A stretch of DNA of 63,982 bases, the filler included, from Sphacelaria rigidula (Eukaryota), in NCBI GenBank assembly GCA_964200075.2. It is 3 parts of 3 records of this genome, joined end to end, with 100 filler letters (N's around TTAATTAATTAA, not from the genome) between each part and the next. Parts side by side here need not be neighbours in the genome. Positions count along the whole stretch, not along the records: positions 1 to 21,583 come from CAXNAA020000405.1; 2 more parts are not named here. One strand, 5' to 3'. Positions 1-63,982 of the stretch are shown piece after piece. Within the stretch, counting starts at the first letter, position 1. Every line of letters begins with the position of its first letter. A program made the position numbers and the translations under genes. The notes under the pieces are model-generated. The model had not been told where the DNA came from, ran no database searches, and saw only the letters and a list, made by a program, of their open reading frames with translations.

Positions 1-599
1 GATTGTCCGACCCGAAGCCTACTGATTATCTTGCATTTGGGTGACAGCCAACAATGAGTTGCTTTATTTTTCTGGTATCGGCACTTCCAGAGACAGCCAT
101 GGCTTATACACTGCCTCATGGGTGTCTAACCAGTTGTCGCAGTATCACTTGGCTGCCTATTTATTCCATGTTGAAAACCGCCTCGGCAGCCCCTCTCGGA
201 TGGCTTGCGTAGTGCCGGTGTGGATAGTAGCGGTGGTCTTAAGGCGCGACTGCTTTTGGGTGTCGGTGGAAGCAATGAATGGGTCGCTAGCGATAATAGG
301 ATGACACATATGTCGAATTGATATTCATGTAAGACCTATCGCGTCTTGTGCCGTTTTTCGGCCCACCGGCATAAATTTGCTGGCGCGGGCATATGGAGTG
401 TTTGCATCCCTGCGAGAATGTTCCACTTGAGCTGGCTGCGCTCTTCTTACTCAGTGCTTGATAGCACCACTTCCGGTTGGCGTTTTTCTGCATTTTAGCA
501 CAACGAAGTATGATTGGCAACGTTCATCTTCAATTCACAACCTCAAAAGTCCCGGCAGCACATGTTCGGCCAATGGTACAACGATAATCGAGCCTTTCG

Positions 600-1150
600 A
601 ATCATAATACGACACGTAATGGACGTTTGAGTTGTCCTCGCCCGACAGAAATGGCATGGTGTTCGAAGTGCGTGGGACATGAACATGCCGGCAGTGCCAC
701 GGCTATCTCTCTCAACGAAGTGCGAGCCGTCATTGACAAATCCCAACTCAGGACACGAAGGTTCCCGTAAAAGCTTCTGCATGCATCGGCAGCCTGGCGC
801 TGCAACTGCACGCCTCGGGCGTCCCTGTGGACGCGCATGACCCCGAGGGAATTCGAGGTACCCACCGGTACACTTGGCGTGAGAAGGTGGGGTCCCCCTC
901 CTTGTATGTGCTTGCAGGAATGCGATAATTTGGTGAAGGACTAAGACATGAACACCTTGGAGCAACACACAAGAAACAACAAACAAGCGTCTCGCGGTAT
1001 AACCATCCCAACATGGCACGCCATCTTCAACACGAGCGTCTGGCCCTCACACTACACTGAGCGGCAGTGCCTCGTGGCGAATGATCACGTGCCCCATCAG
1101 GTGGTACAGAACAGTCGGGATGCCCTTTCGAGCCACCATTTTTCATGGCC
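600..1150 (-). pseudogene. Possible decayed Mutator/MULE-like transposase fragment
   Basis: Minus-strand frames contain 'PVGTSNSLG', which resembles the MULE TxNxxE catalytic motif, followed by 'LPACSCPTHFEHHAI', which resembles the CxC start of a SWIM finger. Flanking frames are broken by stops. Motif resemblance only. Confidence 0.25.
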
Positions 1151-4100
1151 CTTCGCCATTCACGGTAAGTTTCGTGCGCATCTCTTCGTGCCACTTTCAA
1201 TAATGACTAAAGCTCTTGCCCATTGATGGACACCATCAGTTGCACGAGCTTTTTTGCGGGTGGGATTACAAATCCGTCTCCTCTTTGGATGTAGGGGCAA
1301 GTTCCTCGAAGTCAAGGCGGGGCGCCAACAACATATTCACGTCGACAGTAATGGAAGTGGAGGGCGGTGGTGTGACGAGTGCGATCATTATGTTGGAACG
1401 GAGGCCAGCAGTGCGTGCACCGGAGGGATCTATGACTGACGAGTCGTCGCGCCCGTCCCTCAGCCATAGCACTACGAGCTGGGCCGGATTTAAGCTCTCA
1501 AAGCAATATGTCATCGACATAGACGACTTTCGCCGTGATCTGCATATTGTATTAATCGTCTGATCATGGGGAAGGTGCCCATGTGCTCAGAAGTCTGGGC
1601 CATTTTTTCTCGTTGATAAAATCCCATGTCTAGTAATTCCTACAACGTACGGTGATAGCGTCCATACTAAAGTGTAGATGGAACCCCGAACGAGATGTAC
1701 CGCGGATGATAGCGATTTTTGGTGTAAACATTCCCTGAAGCACGGGGAAACGATTAATACCTCCACTTTTGTCTGATTCGTTACTTGTCTCGAGATATGG
1801 CGCACATAAGTTTATACACTAAAATCAATATATTTCAAGCGGAGGCACTTGATGCACTAAATTTGGATATTGCGTCTTAGTTTTTGAGAGTTGTGCTTTG
1901 AACTTTGTGTGGAGAATCGCTACTGCATGATGGAGAAAAAAATCATCGTTTTTCGATTTTCTTCATTTTTTTCCCATTTTTCTTGTTTTTTCAGGGAAGT
2001 TTCAAAGGAAAATGGACAGTGCTCTCGGACCTCATCTCGGTTTTCCAACTTAATTTTGACAATTGAGATTTGAATCTTCCCATGGAGAACTGCAAAGGCA
2101 TGCCGACGAAGAAAAATGGGCCGTTCATTTTTTTTTTTTTTCGGGAGAGGTACGGGCCCTCTCGTGAAAATATTGTCTTCACTATACTCAAGCGTCCTAT
2201 GCGAGTGACGAAATATTTTGTCAACCTTTCGCACTTTTTTTGGTCGGTTATGGCCTAGCGAGGTCCCACACAAAGATTCAAGGCACAAGTACCACACCTG
2301 GGCCGTCACGGTGTTTTCCTGATATCTAGATACTGATTATTGCCCTTAACTCACGGGAAAAAAAAAAAAAAACTTTGCGTCCCGAGCGACAGCGTTTTAG
2401 CATGCCCTATTCTTCCTCCCTACCAAATTTCGAAGTCTAGGGGCCTGTCTTAGCACGTGTGTTTTCGATCAAAAAAATGAGGCGGTGGAATTGATTTGAG
2501 CGGAAATTTCTGGTCTCGATGCAGTTGGGTCCGGATGGATTCTCAAGCTTTCGATCGAACAAAGACAGTGAAATTCGTGAAACAGTACATGGTCACTCCT
2601 GTACAGTACAGGCAGTCTTGAGTGCGAACTGCTTGCAAGCAGGGTGTCTTGAGTGCGTGTGTGTGTGTGTTTCGTGCAGGAGGATATAAAGGAGAAGCGG
2701 GCAACGTGCAGTGCAGAGAGCCCAGGACTATCAGTTCTCTCTGCTTACAATGCGACGTGACAAGAACTTCAGCAACGTGCAGCTTTGTACTGCCTGCACT
2801 GTCCGTGAGCGTGCACGCAACTCGGTTGCCCACCGTACCACGCAGTGCCGTCCCTGATGCCTACCATGAGAGAAGATGCGAAGTTTTGGCCAACCAAGAA
2901 TAAACAAAGTACACCCAACTACTGCAGTGTATCTATTCCTGTGCTCAAATCGTGCTTTATGCTGCAGGGTTGCGGTGGTAACTGAGATTGAGTTGGATGG
3001 AGTTTGCATGGCCCTGTGAGCAGGTGCTATTTGGCGTGGTGGTCTGTAAGATGAGTCAAGTGCCGCTTCGTGCCTTTTGACCGCATGTTTTCGATCGAAA
3101 ACGGTTGTTTTTTACCTTGTTGCATTCTTGTCCGCGCGCCGCGTATTATAATTTTGAGTTGAAGCCTTCAAGGAACATAAATGCGGTGGACCTATCAGAT
3201 CGGCAAAAAAAATCCACCGCACTTTTTCGATCGAAAAAAAAGTGCCAAGACAGGCCCTAACTCGCAAAATTGAGGTAAGACGGGGTCTGAAAACCACAGA
3301 TTCGCGTCTTGGCAGGCCCAGCCTGTAGTATGTCGCAAACCTTTTGACCACGTCAACTTGATGTCAAAATTCCTCCCGGGCGTCCATGTCCAACCGACGT
3401 CCATGAATCGACGCCCACGGCCATGGTAATAACGGTTGCAAGACCCGCCCCTCTTTGTACCCCATGCGTGGAACCTCCCCAAGGATACCCGGAGGACTGT
3501 CAAGTTGCTTTTTTCGGCAAACAAAAAATAGACTGTAAAACTGCCTTTTTCGTCCTTCTCCGACGTTTTACGCGGGCAGATACGGTTAGAAAAAGGGCTA
3601 GGCTTATTTTTGACACCTCGGACTGACTTGCTTCACTCGTGGAGAGGGTTCCAAGGCATCTTCACGCTTTCTGGTGGGTCCAGTTTTTGTGACCGAACAA
3701 GCACTCTCGTCCGGAGGTCAAGTCCAGAGAGAAATAGCGAATGTTGCGAGCTTCGACCGTTCTCGACTTGTCTTGGACAAAAATGCAAGTTTGGCAACAA
3801 AAAAAAAACTACGGGCACCGGAAGACGCGAAGACGTCCTGCAACCATCTCAGTGAGTGGAGCACATCATTCGAAGGTGTCAAACTCCGCCTGTTTATCTT
3901 TTCAGGGAGAATCAGGAATGACCAAGCCAGCATATTTACAGGATATTTTTTGTTCGCCATGAGAAGCGGCCTCAGCGCCCGAATACTTGTGAAAAAATAT
4001 GATGCAGCTGCCTGGGAGCGGTCACCTTCGAGGCCTTCTTCAGGGAGGTTCATGACCGGGAGTTGAGGAAGGAATGTAAGGGCGATCACCTTGGTGTCGG

Positions 4101-4347
4101 GAGGCATCATCCAGAACGTTCTGTGGTTGGAGGCTAACCCAAAGGACCGTTTGAATCTTCACCGATGAAGAGGGGTCGCTGGACATAATTGTACACGGAT
4201 GGAACATTACATTACCTCCTTACCCCTGAGAGGCAGCAGTCGACGTTGTTGTTCAAGTGCCCCACTTTCTCAGATGGGAAATTATGATTGAACTATTTTG
4301 GGGGGGTGTTGTCCGTGCAGTGCCTGCCGTGGACCTTTCACCGTAGT

Positions 4348-4382
<35 letters not shown>

Positions 4383-4656
4383 ACCCCCCTCCGCCCCGCC
4401 CCTGCTACCGTCGGGGACCCGCCGCNNNNNNNNNNAAATATTTTTTGAATTTTTTGGGGGGGGTGTTGGCGGGGCGGGCCCTCCGGGGGCCCTTTCCCCC
4501 GAGCCCCCCCCCCCCCCCCCCCCCCGAACATACAGGAGTAGGAACGGTGCTCTGTCTCGATAGGGATGCGCGGTCAACGGTGAAATGACTTAAGGCAAGC
4601 AATAATGAGTACGCCCCAAACACACCCTGAAATCGGTTGCTATGGCACACACCTTC

Positions 4657-4908
4657 GACACTTTCTACGATAGCCCCCACCCCCAAAACCAGCCCAAAAG
4701 TGTCGCGAAAAAAATGATCATACAGCGCCTGATGTTTGAGCTCTGGCTGCATGAAGCGCCTCATATGGGCCATATTGGCGAGAACGAACCCAAGGGTGGG
4801 GATTCTCAGCTGCTCTTTGTGCCCGACCTCTTCCATTTCAATTAACATGGAGATTTTGTCTCACCGAATCAGGCCTTTTTTTAGGGGGGGGCTATCGTAG
4901 AAAGTGTA
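4657..4908. mobile_element. MITE, about 250 bp, with terminal inverted repeat (TIR) GACACTTTCTACGATAGCCCCC
   Basis: The ends are inverted repeats: gacactttctacgatagccccc ... gggggctatcgtagaaagtgt. A homologous copy in opposite orientation lies at 23738-23959, and fragments occur near 8570-8950. Confidence 0.75.
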
Positions 4909-5821
4909 CTTGATAATTTGCGCGTCAAATGACTGGCTGCTCTTTGCAGAGTATTTGTACCTCTATAATCCAAGTTACGAGAGTGGTACCGCAATAGCCC
5001 CCACCCCCCTTAACGGGTTTCACTGCCGCGAAGAAATGGCCATACAGCTCACCCAGACTGTGGGTGGGTGATGCCTCCGTAGCTGTCATGAGGTGGAGAG
5101 GCGGTCGCAGTATCCCCTTCCCAGACCCGCGGATCACGTGGTTTGTGCATATCAAGGGTTTCCAGTAGTAGCATAGTCACCGAGATGTCAAGATTTTGGG
5201 TCTGACCAGAAGGCAGATCAGATGGATGTTTTTATTGTGTCCCCGCCGCTGTTCTGTGTACTGTTATTGCCTTACACCGGCCTTCCTTCACCGTAAATTG
5301 AGTCCAAGGCGCTTCTTTTGGTATCATATTTGCATCTAGTGTCCGTTTTATCCGTTTACTCTAGATGAAAATGGCACAGCCCAGTAGAGCCACCTCATCC
5401 CCCGCCCCCACCAGCCCCAGGTCCGGCCACCGCAAGTCTTCTGCTCAACATGATACTACACAACTGACCCCCCAGGTCTCTGCAGGACATTAACACGAGG
5501 CTGTTGTGCCTACGGTCGGCTCCCCTCACACTCGTAAATCGATGCGCTGCGCTCTTCGTGTCGGGGATGGTCCCATCGCGGCTGCACCTTTTGAGGCACC
5601 CCGTTCCATGACACTCGTGCAGTCGAAGCGTTACGCTCCTCGTGTCGGGCCTGATCCCACGGCGATACAATCTGTACCTGCCCCGGCTGTTTCAGCTCCT
5701 TCGACGCAAAGTTAGAAGCGCGATGCTACGCATCTTGGGTCGGCGACGCCAGCAATGCCGCCGGCATTTGCCTCGTCTTCCGTACCCCCATTCCCATGTC
5801 CGACAAATCCGTCGCACCCCG

Positions 5822-6360
5822 ACCCTTCTGGTGATTCCAATATCCCAACAGCGCCACTGGCCACAGGTTTCGAACAATTGCTTCGTCCCTCGCCGGATGT
5901 CGTGTCCGATGATTCGGCGTCGAAACCTCTCTCGCACGCGCTCGCCGCCGCCTTTCGAGCCGCTGCCTCGCATCCGGTTTCCTTCGCTCATCTCCATTTT
6001 GAGCACCTGCACAACACATGACCTCTGGGTCTGCGCATGTTGCAACTCACAACACTGCGTTGCGTCCGGATTCTCGCCCAGGGTCGAGGTATGTTGATGA
6101 CACTTTCCGTCCATCTCCGAAGTATCAAGATTGGTTGCACGCCTCCGTGCGCCATGACACATTGGTAGATCAGGATGGCCCCACCGCTCACGTAGCTCGT
6201 AATGGTGCCAATAACAGCAGTGAACAGAGGCATAGCCTTCACCCGGACCATGGCGTCGTACCCTTTTCGACTGACAGTCTCCCAGCCGGCGAGGGACCAG
6301 GCAGTTGTTCGAAACCTGTGGCCAGTGGCACTGTTGTGATAATGGAATCACCATAAGGGT
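5822..6360. repeat. Inverted repeat, arms about 75 bp (5822-5896 / 6286-6360)
   Basis: acccttctggtgattccaatatcccaacagcgccactggccacaggtttcgaacaa... matches the reverse complement of 6286-6360 with scattered mismatches. Confidence 0.9.
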
Positions 6361-6373
6361 TGGGGTGAGACGG

Positions 6374-6973
6374 CGATCGCGCATATAGTGCTCACCGCCG
6401 TCGAACTGATCGCGAAGCCCCGTCCCGCCCGGATTCCGCCACCATACGTGCTGTCGAACAACCAATCGTGGATCTACAGCACTATCTACGCTGGGCGATC
6501 ATAATGGACCACCTGGTGCCTTCGACTTCAACGCCCCCTTCGGCCGCCGCCGCTGGCGACATGGACGCCGAGAGTGTCCGCACTCCTGGCTAATTGCCGT
6601 TCCCTGCAGCTGCGCCAGCCATTGCTTCGGCAGCTGTCTCCGAGCCTTCGGGGATGACCGCCGCACCCTGGGAGACTGTAGCCATGCCACCGGCAGTTGC
6701 CGCGCCTCCGACGGCTCCGTGAAAGACAATTGGCTATGAGTACGGACACTCTCGACGTCCATGTCGCCAGCGGCGGCGGTAGCGGCGGCGGCGGTGGCGG
6801 CGGCCGAAGGGGACGCTGAAGTCGAAGGCGCCAGGTGGTCCATTGTGATCGCCCAGCGTAGATAGTGCTGTAGATCCATGATGGGTTGTTCGACAGCATG
6901 TATGGTGGCGGAATCCGGGCGGGACGGGGCTTCGCGATCAGTTCGACGGCGGTGAACGCTACATGCGCGATCG
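6374..6973. repeat. Long inverted repeat, arms about 225-245 bp (6374-6597 / 6728-6973), spacer about 130 bp
   Basis: The left arm (caccgccgtcgaactgatcgcgaagccccgtcccgcccggattccgccaccatac...) is the reverse complement of the right arm. The right arm has an expanded GCG tract. Confidence 0.92.
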
Positions 6974-9125
6974 TTGGTCAATGTCGGGTCGATGGGGAAC
7001 AGAGAGCTTTGTGACATCTGGTCATGGGGTCTCGCCATTGAGGACCCAGAAGTTGATGAACCCAACAATACAGTTTGTGCATCATGAGCATGTCGCCGTC
7101 ACCTGACGAAAAGCCTGATGGAGACAAACTTCTTTATCTTGACCTCCCCCGTGATGTTCAGGGACATGACGCTAAATCCCGCGTCTCTATGCACCGTTGC
7201 ATACCTTGCAAGCACCCGCATGACACTAGTGATTGGCCCAAATATCTATCTGCCGGTCTCACCCAATACGTGCTCAACAGCTGTTCGACCAAGTCAACGC
7301 TCTATCAGGTTACCACCGACAACATGACCGATTAACCTCTCCACCTGGCTGTGTTCCATTCCGCTGGTCACCAGATTACTCGCTGTCGAGGAGGTAACAT
7401 TGCTGTCATGAAAAAATCCACTGGCGACGCCTTCGGAGCGCGTCCTGGGAATGCGAACCAGACCTTTAGTTACACCGCCGTGCTTTCCTTTTATACATCG
7501 GTTTCCGCTGCTCAGGAGAGAAAAATTTCAAGACACCAACGCCTACAACAGACTACAAACGGAGCTTATTCGGAGCACAACCAGCAGACCAAGAACGGAG
7601 CTTGCCTGAACCACCTTCATCCACGACTACCGGAGTTTCTCGTATTCACACTTTTGACTCGTATGGCTGACGCTGGACCCCTTTGAGTATTTGAATTTCT
7701 TATTCCCTTGCATTCTTCGGTTTGGCCCAACATGCATTCGTCGCATGTGATATGCATTTTGGCGATTGAGTTTGGTATCACCCACGTAGACGTTGTGCCC
7801 CCTGCTCCGCCTTCCGGTTTGCCTCTCCACGTGGCAAGTGCGTCGAAGCATTCTTTCCGCCCGTTTGTGCTCGCTAGCCCGCAGAAGCATTCTGCGCTCC
7901 TGCGTATTCAAGCGCAATTGCGCTTTCTGAAGCAGCTTATGCTTCTCTTGTTTGGGGTGTAGGAGGATCTGCCTTTCTCGCCACTCATGAGTTCACGAGT
8001 GAAGAAAAGCCTCAGTTTTCGTTGATTTCGACATCATTCATCGCAACTTTAATAGAGGCTCGTCTGGGTGGGCTGGTGTCATGAGATGGAGAAGCGGTCG
8101 TAGTCTCCCCTTCCCAGACCCGTGGGTCACGTGGTTTGTGCATATCAAGGGTCTCCACTAGCAGCATAATCATCGAGATTTTAAGATCTCGGGTCTGACC
8201 AGTAGGCAGATCAGATAAATGTCCCCCAGGCCCAAGAAGCGGAATCGCCTCGGTCGGGGATGGAGGCTCGATGAAGGCAGGTGGGGTCCCCACCCCACCT
8301 TGCCCACTCTTCTGAGCTTGAACATTCTTCTGTATCAATCGCTTCTGGCGATTTGGTGGGTGCGAGTGAGAGCTAGGAGCGAGTACAATCAAACAAAGCT
8401 ACAACACGATTGAGCTTCCTGTCTAATCAATAGGCACGTACACCTACCGCGTAGACTGAAAATATGGAAGAGAAGTACAGAGTGTCATATACTATTTGTT
8501 AATAATTAACTTTATTGGGGATCGCTTCGTGCGGGTACACAAGAGAGTGGTATCCCGCCCCGTCTCCATTACATAGCCCCCCTACGAGAAGGGGCTGGTT
8601 TGAGGGGGCATAATCGACATGCGGATACAAAAGCAAAACCCGAGCACACCGAGCAACAGGAAACTCCCACGCGCAGAATCGTTCACGCTAATGTCGACCA
8701 TATGAAGCGCTTCATCGTGCAGTCTAAAAGCCAGCCATCATGCGCTGTATGACCACTTTTTTCGTAACAGTGTCAGGGTTGGTTCGGAGGGGGAACTATC
8801 GCGGAATCACTCGTTTGATAAAGCAGGCCTTGGAATTTATCAAGCTACAACCTATTTTGAAGAATGAAGATGAAACTATTATGGTTTCAGAAACACCTCA
8901 CATGTAGATTTTGCCTTGGTCCCCCTGACACTCTCCTGACGGGGGGCTATCGAGGCTTCACTCCCGAGAAGGTTTTATGAGGGTCATGCCATAAAACATG
9001 TGTCCACTAATATGTCATCGCGCTACCATAGCTGAAGCAGTGTTTCTAATAGGGGTGAGGGCGCATAGCTGCACGCTACCACTCCGTACCTGAATTTTTC
9101 TCTCTGCTTTTCATTTCGTTGTTAA

Positions 9126-9230
9126 CCGTTTGCCTGCGAGAGTAGGTCACCTACTGAATCGGCATCAACATTCACTTGCCAAAAGCATGCGTGATCTAGA
9201 TGGACTACCCGCGCCGCGGTCTAAGGAGGG
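9126..9230. mobile_element. Diverged piggyBac-type mini-MITE (TTAA-flanked), inverted copy
   Basis: TTAA occurs at 9122-9125 and 9231-9234. The internal sequence is a reverse-complement homologue of 63115-63213. Confidence 0.6.
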
Positions 9231-12200
9231 TTAATACGTTCATTTTTTACCCGGCGGGTTCAATGTCATCAGATTGTTGCTCAGTGACCAACGGTGTCTA
9301 AGGCGGCCTGGAAAAAATTCCCGACCTCAAGACTTTGGAACAGAGGAAGGAAAGGATGGAAGGACAACATGATAGCTTGAGAGGCGAAGAGAGTTTATCC
9401 ATGTAAGCACGACGGACTTGAACAAATGGAATCGCCAGAGGACGAGAAAACTAAGTTGATTTCACCACGTTGAATCCCCCCTCCTTCCACATTACTGATA
9501 CCCTGAATCTGGTTCGTTGAAGTCTTACGACTTTTGAAGAGTATATCCAACTCGTTGAGGAGTTTTCTATCTATCTGCGTTCAAACGTGTTAAACCGTTA
9601 CCGTTCCTGGCGTTGATGTGATTCAGCAAAGTTTGTCTCGTGTGCCCCCACGAAATAAAGTAGTGATAGCTCTTCCACCGCGTTGACCGCCGTCCCGGTT
9701 GTTTGTATCCAGGAGTCAGCATCCAGGCGAAGAATTTTGATCAGCGTTTTACTCTGTTTCCCACGAGGGCGCGGTGTCGACAACGGTATGAGGACGGTTC
9801 TCAACGTCCGTAACTCTGGCCTCGTCCCTACACCCAAGAGATCGACACATGTTGCACCTGTTGAGTGGATTGGCATTGACGGTGGTTTTTGATGTACAAG
9901 GATCACACGGCCGGTACGTCGGAACCTTCTGGTGTACATCAACATCGACAAGCACAACAGTTACCGCGCTACCTTTGCACATCCGTCGTATTCATGTGTG
10001 CGGGATGCCATAACAGGACGTTGTGCCTCGTATGTGATGCCTACAGCAAACTCGCAGGCTACGTGGTGTGTACACGAAAGGGTACATTACACCCAGCGAG
10101 GTTGGCGCTCGCTCGTGACTATGATGGCAGGGATTGACGAATAACTTACATGCCATAAGAACTGTTTCATCGAACTGATATATGTGGCACGCACATAGCA
10201 TTTATAACTGTTATGACTGGCCCAAGGCGTCTGAGGCATCCGATATCCTAGGTTGACTTCACGAGATACTTTCCTCGTGACATCGGCCTCTGTCAGATTT
10301 GTCGAAGAGACGGGCGTCCGGTTTCGTGTGGTTCAGGTCCCCCCTCCATTTTCAAGATTCATGTACGTGGGAACTAGCGTGGCGCAATATTGAAGACGTC
10401 TAGACGCGAAAACTTCGAGTGCTGTGAGCACAACGCATTGCAGGCAAAGTATTCTGAACGCAAAATACGATGGAGGTAGGCGTGCGGGTGCACGCTCGTT
10501 CCGCTTGGGCATGGAGTATCTGACAGATCTGTCACGAGTTGTGGTGACGATGAAGTTTCGAAGGACCCAAGTATCGTGCCGATTTCAATGCAGCCAAGTT
10601 CACGAGGGTTTCCCGGCAGCGAGCGTGTAGTACTGTACCCTCGTAGGGCAAACAAGAGAGCCGGCGAGACCCCATCGATCGCAGATCTGAGTATACAGTA
10701 GATGCACACGATCGGCATTCTTGACACATGAAAACTAATAACGGCGATTACTGTCTCAAACTACAGAATCACGATAATTGCCAATTGCCGGGTAATTTAC
10801 AAGTTTCATATACAATACAGTACTACTGCACGACCACCGTCCGTTGTGGTCAACTGTACAGCACACTCTATTTTGTATGTTGTTGCGGAATAAGTTGAGT
10901 GATCCTGCCCATGCTTTTCACCAAAGATTATCGCCGGACACATTTTATGGGTATACAGGTTTTTCAGCTGTCATTTCTCTGTGATGCCTGCTGCATGCAG
11001 TACCTGTCAAACGATACTTGCTGCAGCTTACCTCGCAATTCTCTCTATTTTTGTGGTATCAGACAAGTCTCTCTGTGGGGTGCTGTAAAATGTCCAATAC
11101 GTGTGTTGGCGATTTTTCCTGTTTGGGGTTCAAAAAGTGGGTCAAACGTCCTAAAAGTGAACAATCTGTGGGCCAAAAATCTCTGTGCCATAATATCCGG
11201 CCTCTCAGACTGAAACCGAACGTAATTATATTTATATTTCTTTTTCATTTGACCGCAAGGCTTGATGGCCATCTGCTGTTACACCCGCATCGTCTTCCCC
11301 TCGTCGAAAAAACAGGACCAAACAACAAAAATACACACCAAACGCCCATGTCCCGCAAAATTGACTTACTGTAATATTCAGTAGCACCGTTGTAAACGTA
11401 CACACCAGAAAGGGCAACTTCGTGTTTTAAGGCGCGATTAGCAGGCCAACACCTCCGCACCACTAGAAGCAAAATACGTTCACGTCCGCCCCGTACTTCC
11501 CTGCTGTGTGAAGCTGTACTCTACTACACTGTACTGCGCTATACGGTGCTTTGCTGCTCTGATCTGCTGTGATGAAGCACCACTGTTATACGATGTCCAG
11601 CATGTACCACTACTCTCTGTGCTGTACTGCATCACCACTCACAGCCGTCCCATACCCCAGCACACATGCTGTTGCACTACTGTCTGTAGTACACTTTAGC
11701 AGAGTGTGCTAAGAAGATGGGATACGGACTACCTTCAACATAACGCATGTGCGAAGTACAGTGTGCCTAGATATCGCACTGCACTCCACCGTGCTGTGTC
11801 GTACTGTGAGAATGCTGCCCATGCTCTGACTGTTCTCGTGTACTCTGCGGTGAGGCACCGTGATTTGCAGTGGGTGTGGGTACATGAAAGCTGTGCGGTA
11901 GAAGCAAGATCGCGAGCATTAAAGCAAAGTGAATGCGCTACTGTAAAATGGTGAGAACAGCTCTAACTGCGATGGTGCCAAGCCACTACTTCGATTGCGT
12001 CAGCAGGTGGAATGCATTGCAGTGCGTTACCCAACTCTCTTTGGCGCGGGGGGTGGGGGGAAGGAGGGGGGCGGGGGGGGGGGAGGGCAGTCCCGCTGGT
12101 TATTGTGCACTGGTGTCAAGCTGCTGTCGTACTATTGTTTGCCCTCCGTGTTTTAAACGGCTGTAACAACACAAAATTCCTCCGCGTTTTATTACGCCGC

Positions 12201-13730
12201 GTTTCAGATACCCAGCGAAACCGTTAGTCGAGGGTCCCCGAAAATTTGGCTCTGCAGTATATTTTTGGCTGAGAGGAGAATAGATGATCGATCACCCTAG
12301 CACCCGCACGAGAGAGATAAACCCGGGCGTGTGCACAAACACACAAGCAGTAAGTGCGTCTCATCAGCACAGGTGAACAGCTCTCGACCAGCGAAGACCT
12401 TCGGATTATTGCACGATTGGGGGTGAGAAGCAAGTTGCGAAGCTGACTACCTCCGGGAAGCGTTGGTGTGTGGTGAGTTCCTCCCCTCTGTCGCTGGTTT
12501 GTGACGCTGCTGTCAGGGCACAGAAGTTGCGATACAGAAATTCGTGGGGGTTTCGCGATACGAGGAAGCGTTAGGTGCTCGTGGCGCACAGGATGCACCA
12601 GGATGCTTGCTGAGATCGTCTCCATGTGTGCGTCTCTGTCTTTCCGGCTTGCTCTCATTTTGTTGGTTTTTTCGTCTGTCTGTCTGTTCATCTGTCTTGT
12701 CTTTCTGTAATTGTCACTCGCGATATCCCCCACTCTTGTCCTGAGGGCATTCTCTAGCGACAGTTCTGTGAGAGGAGAGGAAGTTGGCGATGGGTCGGGT
12801 GTTTGGCTAGTCATGTTATCAAAACGCCGCAAAAAATATGTGACCATTTACTGCAAGTTCGTCCTCACCAGTGCGTCTGTCGTTGCGGAGTGTTTGCTGC
12901 ACTATACCCTGTAGCCCCCCCCCTCTAGGCATTCCTGCGCTGGGTATGCATTTGGCACGTTCGGTGCTCGACTGTGAGCGCGAAAAAGGAAAATCCCAAC
13001 CTCTCGTACTGTACTGTATCGACTCTGCTTTGTTCGATGTGCATAATCTGTAAGTGGAGTCAGTAAGACAGTATATTCAAAGAAGAAAAAAACATGGGTG
13101 AACAGCAAATTTGTTCCGCGCGCCCTCCTTGGAAGTAACTGGCTTGCCAGTTCGAGTAGCGCTTCATGTAGACCCATTTGGTTGGGTCGAGGCGACTGTG
13201 CTCGTGCTCACTTCCCTGTCAACTGTACGCGGCATTGTTTTTTCGCGACAGGCTGCTTTGAGCATGCGGGATCAAGTTAGCTGCCTCTGGTGGATATCTG
13301 TACTGTTGTACATGACCCCATCAATAATTGCGCGAGTTTTATTCTCTGGGAACAGGTGGCAGTCTACGGTTCAATTACGCGGACCCCTGAACCGACGTGA
13401 CAATCCATGAAAAGCCTCGAATGTCAAGATATACTCTATACTTTCGATGTGTATACATGTGCGCCCACGGAGGTCGAAGACAGACCCTGCGCAGGGTACG
13501 GCGGTGTCGAGCCGTGCAAAAGTGGAAAAGTGTGGACCCTCTTCAGTGTGCATATCTTCGTGACGCCGCCGCCGCCTTCACTTCTTGAAAAGCGCGATTC
13601 AGGCTACTCGTACGTCTAATAGATTGCGTACCCCCCCCGGCCCCGCCACCTCCCTTCCCCGCCCGCCCTCCCACCCCATACCCCCCCCGCCATCCTATCT
13701 ACTTTAGTCTGTGACTACAGCAATCAGATC

Positions 13731-15374
13731 ATGGCTGCTGCTGATTTCTCCTTCCACGCGGGGATGGAATTATTCGAGCCGGGCCTCGTAGACCTGGAAC
13801 CCGCGATGCCTCCGCTGCACCCGCTGCGGCGCTCGCTTTCCCCCCTGCCAACCCGACGACACCCGCGACATCTGTCCGTAGACGAAGGGCAGGAAGCAGA
13901 GACCGTGCTCGGGGAAGACGGCGAGGAGCTGGCTTTGCCAAGGTCTCTCAATTATCGAGGAGGCATCGTGGGAGCGGCTGGAAGGCGGGTCGCTGCTAGC
14001 GCCGAGCCCGCGGCGGCAGCGGGAGTGGCAGAACAGCCCGGGGGTCCGCTCGGCGGCGACGACAGCTTCTCCGCTGTGTCCGCTGCCGCCGCCAGCGCCG
14101 CCGATGGCATGCCGCTATTCGATGATGGTGTGTCCTCGGCAACATCGGAGGATGTGGATGACGATGTGTCTGCCCCACCGGCGCCAATGACGCCGGCAAC
14201 TGTGAACGGAAGTGCAAGGTCGATGGGTATGGGCATCATGGGGGCCCTCGTGGGAGAACGACGGGCACGCGGCGGCGCCGGTGTTAGAGATGAAATGGCC
14301 GAGAGCAGCAGGAGACGTACATTTGGCGGCGGTGGGATTGATCATGGTGTTGATGCCACGGCAAATACTGACGGCGGCAGCATCCACAGGGTACGCAGCG
14401 TTAGCAACGTCAGTAGCACCGACAGTGCAATCAGCGCAGTTAGTAGCAGCGCCGTCCTAGGCATAGAGCGGGAACAGCAGCAGCGATCAAGAAGGCGTGG
14501 GGTGTCGCTAGGTGGTGGAGGTGGGGGTAGCAATGGGTTCGTGCGGTCGGGGCTTTCGCGCAAATTTGTCCGCAGCCTGATCCGACACCTGAACCTCCGG
14601 GCAGACTCGCGGCAGCGGGAAGACCTCCGATCAATGGTTGAAACACTCAAGTGCGTCGCCAATCAACCGGGAGTCGACATGAAGCAAGAGCTCAAGCGCG
14701 AGGCCGTTTCACTCCTGGGACCTGAACTCGCGCGTGAGGCATTTGAGGCTTCGCTCTCGGAAACACGCACCGAGTTTCTGCGCCAGCGCACTGTGGCCGC
14801 CGCGTCGGCCGCCGCCGCGGAGGCGGCGGCCGCAACTACCGCGATCGGCGGAGGTCAAGCGGCCGCGGCAGCCGCAGCCGCAGCCGCAGCCGCAGCAGCC
14901 GCCAGCCAGCAGCGCGGACTATCACCAGTATCAGGTGGAGCAACTGCGGGCATGAGTGAGGAGAATGGGGACGGGAGGGTCGGGGGGGTGCCGCCGGGGG
15001 TACAGGGGCGGCCCAGAGGAGCTCATCCGCACCCCCGGAAGCGGAAGAGCACAGGTGGGCGGAGGGATAGCTTAGACAGCGATGGCGAAGAGGTTGGTGG
15101 ACTGATCGGCGGAGTGACCGGCTCTGTTCCATTTCACCTCATGCCGGCGGAGGAGGTAGAGCAGAGGCTCAAGGCGCTGCACAAGGGCCCCGCGCACCAG
15201 GACTTCCACTTGTGCTGCGTGTGCATGGACCGGTCGCGCGACGCTGCGATAATCCACGGGAAGACGGCTCACCAGGCGGCCTGCTATGACTGCGCCACGG
15301 AGATGTTCGAACAGGGCCTACCTTGCCCTTGTTGCCGGCAGCCGATCGCTTTTGTCGTCAGGAACTACCTCTAG
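13731..15374 (+). CDS. Intronless 547-aa protein with a C-terminal MDM2/MDMX-type C2H2C4 RING finger (putative E3 ubiquitin ligase)
   Basis: The ORF is uninterrupted from ATG to TAG. Its C-terminus CCVCMDRSRDAAIIHGKTAHQAACYDCATEMFEQGLPCPCCRQPIAFVVRNYL* has the spacing C-x2-C-x10-H-x4-H-x3-C-x2-C-x10-C-x2-C. The N-terminal region is low-complexity, with a helical-looking block at about 14556-14790. Confidence 0.92.
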   Translation: MAAADFSFHAGMELFEPGLVDLEPAMPPLHPLRRSLSPLPTRRHPRHLSVDEGQEAETVLGEDGEELALPRSLNYRGGIVGAAGRRVAASAEPAAAAGVAEQPGGPLGGDDSFSAVSAAAASAADGMPLFDDGVSSATSEDVDDDVSAPPAPMTPATVNGSARSMGMGIMGALVGERRARGGAGVRDEMAESSRRRTFGGGGIDHGVDATANTDGGSIHRVRSVSNVSSTDSAISAVSSSAVLGIEREQQQRSRRRGVSLGGGGGGSNGFVRSGLSRKFVRSLIRHLNLRADSRQREDLRSMVETLKCVANQPGVDMKQELKREAVSLLGPELAREAFEASLSETRTEFLRQRTVAAASAAAAEAAAATTAIGGGQAAAAAAAAAAAAAAASQQRGLSPVSGGATAGMSEENGDGRVGGVPPGVQGRPRGAHPHPRKRKSTGGRRDSLDSDGEEVGGLIGGVTGSVPFHLMPAEEVEQRLKALHKGPAHQDFHLCCVCMDRSRDAAIIHGKTAHQAACYDCATEMFEQGLPCPCCRQPIAFVVRNYL

Positions 15375-17212
15375 CTCGCGCGCGTCCGGTGGGTGGTCGG
15401 CATAAGCGGCGTAGAAATAGCAAAGGTGCTGCACTCCTAGGCGTTTGCCGGGGAGTTTGCACTGAAAGGCAGTCGCTTGCACGCGTGCGACACGACGATC
15501 CGGACGGGATCCCCCGTCCCTGTCCCTGTCTCCGCCCCCCCCGTCCCCTCCCCGCGCGCGCGCATGTGGTTGTTCATCGACTTTTTGCTCGAACATTTTG
15601 GTAAATTACCACCATAGAAAAATCAAGTGTTGAAGAGCATGTGGTTTGATAGATGCACATGCACGGAAAGAGGAAATGAGGGCTGATCATCAAAAGTGAG
15701 GAGTGGGGGACACCTTTTTAGCTGTGATAATTTAACGTTCAACCAAACGCGTTTCGTTCGCCTGGTTGCATGATGGGGTGATGTCGGGATATCGATGTTG
15801 GTGACAAACTTTAATAGTTGACTAGTGATCATTTTGCAGGTGTGTGTGGGTGCGTGTTTGGCGGAGTCCACGTGGACAGGACGGCAGGGACATTCCACCG
15901 CTCCTTGAAATGCTTTTCTCCGTGAATTATTCACGGTTTGAAAAACGTTGGGTGTTGCTCCGACGGGGGGATTGGATGCCTTTATTTTTTTCCTGGAGAG
16001 GCATGAGCAGGACCGTCGTTGCACCATGTGCTGTAGTGTTGCGTGTTGTTTGTTGTGAGATTGGACTCGCGCACGTAGCGTATTAATCAGGCGGTTGTTC
16101 TTGCTGCTTGCTGAAGTTGAAGGGTGACATATTCGAGTGGGGGGTGGGGGGCGGGGGAGGTTGCGACCTGCTTTGCGTTGGTTGTACCTGGTTGTCGTGT
16201 GGATGGTTTCAGTTACAAGCGTTTCGTGTTTTTTTTGGTGGCACTGATTTGTTCTTGCGGAGTGCGTGTCGTCCCGTTCTTGGAGAAGAAAACAAACTGA
16301 ACATGATTTCGAGACTCGTGCAGGAAAAGCCCGGCCCGGTTTTGAACGATAGGCGGACCGGACCAATCAGTGCTCTCTTCCGCGTCTGTGTGTACACAGA
16401 CGCACACGTGCAGTTTCTCTTTTTATTTGGCGTCCTGGTCATTGGGAGGGAGAGGGAAAGGAGGGCCTTGAGGTCCCTGACGTACAGTATAACAGATTGT
16501 TCGAGGTAGCTCAATATATGAGAATCCAATCTTCCAGTGCCGTGGAGTGAACATAGCAGCTGTGGGGGGTGGTATTGGGGGTTTAGGCATTTCTATACAT
16601 ACAAGAGATAGCGCGTGGGCACGAGATATGATGTTGCCGCAATAATGCGAACGTGTTTTTTAGTATTTTTCAAAGATGATAGCAGTGGAGATGCGAAATG
16701 TATACAGGTGTCGAGGACGGGGGGGGGGATGATGGCACAGCGATCTTCACCTGAATTTAGCTAATCTGAGTCGCTCGCGTGATGTTGGTGGCGAGACATT
16801 GCTCGTTCGTGGATGGTTCTTGTGATTTGCGCAAGCAACGTCGTTGGCCGTGGCCGTTGCCGTGGATGGCAGCTGCGGACCTTTATGTCGAGGGCCTGTT
16901 TGTTTGTTTATTCTCGAAGAAGGTGGAGGAGGAATTTTGTTCGACATACGAGTATATATATTTTCTTGAGAGCTAGAACGAGAGATACGTGGCCGTATCA
17001 TAGATAGTGAGCGCGTCTTTTTACCTGAGGACCATATCGGAAACAACGAACCGAATGGACCCAAATAGTATAGTGATCGTGGTGGCTGTTTTTCCTCAAA
17101 CCGCTCGCGGTGGAATTGGATATCAGAGATAGCTGGGGAAGGATCGCGATGAAAGCGTCGGAAACAGTTTTTGGGTTGTCGGTCCGTGTATGTGCTAGCG
17201 TCGCCGTCGTCG

Positions 17213-17252
<40 letters not shown>

Positions 17253-18706
17253 CTCCCGGCCCCCCCCCGCTAGTCGTGGTTCACGAAGAAATGAGGGCAN
17301 NNNNNNNNNGGTGGGGGAGGACTGGGATGAAAGCGTCGGAAAAAGTTTTTGGGTTTTCCGTCCGGGTTTGTTCTTGCGGCGCCGGCGGCCCCCCCCCCCC
17401 CCCCCGCGCGCCCATGTCTTCTCCGTTGGCGATGCCGTTTCGGTAGTTATGACGAAATACCGGACGATATTTTGCTCGGAAATGTTGAGGTCTTCCGTCG
17501 TCTTTTGAATCGAGCTTTTTGTTCAAAAATTGTACACATCGTGGGGTGTCCAATTGCTGTTATTACCCCGACTCCAAGCACGCTGTAACTACTTCTTTTT
17601 TTTTCGTACCCGTTCACGTGACCAGTGCTACGGCTGTTCCTTGAGCGGCATCCTTTCAGTACAAAAACGACAGTTGATCTAGAAATCCGTCAAACCTGGG
17701 GCTGTAGCTGAGTGACTCGTCCCTGTACATATGCCGACACGCTTGAAAAAATGGATCCAGCGCGTATGACGGTCCTCATGACCTGATGCTTTACAAAAGC
17801 AGCCCGCTCATGAAAAACTGACACATCACGAAAAGGCTGAGTTTCTTGCCTGATGCACAGGTTGATCATAACCTGTGTGCAATGCTATGGTGGGGGTGCA
17901 CTCTTCGCGCAAAATATTGTCTAGTTCCGGGACTCTTCACGATTAGAGATGCACAAGAATATGGGTCAGGGCATGCCCGTTTGCAAATTCATTCGCGACA
18001 TCCCCAGCATATGAAAATAGTAATCCTGGCGAATTCTCACATAGTCGTGTTTTGGATAAGATGAAAGGCTCCTAGCGATTCTAACCTGAGAAAATATTTG
18101 TGCACCCTTACCATATCATCACTGCTCGATATTGAACTGAGGCTAGCGCACCCCTCGTTGAGGCTGAGAAGAAAACACCTTTTTTGAAAACAGTTCGCCT
18201 GATTTTCCCACAACCTCGTTACTGATGAGCGGGCTGCTACAAATTGGTCCACGGGTAATCGCTCAAAAATTGTGTCATCAGCAAATGCCCCATGCCTTGC
18301 GTAATGCCCACCCAATAGTCGCGTACATGATCGTAGTACTGACACATGGACAACCGAAGAGAGGAGCAGCCGTATTTCGGTCAAGACGAGGGGCCCCGTA
18401 TCGGGAAATGGGTGCACCACCACCGCCCAGGCCGCAAAAAACACATTCTGGGGTTGGAGGAGTGACGGGGGGGGGGGGTACCCCTCTGATCGTTGGATGA
18501 TGGCACACGGCCTGAAAGGGTGAAAAAATTGCGCGAACGAACTGAGTAAACACTGCGCCCTTTCCGGATCTTCCATCTTCTACTTATCACATATAACAGT
18601 TTCATAAAATATACAGATATCCAATCTTTGGCTCAACCTCTTGGTAGGAGTCAAAATTTCGCGAAAAAAGTACACCCCTACCGTAGCATTGCTCGGCAAC
18701 TAAACA

Positions 18707-18946
18707 ACATGCTGCTTTCGAACGCTTGTTCCCTTTCAGGCTTGTTTTTATATGTCGATCAGACACTGCCTCATAATTTCAACAGTGGTGGACTAGTGGG
18801 GTGGCGGGCCTGTTCACAGAACAGCCGACAAGCTCATCAAATCAACCACGTGTGTTTGAGAGTTTCCCACGAAAAATTATGAGGCAGTGTCTGATCGAGA
18901 TATAAAAACAAGCCTGAAGGGGAAAAAGCGTTCGAACGCAGCATGT
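18707..18946. mobile_element. Fold-back/MITE-like element, arms about 73 bp
   Basis: acatgctgctttcgaacgcttgttccctttcaggcttgtttttatatgtcgatcagacactgcctcataattt pairs with 18874-18946. A third, diverged arm copy starts at about 18970. Confidence 0.85.
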
Positions 18947-19862
18947 CCACCCGCTTAGCGATCAATCAGCATGCTGCTTTGGACGCTTGTTCCTCTCCAC
19001 GCGCTTCTTTTTTCGGTCTCGATCAGACACGGCCCAAGCCAGGGATGAGGCCCAGGAGGAGCGGAGTGACTATCCTGAGCAATCACGGCTGTCAACATGG
19101 TCCCTTTGTTCCCCCGTAGGTGGACTACACGGGTGGACTGCTTCGCTGAGTAGCCGTATTTCTCACTTTGGTCATGGCGAGTAGATAACATGGGCACAAA
19201 CAATGTCCTCTTCACTCCGCTCGCGGTCTTTACCGCCTGCCTGACCCCTCTTGCGTTGCAGGATAGCTGCAAACTGTACGTGATGTTTTGAAGATGAGAG
19301 TAGCTGCCTAGTCTAATCCACAGAAATGAAAAAAATCAAGAGAAGCATGTGTAGTGCACCCATGACGGATCCGTGACTACTGTAGATCAAGACACCCGTT
19401 CTCCCATCAAGGTTGATATTTTGTGGCTGTGGTATTCGTAGACCACGGGGGGGGGGGCAATTTCGAAGCCGCAACAATCCTCGTGGTTCACACTGTGACT
19501 ATTCCTCATTCAGCGTTCACGCACGAATGAAGGTGAGCGACGTGCTCGCGTAAATGGTTTCAGCCACGGATGGTCCATACACAGAAACTGTCCGACAGAC
19601 TCCGCACGGACATGCCAGGATTTTCGCCGGTCAAAAATCCCCACATCAGCCACAAGGTGGAGAGAAGAAAAGCATTTCTCCAGACTACTTGTGCACCCAA
19701 CACCGCCCCCTCTCGCCCTTCCGTTACTCATGCCTAATCGGCTATAATAACAGAGATGAACTAGCGGCGCGGCGCACGCGTGCGCGCGCGTATGACGAGA
19801 AAACGCCAAATCAGGAACAATATGACGCTTTTTGAGGGAGGGAGGGGAAGGGGGCGATAGAG

Positions 19863-19980
19863 GTGTACTCATGACCTTGCATGCCGTTGTCATGAGACCA
19901 TTGACCTCGCATCCCGACAAAGCCGGGACGGAGCACGCTGCGCTTTCGCCGGACCAGGTTCGCAAGCGATCACCAAGGAA
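19863..19980 (+). repeat. Dispersed repeat family 'GTACTCATGATC...GACCATTGACCTCGCATCCCGACAAAGCCGGGACGGAGCACGCC', copy 1
   Basis: Closely similar motifs occur at ~20967-21200, 26400-26660, 26800-27055, 43190-43249 and 43455-43535. Confidence 0.85.
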
Positions 19981-21583
19981 CGGGGGAGAGGCTTTCACAC
20001 TTCCAACACCTCCCCTTCGTGATGACGTTTGAGCGTATGAGTCCGTCGTTCGTCTCGAGGGACCGACTGCCGCATGCGATCCCTCCCTCGGTACCTCCCT
20101 CACTGACATTCTGGTATCGCCTGTTGTAGTGGATCCGCACTCCCACAGCGCGTCCACTCTCCTCACTTTTTTTTTTCGCGAATCGCGTCCTTATATGCTC
20201 TAAATGGCTGGCCGTCGGTGAGCCAGCGACACTATGGGGACGAGGACGAGGCTGGATCAACATACTTTTTTCTTGAGTTCGGACAAAAAACAAGGTTGCC
20301 TGATTCCCACTCCTCCACTCGATAGCTCGTCATTTTTTCTTCTCCTTTGGTCGTGCCTTGTTGAAGAAGAGCAACACCCACATGATGAAGATTAGAGAGA
20401 AAGAGAAGGGAAAACACGTGAAGCTTGCGCAAAAGCTGACCGCAATTTCTAGATCAGTCGGAGGGCATGCATGCACGTGTATATATATATATATATATAT
20501 ATATACGTTGCACTATGGAGGATAGAGAGATATATCGATGAGCTATCTAGTACGGAAATACCTGCAGTCTAGAATATCCCGGAAAAACAAGAAAACAACC
20601 AAAACACACCACGAAAATAAACGCACTACGACGTCTACTGGCTGTACGACTGAGTGCACTCAATATCGAATGGCTTCAACGCCGCCCCCCCCTCCTCCCC
20701 CCCCCACCCTCTCCGCGCTTTTCTTTCTCTTCAGTACGTCGAGTACACCGTGAACAGCTCAAATTTTTGCTTCCCCCTAGGCAAAGATCCAATCAGATCG
20801 GGCAGCACATCCTCAAGCACATCCTGGGGAGGGCAGGGGGTTGCATACGACGAGATCAGGGCGGATGGGGGGCGGGAGGGGGGAGAGAAAAGAGGGCGTG
20901 ACATCAACCTTAGCTCACTGCATTGATCATGTAATTAACCCTAATCCTGTAAGGGGCGGGGCGGGGAGTGTACTCATGATCATGCATGCCACAGTCATAT
21001 GACCATTGACCTCGGGGGGGGAGGTACTCATGGCTGATTTGGGTGTACTCATGATCATGCCTGGCATAGTCATGAGACCATTGGCCTCGCATCCCTACAA
21101 AGCCGGGACGGAACACGCCGGGTTTTCCCCGGACCAGGCGGGGGGGTGCATACTCATTTGTTGCCTGCCTCAGTCGTTTGATCATTGACCACGCATCCCG
21201 TTCGAGACGGAGTATTATCCCGCACCAGGAGAGACACGAGAAGGATTAGGGTGGGAATAGACTGGCACTGCGAGAAGTAAGACTTCCCCTTTGACGAAAC
21301 GTGTGGTGCGTCAAGGTGCATCTTCTCCAACTTGAAGCGGTGGAGTCAGCAGTGTAGCGATCTTTCCTCCCGTTGCGCCGCCCCAGGCAAAAATACATGT
21401 GCTCTCGGTGCGGATAATGACGTAAGCTTGGTACAAGCAGTGTCAGCACGATCGTATCTAACGAGACCCTGAGAAGACAATCGACCCCCACAACTGAAAA
21501 CAATAGTCAGGGCATATCTCAATGGCCGGTTAAGATCACCACAACGGGGGGGTGTTCTCATGTGTTAAGGGGGGGGAGGGTGT

Positions 21584-21683
21584 NNNNNNNNNNNNNNNNN
21601 NNNNNNNNNNNNNNNNNNNNNNNNNNNTTAATTAATTAANNNNNNNNNNNNNNNNNNNNNNNNNNNNNNNNNNNNNNNNNNNN
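21584..21683. other. Scaffold gap spacer (44 N + TTAATTAATTAA + 44 N)
   Basis: Artificial linker with stop codons in all frames. An identical structure occurs at 43250-43349. Confidence 0.97.
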
Positions 21684-21756
21684 TTTTGGATGAGATAAGG
21701 GGCTCCTAACAATTCTAATCTCAGAAATTATTTCTGTACCCCTACCGTAGCATCAC

Positions 21757-22111
21757 TCCTTAGCACACATAGTTTTCGATCGAAATCGTGCGGTGGAAAA
21801 CAAAAGCCCCGATGTGATGGGTCGTAATTTCAACCATCGTCGTTAATTTTGAAGATGCTTGAATCACGACCCATCAGATCAGGATTTTTGTTTTCCACCG
21901 CACTTTTTTGATCGAAAACTCATGTGCGAAGACAGCCTTGGCACATGATTTTTCGATCAAAAAAGTGCGGTGGAAAACAAAAATCCTGATCTGATGGTTC
22001 ATTATTCAAACCATCTTCAAAATTCACGACGATGGTTGAAATTACAAGCTATCAGATCGGGATTTTTGCTATCCACCGTACAATTTCGATTGAAAACTAA
22101 TGTTCTAGGAC
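21757..22111. mobile_element. Two abutting palindromic MITE copies (about 175 bp each) in inverted orientation
   Basis: Each copy has TIRs of about 60 bp (CTT[AG]GCAC...TTTTCGATC[AG]AAA...GCGGTGGAAAACAAAA). Copy B (21935-22111) is the reverse-complement homologue of copy A (21757-21933). Related termini occur at ~2447, ~3215-3251 and ~62350-62388. Confidence 0.85.
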
Positions 22112-22710
22112 TGGACCTTAGGGCGTATCTTATCGAGATCAGAAGAAGAACCGGAAAGAAAAACCGAGCAACGAGAAGCACGCTTACTAGTCGCCGCAAT
22201 ACAACCCCCCCCAAGGGAAAAGGGGTGGCGGCGCTGTATTCCGATGCGGCGGCGCTTCTTTTTGGCAGCGGTGCTTGTTTCAAACTTTTTTTTAGTTTCC
22301 AGAGCTATATTCGCCTAGACGGTTTTGGGCTGTTTGCCATGAAGGGCAATCTCATGCGTGAGCGGAACGCGTGTTTTTTGGACCGCATCAAAGTTCAATA
22401 TTTACAGTACTACCGCACCGTGCGTTATTACTCTCCTGTCTGTATTGAATCATGCCGCGGCACGGTACTGTCCGTAAAGAAATATCTACCGAGCATGAAA
22501 TATGTACAAAAGCAGCTGGGTCGGCTGCCTCCTAAGTGTTTATGATAATGTGAACGGCTGCTGCTGCTTTTCCCACTCGCTGATGATGGTTCGCCTCTAC
22601 ATGTGTGTGAGGGCTGTGATGATGTCTGTGTGCATGTCGTACCGTGTGCCGTGCGTGAACTGTGTGTGGGCTCTCTTGTCGGGGACGGATTCATAAGTGT
22701 GTTCGTTGGA

Positions 22711-23248
22711 TAGGCTCTGACTTCTAAGACATGCCTTACTTTTTGCCTTGGAGCCCCTTTTCAGGGAGGGGCTGCCTGAGAGGGGGTATGGCGCCTGAGA
22801 TGCCTTGTTTGGGCGAGGCAAACAAATATACTACAACAAAGAATGGAAGTAAGGCACACGAATGACGACGCCAACTCCAATTGGTCGGAATACCGGGGTT
22901 TTACCTTTTGCCTTCCAGATCCTTTTCGAAAAGGGGTTGCCTGATGAGTTGTTTTATGCCTGAGATGCCTTTTTTCACTAAGGCGAACACATTTTACCAC
23001 AAGAACAGTAGCAATAAGTCGAGCTTGCGACAACGCCCACTCCAATTATTCGGGTAACCGGAGTGACTGCCGAAGGCAAGTCTCAGGCAAGTCTCAGGCA
23101 TCCCGAGCAAAAGAGTTCGGTATTTCAGACATGAATACGGGGTAAGGCATGCCTTAGCAGTTGCCTGAGCCCAACTATTTTGCCTGAGACGTGCCTTAGA
23201 CGGTTTGCCTTAGATCCCCCTTCGGCATGCCTTAGAAGTCAGGGCCTA
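22711..23248. mobile_element. Non-autonomous hAT-type DNA transposon (538 bp)
   Basis: 25-bp TIRs TAGGC[TC]CTGACTTCTAAG[AG]CATGCC with 2 mismatches. Perfect 8-bp TSD TCGTTGGA at 22703-22710 and 23249-23256. Many internal GCCTGAG/GCCTTAG motifs occur on both strands. Confidence 0.9.
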
Positions 23249-23737
23249 TCGTTGGACCGGCGGGTCTGCTCAAACGTGCTACGGAACTGGTTCTACGCTG
23301 GGGGTAGGTTCTGTGAATCTGCCCATAGAAGTAGAAATACGCCGGCCGAAATTACGCTGGCTGCAAGTCGCCTCCGGAAATCATTCCGACGAAACTGAAT
23401 TATTCTGGAAATGAGAAAAGTGAGAGCGGAGGAGGAATCTGATGACGATCCGAAAGGAACGTGAAACGATTGCCACGATTGGGCAGTCCGGCTCTTCAAG
23501 GGGTGTGCACAGCTGGCTTCTCCATCACCAGCATCGCTTTGCATTTTCAGTATCCTTACTACCTTTCCCCCATAGATTGGAACGCCGCGTGACTTCTACT
23601 GAAATCGTGAATGGCCATTTCACTATCAACAACGTTTTCGTGAGATGAAGAGTAGAGCGCTGATTGAGAGTGACTTCGGAAATAATCTGCTTTAACCTAA
23701 CCAATTTTTCATTCCGTGTGTGCTTTTCTTCACCTCT

Positions 23738-23959
23738 GACACTTTGTACGATAGCGCCCTCCCAAAAAGTGCATGGTTTTGGGAGGCAAAATCTTCACGT
23801 ACATCGAAATGGGCAAAGCCGAGCACAACGACAAGCTGGGAACTCCCACGCTTGGGTTCGTTCTAGCCCCCTGAACCCGAACATCAGGCGCTGTATGGCC
23901 TTTTTTTTTCGAGACACTTTTAGCTGGTTGTGGGCGGGGGGGCTATCGTAGAAAGTGTC
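23738..23959. mobile_element. MITE of the same family as 4657-4908
   Basis: TIRs gacactttgtacgatagc / gctatcgtagaaagtgtc. The internal sequence is homologous to 4657-4908 in reverse orientation. Confidence 0.75.
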
Positions 23960-24228
23960 CTCTATCACTAGCGTGTGCTTACAACTACACACACGTCGAT
24001 ATCCTGCTCAGGGATAGCAACGGCCTCAGTGGCAAGCTACTACAGAAAGCATGTGGGGCCACGTGAAGGGGCCTTTCGGAACTGAAACGGTTTATTCACT
24101 TATTGAGCGCTGTTCACTTTCAATCGCATCCTCTACTCTCGATCTCACGAAAACATTACTTATCACACTCATCCCTTTACTCTCACGTTTCTTGTTTCGC
24201 TTACACGCGGCCTAAAACCCCTTCTTAA

Positions 24229-24327
24229 CCCTTGGACCGCGAGGTTAGTCTTTCTTGATCATGTATACTTTTTTACCCTTAAAATTGATGTCGATTCAAC
24301 ATATGACCGACTCTCGCCGTCTAAGGG
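24229..24327. mobile_element. piggyBac-type mini-MITE copy
   Basis: TTAA|CCCTTGGACCGCGAG ... CTCGCCGTCTAAGGG, collinear with 63115-63213. The right TSD is degraded. Confidence 0.75.
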
Positions 24328-24899
24328 TAGCGGGAGGACAAAAGGGGATAATATTGTGAGGATGAAAGTAACGGTTCAAAACCTCATATTCATGAGGAAA
24401 TAACAACGCGAAGAGAGCAATCCATCACATGTATATAGTACCGCTGCCACTGATGATGGAACATCTACGGCCCTCTGAGCAACCCTTTGTCGTTCCCTTC
24501 CCAAGAAACATCCAACTGTTCGCCCGTTTTCACGAAACTCGATGCAAAAATGGTTGCCTTCTATTCCGAGGGTGGTGATAACAACAACCGTTCACCAATA
24601 GAACCGCAAAAGAATAATAACCTCCACTCATTATCATTCTCGTATGAAACACCGGCTTCCCGTGCAATGACCTCGCATTGCCTCCGTTTGTAGCTGGTTT
24701 CTGCCGACCCCGAGAGACCAAGGTAGATGGCATCGTCCAGCGCCGATCACGATCACGAAGCAGAACAACGGTCGAATCGACTGGAGATGTCCGACATGAC
24801 AGCAAACGGAAAGTCAGCATACCCGCCGGAGTCGGCACGCACGAATGCCGTACGCAACAGCGGTGACTCGGACCTTCGACGAACAACAGTCGTTGCTGA

Positions 24900-25220
24900 C
24901 ACTCGGGTGCTCAAGACAGATGGTGGTAGCTCGGAGCTCCCGGTGATGCCGCTACAAGATCAGGAGACCATGGACGTGTTCATATTCCTGAAGATTGTGA
25001 GTCTCGCGTGAGCGAATACCTTACTATGATGGCATGCATGTGGTAGGAGAGGTAATACTAAAACATTGAAGGGTCTCGCTCACCATGCGACATGGCAGGC
25101 TGACCCGTAAGAGCCATTACTTTGGCCGACCAGCCAGCTCCGTCCATCTGCGCGTGACAAGTACAACTATCTGGCTACGATCACTCATGAACATGTGGAC
25201 GGAAATTTTCATAATTCGTT
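24900..25220 (+). pseudogene. Ty1/copia GAG-pre-integrase/integrase relic
   Basis: Fragments 'ANTLL*WHACGR' (LWH motif) and 'KYNYLATITHEH' frameshifting to 'WTEIFII' resemble the copia integrase N-terminal YxYxxxITDExTxWTEIF segment. Stops and deletions are present. Confidence 0.45.
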
Positions 25221-26399
25221 GTGTTTTGTACCTGGTTCGTGGAAACTGTCGACAGTATACCAGGACTTTCCAGGGGGAACACGTAAATCGCCCTTCGGTT
25301 TGTCTTCCGCGGCATCTACCCCTCCGGGGGACGCCAGCTTGCCTAGTTTTTACCCTCGCATGATGCTCTTCTGAAACTCACCGCTCAAAGTTGCCGTGCT
25401 CCTAATTTTGATTTTTTTTTTCCCGCAAACTTGTCCCCATATACTGAGACCTCGTCGTCACGTTTCCTCCGTCATACTTCCAACAAGTATCACCGGAAGT
25501 GGAAATGGTATCAGGAGGGTGGGAAAGTGTGTCAGCTTATGTCAGACGCGCGCCGAAAACGCCCAGACAGGAGGGTGGGCAACGGCACGTCCTCTGAAAA
25601 TGACACACGCGAGGCACCCCTCTGCAATATTTTTGAACGGATTGCCGTCAAGCAGACGCTTCTGTAAATAGATGAGCAAGAGTGGAACTGCGGAGCTCAT
25701 GCGCGTGGGTGGTGTGTGTGTGCGCGCACGAGAGTTTTCCGGGGTTCGGTGTGTTGATATGCTGTGTTTATTATCGCGTCTCTTTCGTACCAGCACAGTG
25801 ATGCTGAACGGAAAACCACCACGAACGTGTCAACCGGTTGAAAAGACTGTGCGCAGATCTCGCTTGCTTTGATCCGGACGTGAGCGGTGTTTCCATCAGG
25901 ATTCATACAACGGTCGTCGTGGATACCAATGTGTTCGTTAACTAAGTTAACAAACCAGTTACACCTGTTTCAATTAGGGCATATGGCCTCAGCCGTCGGG
26001 AATGCTTACATGTTATTCTCGTTTGCGTTCGAATTCCGTTGCAGGATCTACTTTTCTTGTCGTGAGGAGCCGATTCTTACTCTGGTTTCAGGATCGGAAT
26101 CATTATTTTCCTCCAGTAGTACGATAGAATTGTTTTGAAATCGAGGTTGAACATTAAGATGAAGTTCAGCACTACTGAAACGGCGTTTTCCCTTACTTGA
26201 AGTCATCACGAATGACCCTCACATGGACGACCTCATGCTCCCCAACCTCCCTGAGACTAAGTATGGGGGGGTTTCCCGTCTCCCATTCCCCCCAAGGGTA
26301 TGTGCTTGAGCACCATTTTCGGGCTACAGTACAATGTACCCCCTTTTTCCACTCCGAAATCGAGGCCAAAAGGCGCTGTCGCACATGCACATTAGGGTG

Positions 26400-27055
26400 G
26401 GTGTACTCATGATCATGCATGACATAGTCATCAGACCATTGACCTCGCATCCCGACAAAGCCGGGACGGAGCACGCCGGGTTTTCACCGGACCAGACTCG
26501 CAATCAATCACCAAGCGCGAAGCGCCGTGGTGTGCTCGGCGAGTCGCATGAAGGGCGAGCTGCATTCTGCCAAGATTGTTCGCCCCGAAGCGTACTAATT
26601 GTCTTACATTCGAATGACAGCCGACAATTAGTTGCTTCATTTTCTGGTATCGCCACTTCCATGGAGAGCCACAGGTTACACACTGCCTCATGGATGTTTC
26701 ACCATGTCAACACTACGTAGTGAGATCATCTCCGTTGCGTGGAGGTGAGATTCTTCCACCCCGCACACTACGATCTAGCTCGACCACCATCACGGGGGGG
26801 ATACCCTCATGATCTTGCATGCCGTAGTTATATGACCATTGACCTCGCATACCTACCAAGCCGAGGCGGAGCACGCCGAGTTTTCGCCGGACCAGCCGCG
26901 CAATCAATCATCAAGCGCGAAGCGCCGTGATGTGTTTGGCGAGTCGCATGAAGGGCGAGCTGCATCCTGCTTAGATTGTTCGGCGCAAACCGTACCGATT
27001 ATCTTGCACCTGGATTCTAGATTCCAGTGCGTTGCTTCATTTTCTGGTATCGCTG
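26400..27055 (+). repeat. Two tandem copies (about 255 bp) of the GTACTCATGATC dispersed repeat
   Basis: 26400-26660 and 26800-27055 align throughout, for example ggcgagtcgcatgaagggcgagctgcat and gttgcttcattttctggtatcgc. Confidence 0.88.
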
Positions 27056-27171
27056 TCTCAAGGGTGTCTCGCCATTCAAACACTCCCTTTGCGCGGAATT
27101 GAGGTTGCCCAACCCCTCATGATATGATCTACTTCGAGCATCAATATGGTTACCGAAAAAAGGGCAAGCGT

Positions 27172-27769
27172 CAGGGGGCAACGCGGAGAGAAATTTCGGG
27201 CCTAACCCCCTCCCCCCTCCCCGGGGGGAATTTTTTCGAAAATTGTCATGATTTGTTTTTGTCAACTCTGTTGCAAAACATTGGTCAATGAAGACTGTTT
27301 TGATTTTCTCTCCTGTTTATTTCCTTGAAAGAAACTGGTCAATAAACACTGACAAAAAACGAAACGTCTGGTGGGCTTTGCGGGGTTCATATTTCTGCTC
27401 CTTACCCGCTTTGTCCCGCGATGGCATCAGATGCCGGAGGGCATTTTTTCGGAAATTGTCCTGATTTTTTTCTTCGTTAATTTTGTTGCAAGAGTTAAGC
27501 GATAAAAAATGACAATAAACGAAACGTCTGGTGGGTTTTGCGGGGTTTATATATTTGCTTCTGCTCCTTGCCCGCTCTTTCCCGATGGCCTCAGGCCTCC
27601 ATGCCAAGGATATCTGTCCACGGCAGCTGACCGCACCCGCCAACGCTTCGGCAATGAACCAGCGGACAGACGACTGGGTCCCCCCCCCCCCCCCCCCCCG
27701 CCCCTCAAAGACTCATATTTTCGATCTCGGGGCCCAGGTGTCCAGAATTTTGTTTTACGCTGCCCCCTG
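27172..27769. mobile_element. Putative non-autonomous TIR element (about 600 bp) with an internal tandem duplication
   Basis: 12-bp TIR CAGGGGGCA[AG]CG, with flanks caagcgt / caagcgc forming a near-perfect 7-bp duplication. 'cgaaacgtctggtggg..ttgcggggtt' is duplicated internally at ~27360 and ~27520. Confidence 0.6.
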
Positions 27770-30700
27770 CAAGCGCGCAGAAAAAAACGGTGGCCTGGTT
27801 GACTAGCTTACGCAGTCAGTGATGTGCCCTACGTGTACAGCGGGGGGACAGGAGGCGGAAAATCCCCACAGATAGTTTGCGGAAGATCGCAGGGCATGCG
27901 GTCGTCCATATGAAAATTATTCATCGTGATATCAGTTCAGGGAAAGCACGTTTTTGGAGTTGAACTCCACTTCAATGTTCCACTATATTTCCGAAAATAT
28001 CATATTTTCCCTCGTGGTACCGATAGCTTTTCTGTTGGCGGTAAGCGAGCGGAGTCGGAGTTAAGCCGCAGATTCAATACCCAGTGACTGATCATAGTAA
28101 CTCTCCCGCCGTAAAATCCTTCGGATCCAGCAAACCGAAGCTTGAAGGGTTTTCGGAAAACCTTTTGTGTCAACCATTACCCCCCCAAACCGGTTGCGGT
28201 GACCCCCGATAATCTTTCTGTGGGAGTGTCACCACCATAATTGGTACACCGAACACGGACAGGTTTGGCTAAGGTAAATACTCTGTATTCACAAATCTAT
28301 GAGACAGGTGTTATCATTCGTATCCTTCGTGGTTTCATCCCAAGGATGTAAACACGGGCAAGTAGGACTTTGGGGAGTGGCATCCCCGGGGGGTGTCATA
28401 CTCCAAAGTGAAAATGTCACCCACAAATGTAGTGGCCCTCACACCCTGGACGGATTGGCATGCTTCCAATCGATGGGTGTGTGTGTCACTGCACATGTTG
28501 GTGTGCTCTTGTCGCAGACAAGGTAGCGGCAAGAGAGAATACTCACATCACCAATGCGGGGGGGGGGTGCTAGCTGTACACTTTGCCAAGATCAACACTG
28601 TGCAAAACGTTTTGTTCACACTTCCGCGGATGCATTGACAGGTCGATGTGCACCCAGCCATCAGCGGGTATGCCGATTTGGAGCAACAGCCTGTGCTGAA
28701 AACAAACTTATTCAAAGCTTCTAGTAATACCCTGTTCTACAATATACTCTCTGGTTCAGGATTTTTTTTTCCAAGTCTCGATTCATGAGTATTTTCGTAT
28801 TTTCCCTTGGCTGTATTTTCAGTAGATCCGTCGATGTGCGACAATTCATCAGCCGACTAACTGATCTTGTAACCCTCAGGTGTGTCGTTGGTACGCATCA
28901 CCCGGCCATTGTGCGACTGACTGTTATGGAAACGGGTGAAAAACAGAGTTGAATATCGAACGGAAAATATATATCGATATGATATTTTCAAAGTCTCGAC
29001 CTCAAGACGTCGATGCTGATATTTTTTCGATACGCGGAAAATGACCCGATACGTACCGATACTCGATACTGATACTCGATACGATACGATACGGCTGTTT
29101 CGGTGGGGACACGGCTTGCAATATCTCACGGTACTACACTGATACTAGCAACCTTACCCGGAGTGGGTGCACGCCTGATTATATAAAGGTGCAGCAGCAG
29201 CAGTTTGTGATTTGTGATTTGTTATCTGACAAGATAGAATTGGCGGCACAACACGCGGCGTGATGCTTCGGTTTGACAAAAATGGTTCATCGTGCAACAG
29301 GCGAGTCGCAAAAAGAGGTGGTTGATCACAACGCCAAGCGTGATGCATGACACATATTCTAGTGTGTTGTTCAAGCCGGTGATATACAAAAGTATATTCC
29401 GCGGCCGCTATTCCGTCATATCTCGATCGAATTTGAGCATTTACCTGGGCTCTGCGAACTGCGCACTGCGAACGCGCTGATTATTCATAAACGAACGCGC
29501 CAAGCCTCGAAACTGGGCAATAAATGATGAATACAAATGCGCGCTCGCTTTTTCTGTTCTCCGTACGGGACCATACAAGGAAAAAGTCGGCAGCAGACGT
29601 CCAATGTTTTCATTGTCAGCTACACAACGAAGTACACTCTCCAGACACCTAAACACCAAAGCAATAGAATTCCAAAGCTTGTAGAAAAAACTGGATATGA
29701 TGAGAAGAGATGACCGTCTACCCTCACACACGAAATTTGGCGCCATCTCAAGAATCCGATATATTCGCGGGTAACTCTGCTTGTCGGTTCTCTCCACTCT
29801 TGGTTGAGGGTACCACACCAGCAGCCGCCGTAGCAGACACAGATACAAACGGTTTGGCAGAAACGTCGACTGTAGCAGACAAAGATACAGACGGTTCGGC
29901 AGAAACGTTGACCGCAGACTCTGCGCTACCGACTTTCACAAGGCCGGAAGTCTGAAGGCGGCTCATGTTGCATACCGGTGTGGTTCGCAGTAAGTGGCTG
30001 CGTTTGGTGTGTGGAGTGTGGCGGCGTGGCGGACAGTGGGGTGATGGGGGGTGGGACGATGTGCTGTCTACCACCCCCTTCTCCCACCCCCCTCCCCCCG
30101 TCAAATAATATATATATATATATATATATTGATCATATCAATATCCGATATCGACATTGATGCGCATCGACAAAAATCGGCTTGGGAAGCGGCGATACCG
30201 ATACGCAGTATCGACCAATATATCGAAATCGTATCGAGTATCGATATCTGATTTTCAATACGGGTGAAAACCCTTGTCGGCCAAAGTATGTTGCAGTTGG
30301 TAGTGTGTTTTACCAGTCTGTCTATAAGTACATTCCTCAATGTTTTCCATGAAATTTGCAGAATTTCATACTTGTTTCAAACGCATGATATGTAAGGAGA
30401 AACTCTGTCCTTTACTCATCGCGTCGGACTACAGCAGCACTCCTGCTTATCGTGGATTGGAGGATCTCGTCGCAGTGTGCATCTGTACAATAGATTCTGC
30501 CTCGGTATTTCTCGGAAACGTATCGGGCGCAAAGCAGTTCGGCAGGAATTCTGAAACCATCTGAGGATCTCCCCGCGCAACCAGCTTCCGATTGCTTCAC
30601 CCACCCGCTGTCGTGGTGGTAATCATGTTGTTATTCCCCACTCGCTGTCGCGATTTGCGGCTGTACCTATGGAGCGTGCTTGACTCTGACGTATATTTAT

Positions 30701-32122
30701 GTCTACGAGCTGGTTCAGCGTAGAAGGAGATCTGTAGGTTGCAGGTCTGCTCTCACCTCAGTTTCGAGCGTTGGACTTCCACATTTGATTTGGAAAATCA
30801 ACAGGGCATAAAAAAGAATATGTTGGGACGTAGTAGTTGTATTTTTTTAGGGGTTAGGGGCAACAATGTACATACAGGTTTCAGCAAAATATCCGTGAGT
30901 AGTGATGATCATTTTTTCACGTTCCCACACATATTTATAACGATGCTTTCTTCATTCTCCATTTCAAATTTGAACGTTCTTCTCCCCAAATTGAGGTGAG
31001 AACGGGTGATTTAACGAGCCCAGTTTTGCTACTGATGCTCTGGGATTTTGTGAGGCAAATGTCTAGAGCATATGAAGAAATGGGACACATTTTTGTTTTT
31101 TCATGAGTTGAGAACATTTTTGGGATGGTGAATACCCATTTTTTTACAATATCCTTGACCCACCAAAAATGATTCAAGACCCATTTTTTTTATAAATGCC
31201 CTTGCAATTCTCAAGCTCGATTCCAAGTCACCATTCTAAACGTTGAGCTCAGAGCCCGATATGAGGGCCAAAACCAACATTCATATTTCACTCAAATGCT
31301 CCCAGGACGTGAGAAAAAAAAAAAAACTGTCAAGGAGTTGAACTTCTTTTTCATTCTTCCCTGGCGATTCTCTATACCAAATTTCAAAGCCGAACTCTCA
31401 TAAGTAAGGAACGAAGTCCAGATTCGGTGCGTTCCGTGTGTCTACTCGCAGTATTTGAGTTTGTGTCGGATATTTCGTGCGGCGTGTTTTAATTAGATAG
31501 CGAATGAGGCGAAGGTGGGGGTGTCGATCGTTTCCCCGTGCTTCAGAGAATGTTCACACCAAAAATCATCATCCGCTGTATACATCGTTCGGGATTTATT
31601 TATATAGAGTAGTATAGACCCTATCTCCTTGCGGTATGAGAATTGCTCGACATAGCGTCCAATCAAGGAGAAAATATTTTCCTGGGCTTTTCAGCAGATT
31701 GGTGCCTTCCCCTTCACTAGAAAATCAACAAGATATGTGGATCACGGCCAAATTCCTCTGTGTCGATGAGATATGGCTGTTGGAGCTTAAATTCGTTTTT
31801 AGGCTAGCCCAGCTCGTAAATTCGTCTTGCCGTCTCCCTCTTTCTCAATTCGCATCGCTAGCATCACGTTTCTCCTTCATCCAGTGCACGATATTCGTGT
31901 CATTTTCACAAGAAGTTGTTCAGCGGAAGGAATTCGACATGACCTCGAGAATACCGTCGAGTGGAGCGTTCGATTTCCGTTCTGTCGAGTCCTCCCGTGT
32001 TTTTTCAGACCAACACACGTTGCTCTCAGCCCCTCCCATCCGTCCTTGTGGTTTCACGTGGTCATTGTTGTCTCTTGCATCGATTCTTGTGTTGCACTCG
32101 CTCGAAACAAACTCCAAACCAG

Positions 32123-35100
32123 GTTACGTTGGTGTCTGCGATCTATATGTCGGCCAGCACGTGGGCGTTTTTCTACGAGCCGGACACAGGAGCTATTTGC
32201 CCCTACAGGTGTGAATACGTTTGGACAAAAATATTATGTTTTACGGCAAAGTTTGACAACGCATCTTTACTCTGACATCCAAGTGCTGTGCTGCAAAGGT
32301 TTCACGCCGTGTTTCAACGCTGGGCAGCAGGTTACAGGACGAGTGAACCAAACATAAGCATGGCTCTCATCATCGATCGATGTGAAATGTCCCCACCGCG
32401 CTCCATGGAACTCATCCAAACGCTCGAACGACTCTGTCATGGTCGACACACCCTTTCTGCCCTTCAGCGTGAACGATGATGAAGGGCTCCCAAGCAACTC
32501 GCATTGATTCGTGTGGACACGTTTCGCCGCCGCCTAGCACTAATTCATGTCGCAACATATATCTTCGCAGGGTAATTTGTGCCACAACATGGCCTGAGAA
32601 GATTTTGCTGACCTTCTCGAGACTCTCGGCGGGAGCGTTGTTCTCCGCGGTAACGATCACGGTGCTGTCAAAGTGCTACTCCACGAAGGCATTCCTCCAC
32701 CACTCGTGGTTTGGCGCAATCATCGACATCGAGCCTTCTCACGACATGCATACCTGTGAGCGTGTTTCCCGCTTCTGTTTCCAAAGCCTGTGCAAAACAT
32801 ATTGCAATTCAGTCAGGTGTTGGTCTTGGTGAACATATATGTTTTGGACGATGTGGTGAGCACTGTGCTCGACCCTTTATTTCGACCGCAGATCCCGAGA
32901 AGTACAACCCTGCCCGCGGCGCTGGAGGTATCCCTTGATAACGAATCAAACCTGCGTTGCTTGCGCCAACTTCATGACTGTCGTCTAGCGTTTCGGTGGG
33001 CTCTTACCTCGCGGTTGCAGAATCGGACGGTATGAACGACGCGTGGTTGCGGAAATTTGGAATCTTGTGCTTGCGGGCGTACCATTCATAAGTTGCCCCC
33101 TTTTATGTTCCAACAGTTGCACCATGTTTGAACATGAAATGTTTCGGCTATAATTCAGATTATTTGTGCTGTCACGATAGCGAGAGTATTCACGTATACT
33201 GGAGCGCCAATTGCCCGATGGTGTGATCCGTGCTGCATAGGGTGCTCGCTTAGTTTTCTTCGTGGTTTTGACCTGCTGATATCTGAGAGGAAATAGTCCC
33301 GCGAGTTCGAACAGCGTATCTGACAATATTAACTTTGACCTGACTTTCGCGGCGTATGTCGCATGATCTATGGGTCCCAAATCTCATCGCAATTATTGTC
33401 AAAGACTTCGGTTACCTGATGCTCGTGGCCGGAGTGGAGCACGGTGTTCTTCACATCATCCGCTACTCCATCGGTGGCGATGCTGATCTCCTGTACAAGA
33501 CCAACGTCGGCCGCTCCGGGGTGATCTGCATGCTTCTCCTTTTCCCCATCGTACTGCCCATGAAGTTCCAATGGTTCAAGGATAAGGTGAGTGCGAATCT
33601 TTTGTCACATGTTTTGCGCTATTGAACCTCATCTCTAAATGATTCCCTCATCTGCATGAACCAACTCGTCTCTCCCGTCAAGTTTCGTCGAGTTTATCTT
33701 CGGCTATTCATGCCCTCGCGCCGTCGGCGACGCAGGTCAGATCGTGCATGAACATATCGTTTGTTTCGGACGCCCAAACCACCACCATTGGTTTGCCAGC
33801 TCGAGCGGGGCGCGGCGGTGAAAAAGGAAAATGCTGTTGTGGTTGTTATCTTCCCCGTAATAGCTGAAGTGTTAAAAAGTGCCTGTCCTTATTTCACGAG
33901 AATATGCAACAAAACAGAGAAGTTGCATTAGAGAGGTACTGAATAACCAAGGGACAGCTCTTGTCTTTTACAGCAGGGTAGTGATGGCGGAGACTACACC
34001 TATCGCTTCCGTGGTATCTCTGTTTTGGGCTCATACTCCCCTTCTTTCCCCGAGACAAGTCCGTAGTCTCGAGGGATCTACCCATCACGCCCCCGGCACA
34101 TGCCTGACACATCGGTTCCGTGGATTGGATCAGTACTACCCCACCGCGTCGGCTCTCGACAGATTCTATTCGCTACTCACATTCTCACGAGTTCAAGGAC
34201 GGAAGCCAGACTTTTCTTTGGAAAATCGCATCGGGATTCGAAGCCGCCATCCGGCGCCCTGACCGAGTAAAGAGTAACCCGTCGAACCACCGGAGCGTGG
34301 GGCCAATGCTGGAAACGCGTGAAAGCCCGACTCCGCGGCATGAAAAGCATCTTTCCGCTCTTCTAGTAATGGACCTTCCTGGTTTACTATGTATTCACCG
34401 TTGTTTTCATGAAAACCTTGAAGCCATGCCGTTGGACCCTTAATCCTACAACTTGCGACCATCCTTCCTCCGTACCGTATCTGCATACCCGGAGGTCAAT
34501 AAGCCCATCTATGAAGCCACCCCCCCGCCCCGACACCTCTACCTAGCCCAACCCGCCGCCTGAACACGGTTTTTCGTGGCATCCACGCCGACCATCCTTA
34601 CTACATGTCCCCTGCCCATGTTGCTCGTTTCAGATGAGGTTCGAAACTCGCAAGGGGATGCACATGCTATTCATACCCTTGATAGTGGGGTTGTGCTTCC
34701 ACAGTACGGCGTTCTGCTACGTCAGCGCGATCCTGATCGCGTGGTACGCCGCCGACAGGTTCTACTTTACGACCAAACAGTGAGTTCATCGTGCATACGG
34801 TAGGATGATGAAAGAGTATGATGCGGGATACATTGCACACCGTACAGTTGGGAAAAATATCCAGGTAGCAGACCGGAGCAAGAAGTGCCCCAGGTTTCAC
34901 TCTGTGGTAATGCATGGTGCTCGAGATGCGTGCTCGAAAAGGAGTGTCATCTACTGCCGTTGTCGTTTCCGGAGCGGCGTTTCAGCATTTTCAGTGTTCG
35001 TATTTGCCGTAGAAAACACGTGATTACGCTGAATTCTGATGAAGACACCAGAAATGCAATTCACTTCAGCGAGATACTAAATCCTGTTGGCGGAGCACGA

Positions 35101-38100
35101 TGGCATTATGCTATTGAGGCTTGTCAAGGACTCGGAATCATCAGATGCGAAACATGTACTCATGCATTGTTGCGTCTCCCCTCTCTCTCTGTTGTGATAT
35201 TTCGGACCTGCTCATCGTGATCTTCCCACCATTCCTCAGAACATTCTTGATCCAGCACCCCACCTTCGAGGCCGTCGGCCGGGGCACCATGGTTGGTCTG
35301 GAGCTCCCACCGTGAGTGCGATCATTCCGTATCGTGTAGAAAGAAACCACTGCTCTGCTGGTACAGGCGAGGCGGGAAGCATACCAATGATCGATTGAAC
35401 CTTGTAAAATGTTTCTCGTAGTTGACAGTGAATAGAACGTACTGCCACGTAGTCCTCCTTTTTTATGCTGCTGGAGTGGACCGGCATCGGCAAGACGATA
35501 CACTACACCCTGAGACGAAGGCCGGAATTCACGGCGTGAAGAAAGGATCCCGGGAGAGTACAGCTCAAGGCACGGTTCCCGATCGCCCCCCCGCAGAGGA
35601 TAAACCTTTCCTCTCACGTATACCGCTGTTATAGACATTCGATTTTATCCGCATCCTATGTCCGCGTTTTCTCGTCCGCGTTACCACGCCAGTGGCTACG
35701 ACTTCAAGGCCGGGTCGTACATCTATGTGAACTGTCCAGCGATCAGCCTTGGAGAATGGCACCCGTTTTCGATCATTCCCGTCCCCGGAGCCAGCAACAC
35801 GGCCGCCTTTTACGCAGAAGTGGTGAGCAGGGATGTATTATACTTGTTCCGACAATAGATTCTCCATTGGGAGCACTAAGCCCTACCGAATTGCAAGATT
35901 TGAAAACGGTCGGAGCTCGTCGGCGACATGTGTAAGGGAAGCCGCCAGGAGACACTCTGGGTGTTCGATGTCTATCATCGGTGGGAATCCGACGATGCCC
36001 AAACTCAACAGTATCGAAAACGATGGGGTTGGGAATTATTCCATTTTTCAATGTGGTACATTTCCGTAAAATTTATGACCTTTCAGTAGTCACTACGATG
36101 AAGCATATGTAGATTGAGTACAAAATGTGGAGATTGGGTAGAAAATGGGTTGGCAATTCGTACTTTGAATTTCAGAGCAATGATTGGTCGAGGCACCACT
36201 TCACCCTTGCCATGACCTTGAACAAAATCCCGACTATTTCACCCTCTTCAGTTGTCCATGACGATCAGTATGATAATGTATACGCAACTATTGGTAGGTA
36301 GTGCGGAAGGCATTCACTGGTGACATGATTTTGGGTAATAGGTATGACCGAGCCTGTGTAACATACAGACCCCGATACGAGGTCAAGTACCCTCCGATCG
36401 AGGAGGGGTAAGATAGTCATCCTTCGACAGGAGCGGGGCGGGGGGGTAGTTAGGGTCACTTGATCCACGAAAGCAGCAGAAAGTTGTTCGAACGCGGTTG
36501 TGACCGAAACCTAACCCTCATACATGCTGCTTGACACCATTTTCACCCAACTACAAGCGCACCGCGCGTGTGCTGGGTCGTCTGACACACCCATAAGCCT
36601 TCTTCGTGGAATCAACCTCCCCTATCGTAAGATCACTCTTTTTGTTTTTTTCACTAAATCGGTACAACTCAGTTTCTATTCGTGTTTTCATATTTCAACG
36701 TCGTCGAAATCCTACCTAGTCGTGTTCATCGGTGGTTGTCATCCATTCGTGGAGAGAAAGTTAGTCTGCTCAGCATTGCTGCTGCAATAAGCATGCCACG
36801 ACTTTTTGGGGGGTTGGCCGATCTTCCTTGCGTGCCAGGTTGGCGACTGGACTCGAGCCCTGTTTCGGCTTGGGCTTGATCAGCCCCGACTGCCTCTGTG
36901 GATAACCACGGCGCAGCCCAGCACTATGGACAAGACCGTCTACTACGACCGCGGTATGTTCATACCAGTCTCTCCTGGCTTGTGTTTCGATGTCGCTGCT
37001 ACGTTCTCCAACTGTATTTTGCTCGATCGTGCGATTAGGGTCCTTATTAACAGGGTTGTTTTGCTCAGACTCTTCGAGTTCTTCGGAGAAAAAAAGTCCC
37101 CCCCCGAAACTTGTGACAGCGTATCTCTCAACCAGTAGGATAGAACAATTGAAGACGAACTACATCTAACGCGGGGAATCTAGCGTTGTTTCTTCAGCTT
37201 TTTTCTTTGAAAAACAGTGGAATTCTTCGAAAAAGTCGAAACGGCCTGAAGAACAAAGCCCCGATAAAGCCCCGTTAATAACGACCCTTACAACAAGTTC
37301 ACGGGGGGTGTCGTGGTTTCATCTGTTGGAATGTAAGAATCGATGCATTCATCACTTTTACCGTAAGATGCCATATGCCGCATGTCTTCTTGATACAGTT
37401 GCTACTACACACGCTGAACGTGTTGCTGTATGGTGGGAGTTTACCATGCTTGAGAGAGTCTTTTAGTGGTGGTACACTGGTCAGTGGTGAAATTAGTAGT
37501 CGTTGGCCTTCGTGAAACATGTGTAAAAGCACTACGGGTGGCCGCCGGCACACGTCATCCGCATTTTGGAACGTCCCCAGGCTATGGACAAGTTGAACAG
37601 CATGCGTAGAGCATAAGCCGATCCGCAAAACGCATATCCCAGCTTGTAGGCAGGTTTTGCTAAGGTCATACAAAGCGACAACACTTGAGACAGCAATTCG
37701 ATTCACTCTGTACACAATTGTTTCACAGAATCCAAAACGTATCACAACCTAGGAACCACTTCCGAGTGCGCATGACGGGTACCAGTAGCCACCCGTGTTC
37801 CTTCCGTGGTTTAGTGTCTTTTTTTTCGATAATAATGCTAGCACGTGCTGTACAAGATGAAGCCGCATGTCTCACACTCTTCACCACATTTGCACAATCA
37901 GTCTCACCTCATGTTTCTTGACGTTTGAGTTGCCCCACTCCCGCCCGCCTGACTTCCCGCGGCTCGACCTCCCGTTGACGTTTGCTCTGTATTCAGTGGT
38001 ACTGATCTGCACCGGGGCCGGCATCACTCCGGGGATCTCTATCGCACAAAGGTGTCGCAAGTTTTACTCGTAGCCCTGTATTGTAACTGCATTTGTTTAA

Positions 38101-41100
38101 GAAGGCGGCGTGCCTCTAATTTGGTGCTATTTTGTGTTGGAAAACACAACAAATTCTATCCTTCGAATATGCTGATATCATGTGGTGCTCCACGAACGTC
38201 TGTCGCCGCCCCTCGACCGCTTGCCATTTGGCACATTTCACACTCGGTGATACACGCGGTTTCGTGTTTCCGTGGTGTTTATTCTCGGGGTGTGCTCATT
38301 GTGTATTCCCGAATGCTGTGCTTGCCGTGGTTCGCTGATGGTCGTCTCGCTGTCGCGCACCTCAAATAGGTACGCCAAAAACAAGAACATACACCTTCTG
38401 TGGATCACAAGAGATGCCGGCATGGTAGCTCTCTTCGAAAAGCAGGTATGCAGAAGGTATCACCGTTTTTAACTTGTGTACAAGGATGCGACCTTCAAAC
38501 ATTGGATTATCCGCACGGATAACGCGATTGCTACCACATCGACCTTCACCGCCTACCCAGTGCGGTGTAAACGTCTTGGTATTCCTGCGTACAGCGTCCG
38601 CGGAGAACAATACCTCCGGCATGACGCGCGCTCACGCCCCTCTACTCTCTACAAAAGCCAATTACTCCCGCAGCTCATTCGACGAATCGACGACTATCTC
38701 CACATTTGTCAATAAGGTCCCACTTCCCCTCTTCTCATTTCTCACTCGAAATAATCCTCTTGTCAACGTTTCATACGTGTTCGTTTGTCGACGCAACCAC
38801 AGTTGCGCCTAGTGTCCAGCACCGTGTATCTCACAGGCAAGCCAGACACGGAGGTCAAACTCGCCCTCTCAAAACTGCTAGCACCGGCGGCGTCAACAAT
38901 GGCAGTCAATGGCCTTGTTAGTACCGGCAGCAACAGCAGTGCCCTAGGTCTGGTACGGAACGAAAGCAGCGACAGTGCTCGACGTCTGGATGATTGCTTT
39001 AGGGAGATACGCGGGAGTGATCGTCCTGCTTCGATACTTGAGATGACCAGGGCTTCTCTGCTGAGCGGGGATGCTGAGCTCGTCGAGTCGCCGAGGGGTC
39101 CGCCTCCTGTGCTCGCTGCACTTCACCCGGTGTGTGGGGCGGGTATGGGGTGTCTTGCGACGATTGATCGATTTGAGTAGTTTGATCACGTAACATCAGA
39201 TGGCCAGCTATGTGTACCAAGCCAGCCACGGTCACCGGATAAACGTACCCATGGAAACTCGATAAAGGCGACAGGTGGGGAATAGGGGAGATGGCAGGCA
39301 CCGTATGTTTTGGAAGAACATACATGTTTCGTGTGTGTGTCGAATACACAGTTGGTCGATCTATTGTCGTGATTGTTTTCCTTGTTTTGTTTTTCGGGTC
39401 TAGGGTGAAATATATCCGTAGGAAGCACTGCCTCAAGAACTCGACGTACAACTGCAATGGTTGAGAGCGACGTATTGTAAGCCAGCATTGGGGCATTCGC
39501 TTGGGACCCACGAAGGTCGAATTTACCGTGTCTGTCGACAAGATAGGGCAGTACGAATATCAAACGCTGCGACCCGCTCCCTTCCCATTGTACGGCGAAT
39601 AACAAAAGGTGGAAGAGGCTCACGAGCCAAAATCCAAGAGAAGCTTCACGCAAGTATCAACTAGGGCTCTTCATCCGATCTCGGACGTTTCTTCGAGTGC
39701 GCCTCCCGGGAGCTCTCCCACGCCGTCTCGGAGAGCTCCCGGAGCGTTGCCGGGACCTACGGCGTCTCACAACCGATCGTCGAGCATGGTGAACACACAC
39801 CCTTGTTTCCTTACCTGCGTCAATTACAGGCTGTATAATTCACATGATTTCTTGGGCTGTTTTGTACTGACGCTTCCTTTTTTTGATTTTTCCGTTTGGG
39901 GTAGGATCGTCATATTTCTGTTTTGTGTGACGTCTTGACATGGAAAGCTATTACTGCACGTGTTTGTGCCAAGCGTTTAATTCTCACATTTCACCTTCCC
40001 TGCTGACCTACTCTAAATCTATCCGTAGCCGAAGTCGCTTGGCGGTGGTGGTCGCAGTGGCAGCGAGAAATGGGCATCCGCAGGCCGGGCGACAGAAGAG
40101 GTAGGGTAGACCGCGGGGCAACCACTCGGGGAGCATAGCAGCCTCGTGCTATTTTGGCCAAGGTGTAACAATGATTCGTTGTGGAGATGAATTTGCTTCT
40201 TGTTTGAAACACTTCACCGGTAGTAGTAACCAATCTCAATGGATTCATCCGACCTAAATGATGTGTCAACTGTACATCGACGACAAACATGTACAGGCAA
40301 GCTGAGTTTACACTTCTGTCAACTTTACCTCAACGGGGTTGGGGCCGTTCCCTCCCTTTAAACCGTGCCTATCTTTACACGCGGCCACACGGTGCTACTC
40401 ATTTCAATGGATTACCCAAAAGTCGCAGCAAGCTGTAACTGTCATCGGTCGATCTTACTCTTCCGGCACCCACCCCCTGTCCCACTATCGTGTCCCAACA
40501 TGTGCGATGCTACTCTCTACAGTTACCTCATCATGGCCACCGTAAAGCCGCCAAGCACAACGTTGCCTCCATGAGCGTAGACAGCTACACAGACGACGTG
40601 GAGCTTGTCTTCGGCCGGCCGGACATCAAGGAGTACCTGCAGGGCATCTTCTCAGGAAAACAGAAGGGGGCGGACAATGACGTTGAAAGACCGGCGCAAG
40701 CTCGAACTGGCGGCACGCGCCACACTCGTGACGTGCGTCACAGTGAATTTGGTAGCTGATGAGTTTGTATGAAAGCCCCCGAATATACCGTTATGTACCC
40801 AAGTGTTCTCAGAAGCTGCACCGGTTTAGTCGCTTTGTGGCAAAGCGAGTGAAAGTCGCGTTGTTGACATCGTTTCGCAGTGTCATGTGCCGAATGAGTT
40901 CTTGGCGGTACTTATTCTTGCTTCTCGACCATACAAGTTTCTTTTTCCAACCCCCCCTCCAAAAACCCGCGAGTGTCATCTGGGGCTCAATCCTCGTTGT
41001 CACGTCGCTACGACTCTCCATTGTTTTTCAGTCGTACCTGCGGATACTTCGCACGCCCTGTGATACGGCAATGCGTTCCCGTTCGTCTCGCTCTTGTATT

Positions 41101-42796
41101 TGAATCAGCCATCTGACCGACTGGACGGACATCAGCTCAGATCGAAGGCCATTCTGCTTGCCGCAGACAAGAATATGCTTCAGCTTTCCAAGGTGGGTAT
41201 CCAGTACGCATTTGCAGTATCCTCGTCACTCAATGTTGCTGCGGCTACTGGAGCCCTGCACGGTTGCTTTATCTTCATCCGTGAGATGGGCTTACGTCCT
41301 TCTCAGATATTCACCTGGGATGCGGACATCTCTCTGGGATATCTATCCGGGATGTGGATATCCTGCTGGAATACCCACCCAGGACATGGACATCCATCCA
41401 GGATACGGGCGTTCCCCTCGGATATCCACATTTCAGATGGGTGCCTCGTGTATACATACTCTGGAATGTGGAGGTTTGTCCGAGATATCATCTGGAATCT
41501 GGGTATTTTATTGGCGTCGATGTCTCTGATGGACATCCTAGAGGAATTCCATAGCCTAGGTGGACGTCACAGATAGATACCTTAGATGGATATGATATCC
41601 CAGGTAGATACCCAGACGGACGTTTATATCCCAGGTGCAGGTTGCACAATGAAGCAAGACCGTTGGACATTAGATACAGGTGGTCAACGGTACGCGCATA
41701 CTGAGTGAGGCAAAATGTTTCTCCTCTGTGAAATGTGCTAAATTATACTTGGCATGCCTGCCGATTCAATTACCACTGCAATAGTAACGACACCTTCAGC
41801 AGACACCCCCCCACGTATTGCTGTCCGTGTATTGCCGATCTCACCGTTCAGGCCCTGTATTGACTGTCGTGAATACGGATTGGTAGGGGTAATGTGAAGA
41901 GCTACAGGATAAGCTTGAAATTTTGTGATCATTATTTAGCGTAGAACATACACGGGCTTTCAATTACCGGAATATGTGTATACTTGCCTTCACACGGCTA
42001 CTTGCCTTCACACGGCTACCTCGAAGTTTGACACTGAAAATGTTGAAAAATTTTGCTCGCCGCAGAAACGAGTACAATTCAGTCGTACAAGGCACGCCAA
42101 CAGCATCCTCACTGTTCCTATGAAACCCTCATGGACCCCAAGGTGTCATAACCCCGACCTACCGCTTTCTCTGTGATAACACTCGAGGATACTTCATATT
42201 CTGTCCACTCTGACTTGCGAGAGTGTTATCTTCGTCGCACAGGAGTTGAGTCGTGATGGCTTTTGCGTATAGGTTACGAAGAGCACATCTGCGACAACCG
42301 CCGTGATTCGATTGTAGGTTGCCGGTGCAAACGACCTGACCCGGTCGGTGGCTGTTCTAGACGACATTATTGTCAAGTGGCGTTTTCATCGCACTATAGT
42401 ATACCACGTCCATTCATAACCCATAGCGCGATGTATATGAGTGGTATTCCAAGAGATCCCCTCTGTCGGTCATGGTCTTGCCGGTATTCTCACCTACCAA
42501 TCGATCCCAATTCCGCTCACCTGTTGGAAATAACAAGCCACTTCCCCCCCCTTCCCAAAACACGCGTAACCTTCGTAACCTTTTACTCACTCGTCTTTGC
42601 ACGGAACATATATCTGCCTCCCTCAAATCGATTCAAGGCTCACGGTGGTTCCACAGGCTACTCAGCAAAGGCATCACGCGCTCTACCCAGTGCATCAGTC
42701 TCCGATTCCACTTCCCGTGACAATCACTGCAGCAGCATGGGTCGCTCGGATCCACCCCTGGTATTGTACTGCGGAGCCAACCCCAAGGTCGAGGAG
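32123..42796 (+). CDS. Multi-exon ferric reductase / NADPH oxidase (NOX/FRE, flavocytochrome b558-like) protein; 5' and 3' ends not located
   Basis: Phase-compatible AG/GT exons: 32123-32208, 32571-32755, 33405-33586, 34634-34779, 35240-35311, 35693-35822, 36839-36953, 37997-38051, 38370-38445, 38803-39129, 39609-39788 (tentative), 40523-40732, 41109-41192, 42638-42796. The spliced protein has the heme pairs H-x13-H-x3-H (MHTYFGYLMLVAGVEHGVLH) and H-x12-H (HMLFIPLIVGLCFH). It also has the FAD motifs GSYIYVNCP...EWHPFS and VGDWT, and the NADPH motifs VVLICTGAGITP, LLWITRD, GRPD and VLYCG. Confidence 0.92.
41318..41640. repeat. Intronic GGATATCC/GGAYATC-motif-rich repeat element
   Basis: Dense degenerate palindromic GGATAT/ATATCC/GGACATCC units over about 320 bp. 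Confidence 0.6.
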
Positions 42797-43249
42797 GTGA
42801 GCAATGTATGAGTATCGTGTGATAATTGTTATCGTAGCCCTTCCCCGTCAGTGTACCGCTATATTTTGTATAAAAACAGTTGTGGTCATCCTGTAAGGTT
42901 CTCACAAACTGGTCACTTGGCCTTCGAAGCAGTGTGCGAGCGCTCGCTGGTTCGAAGGTTAGGTATCCACTCGTGAGGGGTGCGTGGTCGGTCCTCCAAG
43001 GATCACGTCGGAGCGAGCTCCAGTAACTTGGACGCTTCTTCGTTCGAGATCGAAGTTGTACGGTCATTGCTTCATGCCTCGACTGCGAACCCTGGTCCTT
43101 TGTTCCACTCACGGACATTCGAAAATTAAACGATTGAGCGCTTCCCGGTTCCGAGAGTGAGCGTTGATATAGAAGAGGCATTATGACCGGGGGGGAGGGC
43201 GTACTCATTTGTTGCTTGCCTTAGTCATTTGGCCATTGACCACGCATCC

Positions 43250-43349
43250 NNNNNNNNNNNNNNNNNNNNNNNNNNNNNNNNNNNNNNNNNNNNTTAATTA
43301 ATTAANNNNNNNNNNNNNNNNNNNNNNNNNNNNNNNNNNNNNNNNNNNN
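43250..43349. other. Scaffold gap spacer (44 N + TTAATTAATTAA + 44 N)
   Basis: Artificial linker, flanked on both sides by the GTACTCATG repeat family. Confidence 0.97.
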
Positions 43350-46300
43350 AACCGCAAAAAAAAATCGGTAACCTGGTTATCTAGGTTACGCAGTGAGTGG
43401 CGTGGTTTATAGCGTCATCGCCAACCGACGCCAACCCCATCGGGGGTCCGCCCCCTACAAAGCCGGGACGGAGCACGCCGGGTTCTTGCCGGACAAGGCT
43501 GGAGGGGGGGGGTACTCATGATTTTACATGCCGTAGTCAAAGGTGGGTAGAGGCGAGCGGGCGAGGAAAAGGGGGGTACAACTTGGATATCAAACAGATT
43601 TTGTGACGTGCCCAGCTCGTCTGATTTTTAATTTTAATTCCTCATCTCCGTCATGGGCGACGAAAAACATTCGACTACAAAGGTGGTAATTTCGATCCAT
43701 GCAAGTAACGGAAGTCACTCGCTCGTCGTTTTTTTCTTCCACTGTGAGTTATATGTACCCCGTTGATCTTTCGACTACAAAATGTGACTGTTCCTTCTCA
43801 AGTCCATGCAAAAACCACGCAAGCCACTCGCAGCCCTTTCGTGACTTGGTCTCAGTGAACCAAATGCTCCTACACTCGAAAAAAAAACTTTCAACATGCT
43901 CCCCAGTGTGGAGGACATGATCGTCAGTTTTCCTTACATCTGCGGGACACCTCCCGACTGGAAGGTGAGCTTCTGCTTTGGGATTCCGTGAGAGAATTCT
44001 CTGTGTGCGCCGGAGTAGGCCATCCTTTGTTGAATCGCCATCATTTTCCCTCGAAAAAGGGATGTGAAACGCAGATGATGCATGCACCAATCGAGCACCG
44101 CGTACCTTCCAACCGAGGATACCAAACACCTCTTTTGTGCGGGAGTTTGCGCTCCCAGTGAGCACAAAACCCTCAGAGTCTCCGACCACGATTTGTGGCC
44201 AACAAAGGAAACTATAATTTTGGCGGATCATGTCGCACTGGTTTCATGTTGGGCGACAGTTTGAAGTTTTTATCTACGCAAAGTCTTAAGGGGGGTAGCT
44301 GTTTCGGTCCTTGCGTGTCTAAAAAAAACACTGCCCGATTTACTTTCCATTCTTCAACTGAGCACGTGTTGGATGTTTTCAAAATGCGAGCCCAGCAACT
44401 GATGCCGCTACGCTAAAACAGTGGCATCAGCGCCGTGTGAGCGGAACAACAGGTCTGTTCAGTGTGAGACCAGACTTGAAATCCTCACCCTCGTTCGACC
44501 TCATTTTTCTGAGTGCGGCAAGGCGGGCGACCAGTCAGTCTCCTCACGGGATGAGGATTGAGAACAAGAGCACGGAAAAGAACAAGGCTTGAAATCACCG
44601 TCTCATGGGGGAAGGGGTTGACGGAGTTACGGTAGGAATTGTTTCAACAAAAAATAATGTTTCATGGAGACACCTAAATTCGTCGTGTACTGAACTATTG
44701 TACCACCTCTCATGTAGTCCCCACCCGTCACGGACAACGCACTAACAAGGAGCGAAAAAGACTAGGTGAACCGAGTGGGGTAGCAATGATGGAATCATTA
44801 ACTCCTGCGAACCCCCAATGCCACCCTGAAGAGTCAGCGGTGGTCGGTGACGACCATTTATCAGCTAGCTTGTGTAAGCCTCAAGCAACTACTGTCAGTG
44901 CAGTACCGCCGTACGAATAACTCCGGAAACACAAATTCGGCCGGCACGGCCGCGCGATGTAGGTACATGCTAGTGGCCTGGGGTTCCAGCTAACTCCATC
45001 CCCTTCGAGAATACGACACAGCTGTCCTGACATCGTGGTGGAAGCCACTTCTGTCGGTGAGGGGTCCGCAAGCAGATAAGAAGTATAGGACCGTGAAGTG
45101 TTCTGTACTGGCTGTACGACAGTTCTGGATGTGAGCCATGGTGTCTCCCTGGACGCTTTCTCGTTAGAGTGCGCGATTGGCTTCATGCTCTTCCCCCTCA
45201 CAGGGTGCGCCATCATCAGTGAGGGCCAGGCTTGAAACAAGTGCTCCGCTTGGGTCTTTCGCGAGTCCGAGGATCTCCGAAGGGTTACAAGACGAATCTC
45301 AAATTCCATTGCGCACGGTGGAGGGTGGGTCATCCCGACGGCTTGACTGCACACATTTGCTTGTGGCGGAAACAGGGAGTGCCGTTAGTTTTGAGGCTAC
45401 TTTGGTTCAACGCAGTTCTCTATATGCTGGCTAGGCTAACCCAACATCCCCTTTTGTTTTGCCGATTGTGGAGGATTGTGGGCTATGATTCCTGAGGTGC
45501 CCTGCTAAGGTCCCCTTTGCAGGAAAAGCATGTGTTTGCACTGTTGATTGGAGAGGCGTGTTTGATAACCTCAACAGTACAGTAGGTTTGCTCCTAGCGA
45601 ACCAGACGCAGTCGAGTCTTGGAGCGTCCACAGATGGACAGCTACAACTGGCAGTTATTTCTCGACTGTAGACATGGCGTCGGTTCAACACAAGGACGTG
45701 TGCCTGGGGGACATGCAGGCGTCGGTCTTGCGGAATTCGTGCCAGAGGTTCAGTACATGGGCAATGGTCAAGCGAATGTGCCACGCGCGTGCCGTACTTA
45801 TACTTTCATGGTATTACAGACAGTAGTAGTATATCATCGAGGGGTGTTTCGATCCACCAGTGCGGCGACATAGGCACTCACGGGTTGAAGTTATTTTCCT
45901 GTCCTGTTCGTTCTCTAAAAAACGTTTTGAACGCTTATCATCAATTCTCTTCCCGCCAAAAATATCGAAGGAATGTCACACTTCATCGCCCGTTGTGCTG
46001 CTGTGTGGTGTGGTCGTGTACTGCTGGGCGGTACTCGTGATCTACAGGGTATGCGGGAAAACACGTGGTCGGTTTCTATGGTCAACACGGCAGCACAGAC
46101 GGTAACTTCAACTTAACCCTCTGACCACTAGTAGGATACTCGTAGAGGCAGCCTGTTGAGTCGTTGTCGTTCAGTTTTTTCAAGTGTAAATGATGCCGAT
46201 TCAACAGATCACCTACCCTAGCGGTCGTCAAGCTTGTAACAGATTTCAGCTGTTGCTCGTGCAAGATATCCGGCGGTCGATTTCAATCCGGACCACGAAC

Positions 46301-46387
46301 GGCCAGAGAAAACATGTCATGATTCACGCGGAAAACTGACGAGCGAAAACCAAGGGAGGAAAACAGTCGGAACGACCGGCTGATTAA

Positions 46388-46942
46388 GTAAGAGGCGTTC
46401 TCGATGCTTCACGCCGTCATAAAAGCACCCACTTTGGCAAGTTCGATTTTTACCATCCCTGGAAGTAGGCTTTTGTTTTTTATGCGTTCCCCCCCCAAAA
46501 AAACTTGTGCGTCTCGTTCTAAAGGGTCATCGTGAAGCGGAAACCCCGCCGAGGCGTCACAATTACTTGAGTTTAGTGTGAAAGATCGGAAAACAAGAAC
46601 GCATAATGTATGCGGATTATATGCGCGCATAAAAACAAAAGCCTATCTGGAAGGCAACCTCCACTCCAAACAGATACATAGATCGTGTACTGTACTATAA
46701 TAGAATATACTCCAATACATGCGAAGCAACAATTTGTAGGAATATACCCGAGATAAGGAAGGACGGCTACATTAGTAAGAGGCGTTTTCAATGCTTCACG
46801 AAGTCAATTATTTACATCCACTTCGGCGGCTTCAGCTTTTGCCATGCCTGGGAGAGACTTTACTCTCGACAGATAAATAGGTCGTGTACCAAATTATACT
46901 CCAGCATATGCGAAGCAGCATTTTGTAGGGATATACCCGAGA
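46388..46942. repeat. Diverged local tandem duplication
   Basis: agtaagaggcgtt.tc.atgcttcacg occurs at ~46388 and ~46774. atgcgaagca.ca.tttgtagg.atatacccgaga occurs at ~46719 and ~46908. Confidence 0.75.
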
Positions 46943-48119
46943 AAAACATAGCCGAAAATCGATGTGAGGGGGGCGTGGGGAAGCATATTATGACAGGTGT
47001 TGGAGGCGTCGAGTTGAGTCTACTGGTACCACCCTGCGCTTCTGCATAGTGGACAGAAATACTCGAAACAACCTACAGTACAGAACACATTCAACGCGTT
47101 TGGCAGGGTTGGTCATCTGGGTGATACGTACTCACTTTTTGAGCGAAAATAGTGCTGATTTGACAGATGATTGACCCTGGCGGCCAGAAGGTTTTCATAG
47201 AGTGTGCGCCAATCTGTCGACCAATCGGACCGATTATCACCACGTAAGACTGCAGGCGGAGGAACCGATGTATCACACTGGACGTGAGTTCGTTGCCTCT
47301 AACTGTACTGACTGTGACGTTCAGGCGTACAGGTTTTCGTACGATGTAATCAATTTCTACTCGAATATCCTGGAAGGGTTTACTACCCTGGTGTGTGGAT
47401 AAAATAATCAAACGGGACATGCAGGGAGTAGAGAGAGAGGAGACGGTACCGCTACCATGGTGTCGGTACAAGATACGACGAGAAGCGTGATGAGGGATGA
47501 ATCGCCACGCAGGGGTCCGGGTATCTTGGGCTGATGTCCCAATATGAGATACCGAGAAAAATGACCCAAGAGTTACGACGTAAACTCTTGGTGCTGCCCG
47601 AATATACCCATACCAATACCCATGGAAGATATTCAACGATCGAAGACACGAGAACCCGCAGGCTGTCTGTCACTCATCTGTAATCTGTAACGTGCATGAC
47701 AAAAGATGGTTGGGAAGAGTTCATTCCAGTTTTCTGGGTAATAAATCGCGCCAGCAGTCAACGTTTTCAGACTGGCGCGCCGACTGCAAGTTTGTATCTG
47801 AAAACCAGAGAGAGCACAAAATATCGTCCATGTTTCCCACACACGTGCACTCGGAAGCACTACTGCCGCACTGCACTGTAGTCGGCTGATTGCCTCTTCT
47901 GTACATGTTAAACAAACATTACACTACGGTGAAGGGTAGCACAGCGCAGTGCGGTCGGAGGGACAGTCAACACGGTCGCACCGACGTCTAATATGCGGGA
48001 ATTATTATCGGTCGTGGCGAAGACTGTCGGAACTGATCTCGTGCACGAAATCCCGCCCAGGTCCTGAGGGTCTTGGGGGAAAATACCTAGGGCGCACAAC
48101 ACACGTGCGTTGGACATAC

Positions 48120-49683
48120 ATGGACGAGTAGAAATCGTACGAAAGGCTCCTGGAAGCGTAGGCAGCTGACGTACTCTCCTGTGCCTTGCTGCATGAGTCC
48201 CGCAACAGCAAACGCCAGATATTGTGCCCCGTTCTATGCACAGAGGATCGAATTGTATTAGGGTGTCCAGTCAAGTACACTCTCGAATCGGAAAGCCAGC
48301 GTTTTTCGGGTAGGTATGCGAGTACATGCACGCTGCAAAAGGAAGCCATGAATCATTACAGCGAGATCTGCTTCCTTGTGTATAACCCCATCTCACCTGT
48401 ACCACACGAGGATCCTGAAAGTACTCAGCACCAAGCGCGTTCCAAACATCCTCAAGCACTGGTTTCCTGCGATAAACCTCCGCCGCCCCTGAGTTACCTG
48501 GGCTTGCTTGCTTCCTCTCCGCTCCACTCGCAGCGCCACCACCGCCTACCCTGCTTGACGGCTTACTCACTGCTGCCGCAACCGGAGCGGCGTCGGTGAC
48601 GGAACTAATCCCTGCTCTTGCCGACCCAGCAGAGACTCGGCGTCTTGTCGCACTGCTCTGTCCGTCTTCAACAGCCCTCGCGACCGAGTCATTGTCGTGC
48701 CGCAAGCGCGCGGCGGCCACCACTGCTGCCGCTCTCGTGGGCCGACAGCTTGCTGCCGTTAGCAGCGGCCGTTGCGACGGCATCGAGTGAGTCCGCTTCG
48801 GTTCCTCCTCTTGCTGCTGTCGTCTGTGCTCGCTTTGTTCCCTTGGATTTGAATCTGCTTTCCTCCTGATGCTTCTGCTTACACGGCTCGTTCCTGTCTC
48901 CTTCGTTTCTTCATCCAGAGCTGAACTAGATGCAACGGGTGCGGATGCGCGCCGAGAAGACGATCTGGCGGATGATTTCGCCACCCGCACTGGACAGGCG
49001 TCGCCGCCGCCGCGCTCCCGAGAGTTCGGGCTTGACCCCTCTGCTGATATTCGCCCGGTGTTGGTACTACTGTCGCCGCGGCTACTGCCACGGCCACGCT
49101 TGGAAGTTGATGAGGTGACAGCTGCAAAATGCTGTGATGTTTCACAATCACTCTTCTTGTTGTCGGCAGCGGCGGTGTCATGCTTGCTTCGCGCGCTGCC
49201 CATAATGGCAGCAGAGGGCGAGTCACCGCCAGTAATGGGACTGGTACGTTCTATGCGCCCTTGCTGTTGTATCGTTGCTCTTGCCGCGTTGGGAGAAGGA
49301 ACAGTCGACTTCACTCCATGATACTGATTGGTGATGTTTGTGCGAGACGACTGCCTTGCACCGGTAGTGGACGAACTACCTGCCCCGCCTACTCCCGCTG
49401 GGGTACCTCCGCTTTTAGTTTCCCGCTTTCCTGGTGTAGAAGAAGTTGAATGAACACTAGCACCTCCGTTCTTATCCTTGCCAACTGTCGGGTTGTTGCT
49501 GACACGACTTCCGACGTTTGTGCATGTGTTGCTAGTCATCGAAGTAGTTGCTGCGCAGGAGCGCGTAGGCCTCTGGGTTATGCCTCGTTGTTGTTGGCCT
49601 CTCTGCCGGTGCTGCGGCCGGTCGCCCGATGTAGCCCCATACAACAGAGATGCTGAGACTAAGGAATCCGCTGCTGGGCCCAT
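48120..49683 (-). CDS. Spliced gene of unknown function with a long Ser/Arg/Thr-rich disordered N-terminus; 3' exons uncertain
   Basis: Exon 1 spans 49683-48397 (429 codons, ending ...VWNALGAEYFQDPRVVQ|GTGAGA). Exon 2 spans 48188-48120 (CAG|QGTGEYVSCLRFQEPFVRFLLVH|GTATGT) and is in phase. Further candidate exons lie near 47800 and 47214-47136 (WRTLYENLLAARVNHLSNQHYFRSK|GTGAGT). Confidence 0.7.
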
Positions 49684-51268
49684 GACAGCCCTCTTGTATT
49701 TATCGAGTTCTTACAGTGCTCTTACAAACGCCACGGTTGCGTTCCAGGTGCTTGGGTGACTATTCGAGACAGGAAAAGGGATGGGTTGATCCTTCCCTTA
49801 GGGCTGTCGTAGAGCTCGAAACAAATGGGCGAAGATATCTCTGGGAGATTTCTGTTGTGCTGTCTTCACCACGGTCTGTACTATGTTCTCGTAGTGATCA
49901 CAAAAAAACTCCACAGGCGAATATAAAACTCGACCACTACCAAAAGTAGACGCCGCTTCCGGTGAGAACACGGAAAAAATACCTTAGGCAAAATTTGCAC
50001 CAGCTGTTGTACGATATATCAGGGGCGGCTGCCTGTGCCGTGATGAAAAAACAACACTCTTAAAGCACAGACCATACCCCAGTGAAACTTGACTACAGAC
50101 GGGATGCGTCCCAGATCATTCCCCCGTCCCCCGTCGCCCCCGGGTGATCGTCTTCGGTGGCTCCTGACTGCTCTTCTGGTGTGGCAGCTACACTACAGTA
50201 GTTCAGTGAAGTAGTGTATAGCCACTATACTACTGCCGTCCGTTCGATTTGTGGTGGGGACCGCAAACTTGTTAGCATAACTTTTTTTATTGTTGTGATT
50301 GATGATGGGATGGAGTTTTGTCGATCCGCATAAAAATCCAAAATCCAAGGGTGCTTGGCAATAACGACAACAGCGGCAGTAGCAGCAGCAGCCCTGCCCT
50401 GTGGCAACCCTGCCCTGTACAATGGCTGCACCCGCCGGCGCATGATACTGCCTGGCGATGTCGATGCAAACCGTGTGGACACAGCGGTGTGTTTACTGCA
50501 CAAGCCTCTCCTCCCGACGCCGTACCTCCTACTGCACTCGGCCGTTCTGAAACAAATCGGTCTATCTGCTTGACTGCATTTTTTCACGATCTCCAATCGG
50601 AGGCAGGATGCGGGTGAAAAATTCAAAAAAATGCATGGCACATATGTGTACAGAAGATAGTATACACAACACATGTGCAAAACCTACTGTACGATCAATA
50701 TAGTATTATGGTACAACGCACGGGTGCAGGACGGTTGTACTGGAGACACAAAACGAAGTGGGCAGCTGTGTCTTGTCCCCAGAATTTCACCAACGAAAGA
50801 AAGGTCACAAGTTTGAAAGTACGTGATCATCAATACAGCAGTACACGCACCGAAGTACGAATACCCTGTAATCAAGAGGACCAGCGGCGCATACAGCGCA
50901 CCAACAAATACAATTACAAGGACGAACCCATGGATGCATAATCCGGATCCAAAAAATATTGTAAAAAGTGCTGACGGCTGACGGTGAAATACTGTGACTG
51001 CACTTCAAAATGAGACTGTTTGAAAATTATCCCAGAATTATTAGGGCACGAGACAAAACAAGGTACAATCGAGTCCGCTCCCATCTCTATGGCTAGAAAT
51101 GGGTATATTTTTTCTCGGAGTATATATACAATGAGTTCTTTGTGTGGGTAGCTTGAACCCAAGTAAATAACCACGAGTGTCAAGGGTACCGTTTTATCGG
51201 CTCACTTAGCTGCAGGTGTTTGTTTCACCTGCACACATTTCGGGGTCTGATTTCGTAGACTGAACGCT

Positions 51269-54200
51269 ATGGCGGCCGCGTCCGCACCGGATGGGGCAGG
51301 CGCAGAGCCACGAAGTAGTCCATCACCAACAGAGAATCCACAAGAGTCACTGCCTTCCTCTTCTCGTCCTATACGTGCCAGCGCAGTCCGCTTCAATGCC
51401 ATGAGCAAAGCCCTTGCGAGCACGGGCGATTGGGGCAGTAATAGTAGCACGAACGAAAACTCGATCAACACAGACGACACCAAGAATTATCTTGTTACTC
51501 AAAACGCACAGGGCTGGCTACCGCAACAACAGCAACAAACCAAGCGAAAGCGTGGCAGTAGCAGCGTTTCTGAAGCAGCAGCCGCGACGGCGGCGGCGGC
51601 GAGGGGCGAAGACTCAGGAGGAGGACGTTCTCTAGCCGGCGGCAGTGGGGGCGCGTCCGGGGTAGACGGAGAGGGACAGTCGGGTGGGGGTGTAGTCGAA
51701 GAAAGAAAAGCGGCGATGGGAGGTAGAGCGAAGAGGAGCGCCGGTGCCGGGGGCGGATTGGTGAGACGTGAGGGAACCGCAGCAGCGGATGGGTCTAAGA
51801 AATCTAACGGGCGTGGTAAGGACAAGGAAAAGAAGATCGGTAATGCCAAAGCGAGGGGTTCAGGAGCACCTGTAGGGGCGACTGTGGGCTTCGGAGCCGC
51901 GGGTAATGTAGCCTGTACCATCCCGGTTTTGCTAGAAAGCTTTCTTGATTTTACAGCAGGAGGTGGGGGGGCGGCGGCGGCAGCAGCAGGTAGAGCCCTC
52001 GGCAATTCGAAGGGAAGCGGCACCATGGCGAAAGGCAAAAAGGTGGCTAATGCAGCAGCGCCCCTCGCTACTGACATGTCGGTGGTGTGGTCAGCATTGG
52101 ATGAAGTCTTGAGTGACTTACCCTCGACTGAGGATTTGAACCTAGAGTTCATGCTTTCCGGAAAGAAGCGAGCGAGGACGACGGGTGGGGCAGGCGCTGG
52201 AGCTGATGAGGTGATTTTTTCGGCCTGTGCTGCCCTTGTTTTTCGTGTTTTTCATCAGACTGCACTACCAAGCTAATGGCATTGAATTTGTGTGTCGTGT
52301 TTATGTGTGCGCCCGTTTGCTCGGCGAGATACCTTTCTACTCTCTAAGTCTGTGTGATGCTATTTCGCGCCGTGGCTGCCCTTTAGTCTGTCCCCGGCCC
52401 CTGTCGTGTAGCCTGTTGTAGTCCTTTGATCCGGCGGATGAACATAATCAATCTGTGTGCTGCAGTTGATGCCGAGTCGATGGTGGCTGCCGTCTCGGTT
52501 CCATTCATGTGTCTGCTTTTTCTTGTGCGTAAATTTTGCCCTCTTGAGTATTCACCTGTCGTGCGCACAAGATAACGGATTGGGCCTCCGCATTTCTTGT
52601 TTGTATATCTATCCAGCAGACACACGCCAACACACCCAAACCGAGCAGATATGCCGCGGCGTCTCACAACGACTGCACAATCCCTTCAGTTTGTTTCCCC
52701 AACATCCGACTTTGCTCCCCAACAGCCAAACAGCGTATGTTTTGGCTGTTCTAGCCGCTGTTGCCCCTGCTCGGCAGCTACGAGTGTGCTTTTGTCATGT
52801 ACTCCAGGTTCAATCACGCGCACGCACCATCTGCAGTTCTGTGTTTTTTGTTCGGGTCCCTTTTTCTCATCGTAATAACCTCGGTCCCATTGTTGATGAT
52901 AAAACAGTGAGGTGTACAAGTATGCTGCAAGCAAGGGTCGGAGTAATAAGTCGCCTGCTGTTCTTGTCTTCAGTGTACTGCTTCCATACTCTGTCTTGAG
53001 AGAAAAGTAATTGCTTTCCCGAGCATCTCGTGTAGCCGTCACGGGAAAAAATGTTTCGTCTCGTCATCAAGTAGCTGAATGAAGCGCTTCTGTAACCAGG
53101 GCCGAGCGTTCTCGCTCCCAAAATAGTGGCCAGTGGTGGTGTTCTTGAAAAAAATCATCAACAAAGTACAGCAGTGGGGAGGACCGCAGAAATTTTCATC
53201 AGGTTGTGGTATGGCAGCCCGTTCATCTTTTTCATCTCTTGCCTTCGCGTTTTTACCGGCTCTGTCCTACATACCAAAAAACTCCATTTCTCGTACATGT
53301 GCATCTGGTACCCCGCCGGTATCTCTTTCTTGATTTCCCAGTACCGTTGCATAGAGACAAAAAATAATGCATGCGCATTACAAAAAAACAAACAATATGC
53401 ATCGCATTACTGACCTCGACAACCCATCCAGCACCAACGCGTGACAGCAGTCCGGCACACTGCTGACTGTAGTACATCATCCCACACGCAGGTAATATTT
53501 GTGGATGTGTAGTCAATTCCCAACACTGCCGACGGATGAGGTGTACCGTGTGTTGTTGCTGCTTGCCGTCGTGTAGGCAGGGGGCCATGCGTTGTCTTCG
53601 TTTGAATCGTACATACGGTGCAATCAGTACAGTGAAGATCTATCCCCTGCGTATGCGTCTCCAATTTTTTGTGGCGGATGGAAGTGCAGGACTACCCTGC
53701 ACCCAAATCGGCTCTTGGCGGTTGTAGTAGTCCCTGCGATATTTTCTACCATATACAGGCCGGGGGGGTCCTTGAAATGTAGCTGGCTTGAGGGTGCAAG
53801 CGCTTGTGTCTTCCTTTATCTATCCCTTCCACCCTCCGAAGCCGTGATCCTCTCGGCAACTTTATTGTCTGTGCTGTCTGTACTCGGAAGTACCGACTTC
53901 CTCACGACGCAGTAATCAACACTTCTACTTCTTACGAAAAAAGTGCAGTAGCACGGTACAACCACAACAGTACTTCTACGGTGCACCTGACCGTGCACCT
54001 GATGTCACAGACCCACCCGCATGTTTCAGTTCCAAATGCTCAATATCCCGAGCCCCGATCATGTCGAGAAATTTGTCCCTAGATTCATTGGCAAGATGTG
54101 AGTAGTACCCTACTCTAGTACCAAGGCAAAAGATTCCACTGCCGTGCTGCTTCTGTACACTGTCTGTACAGGCGCTTTCGAGAGCGCATGATTAACTGGA

Positions 54201-57200
54201 TTAATGTGCTTCTGTGACTGAGTCATTTCTACGCTGTCCTCGAAAGAACCTGAACCATGAGCTGTTGATCTTTGTTACAAGCTTGTACACTTTTCTTTTT
54301 CAAACCCGATGGTAGTCGCCCCCCACCCGCCCACTTTGAAAAAACATGCTCTGTCCCGTATCGGTGGTTCATACAAACGCGTTCTGATCTCAGCCAGAAG
54401 CACTAGCTGCTGCAGCAGTCGGTCTTACTCACCGCCGCTAGTTTGTTTTGACCCACGTTATTTTCAGAAGCTAACCCCTTGTTGCCAACCTGTAGCACCT
54501 CTCGTCCTTCAAGTTAGTTTTGCTATCGTCAGACCCCAGGAGGTTCCCGTTGTGTTCGTCTCCGTGCATACCAATCGTGTCGGGCTTCTCTAAACCTGAT
54601 TCGAAATTTCGAAATTTCATCCTCGGGTTCCGGTCACCGTACTGTCTGTCTGTTACATGCAGTGCTTGTCTCTTCTTCCGTGCCATCACATACCCTCATG
54701 CCGAGCAAACAAGAGGCAATTAGTAACCTCTGTGTTGGAGGCTCGTGGTCCAACCCGAACTTTGACAGGGTGGTAATTATGTATAAGTACTGTACGAGAG
54801 CAGTGGAACGAATCAGGGTTTCACATCAACCGCTCGTCGCGAAGGGGGTTGGTGGAGGTGACGTCATGGGTCCGCTCGTCCGAGAAGCTTAAATGAAAAT
54901 GTCGAAAAATATTGTCTACAACACTACTCTGTACTGTTGAACTAGATCGCATACTTGTGCAAAAGAACTGAAACGGTTTGGTCTTGTATTATGTGACAAC
55001 CAACATTTACTACAACATTGTTCGTCAACCCTATTTTTGAGGCTTGCAACGTTGCGCGTCCAGCCCCCCCCCCCCCCCCCCGCCGCCGGTCCTTTCCTGC
55101 TTCCAGCTTGAGAAGAACTCACACGGTTCTACCCCTTGTTGTGCGCTGCATCCAGCAGGGCAGTGGTAGCCCCGGCGGTAGCGCTGGCGAAACCAGCAGC
55201 CCCTCAGACACACGCAACATACAGGCGGCAACCGCGGCAGCAGCAGCGACTGCATCCGCGGCCCAGCATCGTAAACAACGCCAGTCTCCGAAGAACGAGA
55301 GTATACATGAAGGCTCCTCCGGCGACACTGTCGAAAAGCGGGCGGCTGCGGCACGGGTGGCAACCCAGGCGTCGGTGGCCGAGGTATTGCTGGATGTAGG
55401 TGTGCAGGAGGGAACGCCCTTGGCGGCGGCGGGACAATCCACGTTGCCGAAAGCCAAGAACGAAGAGCACTCTCTACATACGCAGCAACTACAAGGATCC
55501 GCCGCGATGGAGGAAGACGTGTCGGTGACGGTAGCCGCTGTCAGGGGGAAGGACGGTGTCGCCGCCGTGGTCGCAGCAGTGGAGGAACTCGGTGTGGCGG
55601 CGGGGGCGCGAGCGATGGAGGAAGACGACTCGGCGGCGGAGGTCCTGGAAGACGATGTGTGCGCAAAAACTCGGGGCTTGCCGGAGAACCCGAAGGTCGC
55701 GAATGAGATGGCTGAATGCCAGGCAGCTCTTATGGAAGCGGAAGCAAAGGCGGCCGGCAAACTCAAGAAGCTTTCTGTCGAGATCGATAGTCTGCGATTC
55801 CGACCAGATTCGATTGAGCACCGCGAATTCACACAGTGGGCGGAAGCGACCTTGGAGGCGTTTAAACCGGTGAGCGGTCGTTTGTTGATCTTCTGCGGGG
55901 ACAGATGGTGGAACAGAAAAGCCATCGTGTCATACCGGAAGGCTTCCAGCGTTTTTTCAGAACAGTGAAGGGAAGTTGGGGCAAAGCAGGGGGGGGGGGG
56001 CATGATGAAGTGAAGGAATGAGGGATGGCGGCTTCTTGGTTTTGGAGTGTGACGATCCGTGCCGCTCGCGAGTACACTCCGTGTTTCCAGCGTCGATATT
56101 TTTCATCCTCTGGAAAAAATGCAAAACTTTCATGACACCTTGGAGTGTGCACCCCCCCCTCCCTTTCCCTCTCCATCGCTACATCTGTCCCCAAGGAAGC
56201 GAACGCCTGTCATTGGCCTCGTGATGATTAGTCATCATTTCGTGTCTTCGGCTTGTTCCTCCGTGTTTTTTTTATTCGCAGCTCTCGTACATGCGGTCAG
56301 AAGTCGAAACGACCAAATGATATCCGCCGCTGAAATTGGCGTAGATGCGCATATACCCATGTGTTTCGGCCCCCTTATGCTAACTGAATCTCCCGTGCCC
56401 CGTCCCACTCACATTATTTATTGGCCTCGGACTCCCCCGCTGTGTCGGTTCGACCATTCCTGGTACGCGAAATACACACACACACACACACACACACACA
56501 GTTGGATGAACGTATGATGGTCGACCGCGCTGCCCGAAACGATAAGTTGGAGCTCGCCCGGCGGCGTAACGAGAAGATGCAAGAAGAGGAGAATCTGGCC
56601 GTGTGCTATGTGTGTGACAACGGAGACTTCAACGAGCACGACCAGATCGTCTTCTGCGAACGGTGCTGCGTCGCGGTCCACGCGTCCTGTTACAACGTTG
56701 TTGGGGTGAGAGTCGCTGCTGGTGTAGGTGTAAAATTGATTTCATGTTGTGCTACGCACGTGTTGACGTGTGATGTAAGGAGACGGTTACGAGCAGAGGC
56801 AACGAAGAAGCGTTGATTCCCGGGCCTCTTTTGTTCTTCCTTTTCCCCCTTCTTTTCTTCTTTTTTCGGGTTTTTTTCCTTCCCCCCCCTTCCTCCCTCT
56901 TGTTTTCGAGTAGTTTCCTACGTTTCTCTGGTTGATGCCGTCCGAGTGACGCAATAATGATCTCTCACCCGTTAATTCGAATAATGGTTGATTTCCGCGC
57001 GTTTACGGCAAGTTACGATCAACTCCCAACTTGCTACTCGTCGAGTCTGATCTGTTCTGTATCATGTAGTGCTGCTGTACTGTATCGAATCCCCTCGCAC
57101 TCCCGTCCTGTTCGCGACGGTTTGTTCCCTCATCCTGCACTGCAGTTTCTGTTCTGCTGTATGTTTGTGGAGGCTACTTCTTGGTTTGCGGGATAGCGTT

Positions 57201-60200
57201 CCTCCACGCTTGACTTACGGTTATACTGTGTGGATCATGTACTTACGCGTGCGCCACTGCCACCTCTTGAGAAGTCAGAGGAAAAAATAATTGGAGATGT
57301 CTCGTCCTTTTCTCATATTGGCTACGTACTTCCTGCTGAACATTACTAAAGAGGTCGCCTGAAGTAAAATCGGTAGATGATGGTTGGTACTACGGAAATG
57401 CCAACCCTAACGCTAACAACCCCAACCGTAACCCTGACCCTAACCCCGACCAAAGCATACCGAGAACCCTCAGGCAAGGGGTGTACAGCATCGCCAGAGC
57501 AAAGTGTGCGTTGCCAGAGCTCAAATCGATGCCTTCGAGCTGATTTTGGACCCGAACATGTTCTGGACAGGCTGGGTCTCCTGCTCACCACTGCTCACCT
57601 GCCCCAACCAGGAATTTTCTCAAAACTTTTTGCAGCCTGAAATGAAGTAAAATCGAGCACCAACCATTGTTGACGGATATTTCTTTGGGTCCACTGAAGG
57701 CCCACTAAAACGATGTCGCCTGGTAAAATCCGAGCCTGATCAACCTGGATACTGCAGTAGGAATAATCCATACCCTGGACAATATATGGTCAATAGATTC
57801 AATAGACAAGAAGTGTATTGCATGAAGTATAGGCCTATTGCAAGTATTGCCGGCCGACAATAGCCGCAAAAGGCCTATACTTCATGCAGTACGTTTCTTG
57901 TCTATTGTAACTTTTGACCATATACTGTCCAAGGTGTGAAATAATCCCAAAATGGGCGTGTAGATCGAAACAAGGAATCGCCTATCTCACCAATCACGTG
58001 GTCACATGTGGTATTATCTAAATTGTCAAGGAGCAGCATGTCGCCAGCGAAAGAAGAAATACACCCAGCAAAGAGGTTCCTTCTCGGAAGATCTCAAGCG
58101 TACGGACCTATGTCCCTAGTTTCCAGCGATTGTCGGCTGGTGGCGTGCGGTAGTTAAAATAGTAGGGGATGAGAAACATGGAGGCATGTTTGTTGAAAAA
58201 ATATATATATACCCGTGTATCACGCCCCGTAACGTACGATCCCTACAATCACAGCGACTGTGACAGAAACTGTTTGCTCACTTTTCACGCTGTCTGAAGA
58301 GTTGATGAGACGGTTTTCAATTTTAGATCCCGTTTCTCAACACCAACTACAGTAGTCGCACATTTGCGTGCACACTACGATATTCTGCAGAGTTCAGCCG
58401 TTATGGGCGCCGAGTCTAAACGGGAGGATTTCTTGGCCGGCTTGGAAGAAGCCACTTTACTCCTCGATTCTCTGGACGTTCTGCACATTGCACATGTCGG
58501 GAGAGTTCTGCAGATCTGTAATGCAGATTTGATTTCTTGCTCGCATAGACGAGGACTTCGTCCAAATTCGCGTGATACTTGACGTGAAGGATTTCTGAAA
58601 AAAATATTTGAAAGGCAACGTTCTGAGAACCAGACGATTGATTGATGAGACGGGTCGCTTACACAGGTTTGAACTTGAGCGCAAATTCACGTGATGCCCA
58701 TCGTGAACTATTGAACTATTTCGAAAAAAAGTCAGCGAATCAGATGATCGATGTATTAGGCGTTTTTCCTCGTCCCAGTTCACCAGGAGACTTCCCTCGT
58801 AACTACTGGATGAAGTCAGGATGGGTTGTGTGTCTCATGCGATGAATGGAAACGCCATCGTTGACGCAGTAGCAATCAGTAGCCCCTCTCTTTTGCGGCC
58901 ATGGTTGCTCTGTGTATTGCTTGCCCTATTTCACTGATCCTCACATGGGCGTTCGATTTCTTCTTGTTTTGCAGGTGGAGAAAATCGACAAGTGGTACTG
59001 CGACTTCTGCCAGGATTTCATCGCAAAGGTACGTCCACGAATGAACATGCATGGAAGAGATGCACTGAATAGAAGAAGTCGTGGGCTATTTTTCACACGA
59101 ATTTTTTCGTGCGTCTCGAGTGCGCCCCGTGTGTATATATATGTGAATGTTGTGTGATTTTACGCTTTGTGCTTTCAGCGGTGGACGTACTCTTGGTGCC
59201 ATGATACTGTCAGATTTGCTGAGCACCGTCCGGCTTTTGCCGTGTCGACTAGAAAATGCTGCGCTTATTCCACGTGGTACACAGTACACCTTGGTAGTGG
59301 TTCGCGCATCGCCAGCGCCAACCCGGTCGTGGAACACTTTTGTAGCACATCACAACCAACATCTTGTAGCGCAACCGCAAATGAAGACAACGCACGCCAT
59401 CTAGCACACACCTACATCCCGATCGGTTTCAATCCTTCACCTCTGTCTCTTTTTTCCATCGTCTTTTTTGCCGTGCCTTCTTTCGAACCCCCTCTAGGCG
59501 AAATGCCGCCTCCAGAGACTCGAAGACGAACGCGCCAAGCTGCAACCACCGCCGCCGATGGCAGCGACGACGTGCAAGAACGGTCGTACTCCACCTTCCA
59601 TTACGATTCGAAAGAAGCCCGCGTCAGTGTCAGAGGCGCTATCTCCGCTTAGCAAGCAAACGCCACCAACAACAGCGACCACCAATGCGCTGGGGAGGTC
59701 GACCGTCTTGTCGGTCGAAGCCTGGGCGGCGAGAGCGTCGGCCGCAGCGGCCGAATCTGAAAAAACGACAATGGGTATGCTCGAGTTGACGCGAGGCGAG
59801 AAAGATTGTGCCGGCAGCGGAGGCACCCCAGGGTGGAATTGTGGAGGTAGTGGGGCTGATTCGGCGGCGATACCCGCACAACAGACGGAGACGGGGCCGA
59901 GCGTTGCGGGGCACGCAAAGTCAAATCGGAGCAGTGATACTAATAATGATGGACAAGTCGCTCGGCGAGGACGGCAGACAGGCGCGGCCGCTACAGCGAT
60001 CTCCGCCGCTGCTGCAGCGGCCGTGGCGGCAGTAACGAGCGGTCTGTTTCACGGAGGAAACACAGGGAATGATAAACGAGGGACCAGGAACGGCGGCGGG
60101 GGCGGGGCCGGTGGCGCTTCCAATGCCCTTGAGGTAGATCCGATGGTGGAGCTTGTGGCGGCGCGGTTAGTGAAGAGAGGAGAAAAGGAGTTGCGGGGCA

Positions 60201-61863
60201 AGGCTAGTGGCGCCGGTAGCCGTGCCCGCACCCACAACCGTAAGGGAAGCAGCAGCAGCAGTAGCAGCCGTAACAGCAGCCCGAAGCACGCCAACAAGCG
60301 ACACTGGGACGATTCGGGGGGTGCAAAGAAGGGAAGGAATGATGCCGGAGTTGGTGGCAGCGTGGCGGGGGGGCGTGATGGTGGGAAGCAAAAAAGCGAA
60401 ACGGGAGATGAGGCAATGCCCGCGCGGCGGTTGCCGCAACCAAGCGCGCTCCCCCCCGTGGACTGTCGAGCCATCGGCGGCGGCGACGACAACGAGCTTG
60501 TGAGCGGGTCTAACTCTGGGGATAAGATGTTGAATTTGAACACCTGCGTGCATGCGGCTGCTACTACGTTGGATGGGGAGGGAGCGGCGGCCGGAGCGGC
60601 GACAAATGTCCAGGCAAGGCAGAAGCTTGCGGACGAGGATATCGCGGATGGAAGTATCTCGTTGTACGAGGAGTTTGAGGTGAGATGGTGTTGACAACGG
60701 CAGACAGGTGGGGGTAAATTCGTTGAGGCTTTGCTTTGCGTCGTTTTTTCGTTCGAAGTCGTTCTTATGCACCAAGTCGCAACGAGCGCGCACTGGGCTG
60801 TTTGTTGACGCCCACCATGTGTGTACGGTTGGCATCACTACACCACCGTACATGATACAACAGGGGGTTTGGGGCGTGCTCGTGGTGTATCTGTACGTGT
60901 GCACACCGAGTTCCACATTCGATTTTTTGTCTCATTTCGCGGAGAATCGTTTCAAGCCGTGCGCATTCCTGCTTTCAATGGTCGAGAAGAAATCCGAGAC
61001 ATGGCAGTAACTCCGTCGTACGCCAAATGTCGGCGCGATACTGTGTACACGAACCCTGTCGAGCACACCACCAGCTCACGTTCTTGGCATGGTCCAGCAG
61101 AGGCCTATGCCAAAACACGAGCCCTCCACATAACACATGTCCATATATATCCTTACCCCCCAAATGCCCTCGTTTATCCATCCCCAGAAGAAGAGATTGC
61201 AGCTTGGAGAGGACATCGCGGACGCAAGGGTTGCCGTAGAGGAGGCATTGGAGGTACGTTCATATCAACACTGGGGAGGGGGGATCTACGCCTGACTTAT
61301 AATGGGAGGGGGGGGGGGGCAAGGGACAGCTGCAACTGGTGACATGATCGATGGGATAGGTGGTGTCCATGCAAAGACATGAATAGCCCGACTTCTTTCA
61401 CCCCGTACTGTAGTTCGAGCAACTTGCTACTAGTGATGCGCTCGTGTACTGTACCATGAGCCCAACCAGAAATCTCCGAAGTCTTGCGCTTCATCCTGAG
61501 TCGTGATTTTTTTCTGGCCCTCGTAGCACCGCGAGGATGCAGTGGTTTGTCTTGGATGTCGATTGCTCTTTCTGTCTCTGCCTCTTGTCGACACATACCC
61601 TCCCGCCGTCAGCTCACCAACCCGACGCTGTATATTGACTGCGCCGATCCTCTCCGCTGAGCGAACACCAGGTGGTTGGTGTCGAGTTTCCGTCGAGACA
61701 AAAGGGTCCGAGAGATAAGGAGGCCGTGTGCCAACTGTGCAATATCCCCGGCGGGGCTTATCTTCGGGCGTCCAAGGGCAAGAGTCGAGGCAGGGGAATG
61801 GGCTGGTGTCACTGTCTGTGTGCGCTGTCTTTGCAGTTGCCAATCCAGAATCGAATAGTGCAG
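51269..61863 (+). CDS. PHD finger + Zn-knuckle/extended PHD (PZP module; BRPF/JADE/AF10-like) chromatin protein, 3' incomplete
   Basis: All junctions are phase 0. Exons: 51269-52210, 55156/55159-55869, 56502-56705, 58975-59028, 59498-60679, 61188-61253, 61672-61863. The spliced PHD reads CYVCDNGDFNEHDQIVFCERCCVAVHASCYNVVG|VEKIDKWYCDFC. The ePHD begins CQLCNIPGGAYL...GWCHCLCAL. Confidence 0.9.
56474..56500 (+). repeat. (CA)n microsatellite directly abutting a splice acceptor
   Basis: ...cacacacacacag|TTGGATGAA; the exon starts at 56502. Confidence 0.9.
57759..57948. repeat. Intronic fold-back hairpin of about 190 bp (MITE or miRNA-like precursor)
   Basis: The left arm cataccctggacaatatatggtcaatagattcaatagacaagaagtgtattgcatgaagtataggcctattgc pairs with the right arm gcaaaaggcctatacttcatgcagtacgtttcttgtctattgtaacttttgaccatatactgtccaaggtgtg, around a very short loop. 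Confidence 0.88.
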
Positions 61864-62524
61864 GTGAGCAGGAGAGCGTGTGGTGGATGGTTTGGGCTGT
61901 CGAATGATGGTGGGTAACTGTTCCACCTGGATGTGGAGTGTCTACTGGTCTATAGCACAGTCGGAGCGTCCTTGACAACGGGGAGAAACTTGGCTCGGAA
62001 AAATAGGAAGGGGGTATGAACGGTCTCCCTCGTGTATCATGTATGTGTGTATATTTATATCCCCCCTGGGCTTTTTACATAACCGAAATTACAATACCCT
62101 CAACAAGTTGATCTATTTAGATATGCTGGAATAGATTGATCAAATGCCGTTATTTTTTTTGTTTTTGCAACAGACCAGACGAGGCATGATGTATACATAT
62201 ATGCGTGATCCCTGTTTGTGTGTGTGTGTGTGTATGTGTGTGTCACGCAAAGTATGCGGTGAAGAAAAACTCCGATCTGATCAGTTCCAATTTCATGTAA
62301 TTCGCGGAAGTTGAAATTACGACTTACCAGGTCGGAATTCTTGTATTTCGCCGCAATTTTTCGATCGACAAAACATTTTCCAAGACACTGCCTTATCATC
62401 AGCCCGAGAGCACAGCAATCAACCTGATGCGGAGCAAAACCAACCATGGCACCCCGAGAATAGATTCTTAATTTTTTTTGCCGTTCACTGAAGAAAAACA
62501 ACGACCAAGCCTGATGTGTCATTA

Positions 62525-62609
62525 GAGGCATCTCAAACTCGAGGTTCCGAATATATTTAACTGTAAATTAAAATGAAATATGCCGGGAATCTCGAGTTTG
62601 AGATACCTC
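62525..62609. repeat. Short inverted repeat/hairpin
   Basis: gaggcatctcaaactcgaggttcc ... ggaatctcgagtttgagatacctc, with an AT-rich spacer. Confidence 0.75.
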
Positions 62610-63114
62610 CACTATACTACGAAGGCAACAATTTGCGACTCTGTCCGTGCTCGGCGCCCAACCATGTTGGACGCACAACTTGTCAGCCTTTTGCGTTCTC
62701 GGAATAAAAATGCAGGGCGATTTTTTTGTTCTTCCACGCACCCAACTGTTACCTTGGGGGAACGAAAATGACTCTTCTCTTGTGGTCAAACGAAGCACAT
62801 CATGGAATCAATCGCGCCAAGCACCTCAAGTTTTTTTCTCTCGAGACGGGGTGCACGTTGCAGAAAAAAACGCAGTCTCTTCGTGGCCAAGTAGTGTCAG
62901 CAGTAAGCATGTCAATCGTGCTTCCCCCCCTCACACACGCAAAGAAGCAAGTTTGAATTTTCTTCTTTGCTTTAATGTTGTGCCCGTGAATGGGGCCCGA
63001 TTTTGGGCACTATATACCGAGAAAATGGACCGACCAACTGCACAGTCAGTTGAATGCAGAAGAAATGAAACCTTAATGTGTAAGTACCAGGGAACCAAGG
63101 AGTAGTAGCCTTAA

Positions 63115-63213
63115 CCCTTAGACCGCGAGATGAGTCTTTCTGGATCATGCATACCCTTTTTCACTTGAAATTGATGCCGATTCAACAGATGACCTACTCT
63201 CGCTGTCCAAGGG
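63115..63213. mobile_element. piggyBac-type non-autonomous mini-element (99 bp) with intact TTAA TSDs
   Basis: TTAA|CCCTTAGACCGCGAGA ... TCTCGCTGTCCAAGGG|TTAA. CCC/GGG termini with TTAA targets are hallmarks of the piggyBac superfamily. Confidence 0.85.
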
Positions 63214-63982
63214 TTAAATGAGCTGGTCAGTATCAATCACCAGTGTACGCGCCACTCGAAATGACGACGCTCATACAAAATGTACTATTACTACAACAGC
63301 ACATTCTGCAACAAAGCTGTGACTGACGTTGCTGTACACCTGTACACAGGGTTACAACAACAGGAGGATAAAAGATTGAAGCTGCTGCTCGTGTTGTTGT
63401 TGTGCTCATCTCTCGACGTGAATTTCTCGGCAACGAAGCAGAGGATTGAACTGCGGTTTGATGCATGTGCTTCCCACACACCAAAACTAGTTAGTGTGGC
63501 AGCAGGTTTCCGTAACGCGTTCCGCGGAGGCTGCAGCACTTCGCAAACCGCCGCACCAAACACGAAATGTACTAAAAAATGAGTTTCCTCCAACGTTCCG
63601 GGGCTGATCGGATCCGCTGTTGCGAATTGAGCAAACCCGTCGCCACACCGAATAGGTCTAGTGTGTGTGCGGGGGGCTGTGAAGTGCCACAGGCCGGTTT
63701 GCTTCCCGTCTCGAGAAATATGCGATGAAGAAAATACAGCTGTCCACTACTAAACCTAGGTAACTTGGGATGGAGCGTGTGTTGTGTTCGGCAGAGGTCC
63801 GACCAGTCTATGACGTCTTCAATACGTCTTCCATATCCCTCCGCGTTTGTATTATTTTTTGTTGACGGAATTTCGGTCGATAAGGCACGGGGCCCTACAG
63901 ACTGGAAAACGGTGTTCACCCCCCCAATTTCCCGAAAACCTCATTCTGGGCGACCGGGGGGAGGGGGGGGTACCCCATTTTG

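What the first reader, a model, noticed from the sequence alone, without database searches (positions are those of the whole stretch)
13731..15374. Intronless MDM2-type RING ligase in an apparently non-animal (brown-alga-like) genome
Seen: the ligand spacing C-x2-C-x10-H-x4-H-x3-C-x2-C-x10-C-x2-C, the motif IIHGKTAH, CRQPI, and a short hydrophobic tail ending VVRNYL*. Known: this is the atypical C2H2C4 RING of MDM2/MDMX (IVHGKTGH...CPVCRQPI...VLTYF), whose C-terminal aromatic tail drives dimerisation and E2~Ub activation. Seen: there is no recognisable SWIB/p53-binding domain or RanBP2 zinc finger, and the gene has no introns while its neighbours have many. Inference: a p53-independent MDM2-like ubiquitin ligase with an unknown substrate, possibly arising by retroposition or lateral/viral transfer.
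Basis: partly seen in the sequence, partly recalled or inferred. Interest (0 to 1): 0.8.

Follow-up and report, generated by a model that had tools for sequence, protein, structure and literature searches.

The report
Brown-alga ubiquitin ligase with MDM2-type RING
This is a real gene of a brown-alga-like organism whose protein ends in the unusual zinc-binding RING domain best known from the animal cancer protein MDM2, but it belongs to an alga-specific family that looks inherited rather than borrowed, and this RING type also occurs in other protists.

Summary
The ORF 13731-15374 (+), 547 aa, is real. Its C-terminus is an MDM2-type C2H2C4 RING with exactly the stated ligand spacing and a 12-residue aromatic tail. 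Against solved structures, MDM2 scores E 6e-13, MDM4 about 2e-9, and the next family (cIAP2) 0.0075. No SWIB or RanBP finger is present.

The "intronless" claim is only half right. The coding region is one exon, but RNA-like runs show a canonical GT..AG 5'UTR intron of 1,235 nt (12473-13707).

The transfer idea is not supported:
- Six full-length unnamed homologues share the RING and a nearly invariant, unclassifiable central block (residues 272-353).
- Fragments come from Discosporangium (a brown alga) and Phaeothamnion.
- The same RING spacing is in 147 of 150 best database hits. These include an alveolate (Amoebophrya), MMETSP protists, and proteins with SH2-ankyrin, ZZ or UBR-box modules.
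- In a careful tree, the animal SWIB/RanBP proteins form their own supported clade that excludes the algal family.
- No viral relatives or viral neighbours were found.

Best reading: a vertically inherited, lineage-specific, probably dimeric, p53-independent RING E3 ligase whose substrate is unknown. Interest is moderate.

The parts
12393..12472 (+). Exon 1 (5'UTR), minimal extent. It contains an in-frame TGA at 12424-12426 and no ATG.
   Evidence: RNA-like contigs start at 12393/12394 and run to the joint (tables 5 and 8). Sequence read.
12473..13707 (+). 5'UTR intron, 1,235 nt, GTGAGT...pyrimidine tract...AG
   Evidence: Joint 12471->13707 (cut +1), GT..AG, in X3, X6 and X9 at depths 44.1, 36.6 and 51.7. 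It is absent from DNA run X1. Splice sites read.
13252..13604 (+). Minor alternative 5'UTR segment (alternative acceptor at 13250-13251)
   Evidence: Joint 12471->13251, GT..AG, in X3 and X6 at depths 3.8 and 7.5. Contig pieces cover 13251-13604 and 13251-13538.
13731..15374 (+). Coding sequence, 547 codons plus stop, one exon. The first ATG of the known spliced leader.
   Evidence: RNA-like contigs are colinear over 13707-14798 and from 14967 on. Full-length colinear homologues.
14544..14789 (+). Central conserved block, residues 272-353: nearly invariant, with no known family
   Evidence: Alignment A1 shows long runs of invariant columns. Identity to the six homologues is 88-98% over residues 266-356. 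No PDB hit at E<=10 and no Pfam hit at E<=10.
15021..15050 (+). Conserved basic patch, residues 431-440 (A-H-P-H-P-R-K-R-K-S). A nuclear-localisation-like signal; this role is inferred.
   Evidence: Invariant columns A431, P433, P435, R436, K437, R438 and S440 in A1. The function is inference only.
15126..15212 (+). Conserved pre-RING segment, residues 466-494
   Evidence: Invariant columns F468, P472, E474, E477, R479-A482, H484, G486, P487, H489 and D491-L494. It is also kept in the Discosporangium and Phaeothamnion fragments.
15213..15335 (+). MDM2-type C2H2C4 RING, residues 495-535
   Evidence: Pfam PF13920 at 34.6 bits. PDB MDM2 at E 6.4e-13. Exact spacing.
15336..15371 (+). C-terminal tail, residues 536-547: Arg directly after the last Cys, and Tyr-Leu at the end
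   Evidence: the tail is 12 residues in all 10 family rows. Of 147 MDM2-spaced hits, R follows the last Cys in 145. Of the 146 hits with a tail long enough to count, F or Y stands at +11 in 134. Y546 aligns with MDM2 residue 489 (row 8bgu_F, offset 57).
15375..17196 (+). Probable long 3'UTR (inferred; the strand and the transcript end are not shown)
   Evidence: Single RNA-like contigs run colinearly from 14960-14979 to 17196 in X3, X6 and X9 and stop at a poly-C tract and assembly gap. No Pfam hit in the minus-strand ORF 15626-16366.

Best explanation
This is a native, expressed nuclear gene of an alga of the brown-algal lineage. It encodes a member of a lineage-specific protein family with three parts:
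- a variable, low-complexity N-terminal half;
- a nearly invariant ~82-residue block (residues 272-353) of unknown fold;
- after an Ala-rich linker and a basic patch, a C-terminal MDM2-type C2H2C4 RING with a 12-residue aromatic tail.

Shown:
- the gene, its splicing and its conservation;
- the RING subtype;
- the absence of SWIB and RanBP domains;
- the spread of this RING subtype beyond animals.

Inferred from MDM2 structural work:
- Two RINGs dimerise.
- Each RING binds a ubiquitin-charged E2.
- The Arg after the last Cys (R536) and the tail of the partner protomer (Y546, L547) hold E2~Ub in the closed, reactive state.
- The invariant central block recruits a conserved, probably nuclear, substrate that is not p53.

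The family looks vertically inherited. The RING-plus-tail cassette looks like an old eukaryotic module that different lineages have joined to different targeting domains. SWIB in animals is one such case.
For: Gene and expression:
- ORF.
- GT..AG joint 12471->13707 in three RNA-like runs and not in the DNA run; contigs are colinear over the CDS.
- In-frame stop in exon 1 and no upstream ATG.
- GC3 is 0.66 overall and 0.82 in the RING. The intron has 0.52 GC and the 3' flank 0.51.

RING subtype:
- PF13920 at 34.6 bits.
- MDM2 at E 6.4e-13 against cIAP2 at 0.0075.
- Exact spacing.

Family:
- Six full-length homologues, 65-89% identical, all with the central block and the RING.
- Fragments from Discosporangium mesarthrocarpum and Phaeothamnion confervicola.

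Spread of the RING type:
- 1,197 representatives at E<=1e-3.
- 147 of the 150 listed have the exact spacing.
- 33 of 149 scanned carry SWIB and/or RanBP matches. Others carry SH2+ankyrin, ankyrin, ZZ x4 or UBR-box.
- One hit is from Amoebophrya sp. A25, and one cluster holds MMETSP transcripts.
- Three 'mdm2' homologues are reported in p53-less Aureococcus (PMC11371579, passages read).

Phylogeny:
- The SWIB/RanBP rows form a clade at 97/92 that excludes the algal family.
- Holding the algal and protist-like rows together gives p-AU 0.58 and a log-likelihood 8.36 higher.

Mechanism by analogy:
- MDM2 residues Y489, F490 and P491 of the second protomer pack on donor ubiquitin in trans (PMC7190642, passages).
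- Mutating Y489 ablates activity (PMC8459461, passages).
- Y546 and L547 align with positions 489 and 490.
Against:
- MDM4 has the same RING type yet is inactive on its own (PMC7190642, PMC6372010), so the subtype does not prove ligase activity.
- The tail is one residue shorter than in 111 of the 147 hits (12 against 13).
- The RNA label of runs X3, X6 and X9 is the tool's guess, and all three come from one study.
- The first, quick 155-row tree put the algal family on the animal side of the main split (SH-aLRT 93, not starred).
- In the careful tree, an arachnid protein named MDM4 (P0151; long branch, odd composition) groups with the algal family at 96/86.
- With 55 columns, deep branching is unresolved.
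- The groups for the AU test were named after the first tree had been seen.
- Only two family members carry organism names, and both are fragments. The taxonomic span therefore rests on few points.
- No annotated full-length orthologue from a model brown alga was found in the 300-958 aa band. Shorter and longer bands were not searched.
Confidence: 0.7

Rival explanations
1. The gene, or its RING module, entered the brown-algal lineage by transfer from an animal or a giant virus, or arose as a retrogene.
For: - The coding region has a single exon.
- The RING is 45-57% identical to many invertebrate MDM2-like RINGs.
- The quick tree placed the family on the animal side (SH-aLRT 93).
- An arachnid 'MDM4' groups with the family at 96/86.
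- Brown algae carry many giant-virus insertions that include RING and SWIB/MDM2-domain genes (PMC11890097, one figure-legend passage read).
Against: - A spliced 5'UTR intron is present.
- The family is conserved from the window's organism to Discosporangium and Phaeothamnion.
- The same RING type occurs in Amoebophrya, in MMETSP protists and with other architectures.
- The animal-architecture clade excludes the family at 97/92, and the AU test gives p 0.58.
- Two IMG/VR scans found no relative. The single hit was a phage winged-helix regulator.
- None of the 94 neighbouring ORFs reached a Pfam cut-off.
- No poly(A) remnant or target-site duplication was seen, only G- and C-tracts.
- Composition resembles other long ORFs of the window.
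Confidence: 0.07
2. The protein is an MDM4-like, catalytically weak RING. It works only as the partner of a paralogous active RING, or as a non-enzymatic scaffold.
For: - MDM4 shares the C2H2C4 RING but lacks activity of its own (PMC7190642 and PMC6372010, passages).
- In three RNA-like runs, a contig matches the window only from 15143 onward and carries different, in-frame-looking sequence before it. This hints at a paralogue or isoform that shares the RING end (table 7). That sequence is not in the window.
Against: - The residue right after the last Cys is Arg (R536) in all 10 family rows and in 145 of 147 hits.
- The review says human MDM4 needs K478R and N448C to become active. That K478 is this position is my recollection, not a call result.
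- The aromatic residue aligned with Y489 is kept as Y or F in all 10 rows.
- V497 occupies the position aligned with MDM2 residue 440. That this is an E2-contact residue is recalled.
Confidence: 0.12
3. The MDM2-like ligand pattern arose by convergence from an ordinary C3HC4_3 RING, so the likeness to MDM2 says nothing about shared ancestry.
For: - RING domains are short and ligand swaps are common.
- Deep branches of the 55-column tree are unresolved.
Against: - Identity extends to non-ligand positions (H-G-K-T, C-R-Q-P-I, the tail aromatic). It is 24 of 58 residues, E 6.4e-13, eight or more orders of magnitude better than any non-MDM RING in the PDB.
- Spacing and tail length are shared by 147 of 150 best hits across animals and protists.
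Confidence: 0.08
4. The ORF is a chance open frame in GC-rich DNA and not a gene.
For: - Ala- and Gly-rich low complexity makes up much of the protein.
- Overlapping long frames exist on both strands.
Against: - Full-length homologues show block-wise conservation.
- A significant domain is present.
- A spliced leader and colinear RNA-like contigs are seen.
Confidence: 0.01

Closest known systems
Animal MDM2 / MDM4 (MDMX)
   Same: - C-terminal C2H2C4 RING with identical ligand spacing.
- Arg after the last Cys.
- A short tail with an aromatic residue aligned with MDM2 Y489.
- Best PDB matches by far.
- A basic patch and an acidic stretch lie upstream of the RING, as a loose parallel only.
   Different: - No SWIB/p53-binding domain, no RanBP2-type zinc finger, and no long acidic domain.
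- The tail is 12 residues, not 13.
- It carries an unrelated invariant central block.
- The host is an alga. The Aureococcus paper states that no plant or algal lineage has a known p53.
- It falls outside the SWIB/RanBP clade in the careful tree.
Non-animal MDM2-type RING proteins (Amoebophrya sp. A25 CAD7972359.1, MMETSP transcripts, metagenomic proteins auto-named 'E3 ubiquitin-protein ligase Mdm2', the three Aureococcus 'mdm2' homologues)
   Same: The same RING spacing and tail without a SWIB domain. The hosts are p53-less protists (PMC11371579). I did not see the Aureococcus sequences themselves.
   Different: - They lack the brown-algal central block. Searching residues 266-356 found only the six family members among 292 candidates.
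- Their partners are SH2+ankyrin, ankyrin, ZZ, UBR-box, tandem RINGs, or none.
IAP-type and other zf-C3HC4_3 dimeric RING ligases (cIAP2, XIAP)
   Same: The same Pfam family (PF13920) and a C-terminal RING followed by a short tail.
   Different: PDB E-values are only 0.0075 to 0.3, and the matched chain stretches are shorter: 58 query residues match 52 in cIAP2. That their ligand set is C3HC4, without the insertion between ligands 3 and 4, is my recollection.
RING and SWIB/MDM2-domain genes of giant-virus insertions in brown algae
   Same: Brown-algal genomes do contain virus-derived RING genes (PMC11890097, one figure-legend passage).
   Different: - There is no viral context here. None of the 94 neighbour ORFs has a Pfam domain above cut-off.
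- No IMG/VR relatives were found.
- The gene is spliced.

Membership tests
MDM2/MDM4 orthologue family | N-terminal SWIB/p53-binding domain | tested here: not met
   No PF02201 match at E<=1 on the whole protein, nor at E<=10 on residues 1-254 and 255-365.
MDM2/MDM4 orthologue family | Central RanBP2-type zinc finger | tested here: not met
   No PF00641 match.
MDM2/MDM4 orthologue family | C-terminal C2H2C4 RING. Aberg et al. 2017 used it as an inclusion criterion (PMC5543598, passages). | tested here: met
   Exact spacing at residues 495-535. MDM2 at E 6.4e-13.
MDM2/MDM4 orthologue family | Groups with SWIB/RanBP-bearing proteins in a RING tree | tested here: not met
   The 33 SWIB/RanBP rows form a clade at 97/92 without the algal family. 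The AU test does not reject algal plus protist-like rows as one side (p 0.58). The quick tree was ambiguous.
Pfam zf-C3HC4_3 (PF13920) | Score above the curated gathering cut-off | tested here: met
   34.6 bits against 27, residues 493-540.
MDM2-type (C2H2C4) RING subclass | Ligands C2H2C4 with spacing 2-10-4-3-2-10-2, and closest solved relatives being MDM2/MDM4 | tested here: met
   A CDD sub-family model was not available in these tools.
Tail-dependent dimeric RING E3 ligases | Homodimer through the RING and the C-terminal tail, with the tail contacting donor ubiquitin in trans | not testable with these tools
Only sequence correspondence is shown: Y546 and L547 align with MDM2 residues 489 and 490.
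Tail-dependent dimeric RING E3 ligases | Arg or Lys 'linchpin' directly after the last zinc ligand | tested here: met
   R536 is invariant in A1. R occupies this position in 145 of 147 hits. The linchpin role is recalled knowledge.
Processed retrogene | No introns at all, a poly(A) remnant and target-site duplications | tested here: not met
   A 5'UTR intron is present. No A-tract or flanking direct repeat was found other than G/C homopolymer tracts.
Endogenous giant-virus element | Viral hallmark genes nearby and relatives in viral contigs | tested here: not met
   None of the 94 ORFs reached a Pfam cut-off. IMG/VR scans found none. Those scans used a few exact peptide patterns, so distant viral RINGs could be missed.

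The most novel reading that the evidence does not exclude
The MDM2-type RING-plus-tail cassette predates animals. In the independently multicellular brown-algal lineage it is wired to an ultra-conserved novel domain, forming a functional counterpart of MDM2. That counterpart would be a dimeric E3 keeping a short-lived nuclear regulator (a p53 analogue in role, not in sequence) under constant degradation. If so, the family offers a way to ask what MDM2-type RINGs did before p53 existed.
Probability: 0.15. Interest if true: 0.7.

Novelty: new variant of a known kind. Interest (0 to 1): 0.4.

Why it matters
Two reviews of MDM evolution call the C2H2C4 RING unique to MDM proteins. One of them searched metazoan databases only (PMC5543598, PMC6372010; passages read).

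Here the same spacing, the same Arg after the last Cys and the same aromatic tail are found in several non-animal settings:
- a conserved family of the brown-algal lineage;
- an alveolate and other marine protists;
- proteins that join the RING to at least five other domain arrangements.

This suggests that animal MDM2 arose by joining a SWIB domain to an older ligase cassette. It also means automatic 'Mdm2' labels in algal genomes, such as the three in Aureococcus, report a RING subtype and not a p53 regulator.

For brown-algal biology, the result flags a nearly unannotated family. Only two fragmentary named entries were found. Its central block is more conserved than its catalytic domain, which points to a conserved but unknown target.

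My literature searches for MDM2 with brown alga, choanoflagellate, C2H2C4, stramenopile, Ectocarpus or diatom found no description of this family. The library lacks most subscription journals, and supplements were closed.

Tried and rejected
- **Earlier findings and whole genome:** not available.
- **Sequencing runs:** no RNA holder listed. The three runs used as RNA-like are guesses by the tool.
- **Cover gaps:** the RNA-like runs have no cover over 14799-14966 (poly-Ala GCN repeat) or beyond 17196 (poly-C tract and gap). I take nothing from this.
- **Loose-end sequences at 15143 and 14103:** not present in the window, so left unexplained.
- **Word-based search with the RING alone:** only 9 candidates, 5 of them family members. 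This was too insensitive to find MDM2-type RINGs elsewhere.
- **Central block:** no PDB match at E<=10 and no Pfam match at E<=10. Its fold is unknown.
- **ESM Atlas:** did not hold the window's protein parts or P0038. For the stored homologue P0009 it gave an MDM2 cluster at 0.95 and a mostly diatom cluster at 0.89 / TM 0.62. These are leads only.
- **Wide RING alignment A2:** it had no stretch conserved enough for a locus scan.
- **IMG/VR and JGI metagenome scans:**
  - With A1: 78 and 426 pattern matches, none a relative.
  - With the RING alone: one IMG/VR hit, which is a phage winged-helix regulator sharing eight residues.
  - With the RING alone: one metagenome hit, which is an ordinary C3HC4 RING with a coiled coil.
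- **Neighbour ORFs:**
  - 11 long ORFs, some at 48-60 kb.
  - 83 of the 106 ORFs of at least 90 aa below position 34,000 (listed).
  - The 23 left out were 10 overlapping the RING ORF, 6 already, and 7 overlapping frames at 5.7-7.0 kb.
  - Result: none reached a Pfam cut-off. One sub-threshold hit scored 16.6 bits against 27, at 54997-55965.
- **Papers that matched only on words:** PMC12126595 and PMC3422240 and PMC7303358.
Full report
**The observation**

The window holds an ATG-started ORF at 13731-15374 on the plus strand, 547 codons. It is the longest of the 46 stop-to-stop frames of at least 150 aa in the window.

Its last 53 residues match C-x2-C-x10-H-x4-H-x3-C-x2-C-x10-C-x2-C, starting at residue 495 and followed by 12 more residues. 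Two extra cysteines (C496, C534) make the pattern ambiguous by eye. The HMMER alignment to MDM2 fixes the ligands as C495, C498, H509, H514, C518, C521, C532 and C535.

Pfam reports zf-C3HC4_3 at 34.6 bits (cut-off 27). No SWIB or RanBP finger appears at E<=1 on the whole protein, nor at E<=10 on residues 1-254 and 255-365 scanned separately.

Against all PDB chain sequences:
- 14 MDM2 entries score E 6.4e-13 to 9.6e-10.
- 3 MDM4 entries score about 2e-9.
- The next family, cIAP2, scores 0.0075.

Identity to the best MDM2 chain is 24 of 58 aligned residues (my count from the match line).

**Gene structure and expression**

One search for public runs listed 12 runs, 11 of which hold the stretch, from 4 studies. 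The organism name is coded, and some runs are labelled algae metagenome. No holder is on record as RNA. Four small runs of one study are guessed to be RNA.

I laid three of them (X3, X6, X9) and the best DNA holder (X1) on 9500-19500:
- X1 covers all 30 bins at about 25x outside repeats.
- The RNA-like runs cover 21-22 of 30 bins.
- Each RNA-like run carries a contig that joins 12471 to 13707 across a GT..AG interval, at depths 44, 37 and 52. X1 has no such joint.

Read against the sequence, the intron is 12473-13707 (1,235 nt). It starts with GTGAGT and ends with a pyrimidine tract plus AG. A weaker joint to 13251 (depths 3.8 and 7.5, in two runs) marks an alternative acceptor.

Exon 1 (12393-12472 at least) has an in-frame TGA at 12424-12426 and no ATG. 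So 13731 is the first start codon of the known leader.

Contigs are colinear with the genome over 13707-14798 and from about 14967 to 17196. The latter suggests a 3'UTR of 1.8 kb or more, but contigs show neither strand nor transcript ends.

The coding region is thus a single exon, but the gene is spliced. All of this rests on runs of one study whose RNA nature is a guess. The splice-like joint that is absent from DNA is the argument that they are RNA.

**The family**

The word-based search found six full-length homologues (448-557 aa, 65-89% identical), all from unnamed Logan assemblies. The same six came back when only residues 266-356 were used (6 hits among 292 candidates).

Their alignment (A1) shows:
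- a variable N-terminal half;
- a short M-P-L-F-D-D-G-like motif;
- an Arg run;
- an almost invariant block at residues 272-353, 88-98% identical over the query stretch (residues 266-356) that contains it;
- an Ala-rich linker;
- an invariant basic patch (residues 431-440), then an acidic D-S-x-G-E-E stretch;
- a conserved pre-RING segment (466-494);
- the RING and its tail.

The central block has no PDB sequence match at E<=10 and no Pfam match at E<=10. It is better conserved than the RING (77-96%).

The exhaustive search with residues 466-547 added three short family members. Two carry names:
- an unnamed protein product of Discosporangium mesarthrocarpum (105 aa);
- a partial one of Phaeothamnion confervicola (74 aa).

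So the family reaches at least from brown algae to a sister class.

I found no annotated full-length member from a named organism in the 300-958 aa band.

**How special the RING is**

The exhaustive search returned 1,197 representatives at E<=1e-3 and 77 at E<=1e-10. Among the 150 listed:
- 147 have exactly the MDM2 spacing.
- Of those, 145 have Arg after the last Cys.
- 134 of the 146 with a long enough tail have Phe or Tyr at position +11.
- 111 have a 13-residue tail and 17 have a 12-residue tail. All family members have 12.

Pfam scans of 149 of them gave:
- SWIB and/or RanBP-finger matches at E<=1e-3 in 33. SWIB was found in 24, of which 18 reach Pfam's cut-off.
- Other partners in four: SH2 plus ankyrin (P0033), ankyrin (P0130), four ZZ fingers (P0053) and UBR-box (P0147).
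- Two proteins with two MDM2-type RINGs in tandem (P0011, P0013).

Names were recoverable for few:
- P0148 is from the alveolate Amoebophrya sp. A25.
- The P0120 cluster holds MMETSP transcripts.
- P0151 is 'MDM4' of an arachnid.
- Two JGI entries are auto-named 'E3 ubiquitin-protein ligase Mdm2'.

A paper on the pelagophyte Aureococcus lists three 'mdm2' homologues. It states that no p53 homologue is known in that alga or in any plant or algal lineage (PMC11371579, passages read). I did not see those sequences.

By contrast, two MDM evolution papers call the C2H2C4 motif unique to MDM, and one of them searched metazoan databases only (PMC5543598, PMC6372010; passages).

**Phylogeny**

A quick tree of 155 RING segments (55 columns) split off 34 rows without any SWIB/RanBP protein. 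It left the algal family on the side of the animal-type proteins (SH-aLRT 93, not starred).

I then built a careful tree of 78 rows: the 10 family rows, 34 protist-like rows, the 33 SWIB/RanBP rows and P0151. The 77 other rows were dropped. These were 76 'RING-only' rows interleaved with animal proteins, plus the long-branch metagenome row P0072, which the quick tree had placed inside the algal group. Results:
- The 33 SWIB/RanBP rows form a clade at 97/92 without the algal family.
- The algal family forms a group at 96/86 together with the long-branched, compositionally odd P0151.
- The best tree with algal and protist-like rows held together has a log-likelihood 8.36 higher than the free tree, with p-AU 0.58.

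The groups were defined after the first tree had been seen, and 55 columns cannot resolve deep forks. The fair statement is that nothing places the algal RING inside animal MDM2, and its exact sister is unknown.

**Transfer and context**

- Two scans of IMG/VR found no relative. One used the family alignment and one used the RING. The single hit is a phage winged-helix regulator that shares eight residues.
- Two metagenome scans found none. The single hit is an ordinary C3HC4 RING.
- These scans rely on a few exact peptide patterns, so distant viral RINGs could be missed.
- None of the 94 neighbouring ORFs scanned reached a Pfam cut-off, so no viral hallmark genes are evident.
- The unit is flanked by a G-tract (12043-12087) and C-tracts (17204-17274, 17380-17413). 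There is no poly(A) remnant or target-site duplication.
- GC is 0.65 in the ORF (GC3 0.66, and 0.82 in the RING). It is 0.51-0.52 in the intron and 3' flank, and 0.57-0.62 in other long ORFs of the window. This does not suggest foreign DNA.

**Mechanism**

The row for full-length MDM2 (8bgu_F; query 480-546 on chain 423-489) gives an offset of 57. Under that offset:
- R536 aligns with position 479.
- Y546 aligns with position 489.
- L547 aligns with position 490.
- V497 aligns with position 440.

In the MDM2 homodimer bound to UbcH5B~Ub, Y489, F490 and P491 of the second protomer pack on donor ubiquitin in trans (PMC7190642, passages). Mutation of Y489 ablates activity (PMC8459461, passages). 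A review states that human MDM4 becomes an active ligase with N448C and K478R (PMC6372010, figure legend). That K478 corresponds to the residue after the last Cys is my recollection.

The algal family has Arg there and an aromatic residue at the Y489 position in all 10 rows.

I therefore propose a tail-dependent dimeric E3, with the central block as the substrate-binding part and the basic patch as a nuclear signal. Dimerisation, activity, localisation and substrate are all inference. The structure and complex predictors were unavailable.

**Verdict**

The domain call is right and the gene is real. The 'intronless' and 'transfer' parts do not hold.

It is not an MDM2 orthologue, because SWIB, the zinc finger and clade membership all fail. 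It is a new architectural variant built on the MDM2-type RING, in a family that is almost unannotated.

The wider point is of moderate interest: this RING subtype is spread over protists with many partners, contrary to statements that it is unique to MDM proteins. It needs a rooted, named, eukaryote-wide analysis. Supplements of the papers cited (MDM sequence lists, Aureococcus gene tables) were closed and might bear on how much of this is already tabulated.

Noticed in passing
window 15143 (and 14103, 13829, 14803): In X3, X6 and X9, one contig per run matches the window only from 15143 onward. Before that point it carries about 255 nt of different sequence. By my reading that sequence stays in frame with the ORF, which suggests a possible paralogue or isoform sharing the RING-coding end. 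Other loose ends lie at 14103, 13829 and 14803. The foreign sequences are not in the window.
   Followed up: partly
window 10836-11503, 17850-18183, 18518-18851 (core 18652-18694): Summed contig depth in DNA run X1 jumps from about 25 to 4,400-13,600, 48,000 and 86,000. The RNA-like runs also reach 440-2,600. Many different contigs share a 43-nt core. These look like very high-copy repeats near the gene; their nature was not examined.
   Followed up: no
window 12043-12087 and 17204-17274, 17380-17413: A G-rich tract lies upstream of exon 1 and long poly-C tracts lie downstream of the presumed 3'UTR. They bracket the transcription unit as a low-complexity inverted repeat. They break the DNA contigs and create spurious joints (12086->16137 and others). 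A 10-N assembly gap lies at 17300-17309.
   Followed up: partly
window 13252-13604: An alternative 5'UTR acceptor at 13250-13251 adds a segment containing upstream ATGs to a minor share of transcripts (depths 3.8-7.5 against 37-52).
   Followed up: partly
proteins P0011, P0013 (metagenomic): Two proteins carry two MDM2-type C2H2C4 RINGs in tandem in one chain. This could form an intramolecular 'dimer'.
   Followed up: no
proteins P0033, P0053, P0130, P0147: MDM2-type RINGs are fused to SH2 plus ankyrin repeats, four ZZ fingers, ankyrin repeats, or four UBR-box matches. I did not find these architectures described in the papers searched. Their source organisms are unnamed.
   Followed up: partly
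protein P0151 (UYV71324.1, 'MDM4' of Cordylochernes scorpioides): The RING of this arachnid protein groups with the brown-algal family at 96/86 in the careful tree. It has no SWIB match at E<=1e-4, a long branch and odd composition. It is probably an artefact, but this is unexplained.
   Followed up: no
window 48271-49710 (-), 51251-52276 (+), 54997-55968 (+), 59498-60694 (+): Four further long open frames (323-479 aa), rich in Ala, Gly and Ser, with GC 0.57-0.62 and no Pfam domain. They may be long exons of other lineage-specific genes, so long single exons may not be unusual in this region.
   Followed up: partly
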